From assembly GCA_950097015.1 (NCBI GenBank), contig CATNEN010000004.1:186001-250000 (forward strand): a DNA stretch of 64,000 nucleotides, read 5' to 3'. The notes under the pieces are model-generated. The model made no database searches. It saw only the letters and a list, made by a program, of their open reading frames with translations, and had not been told where the DNA came from. Source of the DNA: Macrostomum hystrix. Taxonomy: Eukaryota; Animalia; Platyhelminthes. Shown in pieces: positions 1-64,000 of this stretch (the stretch's first letter is position 1; each line of letters starts with the position of its first letter). The translations under genes were made by a program, and so were the position numbers.

Positions 1-1230
1 GATGATCACCCAGTTGACAATGATCCCCCAGTTGACAATGATCCCCCAGTTGACAATGATTCCCGAGTTGACAATGATCCCGCCTGTTGACAATGATCCC
101 CCAGTTGACAATGATCCCCCACTTGAAAATGATCCCCCAGTTGACAATGATCCCCCAGTTGACAACGATCCCCCAGTTGACAATGATCCCCCAGTTGACA
201 ATGATCCCGCCCGTTGACAATGATCCCACAGTTGACAATGAACCCCCAGTTGACAATGAACCCCCAGTTGACAATGAACCCCCAGTTGACAATGATCCCC
301 CAGTTGACAATGATCCCCCAGTTGACAATGATCCCCCAGTTGACAATGAACCCCCAGTTGACAATGATCCCCCAGTTGACAATGATCCCCCAGTTGACAA
401 TGATCCCCCAGTTGACAATGAACCCCAGTTGACAACGATCCCCAAGTTGACAATGATCCCCCAGTTGACAATGATCCCGCCCGTTGACAATGATCCCACA
501 GTTGACAATGAACCCCCAGTTGGCAATGAACCCCCAGTTGACAATGAACCCCCAGTTGACAATGATCCCCCAGTTGACAATGATCCCCCAGTTGACAATG
601 AACCCCCAGTTGACAATGATCCCCCAGTTGACAATGATCCCCCAGTTGACAATGATCCCCCAGTTGACAATGAACCCCAGTTGACAACGATACCCCAGTT
701 GACAATGATCCCCCAGTTGACAATGATCCCGCCCGTTGACAATGATCCCACAGTTGACAATGAACCCCCAGTTGACAATGAACCCCCAGTTGACAATGAT
801 CCCCCAGTTGACAATGATCCCCCAGTTGACAATGATCCCCCAGTTGACAATGATCCCCCAGTTGACAATGATCCCCCAGTTGACAATGATCCCCCAGTTG
901 ACAATGATCCCCCAGTTGACAATGATCCCACAGTTGACAATGATCCCCCAGTTGACAATGATCCCCCAGTTCACAATGATCCCCCAGTTCACAATGATCC
1001 CCCAGTTGACAATGATCCCCCAGTTGACAATTATCCCCCAGTTGACAATTATCCCCCAGTTTACCATGATCCCCCAGTTGACGATTATCCCCCAGTTGAC
1101 CATTACCCCCTCGCAGTTGACAATGATCCCCCAGTTGACAATTATCCCCCAGTTTACCATGATCCCCCAGTTGACGATTATCCCCCAGTTCACCATGATC
1201 CCCATTTTGATGATGACTCCCCAGTTGACG
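1..1230. repeat. Tandem minisatellite, 18-bp unit GTTGACAATGATCCCCCA (runs off the window start)
   Basis: Unit read directly. Variant blocks (CCCGCCCGTT near 208, 477, 729) recur, and the array degenerates after ~1030. Confidence 0.97.
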
Positions 1231-1235
1231 TTGAT

Positions 1236-2775
1236 TTTTCAAACGCTGGGTTAGCCAAGATTCAATTTCAGGTTTCGCCATGTTTTAAACCCTGGTGGGC
1301 TATGATTCAAACTCTGGTTTAGCCATGATTCAAACTCTGGTTTAGCCATGATTCAAACTCTGGTTTAGCCATGATTCAAACGCTGGGTTAGCCATTATTG
1401 AAACTCGGTTTTTGCCATGATTCAAACTCTGGTTTAGCCATGATTCAAACGCTGGGTTAGCCATGATTGAAACTCTGGTTTAGCCAAGATTCAAACTCTG
1501 GTTGGCTATGATTTCAAACTCTGGTTTAGCCATGATTCAAACTCTGGTTTAGCCATGATTCAGACGCTGGTTTAGCCATGCTGATGATGATGGTTTAGCC
1601 ATGATTCAGACTCTGGTTTAGCCATGATTCAAACTCTGGTTGGCTAGGATTTCAAACTCTGGTTTAGCCATGATTCAAACTCTGGTTTAGCCATGATTCA
1701 AACTCTGGTTTAGCCATGATTCAAGCTCTGGTTTAGCCATGATTCAAACTCTGGTTTAGCCATGATTCAAACTCTGGTTTAGCCATGATTCAAACTCTGG
1801 TTTAGCCATGATTCAAACTCTGGTTTAGCCATGATTCAAACTCTGGTTTAGCCATGATTCAGACTCTGGTTTAGCCATGATTCAAACTCTGGTTTAGCCA
1901 TGATTGAAACTCTGGTTTAGCGATGATTTAAACTCTGGTTTAGCCACGATTCAAACTCTGGTTTAGCCATGATTCAAACTCTGGTTTAGCCATGATTCAA
2001 GCTCTGGTTTAGCCATGATTCAAGCTCTGGTTTAGCAATAATTCAAACTCTGGTTTAGCCATGATTGAAACTCTGGTTTAGCCATGATTCAGACTCTGGT
2101 TTAGCCATGATTCAAACTCTGGTTTAGCCATGATTCAGACTCTGGTTTAGCCATGATTCAAACTCTGGTTTAGCCATGATTCAGACTCTGGTTTAGCCAT
2201 GATTCAAACTCTGGTTTAGCCATGATTCAAACTCTGGTTTAGCCATGATTCAAACTCTGGTTTAGCCATGATTCAAACTCTGGTTTAGCCACGATTCAAA
2301 CTCTGGTTTAGCCATGATTCAGACTCTGGTTTAGCCATGATTCAAACTCTGGTTTAGCCATGATTCAAACTCTGGTTTAGCCATGATTCAAGCTCTGGTT
2401 TAGCCATGATTGAAACTCTGGTTTAGCCATGATTGAAACTCTGGTTTAGCCATGATTCAGACTCTGGTTTAGCCATGATTCAAACTCTGGTTTAGCCATG
2501 ATTCAGACTATGGTTTAGCCATGATTCAAACTCTGGTTTAGCCATGATTCAAACTCTGGTTTAGCCATGATTCAAACTCTGGTTTAGCCACGATTCAAAC
2601 TCTGGTTTAGCCATGATTCAGACTCTGGTTTAGCCATGATTCAAACTCTGGTTTAGCCATGATTCAGACTATGGTTTAGCCATGATTCAGACTCTGGTTT
2701 AGCCATGATTCAAACTCTGGTTTAGCCATGATTCAAACTCAGGCTTGCTATGACAAACTCAGGTTTGCTATGATT
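1236..2775. repeat. Tandem minisatellite, 23-bp unit ATTCAAACTCTGGTTTAGCCATG
   Basis: Unit read directly. It abuts the 18-bp array and is most degenerate next to the junction. Confidence 0.97.
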
Positions 2776-2869
2776 TATGATATTTTATTTACGAAATGAA
2801 AAAAATAAATTCAAATAATCTTCAATCACTACTGGCAGAAAATTTGTCTAAATGATTTGACGCAGTTCA

Positions 2870-3368
2870 GAATCGAACCCTAGCCTAGCCTAACCTATTC
2901 CTAGTGCCTACACATCGGCTATTCCGACTGTTGGTTAGTGGGTGCATAAATCAGCGTTATAAAATGAATTCTCAAAGTTCTGGCTTTGTACAATGAAGTG
3001 AGAAAATAGAGTACACTCAGTCTCGCGGTTGGTTGTGTACATTTATTTCCAATTTGTCTCCAGAGTGCAGGCTTCAAATTCAATCAGCTAGGGGTTGTTG
3101 CGCAATTTGACGATGCAATTCTAATTCAGTGGCAGTGAGTAAAATTCTCAATAGGCCAAGATGGTTTGACCTTTGAAAAATCATGTTTTTCGAATATTTA
3201 ATCCCTTTAGCAATAAAGTTAAGCTTAATAAAAATACGTGTATAATTGTCCCCATATTTAGCATCTTTTGGTGAAGAAATGGTGAAAATCGGTTGAGCCG
3301 TTCGGGAGAAAATCAATTACAACCAACCAACCAACCAAGCAAGCAAGCATTTCATTTTTAGTATAGTG
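2870..3368 (-). mobile_element. Non-autonomous Helitron-like element fragment, 5' end near 3368 on the minus strand
   Basis: Minus strand reads CTATACTAAAAATGAAATG-(CTTG/GTTG)n-...AACGGCTCAACCGATTTT, the terminus + microsatellite + AACCGATTT layout of invertebrate non-autonomous Helitrons. It shares a TAGCCTAACCTA...GTGCCTAC...GGCTAT segment (2878-2960) with 3933-4010. Confidence 0.55.
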
Positions 3369-3528
3369 GAGGACGAGCCACTCGACTCGATTTATTTTCC
3401 TCCTCTCGACGCCTACGTGCATACTCACGATTCTTCCGAAGACGCTCTTCTCTTTCATCGTCTGTTTCAGCACGGCGATGCTGCTTCGCTTGGCGGCTCT
3501 TTTGGAGAAAGCTCTTGCGCTTAGGCAT
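3358..3528 (-). pseudogene. Truncated 56-aa ORF resembling the basic/acidic (STPR-like) N-terminus of Helitron RepHel proteins
   Basis: Own translation: MPKRKSFLQKSRQAKQHRRAETDDEREERLRKNREYARRRREEENKSSRVARPPLY*. Too short for the ORF track. It ends where the neighbouring Helitron-like terminus begins. Confidence 0.5.
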
Positions 3529-4474
3529 TACTTTGCTTAGACAATGAAGACAAAAATCCGATAAAAGTGTTCAGATATACGAAATGCTTTTTATAGACAA
3601 AGCGATGGGTGAATAAATTTGAAGAAACAAACCATGCAGCTCTCATACCTTTAAATCAATATCTGTTGCATATGTACTCCTGATTTGTACATTCGCCTTT
3701 GTACCTGTACAAACTGTACCCTGTCAATACAGAAATTTCTGTATTGAATGCAGCAGCCAATCGCAAATGTAAGCGATAATCTCATTTAGCATTCAGCTTA
3801 AAAACGTGAAACATACGTGAAACATACAAAAGAAAAAAGGTTACTTAGCACACTGACTGTTACTGAAAGTAGCAGGTGGCATCCATTAAGACAATTAATT
3901 TGCCAGCCGCACTGGGGACTCGAGCCGGGGAATCCTAGCCTAACCTAGCCTAAGTGCCTACCAGCTGGCTATCCGACCGTTGATGTGAGGGCACAAAAAT
4001 CTGCATATTTATGTTTGAATCTCTCACTGCTAGCTAGCTAAGAAGTGTACATTTTAGTGCGTCTAGGCTAGCAATGAATAATTCAGCCAGCCAGGGTAAG
4101 CGGGACCCACAAATACACACGATATGCACATTTAGCACTGGGCAATTCATTTGGCCGGCAGGAAAGGTCCACACGCACATTGATGCGCATGGATTTTTTA
4201 GCCTATGCAGAAAAGAGGGTAAGAGAGTAAATTGAACTTGGGCACTGCTGATGCAATCTAATGAAATGAACACTTTTAGCAAGCCAGAGCAGCCGAGCAT
4301 GTTTGAACTTGAATGAACTTTGCAAAAAATACAGTTTTCTGTCAATTTAACAGTCTTAATATAAACAGAATTCAACCAATTTTAAGCCACACCACCGGCT
4401 GAAAATTTCGAATCGAATTCAACAAATCCGGTTGAAAATGGTCCAGGCATTCAGCTTAAAACGTGAAACATACG

Positions 4475-4506
<32 letters not shown>

Positions 4507-4541
4507 TAGGCAGAAACATACACAGATTTAGGTATTAGATT
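3369..4541 (-). mobile_element. Helitron-like element fragment, 5' end near 4540 on the minus strand, with (GACA)n microsatellite
   Basis: Minus strand begins TCTAATACCTAAATCTG...(TGTC)n...TTTTCAACCGGATTT. CATTCAGCTTAAAACGTGAAACATACG is duplicated at ~3790 and ~4449. Contains the RepHel-like ORF start at 3528. Confidence 0.55.
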
Positions 4542-5348
4542 TCATTTCACACTAAGAAGCTTTTTTACATACAAGTAGAAACTAATTTAAACTCACTCAC
4601 TTTCAGAAAAGCATTGGCAAGTCAACAAATATTCACCAACATTTTATAGATTGGTTATATAATTATAGCCAATTTTAAATGCTAACTTTGAAATAAATTT
4701 GAAGAATTGATACTGGCCTTGATCACAAATCCTACCCTGCAGATTTGGTTACTGCTGTCTCAACTGGCAGTACTGCTAAAACAAATTCTAAAAGTCCTGC
4801 CATGTGGTAGTGTCAAAATATAGCACTTAATGAGTTACTGACCCTGCAAATAGTCAGCTATCTAGATTCTAGAATACCCTTAAGAAGCTGTGCACCCTTA
4901 AGACGCAATACAAAAACTGTCTAACTGACAAGCCAGGTCAGGACTAAGTAAGGGATATGGCAATCTCATGCTTAGAGTGTGTGCTTCTTTTGTGCTTCGG
5001 TGTAAGGCAAAAATATTATTTAAAAAATTAAACAAAAAGTATTTAAAATACACTGTGAAACAATCAGTCATAAAGACTAATAAATAATTCAACCTCTGAT
5101 TAGGTAGCTTTAGCAATGGTAAGAATTCACAGAAGACCCTTGGCTACTATCTTTAGCCCTTAGGTTTTCTATTGCAGGAGTAGAAGACTATTAAGGTCAA
5201 GTTGCATTCTGATTAGCCAAGGATCCAGTTCAGGGTATAGTTGGAAGGATAGTTGGGATCTAACTGCCTGGCTGGCCAGGACTGGCTAGGTGTGAATTGA
5301 CCAATTTCTTGAAATATTATTATTCTTATTATTATTCTTAGTTGAGAC

Positions 5349-6280
5349 GGATCCGGTCCATTTCGGCGACAAGTCATTTCGGCGACAACCATTTTGGCGA
5401 CAAGTCATTTCGGCGACAACCACTTCGGCGACAAACATCAAAACCGCAGTAATAATGGATCTGATAGTGTTTGCTTGTTGAGTATGTAATGTATTTGATT
5501 CTTCTACTTTTATTAATGTATTCCTGTTATAGTATTTGTTTTTTCATGTAATATAAATAGCCGCGCGAGTTTGGATCAGTTTGGTCCGCGCTCTATGTGC
5601 GTCAACCTCACCTTGTCTTACTTATAAGTAGCATCGTGCAATGTGATGTGCAATGTGCGATGTGCAATGAACAATGTACATTGGATCTCAAGTTGAGGGA
5701 AAGGATGAGTTAGAGAGGACAACAGGCTCAGTGCTATAACGTGCAATATAAGCTGATATGGTGTATAAAAGCCAGCCAACCAGTTAGTCAGCCAGTTAGT
5801 TATTCAGTCATGTTTAGCTGTGTTGTTTGCCACGATCTGGTCAGACATAGGCAGCAAGCGCTGCAATGTGACGAATGTTCCAGGAGGCAGCTTAGGACCT
5901 GCACAGTGATCACAGTGCATGTTGCCGATTTGTTCTATTTGTTTTATTCGATTAAATTTTATTACTTTTCATTGAACTTATTGAACTAATTGAGATTGCA
6001 GTGGTGTCTTTGTTGGTGTCTTTGTTCCGCGGTTCTGCCGATTTGTGGCTTCTTTTATTCGATTAAATTTTATTACTTTTAATCGAACTTATCGATCTAA
6101 TTGCGATCACAGTGCATTTGTTGCCGATTTGTTCTATTTGTTTTATTCGATTTAATTTTATTACTTTTAAATGGCGGGCCCTGTTTCAAAAGTATTGTCG
6201 CCGAAATGGTTGTCGCCGAAATGACTTGTCGCCGAAATGGTTGTCGCCGAAATGGTCTGTCACCGAAATGGACTGTTTCC
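5349..6280. mobile_element. Non-autonomous TIR (Mutator/foldback-like) DNA transposon, 932 bp, 8-bp TSD GTTGAGAC
   Basis: Inverted termini 5349-5433 and 6195-6280 start GG and end CC, each built of five CATTTCGGCGACAA-type repeats. Identical GTTGAGAC flanks at 5341-5348 and 6281-6288. Internal PHD-finger-like fragment and a triplicated AT-rich segment. Confidence 0.85.
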
Positions 6281-9200
6281 GTTGAGACTAAGCACATTCT
6301 TAGTTTTGAAAAGTACAAAAATAACTTGCATGACATGACTAAAAACAATACATTTAGAGAAGATGATATGAAAAGAATGTGCTTATGCAACATTATTGGA
6401 TAGAAATGAAAGGAATGTAATAAACTTTATCTGTAAGCTTTTGACCCAAAAAGCAACCTAAAAACCACAGGGTTGTTAAAAAAAACTCAGTTTCAATACG
6501 TAATAAAAAAGGCAGAACTAAGAAAACATAGAATATATACTTGTATGACAAAGTACTACTTATGATAAACTAAATGCTTAAAAATCGCAATAATAAAAGT
6601 TAAAAAATTTTAAAGTTTAAAAGCTCTGAAAACTTCTTTATGCAAGTAAATATTATTTGATAAGAAATAAGTTGTACAAAGAAACACTTCGCGATGTAAC
6701 ACAATTTCTTAGTTCTTCAATATCAAAAACCAAGAATATACATAGTACATAAGTTAAATTCTATCCCTGTAGTTTAAAGGACTTATATTAGTAAAACTAG
6801 TTATAAAAAGGCGTGAATGGAACATCGCGCATGATACACCGCATTGTCAGACGATCTGTCGCGAAAATTCTTAGATTTTTTAGAATTTGAATTTTAAAAC
6901 GATAACTTACTGTTACTTAACAAAACGAAAAGAACCACAATTAATTAATTGACTTATCTAAGTTTTGTAGTACTTTTTATAATAATTAAAATAAATAATA
7001 CAACTAAACCTTCGTGTGAAGTATAATATGTTCTTTGAAAAGGAGCTTTATTTATCGATATTAATTTCATGCGACTTTTACAATCAATATTTCCATGTCT
7101 GGAGTCTACAGCAGTGCAGCCCTGTCTCAAATGATCTCAAATGTATCAAAGCCTCAAATAATTTCAAGTTTATAAGGGCCTACAACTTTTTATTACTTAT
7201 GAATCGTTTACGTACCTGTTTGTCGATGCATTAGTATTACATTGAAAGTCTAGTATATCGAATCTAATCACTCACTCTAGGCTAACTAAGGACTAAATCT
7301 AGATTCTAATGTGAAAAATAATTTGAACTGCTAGAGCAGCGAAAATTTATTTATTTACTATGCATATTATGTTTTGGCTATGCTGGTGGTAAGTAGCCAG
7401 TCAAAATATATATTCCAATCATTTCAATCGAAAGTTTTTTTTAAATTGCATGTAGCAAGCAGAGTTGGGTTTCTCATTCTGTGTATTTAATATTGTTGTA
7501 AATTTCATCCTACTCGTAGTTTCTTTATATACTCTTTTCATTCTAGGTTACTTTTCACTATCATACCAATTTAATTGGTTTTAAATTAAGATTAAATAAT
7601 CAAAATTGCTTAAGAAAAGTATATTATCTCAATATGCTCACAATTAAAACAGCAAATTTTGGGTTAAAAAATTATGGATAAAAAATTATATGCAATGAAA
7701 CTTTTAGGTTTTAAAAAATCCTGAAAGCACCCATGACCAAGCCCTAAATTTTTTCATCTAGGCATTTTGGCTGTTTAGAATGGCTTAAGTTTTTTACCAA
7801 CAATTCATTTGTTTTGATCATTTGTCTTTGTTCTTTTCTTGGCTTTTTTAACTTTTAGCCAATTTGTTTTGTTTGAATATTGCTTTCTTTATATTGCCCA
7901 CATTTCAAATTTTTTTTCTGTGCATTGTTTTCTCTAGTTGTTCATATATAATTGCCTATTTATCCACTCCATTCTATCTAACAAGTAGATGCACAATACT
8001 TGGGTGCTTTATTTTAACTTATTTTCAATATTCTTTTAGAACTCCATCTTTGTTTTCTAGTAACCTATTCGATATTTCTGTTTTGTCTTTGTTCCCTTGG
8101 TCATTTGTCATTAGCTCATTATTTTTCAATCCCTGTTCATGTAATTCAACCCTCATATTTGTTTATTATACTAGCCTTAATTATTTACTTTTAAACTTCT
8201 GGGTTTATTTTTTGTTCATGGTTGGCCATATAAACCTCTTAGCCATATGCAATATAACCCCAGCTGACTCCCAATTGTGTACAGCAATCTTTGGCTTCAA
8301 GGCAAATTATGAAAACTTCACTGGACTCCATCAGATACCATTGGCGTGCTTCACAATCCAAGCAACTAGGCTATGCCGCAGTGCATTATAGCTCAGTCTC
8401 TTGCAGGCCCACTTGCAGTACAGTTTGGGTGCATAGTGCATTGCTGAGGGGGCCCACATCTGTATGCAAGGCACACGCAATATGCCTCTCGACTCTGACT
8501 GAGTTGGTCTGGCATTGCTGACTGTGTCGATGGCGCTAAATTGTAGCTGGGCTGGCACTGTGTAGCCATGAGCGCGCCAATAACTCAGCGGCCATGTAGA
8601 AAATTCTTCGAATATTGGCACCTAATAAATTTGTCATTTTTGTGTGCACAGATTACGATTTCCAAGCACCAATCATTCTTTAATTAGTTTTCTTTCAAAC
8701 TCACCAGCTTCTGCCGACATATGATGCACTTTAATGAACTATAGAGAACTATTTGAAATGCAGAGCTGTTGTACTTGAAGTAGCGCAAGTTGGCGGAACT
8801 GATCCAGGTTAAACCGCCTCGGCTCATGGCGCTATTGCCTCAGTATTGTGCTGCGCATTTTATTCATGACAGATGCGATGTGCTTTTTGGAATTCGCTAA
8901 AATCTCCTATTAATATCTATCAAAATTATAACCAGCGCTGCATGCTGCCAGGGTCTGGACCATAGACTGTTTGTCAAAACACTACTCGAAACTCGTATAT
9001 CCAAGGATGTAAGAAATTTCGAGTTATATTAATGGCCTTTATTGAAATGTATTACATGTGTACCTGTTTGTTCGATTCTCGTAGCAATTAATTATACACG
9101 GAATCGAAGCAGGATTTCAAACAAAATTCAAAGCTGCTTCCTTGTTAGAATTATCAAAGTGGTTTTTTTCTAGTTGGAATCGCATTAGAACTATATGAAT

Positions 9201-9360
9201 CGCAGAATCCCTAGAATAGCAGCAAAGCTATTTCTTAGAAAAGCTGATTGATTTCTAGTTAGAATCGGCAAATGAGCTACACCGAGAATGATTCATAGAA
9301 TCCTCATAGAATGACAAAGTGGATTAGAGAAATAAAAAATAAATCTATTAATAATACTGA

Positions 9361-9376
9361 AACTCTCTCACTTCAG
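9361..9376 (+). promoter_or_regulatory. 3' splice acceptor 13 nt upstream of the SNF8 ATG (5'UTR intron or SL trans-splice acceptor)
   Basis: AACTCTCTCACTTCAG at 9361-9376, with a shift from AT-rich to GC-rich sequence at this point. Confidence 0.5.
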
Positions 9377-9389
9377 CCCGCCTGAAGCA

Positions 9390-10133
9390 ATGCGTAGAGG
9401 CGTCGGAGTTGGCGGCGCACAGCGGCACGCGGCCGCCGCCGACCGGTTTAAAAGCAAAGGCGGCCAGCTGGCCGACCAGGAGCTGTCGCAACTCAGCAGC
9501 CAGGTTGGCGCATTCCGGCATCACCTGGAGGAGTTTGCGCGCAAGCACGCTGAGAAGATACGCAAGAATCAGCAGTTTCGAGCTCAGTTCCAGCAGATGT
9601 GCGCAGCCATCGGTGTGGATCCGCTGCAATCCAGCAAGGGCTTCTGGTCCGACCTGCTTGGCGTTGGCTGCTTCTATTTCGAATTAGGCGTCAAGATTAT
9701 CGAGGTTACCATGGCAACCAGTCACAAGCACGGCGGCCTGATGGATGTCGGCGACTTGTTGAAGGCGTTGAATGCCAGACGGGGCAGCTCGGATCCGGTG
9801 TCCGAGGACGACATTATCCGCGCCGTTGATAAGCTGCGTTGCCTAGGCAACGGCTTCAGCCTGGTGACGCTGGGCAATCGTCGTCTGGTGCAGTCCGTGC
9901 CTGGCGAGCTCAGCCTGGATGCCAACTCGGTGATGCGCCTGGCAGACGAAGCCGGCGGCTGCGTTACGGCGTCGGCCTGCCGGGCGGGGCTGGCCTGGGC
10001 GCCGGAGCGGGTTGACCGGGTGCTCGACCAGCTGGTGCGCGAGGCTTTCGCCTGGGTTGACGACGGCCATCCGAACGGAGGCGAGCGGGCCTTCTGGTTC
10101 CCTAGTCTGGTGCCGGCGCTGCTGGCTGCTTAA
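9390..10133 (+). CDS. SNF8: ESCRT-II subunit SNF8/Vps22/EAP30, single coding exon, 247 aa
   Basis: Recognisable motifs MRRGVGVG, LEEFARKH...IRKNQQFRAQFQQMCAAIGVDPL, KGFWSDLLGVGCFYFELGVKIIE, HGGLM, GNGF, LVQSVPGELS, AWVDD and FWFPSL. Uninterrupted ORF. Confidence 0.97.
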   Translation: MRRGVGVGGAQRHAAAADRFKSKGGQLADQELSQLSSQVGAFRHHLEEFARKHAEKIRKNQQFRAQFQQMCAAIGVDPLQSSKGFWSDLLGVGCFYFELGVKIIEVTMATSHKHGGLMDVGDLLKALNARRGSSDPVSEDDIIRAVDKLRCLGNGFSLVTLGNRRLVQSVPGELSLDANSVMRLADEAGGCVTASACRAGLAWAPERVDRVLDQLVREAFAWVDDGHPNGGERAFWFPSLVPALLAA

Positions 10134-10316
10134 TCCTGATCTTCATTGTCAGTAGATTGTCCTCCCAACTTGCCTAGATCCCGGGTTATAACTGATGAAA
10201 TCCCATCTGGATCAGGAAATCTCCGATCTGACAGAATAGCAACTTTGCCAAATGTTGTCTCACTAAAATTCAGATCAACTTAATTCATAATCCTACAGTT
10301 TGCTTGTATTGACATA

Positions 10317-10322
10317 AATAAA
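10317..10322 (+). terminator. Probable polyadenylation signal of SNF8
   Basis: AATAAA ~185 nt after the stop codon. Confidence 0.5.
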
Positions 10323-10877
10323 AGAGTTTATCTGAGAAGCATGTATAAATAATGACCTGCTTTTTCACCTATAGGAGTTCAGGTAGCCTGGAAATTATTT
10401 CGCACTACTATAAGTAGTCTATAAATACAAGTTTCAATTGCGTGAATTATATAGTTTCACTCTTTTTAAAACACAGATGCACTGAACACTGAACGCATAT
10501 GCTGCTTATAACAATTTATGAGTAGTAATGTATGATATTCCATCGCTTCGATTTAACTAAGCTACTAGATCAAACTATAGATAACTTAATGTTTATGTGT
10601 GTATTCACTGTTCTGCGCTCGATAAAAATGCAAAAAATAGCTTTTTCGAAAACAACAACATGCAGTGCTTCAAAAAATAAACAAGTGGAGTTTATATTAG
10701 TGGAGTCAATAAACAACTTTGGAGACTGCCGGTCCCCAGACCCCAGTCCAAGTGGCTCCCCGACATGAGCCAAGGTGCAGTCTGAAAGTGGCTGGAATTC
10801 CCACAGAAAGTGCTCCAGCAGCCGCTTGCTGCTTGGCAGGCAGGAGGGTTGAGCAAGAAGTACAAATCATCTGATCA

Positions 10878-13250
<2,373 letters not shown>

Positions 13251-14278
13251 CTATAACTGTGAGTGCCCCATCACTTTCACATACCTGGATCCTTCACTGA
13301 GAATTTAATAAACCAGTTATCATTTGATATAATTAATATACTCATAGTCATGAGAATCACCTCATTTCTCAAAATTGCCCACAAGCAAGACCCCTCATCG
13401 AGATTTGAGCAAAGCCATTTTGTTTCTAAAGTCTTCACAGTTGTGCAGACTTCCCTGACCCTGAGGACAATAATATTAGCTAGCTATACATACATGCATG
13501 CATGCATAGGTTTTGTTACCTTAGTGCGAACTTACAAACAGACTATGAGTATATTGTTTGTGTTCGTGAGAAATAGACCCATTGGCAGTATTTGCGTGAC
13601 ATGCCTGCGTACGTAAAGTGCCTACATTTTTTTATAAGTCCTAGTTGCTTAGCCGACTGACTTATCAGACAATTTGGGTCAGTTGCGTATTAAATTGTGT
13701 ATCAAAAAATGAATTAACAATACAATATACTCTATGAGCTGCCTAAATGTAGCCATAATAAAATTATATAACTGAAAAACAACGATACATTAATTTAAGA
13801 TGGCAACACACAGAAATGAAGTTAATTGTTCAGTGGATTCAATAAAAAAATAACACAATAAAGTAAACTTTTAGTTTTAGACACAGAGATAAGGCAGATA
13901 TATATAGTTGCTCGCTTCTTAATTCCTTTACCCATTTGTGGACTGATGGTTGGCCTAAGCAACGCCGCACCACCCACCCCACCCCAGCCCAGACCACCCA
14001 CCCCAACACTTTCACACCTCCCTCCCTGCCTCCGTCCTTCCCCCCGGTCTAAAAAAGCCCGTGGCGCAATTAAAATTAACAACGCAACCTTCCTCTTTAT
14101 TGAATTGACGCTAAACGAGCCACCCTGGCAACTTTTCGATTCTATTCAACTTTTGTTTTCGGTTTATGATGACAACACTGATGCGCTTGTAAGGGCTTGT
14201 ACCAAGAGTCGACGAAACGGTAATTACTGAAGTTATTTATTTTACTAATCTGTATGCACAATTGCTGCATTGCTGATT

Positions 14279-15922
14279 GTTGTCACTTTCCTGATACCCA
14301 ACTGCTGTCACTTTCCTGATAACCCAACTGCTGTCACTTTCCTGATAACCCAACTGCTGTCACTTTCCTGATACCCCAACTGCTGTCACTTTCCTGATAC
14401 CCCAACTGCTGTCACTTTCCTGATACCCAACTGCAGTCACTTTCCTGATACCCCAACTGCTGTCACTTTCCTGATACCCAACTGCTGTCACTTTCCTGAT
14501 ACCCCACTGCTGTCACTTTCCTGATACCCCAACTGCTGTCACTTTCCTGATACCCAACTGCTGTCACTTTCCTGATACCCCAACTGCTGTCACTTTCCTG
14601 ATATCCCAACTGCTGTCCCTTTCCGGATACCCCAACTGCTGTCACTTTCCTGATACCCCAACTGCTGTCACTTTCCTGATACCCAACTGCTGTCACTTCC
14701 TGATACCCCAACTGCTGTCACTTTCCTGATACCCCAACTGCTGTCCCTTTCCTGATACCCCAACTGCTGTCACTTTCCTGATACCCCAACTGCTGTCACT
14801 TTTCTGATACCCCAACTGCTGTCACTTTCCTGATACCCCAACTGCTGTCACTTTCCTGATACCCCAACTTCTGTCACTTTCCTGATACCCAACTGCAGTC
14901 ACTTTCCTGATACCCCAACTGCTGTCACTTTCCTGATACCCAACTGCTGTCACTTTCCTGATACCCAACTGCAGTCACTTTTCTGATACCCCAACTGCTG
15001 TCACTTTCCTGATACCCCAACTGCTGTCAGTTTCCTGATACCCCAACTGCTGTCACTTTCCTGATATCCCACTGCTGTCACTTTCCTGATACCCCAACTG
15101 CTGTCACTTTCCTGATACCCAACTGCTGTCACTTTCCTGATACCCAACTGCTGTCACTTTCCTGATACCCAACTGCTGTCACTTTCCTGATACCCAACTG
15201 CAGTCACTTTCCTGATACCCCAACTGCTGTCACTTTCCTGATACCCAACTGCTGTCACTTTCCTGATACCCCAACTGCTGTCACTTTCCTGATATCCCAA
15301 CTGCTGTCCCTTTCCGGATACCCCAACTGCTGTCACTTTCCTGATACCCCAACTGCTGTCACTTTCCTGATACCCAACTGCTGTCACTTTCCTGATACCC
15401 CAACTGCTGTCACTTTCCTGATACCCCAACTGCTGTCCCTTTCCTGATACCCCAACTGCTGTCACTTTCCTGATACCCCAACTGCTGTCACTTTCCTGAT
15501 ACCCCAACTGCTGTCACTTTCCTGATACCCCAACTGCTGTCACTTTCCTGATACCCCAACTTCTGTCACTTTCCTGATACCCAACTGCAGTCACTTTCCT
15601 GATACCCCAACTGCTGTCACTTTCCTGATACCCAACTGCTGTCACTTTCCTGATACCCAACTGCAGTCACTTTTCTGATACCCCAACTGCTGTCACTTTC
15701 CTGATACCCCAACTGCTGTCAGTTTCCTGATACCCCAACTGCTGTCACTTTCCTGATATCCCACTGCTGTCACTTTCCTGATACCCCAACTGCTGTCACT
15801 TTCCTGATACCCAACTGCTGTCACTTTCCTGATACCCAACTGCTGTCACTTTCCTGATACCCAACTGCTGTCACTTTCCTGATACCCAACTGCTGTCACT
15901 TTCCTGATACCCCAACTGCTGT
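14279..15922. repeat. Tandem minisatellite, 25/26-bp unit ACTGCTGTCACTTTCCTGATACCCCA
   Basis: Unit read directly. Internal block duplication at ~690-bp offset. Confidence 0.97.
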
Positions 15923-17543
15923 AGTATCAGGAAATATATTCTAGTAATCTAGTATCGTAGCTGACTCCTAATGATTTCTAGCTCTTACAGCATCCCAGCA
16001 ACCTACTTTTTGTTCTAAATCCACTGCAGCTGTATGAAGTTCTGTAGCATTATGCTGCTGCTGCTCTTTCTGGGGCCATCGTTTGCTCTCCGCATATTGA
16101 TTCCACGCACACACACATGGCCTTCATTTTTCTCCCCTTGCCCACAGCAGCAGAAGCAGCATGCTATAATTCCATATCGAACGTTGAGCTGAGCGCAATT
16201 ATTGGCCCTATAGTCTTGGAAGAGATTTAAGCACACAGATGCATGCCAAATCAGGGTTATAGGCAGCTGGCTTTATCTCATTCTAAAACTTCTATGGTCC
16301 TGTGGTGAGACAAACAGAACTAAATAGCTGAGCTAAAAAAATGATGATTCTAGGCTTCGCCAGGATTTGGGAATATTGGGATTTGGGAATGTATAAAAAG
16401 GCAGTGTCTTAGATGCCAGACCCAAGTAGACTGGTATAGCATGGAGTAATAACCATAGCCGCAATAAGGGATAGGAAGATAAGCCGGGCCTGTTGTTGCT
16501 CACGCTGTTAGCGCTAGGGCACTTGAGTGAGGCTCGCCGAGTGGCGTCCTGGCCTTGCCGCCTAATTTTCAACATTATTCGGCCAAGATCCTCTTCACTC
16601 GGGTATAGGGAGGGGGACAGCCTTCTCGCCTACCCCCCACAGAAGTCTGTGCCAGCCAGAAAAACAAGTTTTCTTCCATCATCATCTAGCCCGCCTCCGG
16701 GGCCCCGAGGGCCAGCGGCCGCAGCCTGTTTAAAATGCTGATTAATTCAGGCAGCGAGTATCCAGTAATTAGCAGAATACTTGATAATAATTGCCTTGAT
16801 AAGCTGGTCCCGGTATCTTGTGAGCATTGAGCACTGGCTCCCATCAGCACCGAGTGGCATCCCCTTGGCGCCGGGCCCTAGCAAAGTTATGCGGCCTGTG
16901 GGAGAATTGGCCGCGGTCCCTCTGGTATTTCGGCCGGGATGAGAAGAGAGGAGATAGAGAAGAGGGGATGGGGGAGGAGGCGAGAGGCCGAAGGAACCAC
17001 CAAGTGGAGATTGGAGTTCTGATATTGGTAATTAAGATTGAGGATGGTGCCCAGTCTCCAGTGGATTATCGAGTTAGCGGAGCGGGGCCCGAGAGGCTGC
17101 ATTAATTTGTGCTTACTTAAAGCGCAAGTGATTAGTGCTCATTTTCACTGTAGAATTGTGTTAGGCCGTGCCCGCCGCACCCATTCTCTCTGCTGATTAG
17201 GTGCTTAAGATTTGCCTCCCGAGATTAAGATACAACTAACCGCTGGGTCCGGGCTGATTGCAAACCATTCTAATTATCTATTTTGCATATAAGATGAGCT
17301 CTTGATTAGGGCCTCATCAAGACCGGCCCTCCGCTGGCAGTCCCTCTCTCCAGTCCTCCCTCATAATATTTATCTCGGACCGCGTTCGCGGCCATCCCGC
17401 CTCGCCACAGCCTCATTCTTTCCTGCTCCCTGCGCTCTCCCAGACTCCGGCGTTCCCCATCACTACCGTGTATTCATCAGCTCGCACCGTCACCACCCCC
17501 AGCAGCTCCCAGTTCGATTGTCCTGGATTCTTCCGGCAGCAGC

Positions 17544-18844
17544 ATGTCGACTGGCTTCAGCCGGTTCGTTCACGCCAGAATTGAAGCCGGTGGTGACTGC
17601 GGCTGCATCCAGCTTCTGCTGCTGGCTGACGGCGCTGACTCCGATGTACAGGAGGAGCAGCAGCAGCAGCAGCAGCTGGATGACTCAATGTCCGGCAACT
17701 CGCTGCTCCTCGGTCTCGAAGAGGCCGGAACCCTGCGGGCCTTCCTGCTGCGTTCGTGCTCCGAGACCGACGGGGTGACAGACCCGACGATTCTGCACGG
17801 CGCGTCTTGGCAGGTCGCGAAGGCCGAGCTGCTCCGAGCTTTCGGCCGGCCGGCTGAAGTCGAGTTCAGGTGTCCAACGGCAACGCGGCCTCTGCTAGTC
17901 TGCCTCGCTTGCAGGCGACGCCTCACCGGAGCTGACGAGCTGCCGGGCCACTGCGAGCTGCACGGCCTGACGATGCCAGTCAGCGCGACTGCCGCGGCTC
18001 TCGTCTTCGCTGACTGGGAGGGACGGGGTCTTGTTATTCGCCAGTTCGACGCCTGCCTGTGGCAGAGAGATCCCACCGAGGAGGATGAGGAGGACGACCA
18101 AGAAGCGGCGGAGAAGGAAAATGACCGACAGAGTGAAGCGGGGCAGACTGAAGAAGACGCTGAAGACGGCGAAGGTAGGTCGACTGAAACTGTCTTCCAG
18201 CCCGTCGACCTAACGGCTTTTCCAATGCCGCCGCTGCCCCCTCCGCCACCTCCGTTCGCTGGTCTCCTGTCCGCTTTTCCTTGGACAGCTTTTCTACCAC
18301 CGCCATTGGGACCGCCGCCTCTACCGCGGCCGCCGCCTCCGCATTCCCTAACGGAGCAGCAGCAACAGCAGCAGCAGCAGCAGCAAATTAGCGGTCAGGC
18401 GCGCCATTTGAACAAGCATATTAAGTGCCCGAAATGCAACTGGCACTACAAGTACCAGGAGACGCTTGAGATCCATCTGAAGGAGAAGCACCCGGAGTCG
18501 GTTGCGGGTGACCCAGCTAGTCAGGGCCGCTGCGATGCCTGCCACTACTGCCTCACCAACCAGAGCCATCCGCGCCTGGCCCGCGGCGAGACCTACAACT
18601 GCGGCTACAAGCCCTACCGCTGCGACGTATGCAACTACAGCACGACCACAAAGGGCAACCTGGCCATCCACATGCAGTCCGACAAGCACTGCAACAATGT
18701 GCACGACATGCAGCGAGCGACCGGACCTATTGCTGGAGGCACCTCCGGCCCGACGGTGGCGACGATGTCTGCAACAACGACTCCTAGATCATTGACGCAA
18801 CCAGCGAAATCCAGCGGACGGCAAAATCAACCGCCGTCGCAACT

Positions 18845-18883
<39 letters not shown>

Positions 18884-19502
18884 TCATCATCATCAGCATG
18901 AGCAGCGGGCGCCATCCCTACAACGCTGCGACAGGTCTTTAAACAATCCATCGCACCTGTTCACCTGCCAGGTGTGCGACGCGTTTCACACCGACTCACT
19001 GCCAGACTTGCACGCTCACTCGGTGGAGCCGCGTCTTGAACCCTGCTCGGAGGCTACGGGGTACGCCGGCGGCTTCTGGCAGTGCGTCCTGTGCGAATAT
19101 CGCTCAAATTTGAAGGCCAATTTTCACCTGCACTGCAAAACTGACAAGCACATGCAGCGCCTTCAGCTGCTGAATCATCTCCGTCTGGCTGGCGACGGCG
19201 GTGGCCCAGGCGCAGTGACTCAGCGCCTGGCCAGTGCCGCCAGCGGCATGCCGGTCCAGTTGCGCTGCAATGCCTGCGACTACGTGGCAGCCTCGCTGCA
19301 CAAAATGCAGCTGCACCTGGCGCTGCCCAGTCACCAGCTGAACGCCTACCTTCTGTTGCACCTGTGCAATGAGGAGCGACAGCTGTCTAACGGCTGCGGC
19401 GCTGACTCCTGTCGCTACCGCTGCGAGTTGTGCAACACCTGCTGCAGCTCCAAGATGGATCTGCTGCGGCATTTCGGGCAATCGGGACACAAGATTAGAG
19501 AG
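17544..19502 (+). CDS. ZFHX3: ZFHX3/ZFHX4/zfh2-family zinc-finger homeodomain protein, coding exon 1 (653 codons)
   Basis: Family signatures KCPKCNWHYKYQETLEIHLKEKHPE, HPRLARGETYNCGYKPYRCDVCNYSTTTKGNLAIHMQSDKH and KANFHLHCKTDKH. Donor GAG|GTGAGT at 19503, phase 0. Confidence 0.95.
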
Positions 19503-19724
19503 GTGAGTGAGCTAGTCTAGGATAAAATTCACATCTAAAATTTGTCTAACTGTTTGTCATTACCGACTATGCGATGGCAGTGGGAATCATTAATCTCATT
19601 TGATTCTATCACAGGATGTCATTGAGATATTTTTTTATGTGGCTACTAGTCGAAAAAGTAGTATTGTTGGTTTTCTCACAATATGGTTCCTTAAACTTTG
19701 TTTATGGAGATCCAGAATAGAAGG

Positions 19725-19910
19725 AGAGGTAGAGTGAAAGGAGAGGTAGAGTGGAATGAGTGGCAGAGTGGAAGGAAAAGTAGAGTGGAAGGGAGAGGTA
19801 GAGTGGAAGGAGAGGTAGAGTGGAAGGAGAGGTACAGTGGAAGGAGAGGTACAGTGGAAGGAGTAGCAGAGTGGAAGGAGTAGCAGAGTGGAAGGAGTGG
19901 TAGAGTGAAT
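19725..19910. repeat. Purine-rich ~17-bp repeat AGAGTGGAAGGAGAGGT in ZFHX intron 1
   Basis: Unit read directly. Confidence 0.85.
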
Positions 19911-20391
19911 GGGATGGTGGCCGGTGTACAGAAGTTATGTCCAGAACTTATTCACAACAAATAAAGTTGTAATTATTTCTCGATCTTTCATATCCGAGTG
20001 TGCGGTGGTACTATTGGACCTCATTGAGCGCAGGTCGTTCCATTCACTGAGATTTATTCAACGCAACATAGTAATCTAGCTATAGAGTGGGGTCGTACGT
20101 CGTATAATTAGCTTCTAGTCCGTATTTTGTTGTGACCGTATCTTAAGTGTGTTACTGGTTCTGTCTCTCTTCTCTCTCCTCAAGCTGAGGTGACTCACTG
20201 CTCAATTGTTTGAACTCTGCCTTGGATTCGAATACACGCAGCCACAGAGACTGCAGGCCCCCACCTTCCTCCGTTCCCCATTTTGGAGGGAGCTATATAG
20301 CAGTGCCAGCTGGGAAGTAGTTCTACACATTGATCCCAAACCTTCTCTCTCTCTCTCACTTCCCGACTTCTTATCGTTTTTTTCTTTAAAG

Positions 20392-20545
20392 CACAAACTG
20401 CAACAGAAGGGATTGCTGCCAGAACTGAACAAGCTGGCCTGCGTTTTGCCTGCCAACGTTTCGAGTACCACATCTTCAGCAGCAGCAGCAGCAGCGGCGG
20501 TGGCGGCGGCGGCAGCGTATCCAGTCCACATGGAAGCTGATTTGG
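20392..20545 (+). CDS. ZFHX3: ZFHX gene coding exon 2 (HKLQQKGLLPELNKLACV...EADL)
   Basis: Long pyrimidine tract + AAG acceptor (20390-91), phase 0 in and phase 1 out (G|GTGAGC). KLQQKGL echoes the RKLQRLQKGL segment that follows the same finger in ZFHX3. Confidence 0.75.
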
Positions 20546-20634
20546 GTGAGCACCCTTTTACTCTGCTCTGGGTAATCATGGGATTGTTGATAAGGCCGTA
20601 TTATCTCAGCTAGTTTGAAATATTGTCCTTAAAA

Positions 20635-23600
20635 ATTGCAGTCCAACCTGAAACCCATTGCAATCCAACCTGAAACCCATTGCAATCCAACCTGAAACCC
20701 ATTGCAGTCCAACCTGAAACCCATTGCAGTCTAACCTTAAACCCATTGCAATCCAACCTGAAACACATTGCAGTCTAACCTTAAACCCATTGAAATCCAA
20801 CCTGAGACCCATTGCAATCCAACCTGAAACCCATTGCAATCCAACCTGAAACCCATTGCAATCCAACCTGAAACCCATTGCAATCCAACCTGAAACCCAT
20901 TGCAGTCTAACCTTAAACCCATTGCAATCCAACCTGAAACCCATTGCAATCCAACACGAAACCCACTGCAATCCAACCTGAAACCCATTGCAATCCAACA
21001 TGAAACCCATTGCAATCCAACCTGAAACCCACTGCAATCCAACATGAAACCCATTGCAATCCAACATGAAACCCACTGCAATCCAACCTGAAACCCATTG
21101 CAATCCAACATGAAACCCACTGCAATCCAACCTGAAACTCATTGCAATCCAACCTGAAACCCATTGCAATCCAACATGAAACCCACTGCAATCCAACCTG
21201 AAGCCCATTGCAGTCCAACCTGAAACCCATTGCAATCCAACATGAAACCCATTGCAGTCCAACCTGAAACCCATTGCAATCCTACCTGAAACTCATTGCA
21301 ATCCAACCTGAAACCCACTGCAGTCCAACCTGAAACCCATTGCAATCCAACCTGAAACCCACTGCAATCCAACCTGAAACACATTGCAATCCAACCTGAA
21401 ACTTACTGCAATCCAACCTGAAACTCATTGCAATCCAACCTGAAACCCACTGCAATCCAACCTGAAACTCATTGCAATCCAACCTGAAACCCATTGCAAT
21501 CCAACCTGAAACTCATTGCAATCCAACCTGAAACCCATTGCAATCCAACCTGAAACACACTGCAATCCAACCTGAAACCCATTGCAATCCAACATGAAAC
21601 CCACTGCAATCCAACCTGAAACCCATTGCAATCCAACCTGAAACCCATTTCAATCTAACCTGAAACCCACTGCAATCCAACCTGAAACCCATTGCAATCC
21701 AACCTGAAACCCATTGCAGTCTAACCTTAAACCCATTGCAATCCAACCTGAAACCCATTGCAGTCTAACCTGAAACCCACTGCAATCCAACCTGAAACCC
21801 ATTGCAGTCTAACCTGAAACCCACTGCAATCCAACCTGAAACCCATTGCAGTCTAACCTTAAACCCATTGCAGTCTAACCTTAAACCCACTGCAATCCAA
21901 CCTGAAACCCATTGCAATCCAACACGAAACCCACTGCAATCCAACCTGAAACCCATTGCAATCCAACATGAAACCCATTGCAATCCAACCTGAAACCCAC
22001 TGCAATCCAACCTGAAACCCATTGCAATCCAACATGAAACCCACTGCAATCCAACATGAAACCCATTGCAATCCAACATGAAACCCACTGCAATCCAACC
22101 TGAAACCCATTGCAATCCAACATGAAACCCACTGCAATCCAACCTGAAACTCATTGCAATCCAACCTGAAACCCATTGCAATCCAACATGAAACCCACTG
22201 CAATCCAACCTGAAGCCTATTGCAGTCCAACCTGAAACCCATTGCAATCCAACCTGAAACCCATTGCAATCCAACCTGAAACCCATTGCAATCCAACCTG
22301 AAACCCATTGCAGTCTAACCTTAAACCCATTGCAATCCAACCTGAAACCCATTGCAATCCAACACGAAACCCACTGCAATCCAACCTGAAACCCATTGCA
22401 ATCCAACATGAAACCCATTGCAATCCAACCTGAAACCCACTGCAATCCAACATGAAACCCATTGCAATCCAACATGAAACCCACTGCAATCCAACCTGAA
22501 GCCCATTGCAGTCCAACCTGAAACCCATTGCAATCCAACATGAAACCCATTGCAGTCCAACCTGAAACCCATTGCAATCCTACCTGAAACTCATTGCAAT
22601 CCAACCTGAAACCCACTGCAGTCCAACCTGAAACCCATTGCAATCCAACCTGAAACCCACTGCAATCCAACCTGAAACACATTGCAATCCAACCTGAAAC
22701 TTACTGCAATCCAACCTGAAACTCATTGCAATCCAACCTGAAACCCACTGCAATCCAACCTGAAACTCATTGCAATCCAACCTGAAACCCATTGCAATCC
22801 AACCTGAAACACACTGCAATCCAACCTGAAACCCATTGCAATCCAACATGAAACCCACTGCAATCCAACCTGAAACCCATTGCAATCCAACCTGAAACCC
22901 ATTTCAATCTAACCTGAAACCCACTGCAATCCAACCTGAAACCCATTGCAATCCAACCTGAAACCCATTGCAGTCTAACCTTAAACCCATTGCAATCCAA
23001 CCTGAAACCCATTGCAGTCTAACCTGAAACCCACTGCAATCCAACCTGAAACCCATTGCAGTCTAACCTGAAACCCACTGCAATCCAACCTGAAACCCAT
23101 TGCAGTCTAACCTTAAACCCATTGCAGTCTAACCTTAAACCCACTGCAATCCAACCTGAAACCCATTGCAATCCAACACGAAACCCACTGCAATCCAACC
23201 TGAAACCCATTGCAATCCAACATGAAACCCATTGCAATCCAACCTGAAACCCACTGCAATCCAACCTGAAACCCATTGCAATCCAACATGAAACCCACTG
23301 CAATCCAACCTGAAACCCATTGCAATCCAACATGAAACCCACTGCAATCCAACCTGAAACCCATTGCAATCCAACATGAAACCCATTGCAGTCTAACCTT
23401 AAACCCACTGCAATCCAACCTGAAACCCATTGCAATCCAACACGAAACCCACTGCAATCCAACCTGAAACCCATTGCAATCCAACATGAAACCCATTGCA
23501 ATCCAACCTGAAACCCACTGCTATCCAACCTGAAACCCATTGCAATCCAACATGAAACCCACTGCAATCCAACATGAAACCCACTGCAATCCAACCTGAA

Positions 23601-23653
23601 ACCCATTGCAATCCAACCTGAAACTCATTGCAATCCAACCTGAAACCCACTGC
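20635..23653. repeat. Tandem minisatellite, 22-bp unit CCAACCTGAAACCCATTGCAAT (ZFHX intron 2)
   Basis: Unit read directly. Higher-order duplication at ~1254-1298 bp offset. Confidence 0.97.
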
Positions 23654-24555
23654 ATCCCTATTGTGAAGACTCGAATCTCAACTTTGATAAGCGTATTTGA
23701 CTTATAAACTTATCACAAAATTGAGTTGTAATGCAAATTTGTACAATGACCCTCTCGCTATTATACTAATAATTTTCAACCTATATCCTTAATCAGTTTT
23801 TATATCATTAGAACTGAGTACTTTGGTACTAAACTCTGCTTAAGTAGTTGAGACCATTGAACACCGACTGAACAATAAGAACGAATTTCGTAGTAAAAAA
23901 ACTCAATTTCCTATGGCAAGAATAGGAACGCAGTGACGCCGGCAATTTTGGGGTAATAGTATAATGGCAGCTAGATTTACAAAATGAAATCCTGCCAAAT
24001 AGCCTGTCTATTTCTATTCTGCCACCTACTCCGCTTTGAGACAATCGACTCAAAGCTAGCTACAGTATCCTGAGACAATTGCGGGGAAGGATATTTACGT
24101 CTGAGTAAGAAAATACGTTAGCACAATAAAAAAACTTGCATAGAAAAAGACAGAATAAGAAAAAAATAATAGGTCCCGCCGAAAGCACCTAGCCAGGTAG
24201 TCTAAGACAGAGACAGAAGAAACTAACAGAGGCAGTGTGCTTACAGTGCTTGGCTTTCGCAGCCCAGCAGGCTACAGCCTGCGCTCTTAATAAATATAAT
24301 AGAGCTAGTTAAGACAGCAGTCAAATATATTCAGGGAATTAGGACTTCTTCTTGAGGCTAGGACAAAAACATTGCATTCTTCTACACAGGCGCAACCGAA
24401 AATTTTTTCGATGGAGTGGAGAAGCAAAAAATGTTGCAGTAATAAACAAAGAAGAACCAAGTTCCATAAGAAAAGCAAGCGGGTCAGAAAGATCAATGAT
24501 TGCTAACTCGATTTGATTACCTGTTCCAATAAATTGTCTGCTATCCTGGTCCTTA

Positions 24556-25982
24556 GTGTACTGCTTTCCCAGTCTTTTAGTGCACTGCTTTCCCAGTCTT
24601 TTAGTGCACTGCTTTCCCAGTATTTTAGAGCACTGCTTTCCCAGTCTTTTAGAGCACTGCTTTCCCAGTCTTTTTAGTGCACTGCTTTCCCAGTCTTTTA
24701 GAGCACTGCTTTCCCAGTCTTTTAGAGCACTGCTTCCCAGTCTTTTAGTGCACTGCTTTCCCAGTCTTTTAGTGCACTGCTTTCCCAGTCTTTTAGTGCA
24801 CTGCTTTCCCAGTCTTTTAGTGCACTGCTTTCCCAGTCTTTTAGAGCACTGCTTTCCCAGTCTTTTAGAGCACTGCTTTCCCAGTCTTTTAGTGCACTGC
24901 TTTCCCATTCTTTTAGAGCACTGCTTTCCCAGTCTTTTAGAGCACTGCTTTCCCAGTATTTTAGAGCACTGCTTTCCCAATCTTTTAGAGCACTGCTTTC
25001 CCAGTCTTTTAGAGCACTGCTTTCCCAGTCTTTTAGAGCACTGCTTTCCCATTCTTTTAGAGCACTGCTTTCCCAGTCTTTTAGTGCACTGCTTTCCCAG
25101 TCTTTTAGAGCACTGCTTTCCCAGTCTTTTAGAGCACTGCTTTCCCATTCTTTTAGAGCACTGCTTTCCCAGTCTTTTAGAGCACTGCTTTCCCAGTATT
25201 TTAGAGCACTGCTTTCCCAGTCTTTTAGAGCACTGCTTTCCCAATCTTTTAGAGCACTGCTTTCCCATTCTTTTAGAGCACTGCTTTCCCAATCTTTTAT
25301 AGCACTGCTTTCCCAGTCTTTTATAGCACTGCTTTCCAAGTCTTTTAGTGCACTGCTTTCCAAGTCTTTTAGTGCACTGCTTTCCCAGTCTTTCAGAGCA
25401 CTGCTTTCCCAGTCTTTTAGAGCACTGCTTTCCCAGTCTTTTAGAGCACTGCTTTCCCAGTCTTTTAGAGCACTGCTTTCCCAGTCTTTTAGAGCACTGC
25501 TTTCCCAGTCTTTTAGAGCACTGCTTTCCCAGTCTTTTAGTGCACTGCTTTCACAGTCTTTTAGAGCACTGCTTTCCCATTCTTTTAGAGCACTGCTTTC
25601 CCAGTCTTTTAGTGCACTGCTTTCCCAGTCTTTTAGAGCACTGCTTTCCCAGTCTTTTAGAGCACTGCTTTCCCAGTCTTTTAGAGCACTGCTTTCCCAG
25701 TCTTTTAGAGCACTGCTTTCCCATTCTTTTAGAGCACTGCTTTCCCAGTCTTTTAGAGCACTGCTTTCCCAGTATTTTAGAGCACTGCTTTCCCAATCTT
25801 TTAGAGCACTGCTTTCCCAGTCTTTTAGAGCACTGCTTTCCCATTCTTTTAGAGCACTGCTTTCCCAGTCTTTTAGTGCACTGCTTTCCCAGTCTTTTAG
25901 AGCACTGCTTTCCCAGTCTTTTAGAGCACTGCTTTCCCAGTCTTTTAGTGCACTGCTTTCCCTGTCTTTTAGAGCACTGCTT
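24556..25982. repeat. Tandem minisatellite, 24-bp unit TTTTAGAGCACTGCTTTCCCAGTC (ZFHX intron 2)
   Basis: Unit read directly. Confidence 0.97.
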
Positions 25983-26009
25983 CTCTCAAACCCAAAAATG
26001 AATGTGCAC

Positions 26010-26080
26010 GTCGCCGCGGAATCGAGCTCAGGGACCTTGGTGCAAGAGGCAAATGCGTAAACCGCTCTGTCACTCACTGC
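26010..26080 (-). mobile_element. tRNA-derived (SINE-like) head or tRNA pseudogene
   Basis: Minus strand GCAGTGAGTGACAGAGCGGTTTACGCATTTGCCTCTTGCACCAAGGTCCCTGAGCTCGATTCCGCGGCGAC has A-box-like (TGACAGAGCGG) and B-box-like (GCTCGATTCC) motifs at tRNA spacing. I could not fold a clean cloverleaf. Confidence 0.45.
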
Positions 26081-26100
26081 TTCCATGATCCTTGAATATA

Positions 26101-26312
26101 CTGCTTCCACGGTCCCTGGTCCTTGACTATCTTGCTTCCACGGTCCCTGGTCCTTGACTATCTTGCTTCCACGGTCCCTGGTCCTTGACTATCTTGCTTC
26201 CATGGTCTCTGGTCCTTGACTATCGTGCTTCCATGGTCTCTGGTCCTTGACTATCTTGCTTCCACGGTCCCTGGTCCTTGACTATCTTGCTTCCACGGTC
26301 TCTGGTCCTTGA
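26101..26312. repeat. Tandem repeat, 31-bp unit TGCTTCCACGGTCCCTGGTCCTTGACTATCT
   Basis: About 7 copies read directly. Confidence 0.93.
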
Positions 26313-27200
26313 CCTGTCCTGTTTTGCAGTCCCATTTTGGTCTTTCAGTTTGCATTTTGAGGCTCCTTCATTAAAACCTTATCTGAGCGCCGCTCTCCGG
26401 TATTGTCAGTGATACTTCAATGGAGCGTCACCATTAAACCACCAGCATTAAAAAGCTATTGTTTGAGTCAGAGAAGCATTATCTTATGCATTATTTTCCT
26501 AATTCCTATAGAGAAGCCCCATTTTACCAATACAAGGGCTTCAGGGCCACGCCTCAGTACAGATGAAATCATTCAGAAAGACAATCGAGCATTGATATTT
26601 GCCACTTAACACGACTGCTCATTGAGTATTTGAGAACAAGCCAGGCCACACACCAAGCTGGCTAGTCGCTAAGTGGGCTTCATCCCAGCTTACTTTAGTT
26701 CTTAGTAGATCGAGCTTGGCCTGTGGGCCCCCTGGAAACAATCGGCCGATATTTATTCAACTCTGCGGGTCGAGGGGTCAATGCTTCCCGTGCAAACAGT
26801 CGACCCATCTCGATTTATCAATCGCCTGATCAGTTGTCAATGCTCGCAATATAAACTGAGTTGTTTAATACTCGAATATTATTTGCATTCCCCTATTGTT
26901 CTTTTTGTTTTTTCTGTCTCTACACACATGATTTCCAGTTTAGAAATAAATCTGTCCGACATTGATTTGCATTAAGGGCGCTTAAGTGGGTCTTTAACCG
27001 AGACAAAATTCCCCAACTGGGGATTTCAAGGGCCTTGAGTATTCGCAAATGAGGATCCGATTACTATTACCAACTGTCAAGTGGTCGGTTTACCAAAAGT
27101 TACTCAATTTTACTACTACTTCCAGTAGGTTTGTCAGCCATCGATAAGAATTTCGAATATTTAAATGAAAGTTTTGATATTTGGCGTAAATTTTATTCGA

Positions 27201-29792
27201 CTGCTTATTGAGTGAACTGCCCGATGCACACTCATTAGCATGTGTTTGTTGGTGCTGCTTATTGAGTGAACTGCCCGATGCACACTCATTAGCATGTGTT
27301 TGTTGGTGCTGCTTATTGAGTGAACTGCCCGATGCACACTCATTAGCATCTGTTTGTTGGTGCTGCTTATTGAGTGAACTGCCCGATGCACACTCATTAG
27401 CATCTGTTTGTTGGTGCTGCTTATTGAGTGAACTGCCCGATGCACACTCATTAGCATGTGTTTGTTGGTGCTGCTTATTGAGTGAACTGCCCGATGCACA
27501 CTCATTAGCATCTGTTTGTTGGTGCTGCTTATTGAGTGAACTGCCCGATGCACACTCATTAGCATGTGTTTGTTGGTGCTGCTTATTGAGTGAACTGCCC
27601 GATGCACACTCATTAGCATGTGTTTGTTGGTGCTGCTTATTGAGTGAACTGCCCGATGCACACTCATTAGCATGTGTTTGTTGGTGCTGCTTATTGAGTG
27701 AACTGCCCGATGCACACTCATTAGCATGTGTTTGTTGGTGCTGCTTATTGAGTGAACTGCCCGATGCACACTCATTAGCATCTGTTTGTTGGTGCTGCTT
27801 ATTGAGTGAACTGCCCGATGCACACTCATTAGCATGTGTTTGTTGGTGCTGCTTATTGAGTGAACTGCCCGATGCACACTCATTAGCATGTGTTTGTTGG
27901 TGCTGCTTATTGAGTGAACTGCCCGATGCACACTCATTAGCATGTGTTTGTTGGTGCTGCTTATTGAGTGAACTGCCCGATGCACACTCATTAGCATGTG
28001 TTTGTTGGTGCTGCTTATTGAGTGAACTGCCCGATGCACACTCATTAGCATGTGTTTGTTGGTGCTGCTTATTGAGTGAACTGCCCGATGCACACTCATT
28101 AGCATCTGTTTGTTGGTGCTGCTTATTGAGTGAACTGCCCGATGCACACTCATTAGCATCTGTTTGTTGGTGCTGCTTATTGAGTGAACTGCCCGATGCA
28201 CACTCATTAGCATGTGTTTGTTGGTGCTGCTTATTGAGTGAACTGCCCGATGCACACTCATTAGCATGTGTTTGTTGGTGCTGCTTATTGAGTGAACTGC
28301 CCGATGCACACTCATTAGCATGTGTTTGTTGGTGCTGCTTATTGAGTGAACTGCCCGATGCACACTCATTAGCATGTGTTTGTTGGTGCTGCTTATTGAG
28401 TGAACTGCCCGATGCACACTCATTAGCATCTGTTTGTTGGTGCTGCTTATTGAGTGAACTGCCCGATGCACACTCATTAGCATCTGTTTGTTGGTGCTGC
28501 TTATTGAGTGAACTGCCCGATGCACACTCATTAGCATGTGTTTGTTGGTGCTGCTTATTGAGTGAACTGCCCGATGCACACTCATTAGCATGTGTTTGTT
28601 GGTGCTGCTTATTGAGTGAACTGCCCGATGCACACTCATTAGCATCTGTTTGTTGGTGCTGCTTATTGAGTGAACTGCCCGATGCACACTCATTAGCATC
28701 TGTTTGTTGGTGCTGCTTATTGAGTGAACTGCCCGATGCACACTCATTAGCATGTGTTTGTTGGTGCTGCTTATTGAGTGAACTGCCCGATGCACACTCA
28801 TTAGCATGTGTTTGTTGGTGCTGCTTATTGAGTGAACTGCCCGATGCACACTCATTAGCATCTGTTTGTTGGTGCTGCTTATTGAGTGAACTGCCCGATG
28901 CACACTCATTAGCATCTGTTTGTTGGTGCTGCTTATTGAGTGAACTGCCCGATGCACACTCATTAGCATGTGTTTGTTGGTGCTGCTTATTGAGTGAACT
29001 GCCCGATGCACACTCATTAGCATGTGTTTGTTGGTGCTGCTTATTGAGTGAACTGCCCGATGCACACTCATTAGCATGTGTTTGTTGGTGCTGCTTATTG
29101 AGTGAACTGCCCGATGCACACTCATTAGCATGTGTTTGTTGGTGCTGCTTATTGAGTGAACTGCCCGATGCACACTCATTAGCATGTGTTTGTTGGTGCT
29201 GCTTATTGAGTGAACTGCCCGATGCACACTCATTAGCATCTGTTTGTTGGTGCTGCTTATTGAGTGAACTGCCCGATGCACACTCATTAGCATCTGTTTG
29301 TTGGTGCTGCTTATTGAGTGAACTGCCCGATGCACACTCATTAGCATGTGTTTGTTGGTGCTGCTTATTGAGTGAACTGCCCGATGCACACTCATTAGCA
29401 TGTGTTTGTTGGTGCTGCTTATTGAGTGAACTGCCCGATGCACACTCATTAGCATGTGTTTGTTGGTGCTGCTTATTGAGTGAACTGCCCGATGCACACT
29501 CATTAGCATGTGTTTGTTGGTGCTGCTTATTGAGTGAACTGCCCGATGCACACTCATTAGCATGTGTTTGTTGGTGCTGCTTATTGAGTGAACTGCCCGA
29601 TGCACACTCATTAGCATGTGTTTGTTGGTGCTGCTTATTGAGTGAACTGCCCGATGCACACTCATTAGCATCTGTTTGTTGGTGCTGCTTATTGAGTGAA
29701 CTGCCCGATGCACACTCATTAGCATGTGTTTGTTGGTGCTGCTTATTGAGTGAACTGCCCGATGCACACTCATTAGCATCTGTTTGTTGGTG
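27201..29792. repeat. Near-perfect tandem array, 48 x 54-bp unit CTGCTTATTGAGTGAACTGCCCGATGCACACTCATTAGCAT(G/C)TGTTTGTTGGTG (ZFHX intron 2)
   Basis: 2592 bp = 48 x 54. The only variation seen is G/C at unit position 42. Confidence 0.98.
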
Positions 29793-31925
29793 CAAAAAAT
29801 CGATTATCCAAAATCAGCTATAAAAATTATTCAATCGAGATTCTGTGATTCTAATCTTGGAACTTGAAATGGGAGGATAAATTCTCAGAAAACAACAGAA
29901 GTGTTGCAGAAATTGCACCGCTACTCTGCCGCCGCTGCCATACCTTGCCGTAACAGAAACGCATGGATGCTAGCTATTGCGACTAGCCTGAGATTTTACT
30001 CCACGATGATTCTGGGCCATGGCGCAGTTCCGCTTATGAAGAGATTTTTCATTCTCACTCCAGTCCTTCCTAGCCCAGGCCTCCCTAACCTTAGTGAGCT
30101 TAGTGGGCAAGGAGCAGAGGCTGAGCACGGATTCAAGAAAAAGAGAGGAGTTAAGGAATCTCAGCGCGCCTCAGTGACCCCCCCACAGCTCCGCCATCGC
30201 TCTCTGCGGGCTCACACCTTCCCGGAGGGCCTTGAGCAGCAGCAATATAGCGGGGCGGGGGCAGCAGCTCAGCACGAAACAATGTTCCCCAGCCGGCTCC
30301 GTGGAACCGCAGCCCGCACGCTGCTGTGCTCGCACACACACACACACACACCCGCTTCCGGGCCTGAAAGAATGGAGACCTTCCTTGGGCTTCTTTGTCT
30401 CGTGATAGAGCAGCCAGCACAAATGCACTTCCTGACCAGCTCAAAGGCCCCTCATTGTTTGGGAAGGGGATGCAGACTGTGTGTGTGAGAGAGAGAAAGA
30501 CTTGGCAATTGACGATTGCCCGGGCTGTGATTAAAACTCCTTGAGAATCTGCTCACTGGAGTAGCGTGGCCTCGGATTCCAGGCAGCCAGTTTCCTCCCG
30601 CAGCAATGCAAAGACTCCCCTCCCCCCTTCCTTATTTTCTTCATCCAGCGGGGCCGCTACTTTTCTTCAGCCTTCCCCCCACTCCCCCAAGTGTTTGTGC
30701 GAGCCTGCTCAGCGCAATGACGCCCATAGGCCCATTGTCTAATTGGTGCCGCGCTGCTAATAAAGTTGGCTTTGCTTTTGGAGAGTTGTTGTGCTCCGAT
30801 GGCGGCTGGGGGGGGGGGCTAGTCGGCATGCGGTCTCCACGGGTCTCTCCCTTCACTTCTATTTGGCCTTAACTCTGCTCACAATCTCATTCCCAATGGG
30901 ATGCGAGTCCCTAGTCATCTTAACCCAACCATCCCCACGCCGAAGAAAAATCTGCATGTGAAAGCAAGACCAGGCAACCCACCCTCCTTATTCTTTTCTT
31001 TCTCTCTCTTTTCTTTTCTTATACTCAATCTTCCCTTCTCTCTCTCTCTCTCTTTAATCCCAAGCGTTGAGTAGGTGCCCTCCCAGCTCCGCAGTTTTTA
31101 TTAAGTCAGCTCAGCCCTAATCTTCCCATTAGAGAGAGGTCCGGCGCTCCATTCATGCCAAGATAATAGCCGCTATCTTTCTCTTCTTTATTTCTTTCAG
31201 TGGCGCGACCCCTTCTGCCGCAATTCAAAATCTCTATATAATTCTAGAACCCCATACGAGCCGGCTCTTCCAGTTATTATTTCCTATCTTTCGTTTTTTT
31301 AATCCGCATCCCTCATCCACTTGGGAGTTGTAAAAATATACAAAAAGGCGATAGACAGAAAGCTTGAGGCAGCCAAGAACTCAAGTCTGAAAGATACTTC
31401 TCACATTTTTACAAATCTTTTTCCCACCGGGTAAGTGAAAAGTAAATCAATTTTAACAATAATATTTTCCTACCAAAATGATAACACTGTGCCGCGATTA
31501 TAGTCCTAGAAGCTTCCCAGATTTGTCTATGGCCAAAACCACTAACACTTTCAGCTTGCGCCCAACACAGTTCTAAATAGAAATGGTCGATTATGTGTGC
31601 AAGGTTAAAAAAACTTGTCCAATTGTTTGTACGCTCACGCCATCTTTTGCAGTCTATCACTATGCATGCCTTTGTTTATTGTTCTACTGTAAGCTAGTTC
31701 TATGAATATAAAATTCACATTTTAAACTATGTTTCTTCTTATTCATATCTTTGTATCTTTATTGAATTAATTTTCTGTGTATATCCTTAACTACGATGGA
31801 TAACCTTTTTTGGTTCTGTACTCTGTACTCTATCTCAGTCTTTGCGCCTCTAGTCCTTTAACTCTTTCAATTATATGTACTAGGTATAAAACTTTATTCT
31901 TTAAAGAAGTTTTATATAGTCTTCA

Positions 31926-32310
31926 GTAGATCCCAGTGCGGAATCTGTAGATCCCAGTGCGGAATCTGTAGATCCCAGTGCGGAGTCTTTAGATCCCAGT
32001 GCGGAATCTGTAGATACCAATGCGGAATCTGTAGATCCCAGTGCGGAGTCTGTAGATCCCAGTGCGGAATCTGTAGATCCCAGTGCGGAATCTGTAGATC
32101 CCAGTGCGGAATCTGTAGATCCCAGTGCGGAGTCTTTAGATCCCAGTGCGGAATCTGTAGATCCCAGTGCGGAATCTGTAGATCCCAGTGCGGAGTCTTT
32201 AGATCCCAGTGCGGAGTCTGTAGATCCCAGTGCGGAATATGTAGATCCCAGTGCGGAGTCTGTAGATCCCAGTGCGGAGTCTGTAGATCCCAGTGCGGAG
32301 TCTGTAGATC
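31926..32310. repeat. Tandem repeat, 21-bp unit AGATCCCAGTGCGGAATCTGT, ending ~30 nt before the ZFHX exon 3 acceptor
   Basis: Unit read directly. Confidence 0.95.
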
Positions 32311-32340
32311 TCCGCCCACACTTGCCTCCCTCCGCTGCAG

Positions 32341-32754
32341 TCGCGATGCGTCACGGGAGCAGCGCCACATCCAAGCTTGTCTACCTGTGCCCCTGCTGCC
32401 GCTGCGGCTGCTCCGCCGAGGGCGACTCCACGAGCAAGTTCAACGCACTGCGGCGCCATCTGCGCAGCGCGCACTCGGTGTCGGACGCCCAGCTGGAGCG
32501 CTTCATCCAGATGGCCGACACCGCCGTTGAGGAGGCCGAGAAGCGCCGTCAGATTGGCGGCGGCGAGGCTGAAGAGAACGAAGACGACGAGGATGACATT
32601 GTTGACGTGACCGGACCTGTTGAGGATTCCGATGAACCCGAAGACGTGTCCGCTGACGCCGCCGTCGCTGCTGAGGAAGTCAACTCGACAACGGAGTCTG
32701 CAGCGGCCGCGGCTGACGCAAGAGACATTGTGGTCACTTGCGATCCGAGCTGCG
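32341..32754 (+). CDS. ZFHX3: ZFHX gene coding exon 3 (zinc finger YLCPCCRCGC...LRRHLRSAH plus acidic tract)
   Basis: Acceptor CTGCAG| at 32339-40, phase 1 in. Donor G|GTGAGT at 32755, phase 1 out. C2H2-like finger. Confidence 0.88.
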
Positions 32755-32872
32755 GTGAGTACCTAATTATATTATTTTAGATACAAATAGGCACTTTTTT
32801 ATTTAACATTTGTTTTTTAGTAGGTTTTACGTAACTAATTACCTCGTCTCCCACTTAACAATTTTTGAGCAG

Positions 32873-33116
32873 CCGAGGCAGACATTCTGCTGCTGACACC
32901 GGAACCGTCAGTAGAAGAGCAGCAGCAGCAGTTCCGCTGTCAGGCCTGCCACATCACCGCCTCCAGTCTGGAGGAGCTTCTGCTTCATCAGCGCGAAGCC
33001 GGACATCAACGGCTGCTGCTGGACCGGCAGGGCCAGGCAGCGCCCGGCTACCTGTGCTGGCGCAAGGGCTGCAACAAGTACTTCAGCGACCAGGAGACGC
33101 TGCAGATGCACTTTAC
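32873..33116 (+). CDS. ZFHX3: ZFHX gene coding exon 4 (FRCQACHITASSLEELLLHQREAGH; YLCWRKGCNKYFSDQETLQMHF)
   Basis: Own translation (frame not in the ORF track). Acceptor GCAG| at 32871-72, phase 1. Donor AC|GTAAGT at 33117, phase 2. The CWxKGCNxxF finger is a ZFHX signature. Confidence 0.9.
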
Positions 33117-33149
33117 GTAAGTAGTATATGGCCAAAACTCTAGGCATTC

Positions 33150-35179
33150 TCAAAGCCTCCAATCTGAAACCTGCTCAAAGCCTCCCAATCTGAATCCTGC
33201 TCAAAGCCTCCCAATCTGAAACCTGCTCAAAGCCTCAAATCTGAAATCTGCTCAATGCCTCCCAATCTGAAACCTGCTCAAAGCCTCCTAATCTGAATCC
33301 TGCTCAAAGCCTCCCAATCTGAAACCTGCTCAAAGCCTCAAATCTGAAATCTGCTCAATGCCTCCCAATCTGAAACCTGCTCAAAGCCTCCTAATCTGAA
33401 TCCTGCTCAAAGCCTCCCAATCTGAATCCTGCTCAATGCCTCCAATCTGAAACCTGCTCAAAGCCTCCTAATCTGAATCCTGGTCAAAGCCTCCCAATCT
33501 GAATCCTGCTCAAAGCCTCCCAATCTGAATCCTGCTCAAAGCCTCCCAATCTGAAACCTGCTCAAAGCCTCCCAATCTGAATCCTGCTGAAAGCCTCCCA
33601 ATCTGAATCCTGCTCAAAGCCTCCCAATCTGAAATCTGCTCAAAGCCTCCCAATCTGAAACCTGCTCAAAGCCTCCCAATCTGAATCCTGCTCAAAGCCT
33701 CCCAATCTGAAACCTGCTCAAAGCCTCCCAATCTGAATCCTGCTCAAAGCCTCCCAATCTGAAACCTGCTCAAAGCCTCCAATCTGAAACCTGCTCAAAG
33801 CCTCCTAATCTGAATCCTGCTCAAAGCCTCCCAATCTGAAACCTGCTCAAAGCCTCCAATCTGAAACTTGCTCAAAGCCTCCCAATCTGAATCCTGCTCA
33901 AAGCCTCCCAATCTGAAACCTGCTCAAAGCCTCCCAGTCTGAAACCTGCTCAAAGCCTCCCAGTCTGAATCCTGCTCAAAGCCTCCCAGTCTGAATCCTG
34001 CTCAAAGCCTCCCAATCTGAATCCTGCTCAAAGCCTCCCAATCTGAATCCTGCTCAAAGCCTCCCAATCTGAAACCTGCTCAAAGCCTCCCAATCTGAAA
34101 CCTGCTCAAAGCCTCCCAGTCTGAAACCTGCTCAAAGCCTCCCAGTCTGAAACCTGCTCAAAGCCTCCCAGTCTGAATCCTGCTCAAAGCCTCCCAGTCT
34201 GAATCCTGCTCAAAGCCTCCCAATCTGAATCCTGCTCAAAGCCTCCCAATCTGAATCCTGCTCAAAGCCTCCAATCTGAAACCTGCTCAAAGCCTCCCAA
34301 TCTGAATCCTGCTCAAAGCCTCCCAATCTGAAACCTGCTCAAAGCCTCCCAATCTGAAACCTGCTCAAAGCCTCCTAATCTGAATCCTGCTCAAAGCCTC
34401 CCAATCTGAAACCTGCTCAAAGCCTCCAATCTGAAACTTGCTCAAAGCCTCCCAATCTGAATCCTGCTCAAAGCCTCCCAATCTGAAACCTGCTCAAAGC
34501 CTCCCAGTCTGAAACCTGCTCAAAGCCTCCCAGTCTGAATCCTGCTCAAAGCCTCCCAGTCTGAATCCTGCTCAAAGCCTCCCAATCTGAATCCTGCTCA
34601 AAGCCTCCCAATCTGAAACCTGCTCAAAGCCTCCCAATCTGAAACCTGCTCAAAGCCTCCCAATCTGAAACCTGCTCAAAGCCTCCAATCTGAAACTTGC
34701 TCAAAGCCTCCCAATCTGAATCCTGCTCAAAGCCTCCCAATCTGAAACCTGCTCAAAGCCTCCCAATCTGAAACCTGCTCAAAGCCTCCCAATCTGAAAC
34801 CTGCTCAAAGCCTCCCAATCTGAAACCTGCTCAAAGCCTCCCAATCTGAAACCTGCTCAAAGCCTCCAATCTGAAACTTGCTCAAAGCCTCCCAATCTGA
34901 AACCTGCTCAAAGCCTCCCAAAGTGAATCCTGCTCAAAGCCTCCCAATCTGAAACCTGCTCAAAGCCTCCCAATCTGAATCCTGCTCAAAGCCTCCCAAT
35001 CTGAAACCTGCTCAAAGCCTCCCAATCTAAATCCTGCTCAAAGCCTCCTAATCTGAATCCTGCTCAAAGCCTCCCAATCTGAAACGTGCTCAAAGCCTCC
35101 CAATCTAAATCCTGCTCAAAGCCTCCTAATCTGAATCCTGGTCAAAGCCTCCCAATCTGAATCCTGCTCAAAGCCTCCC
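33150..35179. repeat. Tandem minisatellite, 25/26-bp unit CAAAGCCTCCCAATCTGAA(A/T)CCTGCT (ZFHX intron 4)
   Basis: Unit read directly. Confidence 0.97.
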
Positions 35180-35866
35180 TCGTTTGCGAAATTGCCTCAA
35201 CCACACATTGCAGTTGTTAGTTTTAGGACTTCAATTTAAGTGACTGCTCGCTGCTAGCAAGTGCTGCAAAATTCTCTCTTTTGTTGTAAAAAACACACTA
35301 TGCTCAAATGATATTTTTCGTAGCTTTTTGTGGTCCGGACAAGCTCAAGAGAGCAAAAAAAGATAAGACAGGAAGAACCCGGCCAAGGATGCTTCAGATT
35401 TAAGACAGAATTGCTCCAGTCTGAAAGAAGGGATAAAAGGAAGAAACTTAGACTCCTAAGGGAGGATGAGATGGATAACCTGCTCAGTTATTCTTACATC
35501 TCACCCATAGGCAAGGTTTTATAATCCAGTTCCGGCTCTCTCTTCCCAATTTGAGCCCAATCTCGGCCCTAAAACAGCTATTCCGGTCTTTCAGTTTTTT
35601 ATAACCGATTTTCATTCTACTCGCGGATAAGTTTTTTCATTCCTTTTTCTCCTCATCGTATTTTTTTATATTAAAAATCTGCTTTCAAATTATTTTCGTC
35701 TTCAATTGGCTCGGAAAGTGTAGGAATGTAAGAATTAAATGAGCAAATATTTTTACAGAGTTCTTTTCTGCATTTAAATAAAGCAGTATGTATTAGAGAC
35801 AGTCTACTATAAGTAGACTTTCAGTTTTTTTTAATAAAAAGCTTCCCATCGACGCCGTTCAAACAG

Positions 35867-37952
35867 TGAAATCCACGCCAAGACTGCAGCTCGCTCAGCC
35901 AGCGGCAGCGGCGGCGAAGCGGAGCTGCCGGGCTCCTTCCGATTTCCGCACGCGTGCGTCACCTGCCGGCTGGCCTTCAGGGACGCCCGCCAGCTGGAGC
36001 GGCACCGGCGTCAGCATGCTGCGGGGCGCCTCGCCTGCCTGCTGTGCCATCGAGAGCTGGCCGGCCCCGCTGAAGTCCGCGCCCACTACGAGGAGCGGCA
36101 TCTAACACCGGCCAGCGCCGCGCCCGCCGACCAGGAGGAGCCGCCGGCAGCTGCAGCCGCTCTAACGTCCGGAGGCGGCGAAATCTACCGCTGCGAGTCC
36201 TGCCAGGTCGGCTTCGGTGCGCAGATCCAGCTGGCCGCCCACATGCGCTCCAATGCGCACAAGCGGCTCGCCGGCTGCCGCTGTCCGCTCTGCGGCCTGA
36301 CGTGCTCCGGTCCCGAGCACCTGCGCCTGCACGTCAAGTCGCACCAGCTGCCGCTTTTCCTACCACCGCTGCTGCTGCCGTTTCCGCTGCACCCCCCGCC
36401 TCAGCCGCCGCAACCGCCGCCGACGTCGCTTCCTCTTGCGTCTCTCCCGGTGATGGGAGCTTCAGCCCGGTCACCGCCAGCCCAACAGCTGCTTTGCCAC
36501 TTCCTGCCTCCTCTAATCCCGTCGCCGCTAACAAGGCCGCCTCCGCCTACGTCGACGCCGATGACGCAGATGACATCGGCGAGTTCTGTTGCTGCCGCTG
36601 TCGCCGCTGCTTCAGCTACTTCGCCGATGCTGGCAACTCAGTCCACAATGACAACGACGGTTTCAGCAACGGCGACTTCGGCGCCTGCAGCACTGCAGTC
36701 AGCATCGTTGGCAACATCGACGTCAACAATGGCCTCATCCGGCAGCAGCTGCAGCGGCTCCTCTGGCAATGCTGTCGGCGGCGATGCCGGTAGCGATGCG
36801 AACGGCGGACTGCAGAACGGCGGCAAGCGGGCGCGAACTCGCATCACGGAGGACCAGCTGCGAGTGCTCAAAGCGAATTTCAATCTGAACAGCTCGCCCA
36901 ACGATCAGCTGATCGCTCAGATGTCTCGCGACACCGGCCTGCCAGTGAAAGTCATCAAGCACTGGTTCCGGAACACTCTGTTCAAGGAGCGCCAGCGCTG
37001 CAAGGACTCGCCCTACAATTTCAGTATCCCGCCAGCCACCCAGCTCAACCTAGAGGAGTACGAGAAGACCGGCAAAGTTGAGGTGCTCCCAGCCAGGCCG
37101 GAGGAGATCGAGCAGCACGTGCGGGTGCAGCTGCACAGCCAGGCGCTCGGCGCTGCCAAACGGAAGCGTTCGCGACCATCGGCGGCTTCAGCTGGCGAAG
37201 ACGAGTCTGCCGTTGAAGCGGCCGCGCCTGCAGCTGGTGGGCGCAAACGGCCGCGTCTCGAAGCCCCGCCGTCTCCTCCGCCCCAGCCGATGCAGCAGTC
37301 AGCCTCGCCTTCAGCCGAGATGTGGCTTCTCGGCTCCCGGGTAGCCGTTATCCCTGAGGATTCCGAGGACCACGACTCTCCGCTGGACCTCAGCACGGCC
37401 GGTCAACGCCAGAGGCAGCAGCAGCCCCTTCCTGCCAGCCTACCGAGTCCTCAGCAGGCTTTGGCGCTGAGGCTTCTGTTTCAGCAGCAGCAGCAGCTGG
37501 TTCACATTGAAGGCAACAGTATCGGCTGCATCCCCACGGAGCGGCAGGTGGAGTCGGTGGCCGCGGCTCTCGGCCTGCCGTCCGGGCTCATCCGGGCCTG
37601 GCTCAGCAACAATGTCGGCGGTGGTGGCGTCCCTCCGTTGCTGCGCCAGGCGCCAAGTCCCCCCGTGGGCTGGCTGGGGTCGCCAGGCGGTCGCTGCCGT
37701 CTCTGCCTTGACGACCTATCAGCGGACTCCACCGCTGGCGAGCACCTGTACTCCGGGCGGCATGTCGCTGCGCTAGTGCGCGCAGCGGAGTCGGCGGTGA
37801 CTGCCGCTGCAGCGGCTGCTGCTGTTGCCGTTTCACCGGCAGGCGAAGACATTGAGCTGCCTGTTGGCCAAGTTGGTCACGGTCTTGGCAAGGCGTCCAT
37901 CGTTGAGGAGGCCGAGACAGAGCATGTTGAAGCCGAGGTTGAGGCGGTCTAG
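35867..37952 (+). CDS. ZFHX3: ZFHX gene terminal coding exon 5: C2H2 fingers, homeodomain ([15 protein letters not shown]...[14 protein letters not shown]), PLDLS motif, degenerate homeodomain, terminal finger
   Basis: Acceptor AACAG| at 35865-66, phase 2, giving QMHFT-EIHAK (compare QTHFNEVHAK in ZFHX3). Frame is open into ORF 36243-37952. Homeodomain at ~36825-37001 is followed by the family motif KDSPYNFS. Confidence 0.93.
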
Positions 37953-37966
37953 AAATCAAGAAAGTA

Positions 37967-37972
37967 AATAAA
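37967..37972 (+). terminator. Possible polyadenylation signal of the ZFHX gene
   Basis: AATAAA 15 nt after the TAG. Confidence 0.4.
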
Positions 37973-38967
37973 ATCCCAATGTCCTATTTGTTTATTCTAG
38001 CATTGCGTTGTATTTGTCCCCTGGTCCCTCAGAAGGTCAAAACAATGCCCCACTTGTACCTTAGTAGGCTCAGGTTATCCTCATTTTCAGCAAGTCTTTC
38101 TCTATCAGATTCTGACACAGCTTAGAAGGCTGACACATTTTCAGCACCCCTTTTGTCGCTGACAATGCACCGAATAAACTAAATTCCTCCCTCCATTTGC
38201 AGGAAGGAATCTTCTGGTAGCTCGCCATCAGCGCTGCCATGTTTGGCTCCGAATCTGCGCGACTTAAAGAAGCCACTGTTTACACACATTGCTAATGCCC
38301 AACTGTGCAGCACACCCCTTACCTTCCTTAAACTTACCTGTAGGCTACTGTAGCTGTCACCGATCCTCTCTGTTCTTAGTTGTGACTGCATTTTTTGTTT
38401 TGTCCCAGTAGGCCCCTCTATACCAATGTGCAGCGAGTTTTTTTCACTTTAGTTGTTTTTTCTACTTTTTAAAAACTTGCATGAACATTTGCTAACCAAG
38501 CTGTAAGATATGAACAGTTTCATAGTTAGTTGCAAGCAGTTTAGCCATTTTTTGCGGAATTGTTAATTGTGTTTTTCATTTACCTTTATCCAAAAGCTGG
38601 AACTCTGATCCTATTTTTACCTTGTAGCGCTCGTGTTACCGTTTCCTTAGCTTGATTTTCTGTCCTTTCCTCTTCTAGCTACTGTGAGTAGTGTGTTTCT
38701 CAGTGTCGTGTTTCCCTTTCTCCATACTAGCTCGTAATTAGACCAAACGTGAGCGTTTTCTGTTCTTCGAATGTTTGAGTAGCAGTTTTGAGCAATAAAA
38801 ACATTGCAACTACAGCCGTCAGGCGAATGCTGTTTGACGGCATGGGCCAGGCTGGCTGCCTAGATACAAATGCTTGTTTTAGTTATAAAAACGCTTTCGA
38901 CTTTACAAGCTATGTATCCTTTTAACATTCTTTTCCATTTGTTAAGTGATGACGGTCCCTTCATAAG

Positions 38968-40600
38968 AATTGTGAGAGTCATCAAAGTCTCCTGTGAGAA
39001 TTGTAAAAGAGTTGCCAAAGTCTCCTGTGAGAACTGTAAAAGAGTTGCCAAAGTCTCCTGTGAGAACTGTAAAAGAGTTGCCAAAGTCTCCTGTGAGAAC
39101 TGTAAAAGACCTCCCAAAGTCTCCTGTGAGAATTGTGAAAGAGTCATCAAAGTCTCCTGTGAGAACTGTGAAAGAGTCATCAAAGTCTCCTGTGAGAACT
39201 GTAAAAGAGTTGCCAAAGTCTCCTGTCAGAATTGTAAAAGAGTTGCCAAAGTCTCCTGTGAGAATTGTGAAAGAGTCATCAAAGTCTCCTGTGAGAACTG
39301 TGAAAGAGTCATCAAAGTCTCCTGTGAGAACTGTGAAAGAGTCATCAAAGTCTCCTGTGAGAACTGTGAAAGAGTCATCAAAGTCTCCTGTGAGAACTGT
39401 GAAAGAGTCATCAAAGTCTCCTGTGAGAACTGTGAAAGAGTCATCAAAGTCTCCTGTGAGAACTGTGAAAGAGTCATCAAAGTCTCCTGTGAGAACTGTG
39501 AAAGAGTACCAAAGTCTCCTGTGAGAACTGTGAAAGAGTTCCCAAAGTCTCCTGTGAGAACTGTAAAAGAGTTGCCAAAGTCTCCTGTCAGAATTGTAAA
39601 AGAGTCATCAAAGTCTCCTGTGAGAACTGTGAAAGAGTTGCCAAAGTCTCCTGTGAGAACTGTGAAAGAGTCATCAAAGTCTCCTGTGAGAACTGTGAAA
39701 GAGTCATCAAAGTCTCCTGTGAGAACTGTGAAAGAGTCATCAAAGTCTCCTGTGAGAACTGTGAAAGAGTTGCCAAAGTCTCCTGTGAGAACTGTGAAAG
39801 AGTCATCAAAGTCTCCTGTGAGAACTGTGAAAGAGTCATCAAAGTCTCCTGTGAGAACTGTGAAAGAGTCATCAAAGTCTCCTGTGAGAACTGTGAAAGA
39901 GTCATCAAAGTCTCCTGTGAGAACTGTGAAAGAGTCATCAAAGTCTCCTGTGAGAACTGTGAAAGAGTTCCCAAAGTCTCCTGTGAGAACTGTGAAAGAG
40001 TTCCCAAAGTCTCCTGTGAGAACTGTAAAAGAGTTGCCAAAGTCTCCTGTCAGAATTGTAAAAGAGTTGCCAAAGTCTCCTGTGAGAACTGTGAAAGAGT
40101 TGCCAAAGTCTCCTGTGAGAACTGTGAAAGAGTTCCCAAAGTCTCCTGTGAGAACTGTGAAAGAGTTCCCAAAGTCTCCTGTGAGAACTGTGAAAGAGTT
40201 CCCAAAGTCTCCTGTGAGAACTGTGAAAGAGTTCCCAAAGTCTCCTGTGAGAACTGTAAAAGAGTTCCCAAAGTCTCCTGTGAGAACTGTAAAAGAGTTG
40301 CCAAAGTCTCCTGTCAGAATTGTAAAAGAGTTGCCAAAGTCTCCTGTGAGAACTGTGAAAGAGTTGCCAAAGTCTCCTGTGAGAACTGTGAAAGAGTTCC
40401 CAAAGTCTCCTGTGAGAACTGTGAAAGAGTTCCCAAAGTCTCCTGTGAGAACTGTGAAAGAGTTCCCAAAGTCTCCTGTGAGAACTGTGAAAGAGTTCCC
40501 AAAGTCTCCTGTGAGAACTGTGAAAGAGTTCCCAAAGTCTCCTGTGAGAACTGTGAAAGAGTCATCAAAGTCTCCTGTGAGAACTGTGAAAGAGTACCAA
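38968..40600. repeat. Tandem minisatellite, 33-bp unit CAAAGTCTCCTGTGAGAACTGTGAAAGAGT(CAT/TGC/TCC)
   Basis: Unit read directly, with regional blocks of each variant. Confidence 0.97.
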
Positions 40601-41604
40601 AGGTGCTAAAAAAGTTCGGCTTGCTGTCTGCCGGCGTGACTGCAGTAAATAAAATGTACAAGTATATCATTTTGAACTTCAGTCCAGACAATACTGGACA
40701 TGGGAAGTGATGAAGAGGATAAGACTATGGGCCTTAATTGATTAAAATATTATCTGTGTGGCCAGCTGTTGGTTTAGAAAGTATTGGACTGCCAGCAACG
40801 AAACAAGAGTATGCGTGCCTGTCCCTTGATGCAGATGTTTTTGTTTGTTCGGCAGTAAGGCATTGCATGCATGGCAACCATGCACTGAAGTGTAGGACAT
40901 GACGACACGGCCGCAGCCGTCACCAAGCAGTCACCGAGCCGACAGCGGTGGCTGCCACGTCACGATTGGCTAACGAATCTGCTGCAGCGGCATGCGGAGG
41001 AGTCGCATGCGGACGACACAGCGGTGTCCCCATCTTCCTTGGGGATGATGTAGCTTGAGAGGGGGTTAGAAAACTTCTGCTGCGAAAAAAGGCCCAACTT
41101 TACCTGTGTAACCTTCTCCCAGTGAAAGCCCAGCAGCAGCAGCAGCAGCAGTCTTCTTCGAACTTTCGAATAAACAAAGATACCCCGGATGGCTCCGTGC
41201 TTATAATGTGACGCAGATTCTGCAGCATTCATGGCGAGCTAAGCGTCTACTTAAAAAAGCTTCCATTTGCGTAAGTAGCTCGACCAAGTCGACTCTCTCT
41301 ATCCGGAAATAATACCAGGATAAGAGGCGGCGCACTGCGCTGCAAGTGGGGACAGCCATATTTCCAGGCGCAATGAAGCGGTGCCCTAGCAGCAGCAGCA
41401 GCAGCAATCAGATGCTGGCATTGACAGCGATTCGACAAGCATCGAAGAATTCTAGCCGACGGATTGCACTGTAACCGTGCTTGGAGTTCTGTTGGCTCCT
41501 AAAGCCTGCAGTAGCTTCCTAAGGTAAGAGGACCTTTGAGTAGGGACTCTGTGAATGACTGTGAATTCATAATTATCAGCTCTTTAAACCTGGCTCCTTC
41601 CACT

Positions 41605-41985
41605 CTGGACACTAGTCCCTTGCTCTCACTTGCTTCCTTCACATGTGGACACTAGTTCCTTGCTTTTACCTGGGTTCCTTTACCTGTGGACGCTAGTTCC
41701 TTGCTTTTACCTGGGTTCCTATACCTGTGGACGCTAGTTCCTTGCTCTCACCTGGTTCCTATACCTGTGGACGCTAGTTCCTTGCTCTCACCTGGTTCCT
41801 ATACCTGTGGACGCTAGTTCCTTGCTCTCACCTGGTTCCTATACCTGTGGACGCTAGTTCCTTGCTCTCACCTGGTTCCTATACCTGTGGACGCTAGTTC
41901 CTTGCTCTCACCTGGTTCCTATACCTGTGGACACTAGTTCCTTGCTCTCACCTGGTTCCTATACCTGTGGACACTAGTTCCTTGC
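41605..41985. repeat. Tandem repeat, 40-bp unit ACCTGTGGACGCTAGTTCCTTGCTCTCACCTGGTTCCTAT
   Basis: About 9 copies read directly. Confidence 0.95.
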
Positions 41986-43639
41986 AGTGGGTCGGCAAGC
42001 AAGCTATTCAAGTTTACTTAGAGACTGTCGGAGTTCTCCAAACCCTCAGAAAAAACTTTTGTGATTATCATTCATTCAGTGAATGATTAGTGAAGTGGCC
42101 ATCATTTCAATCAGGTTTTCTCTTACCACTACAGGACATTGTGAAAAAAACAGCAGAAAAGTACTGCAGTTTGCAGTTGAGCTGCTGTGTTTTGATGCGA
42201 AATCCCACATGGAAGTTTAGTTTTAGTAATTCTGCAGTTGTAAAATATGGCAAAAGCACGTACTCTGGCCACTATTATAGAGAATCCGCAGAGAAGAATA
42301 TTTTCTGTTGGCATACACTACTTATTTGAAACTGATGCGCAGTAGTACATGTGTTATACTTCGCTTATAAGCCTTGTACTCATTGCAGGGACTTCGACAG
42401 ATTTTGTTTTTTGGCCATTTATATGGGACACCGCTTTCCTAGAAAATGCTTTCTGTTCTGTCGACCTACAGACTAACAGCTTTAAGGAAAGGCAGATAGA
42501 CAGACAGAGACTTCATGCGAAATATGAAGATGGGCAGAGAGCGCCAGTCATTTGTAACAACGGGCCTGCGTGTTCTTTCTGCTTTTACTTTGCTTTAACA
42601 TGCTTTTACGAGTATGTAGAACTGTGTGGCACTATACAGAACGTAAAACACAAGTATATAAGTATTTTGTCCAGGCTGTGTCTGTACTAATAAAAATGCT
42701 AGCTATGCCTGTTGTTGTGTCGTATGTTTTAGCAGCCTTAGGTGAAAGTACATTTTTACGCTATACAGTTGTATACAGCTTCTTCGCCGTGGCATTGTAT
42801 GGTAGATTGTGTAGTATGTCTCAGCCTTGAATAGTGATCGCCGCCGCGATACACACGCGCATTATTCTATGGCCTAAACGAGTCCCGAAATCGCACCTCT
42901 CTTGTGCCTAAAACAAACACTAAAACTTTGTCTATGGCTAATCTCGAAGATAAGCGATACGCAATAATCGTGACGCAATGATTAGGCCATAGAATCATGA
43001 ATCGATGACTATGAGCGTAACTGTAGACAGATGTCTATGACCTTAAAAAAGATTATAGAACGCATAGTCTATGTCAAAAAGCACTCGTTAGTTTCCTAGA
43101 AATTATTCTAATCTGCTGGCAAATTAATGTGCATATCTTCAGCTGTTCGTGCATCTCATCTGGTCCAGATTAAGGTTTAAAAATGAAAGGATATTTTTGA
43201 TGGGATGCTTTCGGAATTTGGGATGCGTGGTTTAGCTGACGCATTGTGTCACCGCAAATGCAAAAACTGCATTCCGCCAAGCATTTAATATGCCAATAGG
43301 TTTCAGGGTAAATTCGTTTGGCAACCAGAGTGCTGAAGTCACGCAGGGTCAGTTGGGGGGTATCTTCATCCTCTCGGCAATCAATCCGTGCTCCCAGCAT
43401 GCAGGTGACAGCTGTCTGCCTCTCTCTCTCTCGCGACATAGACAGTCGAATACCAAAAAGCGGTTGGTTTCTTTTCAAGATTTGTCTCTATCTGCTTCCA
43501 AGTAGATACATTGCTAGATCCATCGGGTGGTACTGTGGCTAGTTCACTGCATGCTGAATATAGAGATGTTCCCATCACGATTCGCCGGTTGAACTTTTTT
43601 TCAGTTTTCCGGATAGTATTAAGCATATATTTCTCCTCA

Positions 43640-44167
43640 CGAGATTTCTCCCTACGAGATTTTCCCCGATAATACTTCTCTCCACGAGACATTTCCCTTT
43701 GAGACTTCTCCCTTGAGACTTCTCCCTTGGGACTTATCCGTGTGAAATTCACACTATGAGACTTCTCCCTGTGATATTTCTCTCTTAAATATTTCTCTCT
43801 ATGAGATTTCTCTCTAAGAGATTTCTCTCAATGAGATTTCTCTCTATGAGATTTCTCTCTATGAGATTTCTCTCTATGAGATTTCTCTCTATGAGATTTC
43901 TTTGTATGAGATTTCTCTCTATGAGATTTCTTTGTATGAGATTTCTCTCTATGAGATTTCTTTGTATGAGATTTCTCTCTATGAGATTTCTTTGTATGAG
44001 ATTTCTCTCTATGAGATTTCTTCGTATGAGATTTCTCTCTATGAGATTTCTTCGTATGAGATTTCTCTCTATGAGATTTCTTCGTATGAGATTTCTCTCT
44101 ATGAGATTTCTTCGTATGAGATTTCTCTCTATGAGATTTCTTCGTATGAGATTTCTCTCTATGAGAC
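43640..44167. repeat. Tandem repeat, 15-bp unit ATGAGATTTCTCTCT with alternating variants (30-bp dimer)
   Basis: Degenerate copies at 43640-43800 grade into a homogeneous array. Confidence 0.95.
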
Positions 44168-45624
44168 CTTCGCTGCTGAAAATTGTTCCGTACTGATTTT
44201 GTTGATGTTTTTCTTATGCTACTACCAGAGGTATAAAAAGAACATTAAATGTTTATCTGAAGCTGTTTTGTTTTCACAATCACAATTGACCCAATTAATT
44301 TGTTATAGCTTCTGGTACATGATTCAGACAATTATTTTTGTCAGCTTAGAATTCAACAAGAAAATTGAAAATCAGGTATTTCGATTAATAAACAAAATAA
44401 AACTCCATTACAGCTCACTTATTTGCCTGCAACTTTAGCGTTGTTTGCTAAACCCCCTCAAACCTGTACCCTCGCACTCCGCAACCTCAAACACCTTAGT
44501 AGCGGCATCTTTTCATCTTTTCATTATTCAGTTTTTGTTATAGCTAGTGTTTTTTCGAGTGAGTTTGAGAGGTGTTAAAATCGTCCAAATCCAACTGCTA
44601 TAAACTAGCAGGCTAGTTTGGTGGAGAGACAGTTAAAGAGGCCAGTTAAAATGAGTCTGACTTCGCTGCTCCCAGCTGAAGCAGAAAGTCTACGGACCAC
44701 GGCTTAAAAACGCATATTTGTTTGACCGCAAATCAGCAGTTAAGCATTGCGTCTTTGCATTGGATAAGGTGTACAGTGCCTACACCTTTACAGGTATAGT
44801 TCGTCTTTAATACTATTATTTATCCACCTCTTATCCTGTATAGTAGAGAAGTAAAGATCACAGTTTCACAACCGGGTTTTATTCATAAGTTTCCTTTGTT
44901 TTCTGCCGCCGCCACTATTTGCGCAGACAAAAACAAGATTAAAAAAATTAATTAAGAGTGCCAGTGGACTGGCCTGCTTGTCTGGCTATCCCAGGTCACT
45001 TGCGCATAACAAACAAATTATCAACATTTGTCATTATCGATCGGGTGGCATGTACACTCCTTGGGGGGTTGGGGGAAAGTGAGTGCATCAACCCACCGCC
45101 CCCTTGCAAGCCTCCAAGTCAAAAGGTTCCAGCCCAACAGGCAATCGTCCCGTCTCACCTTTCCTTACCTATCCTAAACATCTCCGCACCGCCAGATGGC
45201 AGCCTTGAGCACCTGCCAAAACGAGTGCATCTGCGAAGACGCGTTGGCGCGCGCTCTCATTAGCACCGAGCCGTGCGCCCTGCTGCATTTTGCGACCAGA
45301 AACTACCTGCAAGGTGAGTTCATTTGACATGATCATCGATGAATTTTGCATTGTGCGGCATGTTATAATTCATGATTAAGGCACCTCTTCACATATGTGC
45401 ATGCTGGATTGACTAATTTTAATTAGCTCAGTTCCGTCACACCTAACAAGGAAACGTGCAAGTTCTCTGTAACGATTTCCAAAGCTTGCGTAAGTCTGAT
45501 TCTGTCCTTTACTGTTATTGCGCAACACGAAACAGAATGCCCATCTACGCAGTGCTTTTATGTAACAATTATGCAAGGTAAATAAGCCATAATGTCCAGA
45601 GCTAGGACGCGCTATCTGATAATG

Positions 45625-47344
45625 CCCCCTCCTCCTGATCTTCAGTGGCTAGCACTGCCCTGCTCCTCCTGATCTTCAGTAGCTAGCACTGCCCTCCTCC
45701 TCCTGATCTTCAGTGGCTAGCACTGCCCTCCTCCTCCTGATCTTCAGTGGCTAGCACTGCCCTCCTCCTGATCTTCAGTAGCTAGCACTGCCCTGCTCCT
45801 CCTGATCTTCAGTGGCTAGCACTGCCCTCCTCCTCCTGATCTTCAGTAGGCTAGCACTGCCCTGCTCCTCCTGATCTTCAGTAGGCTAGCACTGCCCTGC
45901 TCCTCCTGATCTTCAGTAGCTAGCACTGCCCTCCTCCTGATCTTCAGTGGCTAGCACTGCCCTGCTCCTCCTGATCTTCAGTGGCTAGCACTGCCCTGCT
46001 CCTCCTGATCTTCAGTGGCTAGCACTGCCCTACTCCTGATCTTCAGTAGCTAGCACTGCCCTCCTCCTGATCTTCAGTGGCTAGCACTGCCCTGCTCCTC
46101 CTGATCTTCAGTAGCTAGCACTGCCCTCCTCCTGATCTTCAGTAGCTAGCACTGCCCTCCTCCTGATCTTCAGTAGCTAAGCACTGCCCTGCCTCCTGAT
46201 CTTCAGTAGCTAGCACTGCCCTGCTCCTCCTGATCTTCAGTAGCTAGCACTGCCCTCCTCCTCCTGATCTTCAGTGGCTAGCACTGCCCTCCTCCTGATC
46301 TTCAGTAGCTAGCACTGCCCTCCTCCTGATCTTCAGTAGCTAGCACTGCCCTCCTCCTGATCTTCAGTGGCTACCACTGACCTCCTCCTCCTGATCTTCA
46401 GTAGGCTAGCACTGCCCTCCTCCTCCTGATCTTCAGTAGCTAGCACTGCCCTCCTCCTGATCTTCAGTAGCTAGCACTGCCCTCCTCCTGATCTTCAGTA
46501 GCTAGCACTGCCCTCCTCCTGATCTTCAGTGGCTAGCACTGCCCTCCTCCTGATCTTCAGTAGCTAGCACTGCCCTCCTCCTGATCTTCAGTGGCTAGCA
46601 CTGCCCTCCTCCTCCTGATCTTCAGTGGCTAGCACTGCCCTCCTCCTCCTGATCTTCAGTAGCTAGCACTGCCCTCCTCCTGATCTTCAGTAGCTAGCAC
46701 TGCCCTCCTCCTGATCTTCAGTAGCTAACACTGCCCTGCTCCTGATCTTCAGTAGCTAGCACTGCCCTGCTCCTCCTGATCTTCAGTAGCTAGCACTGCC
46801 CTCCTCCTGATCTTCAGTGGCTAGCACTGCCCTCCTCCTGATCTTCAGTGGCTAGCACTGCCCTCCTCCTCCTGATCTTCAGTAGCTAGCACTGCCCTCC
46901 TCCTGATCTTCAGTAGCTAGCACTGCCCTCCTCCTGATCTTCAGTAGCTAGCACTGCCCTCCTCCTGATCTTCAGTAGGCTAGCCACTGACCTCCTCCTC
47001 CTGATCTTCAGTAGGCTAGCACTGCCCTCCTCCTCCTGATCTTCAGTAGCTAGCACTGCCCTCCTCCTGATCTTCAGTAGCTAGCACTGCCCTCCTCCTG
47101 ATCTTCAGAGGCTAGCTCTGCCCTCCTCCTCCTGATCTTCAGTGGCTAGCACTGCCCTGCTCCTCCTGATCTTCAGTGGCTAGCACTGCCCTGCTCCTCC
47201 TGATCTTCAGTGGCTAGCACTGCCCTCCTCCTGATCTTCAGTAGCTAGCACTGCCCTCCTCCTGATCTTCAGTAGCTAGCACTGCCCTCCTCCTGATCTT
47301 CAGTAGCTAGCACTGCCCTCCTCCTGATCTTCAGTGGCTAGCTC
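45625..47344. repeat. Tandem minisatellite, 31/34-bp unit CTCCTCCTGATCTTCAGT(A/G)GCTAGCACTGCC
   Basis: Unit read directly. Confidence 0.97.
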
Positions 47345-47619
47345 TGCAGTACAGTGAAATAAACATTTGTTTATTTCAAATGGGACAGTAAATATTCGAT
47401 TTCGGCATGCAAGAAATATTTTTTTTATTTCCTAGATTTCCTGGGCGGTTTGTCGAATACGTCCGTGACTGCAACTTTGAGCTTTCAGCTCTACCCTCAT
47501 TGAACTAAGAAATTAGCTTGAGAAATACAATGAGTTGCCCGACTGTGAGCAGGAGAAATAAAATCTCCAGGAAACCGAGCGCCCAAGACTAGGAGAGAGT
47601 TTTTGTGCGCTCAATTCCT

Positions 47620-47681
47620 ATTGGCTGCGTCCTCTGTCTGCCCCGCCTCCGTGCTCAACGCCCAACCCACCGCCCGCCTCC
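47620..47681 (+). promoter_or_regulatory. Candidate ESRP proximal promoter: reverse CCAAT box and two GC boxes
   Basis: ATTGG at 47620-24, CCCCGCCTCC at 47641-50 and CGCCCGCCTCC at 47671-81, all 180-240 nt upstream of the ATG. Confidence 0.4.
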
Positions 47682-47859
47682 TTCTCAAGGCCCTGCTCAC
47701 CCGCCCAGCCTGGGCCGTCACGCCGTTGCTACAAAAGCTACCGCCGCCGCCGCAGCAGCAGCTCTTCGTTCTGCAGCAAAGACAAGCAGAGACAAGGCCG
47801 CTACTCCTTCAAAGCAGCCAACAGCGCCATTGTCCAGCCGCCAGCACCGCTCAGTTGCC

Positions 47860-47988
47860 ATGCAGCAGCCAGACTATTTGGTAGCCCTCCACCTGACCAC
47901 CTGCGGTAAGCAGGGCGAAGAAATCGGCACCGACGAGGCGCCAATCTGCCTGATTGCCTACCTGATACACGATGTTCGACACAATAAG
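47860..47988 (+). CDS. ESRP1: ESRP/fusilli epithelial splicing regulatory protein, coding exon 1 (MQQPDYLVALHLTTCGKQGEEIGTDEAPICLIAYLIHDVRHNK)
   Basis: Matches the ESRP N-terminus (PDYLV...G..G..LG.DE) of the DnaQ-like domain. GCCATG context. Donor AAG|GTGAGC, phase 0. Confidence 0.9.
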
Positions 47989-48092
47989 GTGAGCCCAGTG
48001 TCCAGTGGGTGACGGTTTTGGGATGATTCTTGTATTTGGTACTTCAATTGGAGTATAGATGCTCAAAAGCATAATTCCTACTCAGCAGAACA

Positions 48093-48583
48093 CCAATGAG
48101 ATCATACCTTAAGAATTGCCTGGTACTCCAATGAGATCATACCTTGAGAATTGCCTGGTACTCCAATGAGATCATACCTTAAGAATTGCCTGGTACTCCA
48201 ATGAGATCACACCTTGAGAATTGCCTGGTACTCCAATGAGATCATACCTTGAGAATTGCCTGGTACTGCAATGAGATCACACCTTGAGAATTGCCTGGTA
48301 CTCCAATGAGATCATACCTTAAGAATTGCCTGGTACTCCAATGAGATCACACCTTGAGAATTGCCTGGTACTCCAATGAGATCACACCTTGAGAATTGCC
48401 TGGTACTCCAATGAGATCATACCTTGAGAATTGCCTGGTACTCCAATGAGATCATACCTTGAGAATTGCCTGGTACTCCAATGAGATCACACCTTGAGAA
48501 TTGCCTGGTACTCCAATGAGATCATACCTTGAGAATTGCCTGGTACTCCAATGAGATCATACCTTAAGAATTTCCTGGTACTC
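48093..48583. repeat. Tandem repeat, 35-bp unit CCAATGAGATCATACCTTGAGAATTGCCTGGTACT filling ESRP intron 1
   Basis: About 14 copies read directly. Confidence 0.96.
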
Positions 48584-48638
48584 GTATGCACAATTAAAGT
48601 CACATTTGCAAACTCACACCTTGCAAATACACGTGCAG

Positions 48639-48812
48639 ATAATTGCAGTCGAGCAGCACCTGGTGAAGCCGCAGGTAAACCCTGGCCAGACGGGGTCGGA
48701 CAACTCCGAGGAGGACGGCTTGGCCACCATATCGGAGGAGTGCCGCGTGGAGACCGGACTCAGCGCTGACTCATTCCATTCGGCTGGCTATCTTGAGTCG
48801 GTGCTGGAAGAG
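48639..48812 (+). CDS. ESRP1: ESRP coding exon 2 (IIAVEQHLVKP...ISEECRVETGLSADSFHSAGYLESVLEE)
   Basis: Acceptor GTGCAG| and donor GAG|GTGAGA, phase 0/0. Aligns by eye to the ESRP LVRP...LTEDCKEET segment. Confidence 0.88.
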
Positions 48813-48974
48813 GTGAGAACAGAATTGCTTTGCCATCATTTATTAAAAGTTTATTAAAATTGTACCAAAATGGGTATATAGTGGCCTCTTAAAAGACAGT
48901 AATATAAGACCGGGAAAGCGGCCTTTCTAAGAATAAAATTGCCAAAATGTATGCACATTTTTAAATCCCCCCAG

Positions 48975-49215
48975 ATGGACAAGTTCTTGCGCAACAAGGG
49001 CATTCACCCGGAGTCGGGGGGCAAGACCTTCACCCTAGTGATGGAAGGCCAGCATCCGATGCGGCTGGTGTTCCACCCGGAGACCTGCTCGAAGAAGATC
49101 TCGCTGGAGCAGTTTCCCTATTTCTATTCGTTCTACGATCTGCGCAAGGAGTTCCTGAGGAGCCAGCAGGATCCTGAGGCGGACCGAATCCTATCGCTGA
49201 AGGACATGCTGGACT
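48975..49215 (+). CDS. ESRP1: ESRP coding exon 3 (MDKFL...EGQHPMRLVFHPETCSKKI...FYSFYDLRKEF...MLD)
   Basis: Conserved HPE..KK and FYSF.DLRKEF motifs. Acceptor CCCAG|. Ends at a U12-type donor T|GTATCCTTT, phase 1. Confidence 0.9.
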
Positions 49216-51432
49216 GTATCCTTTTTCTTGAGCTGTCTTTGAGTAAGGAATGTGAAGGTGTCATTAATTAAAGTGCGCTTCATTCAGTTCCTTGAGGTAA
49301 GGACTTTTACCTGTAGTACTACCTTGAACAGGAGCACCTGGAGTGATGACCAACTGACTAATAAGCGGGTGACCCTTGTCCTGCACTAGATCAGCAGGTT
49401 TTACTAAGCCATGCTTTATTAAAATGCCTAAGCGGGCGATCAAATTACACGCCTTAGTAATATTAGGTGTTGGTGTCCGCGGACAGTCTCCATGGGAGGG
49501 CTTTCTTGGAATTCGTACCAATATTTAAGACCAAATACCCAGCCCGATAGCATTGTTGACAGTTTGCCCCGGCCAGATTTTGATGAATCTAGTTGCGTCG
49601 GTGTGTGGACAGCGATAGAAGCGCGTGGCTTCGGTGGGCAGGTTAATTACTCCTCATTTTTTTCATTTTACTATATAGCTCTGCGCTATTGAATTTCCAC
49701 CTGGCCTTACGTGTGTCTATGTGCACGAACCATAGCAGCTGATTTCATATACAACACGAATATTTTAGAATAGATAGGCCTTCATTTCTGGCTTATAGAA
49801 TATATATAATGGTGAGGCTCTCTGCATTCGCATATGACAATCCCGCATTGTAGAGGGGTAGCTGAATGGGCAACAGCTGTTTCTGCAACAGCATGCGACT
49901 TCCCAACCCTAATCGGCAGGCCCCTCTATTTTGTTTACCCTTTAGCACACTGGCCTGGGATAGGGATAAGGGTTGGGACCTCCACTCTCTTCCTCCCTTT
50001 CTCTCTCGGCTTCTTCCTTCCGCGTGGGGGAACCATGCAGGAGTGTCTCGGAGTCTCACGAGCGTCGACACAATGACCGCAGCTGCCGCTGCTAGCCACC
50101 CCTGATCCCGCTACCCTTGGCTCTAACTGCGGCCATTGTCTCCGCAGTTTTGAGCAGCTGCTCACTGTTGCTCAGTGTTTGTTAGGCCTGCGCTCTGTTG
50201 GCTTCTGAGTCTCTCTGAGTCCCTGCCATAGCCCCATGTAGAATCTTCTTGTCTTCATTTTCGCCACTTTGTGCGCAAATATAGTCGAAAACTTCTCCAG
50301 ACAGCTGAAGGTATGTCAACGTTCCCACTCGGATTATTCGAAATCCCCTCGAAGCCTGATCCCATGGGAATATTTCAGGCTTCGCAGACAACAATAGTGA
50401 AGGGGAAATGTGATAACGAGCTGCCCTCTCCGGATCCCAATTGACTCCCGAGGATCATTGTGGGGGGCTGGCTTTGAGTAGGCCTATCCGTTTTCCCAAA
50501 AGTTGCGTCACTCGAGTAATCATTAAACCTGAGGAAGCTAGTCCAGAGGATATGAGCTCAGAATTCGCTAAAATCTTAATTTTACACGTCAGCAGAGGGC
50601 GGTGTGGTAGGCTCCAGTGTAAATGCTTTCTGCCCCAGCCACACAAATCGGTCTCCACTTCCGGGCCGGCTGCAGAAAAACAACTGGCGCAAGACACGCA
50701 GCACTGCATTGTAGGTAAAGAGAAGGAAAAGAGGCAAAAAATCGATAGATCTAATCGATTGGATTCCAGTATTATTGGATCTATTCGACTGCAGGCTACA
50801 GCCATAGGAGCGTGCTTTCTGTCAAATCCTAGAACATAAAATTAGCAATGCCATTATCGATTAGCCTAGCAACCACCCCAGCCGCGCGCACCTCCGATCA
50901 GATTGTTGTGCGGGAGAGCCACGAAATGTGCACTTCGACAGCATTGCAAGGCGGCGCCGCTGCTGCCTGGCGGACAGCTGTTGCCCCCGGCCTTCATATT
51001 AAGGCTTCAAGGCTATAGACTCAAAAACACTGGACTGGCCTATCGACATTTGCCTTACAGCTGGCGTTACTAATTCTCCTTTTGGGATTTTTCAAACCCG
51101 ATTCTTCCCAACTCAGCAGAGACCCTCCCCCGACTTCCCAGGGGAAACAATGAATTCCATTCAAGCTGTTGCCCGGTTGGCTCATTATGACCGGCTTTGG
51201 AGGATTGTAAATTTGACTCTGGTTTGCTCTAGCTGTAGTTCAATGGTGCGATATGCATTAGCAAAATGCATAATGGACTAAGAAGTCTGTTTTATTGGGC
51301 TTAATCACGGCTTATTGCTAGTGATTAGTTGCTGTTGTTGTTATTGGGTTTGTCTGTAACACATGAGCGGTGCCTGATGAAGTTTTGCTTGCTTTCCTTA
51401 ACCACAAAATCAAAACAACAAAACAAAATCAG
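49216..51432 (+). other. U12-type (minor spliceosome) GT-AG intron of ESRP, 2217 nt
   Basis: 5'ss GTATCCTTT at 49216-24, branch site TTTCCTTAAC at 51393-402, then an A-rich spacer with no AG and CAG at 51430-32. Joining restores the ESRP reading frame. Confidence 0.88.
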
Positions 51433-51522
51433 CCCTGGAAATGCAGTTCGACAATTCGCCCGACTATGGCACCAAGCAGTGCATTGCAATGTCTCGTGTG
51501 ATTAGCAGGCTGCTCAACGATG
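51433..51522 (+). CDS. ESRP1: ESRP coding exon 4 (LEMQFDNSPDYGTKQCIAMSRVISRLLND)
   Basis: Own translation. Phase 1 in and out (G|GTGAGT). Aligns by eye to the ESRP1 segment [30 protein letters not shown]. Confidence 0.82.
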
Positions 51523-51862
51523 GTGAGTTTATTGGGAGCTGACCCACCTGTAGTATTATATAGTAAAATGATATACTCATACAGTCTTTCAAGAGTTATA
51601 ACTAATCGTAAAACTATTTTACTAAATCTTAAGGCTGAGATCTATAATCACAGTTTTCAAATCCCAAATCCAAATCCTCATATCAAACCAGAATCCCATT
51701 AGCATAATTCAGAAACTCGAGGTCTAGATCCTGAATCCCAATATCATATTCAGCAGATTAAAAGTCCCGGATTCTCATATTCTGCATTCTAAGACTCTGA
51801 TTCCGAATCGCCATTCCCAGATCCGAGTTTAAAATCGAAAGATGCCCAACTTCCAATTGCAG

Positions 51863-51917
51863 GCCACATGTTCAAGGAGCCAGAGAAAGTTAACCAGTTC
51901 TACTACCCGGCCATTGT
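51863..51917 (+). CDS. ESRP1: ESRP coding exon 5 (GHMFKEPEKVNQFYYPAIV), 55 nt
   Basis: Acceptor TTGCAG| and donor GT|GTGAGT, phase 1/2. Matches the ESRP H.F..PE.VN motif. Confidence 0.88.
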
Positions 51918-52679
51918 GTGAGTTATTAAATGATCGAATGTGTCTATATGCGGGTGTGTGTGTTCTCATGGCCATGAAATGTTGAGCACATGCAGTGTCA
52001 TGCTCGGTCCGGCTTTCCCAGAACATCCGGCCCCCTAAAATAGGAAAACAGGCCACCGGCCCGCAAAAAGGGAAGGAAATCCCATATTGGGTTCTCGCTG
52101 TTAGCAAGAGAAAGGAATGAATGAGCTAAGCAATAATCTAGCTGAGCACTCTGAGCCCTTACCCCGAACTGGCTGGGAAATGGGAGCGGGATTTGAGCAC
52201 AGTATCGCATCCCCAGCGGCTACTCATCCCTCTGGTTATCACTGCCCTGGCTATTCCCAAGCGTGCGACAAAGCAGTTTATAAATTTAACTGTTTGCTAA
52301 TCGCGCTGGTCCTTCCGTCCCACATTTCCGGTCTCTTCCCCTAGAAAATCGTATCTTCCCATGGTCTCTTCTCCCTTCTCTTGCCTTGCCAGCGCTGGCT
52401 TCCGCTTAAAAAAGCCGGCCGATTTGGAAATTCAGCCCTCCGTCCCAACTGTTGACACCCACTCCACATTGAGATATTGGGGGGTTTAGGTTGCTTATAG
52501 CTTTCTTTTTCTAGCAATTGTTAAACCGAGTGGAATTAGTGATTCTGTAATACCCAGATCCCTAATCCTGCATCCTAAATCCCAAAATCTCTAAATCTTC
52601 AATCCCAGATCCCGAATCCCCAACGCCCAGGTCCAGAATCTTCTTCGTGTCTTTTCCTAACCCAAGATACCGAATCTAG

Positions 52680-53312
52680 TTCCGATCCCCAGATCCTGAA
52701 TCTAGTCCCAATCCCCAGATCCCGAATCTAGCCCTTAATCCCCAGATCCTGAATCTAGCCCCAATCCCCAGATCCTGAATCTAGCCCCGATCCCCAGATC
52801 CTGAATCTAGCCCCGATCCCCAGATCCTGAATCTAGCCCCAATCCCCAGATCCTGAATCTAGCCCCAATCCCCAGATCCTGAATCTAACCCCAATCCCCA
52901 GATCCTGAATCTAGTCCCAATCCCCAGATCCCGAGTATAGTCCCGATCCCCAGATCCCGAATCTAGCCCCGATCCCCAGATCCTGAATCTAACCCCGATC
53001 CCCAGATCCTGAATCCAGCCCCGATCCTCAGATCCTGTATCTAGCCCCAATCCCCAAGTCCTGAAACTACCCCCGATCCCCAGATCCTGAATCCAGCCCC
53101 GATCCCCAGATCCTGAATCTAACCCCGATCCCCAGATCCTGAATCCAGCCCCGATCCCCAGATCCTGTATCTAGCCCCAATCCCCAAGTCCTGAAACTAC
53201 CCCCGATCCCCAGATCCTGAATCCAGCCCCGATCCCCAGATCCTGTATCTAGCCCCAATCCCCAGATCCTGAATCTAGCCCCAATCCCCAGATCCTGAAT
53301 CTAGCCCTGATC
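52680..53312. repeat. Tandem repeat, 26-bp unit CCCCAGATCCTGAATCTAGCCCC(A/G)AT (ESRP intron 5)
   Basis: Unit read directly. Degenerate relatives at ~51640-51830 and 52550-52680. Confidence 0.94.
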
Positions 53313-53780
53313 CTCGTTCTTCTGTACGTCTACAGGAATGTGCATCTACAGAAAGAACTGCAGGATGTCTAATAGTTTACCCTCCAAGCATGATAGTGTT
53401 GTGCTGTGGCGATAAAATTTTGAAATCCAAAATCCTAAAACAGAATTGGGCCACATGTAACAAGATATGCGAGCTAGATTAACTGAGTCACTTTTACCTT
53501 AGATGTCTATACTGGTGTAGTGTTTTTTTTTTTAGTTGAATGTATCTAAAATTTGGGAAACTTCTATTGGCCCAGACTAAATCCCTCGGCAATTAAGCCA
53601 GTGGATTATAGAAAATTTGCTTTCCAAAGAGAAATGTACCAGACAAATATTGCAAAATTTCTGTGGGAAATTGAATTTTTTGGGATCCGAAAAGGCTTTG
53701 GGAAATGAGATTAATTCGATTTTACTTTTTGACATACAATGAGCTAAAACAAATACTCCTAGTTTAAATAAAAAGCTCTT

Positions 53781-54255
53781 TGGGATTCAGATCAAGAAAT
53801 GGGGTTTTGGGATTCAGATCAAGAAATGGGGTTTTGGGATTCAGATCAAGAAATGGGGTTTTGGGATTCAGATCAAGAAATGGGGTTTTGGGATTCAGAT
53901 CAAGAAATGGGGTTTTGGGATTCAGATCAAGAAATGGGGTTTCGGGATTCAGATCAAGAAATGGGGTTTCGGGATTCAGATCAAGAAATGGGGTTTTGGG
54001 ATTCAGATCAAGAAATGGGGTTTTGGGATTCAGATCAAGAAATGGGGTTTTGGGATTCAGATCAAGAAATGGGGTTTCGGGATTCAGATCAAGAAATGGG
54101 GTTTTGGGATTCAGATCAAGCAATGGGGTTTTGGGATTCAGATCAAGAAATGGGGTTTTGGGATTCAGATCAAGAAATGGGGTTTTGGGATTCAGATCAA
54201 GAAATGGGGTTTTGGGATTCAGATCAAGAAATGGGGTTTCGGGATTCAGATCAGG
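53781..54255. repeat. Tandem repeat, 27-bp unit GGGATTCAGATCAAGAAATGGGGTTTT
   Basis: About 17 copies that grade directly into the next array. Confidence 0.96.
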
Positions 54256-57200
54256 GATTGGGGATTAAAAGATTCAGATCAGGAATTGGCGATTAAAGAT
54301 TCAGATCAGGAATTGGGTATTAAAGATTCAGATCAGGAATTGGGGATTAAAGATTCAGATCAGGAATTGGGGATTAAAGATTCAGATCAGGAATTGGCGA
54401 TTAAAGATTCAGATCAGGAATTGGGGATTAAAGATTCAGATCAGGAATTGGCGATTAAAGATTCAGATCAGGAATTGGGGATTAAAGATTCAGATCAGGA
54501 ATTAGGATTAAAGATTCAGATCAGGAATTGGGTATTAAAGATTCAGATCAGGAATTGGGGATTAAAGATTCAGATCAGGAATTGGGGATTAAAGATTCAG
54601 ATCAGGAATTGGGGATTAAAGATTCAGATCAGGAATTGGGTATTAAAGATTCAGATCAGGAATTGGGGATTAAAGATTCAGATCAGGAATTGGGGATTAA
54701 AGATTCAGATCAGGAATTGGGTATTAAAGATTCAGATCAGGAATTGGGGATTAAAGATTCAGATCAGGAATTGGGGATTAAAGATTCAGATCAGGAATTG
54801 GGTATTAAAGATTCAGATCAGGAATTGGGGATTAAAGATTCAGATCAGGAATTGGGGATTAAAGATTCAGATCAGGAATTAGGATTAAAGATTCAGATCA
54901 CGAATTGGGGATTAAAGATTCAGATCAGGAATTGGGGATTAAAGATTCAGATCACGAATTGGGGATTAAAGATTCAGATCAGGAATTGGGGATTAAAGAT
55001 TTAGATCAGGAATTGGGGATTAAAGATTCAGATCAGGAATTGGGTATTAAAGATTCAGATCAGGAATTGGGGATTAAAGATTCAGATCAGGAATTGGGGA
55101 TTAAAGATTCAGATCAGGAATTGGGGATTAAAGATTCAGATCAGGAATTGGGGATTAAAGATTCAGATCAGGAATTGGGGATTAAAGATTCAGATCAGGA
55201 ATTGGGTATTAAAGATTCAGATCAGGAATTGGGGATTAAAGATTCAGATCAGGAATTGGGGATTAAAGATTCAGATCAGGAATTGGGGATTAAAGATTCA
55301 GATCAGGAATTAGGATTAAAGATTCAGATCAGGAATTGGGGATTAAAGATTCAGATCAGGAATTGGGGATTAAAGATTCAGATCAGGAATTGGCGATTAA
55401 AGATTCAGATCAGGAATTGGGGATTAAAGATTCAGATCAGGAATTAGGTATTAAAGATTCAGATCAGGAATTGGGGATTAAAGTTCAGATCAGGAATTGG
55501 GGATTAAAGATTCAGATCAGGAATTGGGTATTAAAGATTCAGATCAGGAATTGGGGATTAAAGATTCAGATCAGGAATTGGGGATTAAAGATTCAGATCA
55601 GGAATTGGGGATTAAAGTTCAGATCAGGAATTGGGGATTAAAGATTCAGATCAGGAATTGGGGATTAAAGTTGAGATCAGGAATTAGGTATTAAAGTTCA
55701 GATCAGGAATTGGGTATTAAAGATTCAGATCAGGAATTAGGATTAAAGATTCAGATCAGGAATTGGGGATTAAAGATTCAGATCAGGAATTGGGGATTAA
55801 AGATTCAGATCAGGAATTGGGTATTAAAGATTCAGATCAGGAATTAGGATTAAAGATTCAGATCAGGAATTGGGGATTAAAGATTCAGATCAGGAATTGG
55901 GGATTAAAGATTCAGATCAGGAATTGGGGATTAAAGATTCAGATCAGGAATTGGGGATTAAAGATTCAGATCAGGAATTGGGGATTAAAGATTCAGATCA
56001 GGAATTGGGGATTAAAGATTCAGATCAGGAATTGGCGATTAAAGATTCAGATCAGGAATTAGGTATTAAAGTTCAGATCAGGAATTGGGGATTAAAGATT
56101 CAGATCAGGAATTGGGGATTAAAGATTTAGATCAGGAATTGGGGATTAAAGATTCAGATCAGGAATTGGGGATTAAAGATTCAGATCAGGAATTGGGGAT
56201 TAAAGATTCAGATCAGGAATTGGCGATTAAAGATTCAGATCAGGAATTGGGGATTAAAGATTCAGATCAGGAATTAGGATTAAAGATTCAGATCAGGAAT
56301 TAGGTATTAAAGATTTAGATCAGGAATTGGGGATTAAAGATTCAGATCAGGAATTGGGGATTAAAGATTCAGATCAGGAATTGGGGATTAAAGTTCAGAT
56401 CAGGAATTGGGGATTAAAGATTCAGATCAGGAATTGGGGATTAAAGTTCAGATCAGGAATTGGGGATTAAAGATTCAGATCAGGAATTGGGGATTAAAGA
56501 TTCAGATCAGGAATTAGGATTAAAGATTCAGATCAGGAATTAGGATTAAAGATTCAGATCAGGAATTGGGGATTAAAGATTCAGATCAGGAATTGGCGAT
56601 TAAAGATTCAGATCAGGAATTGGGGATTAAAGATTCAGATCAGGAATTGGGGATTAAAGATTCAGATCAGGAATTGGGGATTAAAGTTCAGATCAGGAAT
56701 TGGGGATTAAAGATACAGATCAGGAATTGGCGATTAAAGATTCAGATCAGGAATTAGGATTAAAGATTCAGATCAGGAATTAGGATTAAAGATTCAGATC
56801 AGGAATTAGGATTAAAGATTCAGATCAGGAATTAGGATTAAAGATTCAGATCAGGAATTGGGGATTAAAGATTCAGATCAGGAATTGGCGATTAAAGATT
56901 CAGATCAGGAATTAGGATTAAAGATACAGATCAGGAATTGGCGATTAAAGATACAGATCAGGAATTGGGGATTAAAGATTCAGATCAGGAATTAGGATTA
57001 AAGATTCAGATCAGGAATTGGGGATTAAAGATTCAGATCAGGAATTGGCAATTAAAGATTCAGATCAGGAATTAGGATTAAAGATTCAGATCACGAATTG
57101 GGGATTAAAGATTCAGATCAGGAATTGGCGATTAAAGTTCAGATCAGGAATTAGGATTAAAGATTCAGATCACGAATTGGGGATTAAAGATTCAGATCAG

Positions 57201-60200
57201 GAATTGGCGATTAAAGTTCAGATCAGGAATTGGGGATTAAAGATTCAGATCAGGAATTGGGGATTAAAGTTCAGATCAGGAATTGGGGATTAAAGATTCA
57301 GATCAGGAATTGGGGATTAAAGTTCAGATCAGGAATTGGGGATTAAAGATTCAGATCAGGAATTGGGGATTAAAGATTCAGATCAGGAATTGGCGATTAA
57401 AGTTCAGATCAGGAATTAGGATTAAAGATTCAGATCAGGAATTGGCGATTAAAGATTCAGATCAGGAATTAGGATTAAAGATTCAGATCAGGAATTGGGT
57501 ATTAAAGATTCAGATCAGGAATTGGGGATTAAAGGTTCAGATCAGGAATTGGGGATTAAAGATTCAGATCAGGAATTAGGTATTAAAGATTCAGATCAGG
57601 AATTGGGGATTAAAGATTCAGATCAGGAATTAGGGATTAAAAGATTCAGATCAGGAATTAGGATTAAAGATTCAGATCACGAATTGGGGATTAAAGATTC
57701 AGATCAGGAATTGGGGATTAAAGATACAGATCAGGAATTGGCGATTAAAGATACAGATCAGGAATTGGGGATTAAAGATTCAGATCAGGAATTAGGATTA
57801 AAGATTCAGATCAGGAATTAGGGATTAAAGATTCAGATCAGGAATTGGGGATTAAAGATTCAGATCAGGAATTGGGGATTAAAGATTCAGATCAGGAATT
57901 GGGGATTAAAGATTCAGATCAGGAATTAGGTATTAAAGATTCAGATCAGGAATTGGGGATTAAAGATTCAGATCAGGAATTGGGTATTAAAGATTCAGAT
58001 CAGGAATTGGGGATTAAAGATTCAGATCAGGAATTGGGGATTAAAGATTCAGATCAGGAATTAGGATTAAAGATTCAGATCAGGAATTAGGGATTAAAGA
58101 TTCAGATCAGGAATTAGGGATTAAAGATTCAGATCAGGAATTGGGGATTAAAGATTCAGATCAGGAATTAGGATTAAAGATTCAGATCAGGAATTAGGTA
58201 TTAAAGATTTAGATCAGGAATTGGGGATTAAAGATTCAGATCAGGAATTGGGGATTAAAGATTCAGATCAGGAATTGGCGATTAAAGATTCAGATCAGGA
58301 ATTGGGGATTAAAGATTCAGATCAGGAATTGGGTATTAAAGATTCAGATCAGGAATTGGGGATTAAAGATTCAGATCAGGAATTGGGGATTAAAGTTCAG
58401 ATCAGGAATTGGGGATTAAAGATTCAGATCAGGAATTGGGGATTAAAGTTGAGATCAGGAATTAGGTATTAAAGATTCAGATCAGGAATTAGGTATTAAA
58501 GATTCAGATCAGGAATTGGGGATTAAAGTTGAGATCAGGAATTAGGTATTAAAGATTCAGATCAGGAATTAGGTATTAAAGATTCAGATCAGGAATTGGG
58601 GATTAAAGATTCAGATCAGGAATTGGGGATTAAAGATTCAGATCAGGAATTGGGGATTAAAGATTCAGATCAGGAATTGGGGATTAAAGATTCAGATCAG
58701 GAATTGGGGATTAAAGATTCAGATCAGGAATTAGGTATTAAAGATTCAGATCAGGAATTGGGGATTAAAGATTCAGATCAGGAATTGGGGATTAAAGATT
58801 CAGATCAGGAATTGGGGATTAAAGATTCAGATCAGGAATTGGGGATTAAAGATTCAGATCAGGAATTAGGTATTAAAGATTCAGATCAGGAATTGGGGAT
58901 TAAAGATTCAGATCAGGAATTGGGGATTAAAGATTCAGATCAGGAATTGGGGATTAAAGATTCAGATCAGGAATTGGGGATTAAAGATTCAGATCAGGAA
59001 TTGGGGATTAAAGATTCAGATCAGGAATTGGGGATTAAAGATTCAGATCAGGAATTGGCGATTAAAGATTCAGATCAGGAATTGGGGATTAAAGTTCAGA
59101 TCAGGAATTGGCGATTAAAGTTCAGATCAGGAATTGGCGATTAAAGATTCAGATCAGGAATTGGGGATTAAAGTTCAGATCAGGAATTGGCGATTAAAGA
59201 TTCAGATCAGGAATTGGGGATTAAAGATTTAGATCAGGAATTGGGGATTAAAGATTCAGATCAGGAATTGGCGATTAAAGATTCAGATCAGGAATTGGGG
59301 ATTAAAGTTCAGATCAGGAATTGGCGATTAAAGTTCAGATCAGGAATTGGGGATTAAAGTTCAGATCAGGAATTGGGGATTAAAGATTCAGATCAGTAAT
59401 TGGGGATTAAAGTTCAGATCAGGAATTGGGATTAAAGATTCAGATCAGGAATTGGCGATTAAAGTTCAGATCAGGAATTGGGGATTAAAGATTCAGATCA
59501 GGAATTAGGTATTAAAGGTTCAGATCAGGAATTGGCGATTAAAGATTCAGATCAGGAATTGGGGATTAAAGATTCAGATCAGGAATTGGGTATTAAAGAT
59601 TCAGATCAGGAATTGGGTATTAAAGATTCAGATCAGGAATTGGGTATTAAAGATTCAGATCAGGAATTGGGTATTAAAGATTCAGATCAGGAATTGGGGA
59701 TTAAAGATTCAGATCAGGAATTGGGGATTAAAGATTCAGATCAGGAATTGGGGATTAAAGATTCAGATCAGGAATTGGGGATTAAAGATTCAGATCAGGA
59801 ATTGGGGATTAAAGATTCAGATCAGGAATTGGGTATTAAAGATTCAGATCAGGAATTAGGTATTAAAGATTCAGATCAGGAATTGGGGATTAAAGATTCA
59901 GATCAGGAATTGGGGATTAAAGATTCAGATCAGGAATTAGGTATTAAAGATTCAGATCAGGAATTAGGTATTAAAGATTCAGATCAGGAATTAGGTAATA
60001 AAGATTCAGATCAGGAATTAGGTATTAAAGATTCAGATCAGGAATTGGGGATTAAAGATTCAGATCAGGAATTGGGGATTAAAGATTCAGATCAGGAATT
60101 AGGTATTAAAGATTCAGATCAGGAATTGGGGATTAAAGATTCAGATCAGGAATTGGGGATTAAAGATTCAGATCAGGAATTGGGGATTAAAGATTCAGAT

Positions 60201-63078
60201 CAGGAATTGGGGATTAAAGATTCAGATCAGGAATTGGGTATTAAAGATTCAGATCAGGAATTGGGGATTAAAGATTCAGATCAGGAATTGGGGATTAAAG
60301 ATTCAGATCAGAAATTAGGTATTAAAGATTCAGATCAGGAATTGGCGATTAAAGTTCAGATCAGGAATTAGGGATTAAAGGTTCAGATCAGTAATTGGGG
60401 ATTAAAGTTCAGATCAGGAATTAGGTATTAAAGATTCAGATCAGGAATTGGGGATTAAAGATTCAGATCAGGAATTGGGGATTAAAGATTCAGATCAGGA
60501 ATTAGGTAATAAAGATTCAGATCAGGAATTGGGTATTAAAGATTCAGATCAGGAATTGGGGATTAAAGATTCAGATCAGGAATTGGGGATTAAAGATTCA
60601 GATCAGAAATTAGGTATTAAAGATTCAGATCAGGAATTGGGGATTAAAGATTCAGATCAGGAATTGGGGATTAAAGATTCAGATCAGGAATTAGGTATTA
60701 AAGATTCAGATCAGGAATTAGGTATTAAAGATTCAGATCAGGAATTAGGTATTAAAGATTCAGATCAGGAATTGGGGATTAAAGATTCAGATCAGGAATT
60801 AGGTATTAAAGATTCAGATCAGGAATTAGGATTAAAGATTCAGATCAGGAATTAGGTAATAAAGATTCAGATCAGGAATTGGGTATTAAAGATTCAGATC
60901 AGGAATTGGGGATTAAAGTTCAGATCAGGAATTGGGGATTAAAGATTCAGATCAGGAATTGGGTATTAAAGATTCAGATCAGGAATTGGGGATTAAAGAT
61001 TCAGATCAGGAATTGGGGATTAAAGATTCAGATCAGGAATTGGGGATTAAAGTTGAGATCAGGAATTGGCGATTAAAGTTCAGATCAGGAATTGGGGATT
61101 AAAGTTCAGATCAGGAATTGGCGATTAAAGTTCAGATCAGGAATTGGCGATTAAAGTTCAGATCAGGAATTAGGGATTAAAGGTTCAGATCAGTAATTGG
61201 GGATTAAAGTTCAGATCAGGAATTAGGTATTAAAGGTTCAGATCAGGAATTGGCGATTAAAGATTCAGATCAGGAATTAGGTATTAAAGGTTCAGATCAG
61301 GAATTGGCGATTAAAGATTCAGATCAGGAATTGGGGATTAAAGATTCAGATCAGGAATTAGGTATTAAAGATTCAGATCAGGAATTATGTATTAAAGATT
61401 CAGATCAGGAATTGGGGATTAAAGATTCAGATCAGGAATTAGGTATTAAAGATTCAGATCAGGAATTGGGGATTAAAGATTCAGATCAGGAATTGGGGAT
61501 TAAAGATTCAGATCAGGAATTAGGTATTAAAGATTCAGATCAGGAATTGCGGATTAAAGATTCAGATCAGGAATTAGGTATTAAAGATTCAGATCAGGAA
61601 TTGGGGATTAAAGATTCAGATCAGGAATTGGGGATTAAAGATTCAGATCAGGAATTGGGGATTAAAGTTGAGATCAGGAATTAGGTATTAAAGATTCAGA
61701 TCAGGAATTGGGGATTAAAGATTCAGATCAGGAATTGGGTATTAAAGATTCAGATCAGGAATTAGGTATTAAAGATTCAGATCAGGAATTGGGGATTAAA
61801 GATTCAGATCAGGAATTAGGTATTAAAGATTCAGATCAGGAATTGGGGATTAAAGATTCAGATCAGGAATTGGGGATTAAAGATTCAGATCAGGAATTGG
61901 GGATTAAAGTTGAGATCAGGAATTAGGTATTAAAGATTCAGATCAGGAATTAGGTATTAAAGATTCAGATCAGGAATTGCGGATTAAAGATTCAGATCAG
62001 GAATTAGGTATTAAAGATTCAGATCAGGAATTGGGGATTAAAGATTCAGATCAGGAATTGGGGATTAAAGATTCAGATCAGGAATTGGGGATTAAAGTTG
62101 AGATCAGGAATTAGGTATTAAAGATTCAGATCAGGAATTAGGTATTAAAGATTCAGATCAGGAATTGCGGATTAAAGATTCAGATCAGGAATTAGGTATT
62201 AAAGATTCAGATCAGGAATTGGGGATTAAAGATTCAGATCAGGAATTGGGGATTAAAGATTCAGATCAGGAATTGGGGATTAAAGTTGAGATCAGGAATT
62301 AGGTATTAAAGATTCAGATCAGGAATTAGGTATTAAAGATTCAGATCAGGAATTGGGGATTAAAGATTCAGATCAGGAATTAGGTATTAAAGATTCAGAT
62401 CAGGAATTAGGGATTAAAGATTCAGATCAGGAATTGGGGATTAAAGATTCAGATCAGGAATTGGGGATTAAAGTTGAGATCAGGAATTAGGTATTAAAGA
62501 TTCAGATCAGGAATTAGGTATTAAAGATTCAGATCAGGAATTGGGGATTAAAGATTCAGATCAGGAATTGGGTATTAAAGATTCAGATCAGGAATTGGGG
62601 ATTAAAGATTCAGATCAGGAATTGGGGATTAAAGATTCAGATCAGGAATTGGGGATTAAAGATTCAGATCAGGAATTAGGTATTAAAGATTCAGATCAGG
62701 AATTGGGGATTAAAGATTCAGATCAGGAATTGGGGATTAAAGATTCAGATCAGGAATTGGGGATTAAAGTTGAGATCAGGAATTAGGTATTAAAGATTCA
62801 GATCAGGAATTAGGTATTAAAGATTCAGATCAGGAATTGGGGATTAAAGATTCAGATCAGGAATTAGGTATTAAAGATTCAGATCAGGAATTAGGGATTA
62901 AAGATTCAGATCAGGAATTGGGGATTAAAGATTCAGATCAGGAATTGGGGATTAAAGTTGAGATCAGGAATTAGGTATTAAAGATTCAGATCAGGAATTG
63001 GGGATTAAAGATTCAGATCAGGAATTGGGGATTAAAGATTCAGATCAGGAATTGGCGATTAAAGTTCAGATCAGGAAT
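54256..63078. repeat. Large satellite array (~8.8 kb, ~325 copies), 26/27-bp unit GATTAAAGATTCAGATCAGGAATTGGG, in ESRP intron 5
   Basis: Unit read directly. Copy number is length divided by 27. Confidence 0.98.
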
Positions 63079-63185
63079 CGGGGATTTGGGACTCAGAACT
63101 GGAACCTACATCACTAAGGCTAAGCAGTAGTCTCCAAACACACAGCCAATTGTAGTTTGTCAATCAAACTCCCCATCTGTTGCAG

Positions 63186-63576
63186 CCGCAAAACCGACTC
63201 AGTGGACGACGAGACCGTGGTTCGAGCCCGCGGTCTGCCCTGGCAGGCCACAGACGCTGACATCCATAAGTTCTTTCGCGGCCTCAACATCCACCCCGGT
63301 GGCATCGCCCTGGTGCTATCCAAAGTTGGCCGCAGAAACGGCGAAGCTTTGATCCGCTTCGACAGTCAGGAGCACAGGGACATTGCGCTGAAGAAGCACC
63401 GGCATCACATGCAGCAGCGCTACATCGAGGTCTACAGGGCCACTGGCCGAGATTTTGTCGCCGTGGCCGGCGCCGATACGAAAGAGGGCGAGGCGTTTCT
63501 AGGAAAACTAGCCGAGCCAACGCAGAACCTGGTGCGCATGCGGGGGCTGCCGTACACGGTCACGGCCGAGGAGATT
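63186..63576 (+). CDS. ESRP1: ESRP coding exon 6: RRM1 and start of RRM2 (gene continues beyond the window)
   Basis: [30 protein letters not shown]...[11 protein letters not shown]...[19 protein letters not shown]...VRMRGLPYT. Acceptor TTGCAG|, phase 2. Donor ATT|GTGAGT, phase 0. Confidence 0.96.
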
Positions 63577-64000
63577 GTGAGTGGCGCGCCTGCTGCTGTC
63601 CTTTTGTTCAAGCGCTTTCCAATCGTTGCACTTTTATAGAAAACTAGTAGTTTAAAGCAGAATATCGCGACCTAGGATTATGAAAATCGCGGAATAATTG
63701 TTCGTGCAAACTTCGGAACTGGACAAGACACACAGGTACTGATTACACACACTCTCCAAATAGGTGTCTCTCCCAGTGTCTCCAGTCTTGTAGAGTTATT
63801 TAATTTGAAAAATCGGATAAGAACCCGAGGCCTATGTGTGTCTGGGTGCAGCTGCTAGCCGGAACGGAAGGCCTTTCCTGGCACATGGCTTTATCCCAAG
63901 CCAACTGGGAGCCCGCACGTGCGTTGACTTACAGACTTACTGCCTCAGATCGAGTCCCCTTACCTAGCTCATAAACTGATTTCCCAGGCGCGTCAACCCC

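Follow-up and report, generated by a model that had tools for sequence, protein, structure and literature searches.

The closest described counterpart of the intron studied here lies in vertebrate ESRP1, which in mouse and human has been named as a gene with a U12-type intron (PMC6239176, PMC8850803), and the human gene has moreover been entered as a U12/U2 twintron (PMC3564746). The distance from the branch point to the 3' splice site has an optimum of 11-13 nt in U12 introns and acts as a recognition factor rather than as a defining motif (PMC3584512); the literature searched gave this optimum only and no natural range of the distance. As for flatworms, minor snRNAs together with minor introns are documented in Schistosoma (PMC2770079, PMC10639083), and in nematodes SpliceRack lists vestigial U12-like introns that have gained a U2-type 3' motif (PMC1557818). 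Searches for Macrostomum or Platyhelminthes in combination with U12 turned up nothing specific.

The window, by which we mean the whole 64,000-nucleotide stretch of Macrostomum hystrix DNA that was analysed, had earlier been given a first-pass annotation made from its letters alone, which placed a minor-spliceosome intron inside an ESRP gene and put forward vertebrate ESRP1 and ESRP2 as listed minor-intron genes, subject to checking. For ESRP1 this holds, both in the reports on mouse and human (PMC6239176, PMC8850803, PMC3564746) and at the bat ESRP1 locus that we used for comparison (L009). The intron in question, intron 3 of the Macrostomum ESRP gene (Table 1), is in our opinion very probably a genuine U12-type, minor-spliceosome GT-AG intron, and its removal would, as we infer from its sequence and its conservation, depend on the minor spliceosome.

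Table 1. Features of the ESRP locus (positions in the window) and branch motifs of the orthologous introns.
Feature	Position	Strand	Evidence or remark
ESRP coding exon 1	47860..47988	+	ATG at 47860; transcript contigs; translation MQQPDYLVALHL... aligns to the ESRP N-terminus
Intron 1, U2-type, AAG/GTGAGC...TGCAG	47989..48638	+	transcript joints; holds a 35-nt x 14 tandem repeat
ESRP exon 2	48639..48812	+	transcript contigs
Intron 2, U2-type, GAG/GTGAGA...CCCAG	48813..48974	+	transcript joints
ESRP exon 3, phase 1 end (...MLD + T)	48975..49215	+	transcript contigs; translation
Intron 3, U12-type GT-AG, 2217 nt	49216..51432	+	exact RNA joint; U12-type orthologues at five other loci
U12 5' splice site GTATCCTTT	49216..49224	+	9-mer identical in M. 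lignano, Mytilus, Glandiceps and bat
U2-like donor GTAAGG, in frame, 27 nt into the intron	49243..49248	+	would add 9 codons
In-frame TAA on intron retention	49269..49271	+	199-aa product without RRM (translation)
U12 branch-point sequence TTCCTTAAC, branch A 51400 or 51401 (predicted)	51394..51402	+	consensus match; conserved in M. lignano
A-rich 30-nt spacer without AG or pyrimidine tract, CAG 3' splice site at its end	51403..51432	+	composition; predicted unstructured
ESRP exon 4	51433..51522	+	transcript contigs
Intron 4, U2-type, ATG/GTGAGT...TGCAG	51523..51862	+	transcript joints
ESRP exon 5	51863..51917	+	transcript contigs
Intron 5, U2-type, GTGTGA...TTGCAG, 11.3 kb, mostly minisatellite	51918..63185	+	loose end of a contig past 51917 matches 63186 onward
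ESRP exon 6 (first RRM)	63186..63576	+	RRM_1 match; 3' end inferred from GTGAGT donor and M. lignano alignment
Branch motif TTCCTTAAC, window			branch A to last intron base 31 nt
Branch motif TTCCTTAAC, M. lignano L012			branch A to last intron base 35 nt
Branch motif TTTCTTAAC, M. lignano L001			branch A to last intron base 35 nt
Branch motif TTCCTTAAC, Mytilus L002-L004			branch A to last intron base 12 nt
Branch motif TCCCTTAAC, Glandiceps L011 (hemichordate)			branch A to last intron base 16 nt
Branch motif TTCCTTGAC, bat ESRP1 L009			branch A to last intron base 13 nt

The gene is, to judge by its predicted protein, the Macrostomum orthologue of ESRP (epithelial splicing regulatory protein, or fusilli). 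When the translation of exon 3 (80 residues) is used as a protein query it finds ESRP and fusilli proteins, and over its N-terminal 360 residues the predicted protein shares 92-93% identity with two proteins of Macrostomum lignano, 51% with a Mytilus ESRP1-like protein, 44% with amphioxus ESRP1 and 40% with a bat ESRP1. Intron 3 is a phase 1 intron that follows codon 181 and thus interrupts the part encoding the N-terminal domain; all RRMs are encoded downstream of it, the first one in exon 6 at 63186. The spliced product across the intron, ...KDMLD-S-LEMQFDNSPDYGTKQ, is in frame and continues the ESRP sequence, as had been claimed at first reading.

Tandem repeats are a feature of the surroundings. 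Intron 5 is filled by some 347 copies of a 27-nt minisatellite (9.3 kb, window 53784-63086) and an additional 26-nt array (52661-53313), the 35-nt array of intron 1 with its 14 units stands at 48093-48583, and close by on the upstream side of the gene there are arrays of 31 nt x 53 and 15 nt x 36 (45627-47347 and 43629-44166, respectively); minisatellites also form much of the remaining window. Upstream of ESRP, on the same strand, a zinc-finger homeobox gene of the ZFHX type is represented by large exons (17544-19520 and 36243-37952, +) with Pfam matches to zf-C2H2_ZFHX3 and Homeodomain, and an ORF resembling EAP30/Vps22 is found at 9390-10133 (+). Certain gene models of M. lignano (P0357, P0359) fuse a homeobox protein to ESRP sequence, which suggests that the order of the genes is the same there.

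At the border between exon 3 and intron 3 the sequence reads ...ATG CTG GAC T/GTATCCTTTTTC at 49216, and the full U12 5' splice site consensus described there by the first-pass annotation is indeed present as GTATCCTTT (49216-49224). At the other end of the intron TTTCCTTAAC (51393-51402) is followed by the 30-nt spacer CACAAAATCAAAACAACAAAACAAAATCAG, which consists to 67% of A and to 30% of pyrimidines, has no AG inside and ends with CAG at 51430-51432; here too the early description, of a U12 branch consensus, an A-rich AG-free stretch of 30 nt and a CAG, agrees with what we found. The donor 9-mer fits /RTATCCTTT and the branch sequence fits TTCCTTRAY, both of them perfect U12 consensus, and the branch sequence falls inside the region from -55 to -5 that intronIC scans for branch points. 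The polypyrimidine tract ahead of the 3' splice site is lacking, as in U12 introns. The donor and the branch 9-mer occur in two copies each in the window, both strands included, against 0.38 and 0.43 expected, and the second copies are found away from exon borders. The second GTATCCTTT, at 38914, borders on a minisatellite, where nothing points to an exon, and was rejected as a chance occurrence, and so were the other RTATCCTY and TYCTTRAY sites of the window, which are located within repeats or have no partner signal. The four other introns that are backed by RNA (1, 2, 4 and 5) have GTGAG or GTGTG donors and ordinary 3' ends, and are thus of the U2 type, just as they were first modelled. Intron 3 is like the canonical GT-AG U12 introns of the U12DB, SpliceRack and IAOD consensus in its perfect 5' splice site and branch sequence, in its lack of a pyrimidine tract, in being set among U2-type introns and, presumably, in being removed more slowly than its neighbours. 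Rfam searches of the whole 64-kb window at gathering scores, and of intron 3 at E<=1, matched neither an snRNA nor any other family of RNA, and no minor snRNA or minor-specific protein is encoded in the window.

The RNA evidence for the junction is exact. Transcript contigs from five RNA runs (X2, X3, X4, X13 and X14) join 49215 directly to 51433, the very junction that had been predicted, and the contigs of X2, X3 and X4, at a depth of 34-38, have the joints 47988/48639, 48812/48975, 49215/51433 and 51522/51863 and then carry on to 63186. X1-X4 are four transcript assemblies from the same organism, X13 and X14 are RNA and X12 is a genomic DNA run, in which one contig (48548-52400, depth 77) passes unbroken through intron 3 with no joint. 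As the joint is found in the RNA runs and not in the DNA run, the junction must be made in RNA and is absent from the DNA. A transcript from a related species (X15, less than 90% identity) follows these exons collinearly; it has 9 additional letters, ATCATGACG, at the junction of exons 1 and 2 (window 47988/48648), and is too divergent to be aligned in the final 59 nt of exon 3.

The alignment of intron positions that had been proposed as a check places an intron in the same column, at the same codon and in phase 1, in M. lignano (L001 and L012), Mytilus (L002-L004), the hemichordate Glandiceps (L011) and bat ESRP1 (L009); each of these introns has GTATCCTTT as its donor and carries a U12 branch motif (Table 1). 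In one of the M. lignano copies, L001, the motif is TTTCTTAAC, where on our reading of the published pairing the exchange of C for U would keep a G-U pair with U12. The introns of Mytilus and Glandiceps match that of the window in position, phase and donor 9-mer, with a textbook spacing between branch point and 3' splice site (12 and 16 nt). The bat intron (L009 5440-20639) shares the column and phase 1 (M-T-E-C/L against M-L-D-S/L), the GTATCCTTT donor, the GT-AG ends, the U12 branch motif and the lack of a pyrimidine tract, but it is 15.2 kb long with its branch A at 13 nt, whereas the intron in the window is 2.2 kb with the branch A at 31 nt. A metagenome scaffold (L007, P0030) bears a fusilli-like gene that is homologous over the ESRP N-terminal region and the first RRM and runs as a single unbroken ORF through the corresponding point, which means that this gene has lost the intron. 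The loci P0065, P0057 and P0273 (bird ESRP2) are intron-less transcript contigs, and the comparison of introns was made among the other loci. A protein search with full-length M. lignano ESRP, dominated by low-complexity matches, gave 6 hits and added no further flatworm locus to the comparison. Shared position, phase and signals make intron 3 the orthologue of the U12-type intron already known from vertebrate ESRP1, with an origin at least as old as the bilaterian ancestor. With the same U12 intron in a flatworm, a mollusc, a hemichordate and a mammal, it is an ancient bilaterian intron and not a new kind of feature.

Between the window and M. lignano the intron can be aligned only at the donor 9-mer, at the branch motif and at one island of 32 nt, and immediately after the donor 9-mer the two sequences diverge. 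That the U12 signals are kept in an intron that otherwise cannot be aligned implies that both signals are under selection. The island, GGCAACAGCTGTTTCTGCAACAGCATGCGACT (window 49869-49900, L012 about 6759-6790), is 100% identical in both U12 introns and may represent either a conserved element of the intron or a fragment of a shared repeat; the Rfam search has no match there. The first kilobase of the M. lignano intron (L001 5389-6394, L012 5391-6414) is occupied by a tandem array, whose self-matches form a ladder with steps of about 60 nt and which starts just 27 nt past the donor.

An intron with U12-like ends could also be a fossil that is now taken out by the major (U2) spliceosome in a lineage where minor splicing is lost or waning, on the model of the nematode vestiges. 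The spacing of 31-35 nt between branch point and 3' splice site does resemble that of U2 introns more than that of U12 introns. The U2 signals that such a removal would have to use are weak, though: the exon ends in ACT and the donor is GTATCC, so that few positions of ACT/GTATCC fit the U1-binding consensus and the site would be a poor U1 partner, and with 30% pyrimidines ahead of the CAG there is no tract. The U2-type 3' motif that the nematode vestiges have gained (PMC1557818) is absent here, minor snRNAs are present in another flatworm genus, and both U12 9-mers survive in two species of Macrostomum, in an intron that has otherwise changed beyond alignment. We therefore consider it exceedingly unlikely that the intron is such a fossil. 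For the U12-type intron that we favour, the course of events that we propose is that U11 would pair with GTATCCTTT and U12 with TTCCTTAAC, with A51400 or A51401 bulged, and that the first AG downstream, 31 nt off, would be chosen as the 3' splice site.

The reported twintron of human ESRP1 (PMC3564746) makes it natural to ask about the U2-like donor in the beginning of intron 3 (Table 1). It could serve as an alternative donor for the major spliceosome that adds nine residues, either as a switch or as an intermediate in the conversion from one intron type to the other, and the GA/GTAAGG found 27 nt downstream of the U12 donor is compatible in frame with the same acceptor. [quoted passage not shown] M. 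lignano has no donor at this place and its frame meets a TGA after 13 codons. No joint from 49242 was found in the contigs of seven RNA runs of the same species, a count to be read with the reservation that contigs can lose rare isoforms, so that the alternative U2 variant reported for vertebrate ESRP1 has no counterpart among the contigs of the window. All this makes a twintron very unlikely at this site, and the U2-like donor at 49243 is provisionally treated as a product of chance. The U12 intron of bat ESRP1 has a GTGATA 12 nt past the U12 donor, which is relevant to the twintron reported for vertebrate ESRP1.

In one respect the U12-type intron of Macrostomum is unlike the canonical ones. 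The minor spliceosome of vertebrates and plants chooses its 3' splice site under a spacing rule of 10-20 nt. The short spacing characteristic of U12 introns, with its optimum of 11-13 nt, is not found in Macrostomum, where the distance is 31 nt in the window and 35 nt in both M. lignano copies, and the other animals compared (mussel, bat and hemichordate) all have 12-16 nt. The two Macrostomum species have spacers that bear no relation to each other in sequence, and AG is absent from both of them. A hairpin that shortens the long spacer was considered and rejected: of 200 shuffles of the spacer in the window, 197 are more structured than the spacer itself, and the hairpin of M. lignano folds no better than shuffles and is absent from the window. 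Minor splicing in Macrostomum might tolerate or even prefer distal branch sites, using the first AG past an AG-free spacer, and the rule that governs vertebrates and plants would then be relaxed in this genus. With evidence from one intron in two species we hold this to be a tentative and rather doubtful idea.

Unspliced RNA is found at intron 3 in several of the runs. In X14 the intron is tiled from end to end at a depth of 5-7, against 14 for the spliced contig, and introns 1, 2 and 4 as well as the upstream flank have zero cover. In X13 unspliced contigs reach over both splice sites (49186-49511 and 50913-51462) at a depth of 8-9 against 13-18 for the spliced form. The cover of the intron thus amounts to about 0.4-0.5 of the exon depth in these two runs, which is a rough fraction, the depths being word depths of the assembler taken from contigs and not counts of reads, and the types of the libraries being unrecorded. 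One contig of X1, from which introns 1 and 2 are already removed, nevertheless extends 70 nt into intron 3.

It is an evenly balanced question whether this signal has any regulatory meaning. It could just as well come from the kinetic lag of minor splicing or from nascent RNA, with the output of ESRP ungated, and there is some cover also of introns 4 and 5 in X13, the pieces of intron 3 in X2-X4 are patchy and of low depth, the types of the libraries are not recorded, and no condition has been linked to the level of retention. On the other side, X14 has intron 3 at about 0.4 of the exon depth throughout with nothing in introns 1, 2 and 4, and the X1 contig keeps intron 3 after the loss of two introns. 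From the patterns of X14 and X1 the excess of unspliced RNA is specific to intron 3, and it fits slow splicing or retention. On the reading that we prefer for the intron as such, intron 3 would leave the transcript more slowly than the adjacent U2 introns, and part of the transcript pool would then carry the stop at 49269-71 and be unable to yield a protein with RRMs. The first-pass annotation had gone further and held that the intron gates ESRP. What stands of this is the excess of RNA that is specific to the intron, and the truncation, the retained frame ending after 199 residues at the predicted TAA ahead of all RRMs; these two features bear out the idea of a regulatory gate on ESRP only in part, and any regulation by retention is hypothetical.

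The minor intron of ESRP1 is already known, and minor splicing was to be expected in this lineage; what is added here is the deep conservation of the intron, the signal of retention and the long spacing. Macrostomum is a model genus for regeneration and sex allocation. A textbook U12-type intron that is still spliced in a macrostomid flatworm is indirect evidence of a working minor spliceosome. The intron is common to a flatworm, a mollusc, a hemichordate and a mammal and has been lost in at least one fusilli-like gene, and it is a convenient marker for tracing how minor splicing has been retained or lost among animals. Retention that is specific to this intron would truncate ESRP ahead of its RNA-binding domains, and the long spacing, if it is general in Macrostomum, could reveal a difference between lineages in how the minor spliceosome chooses its 3' splice site.
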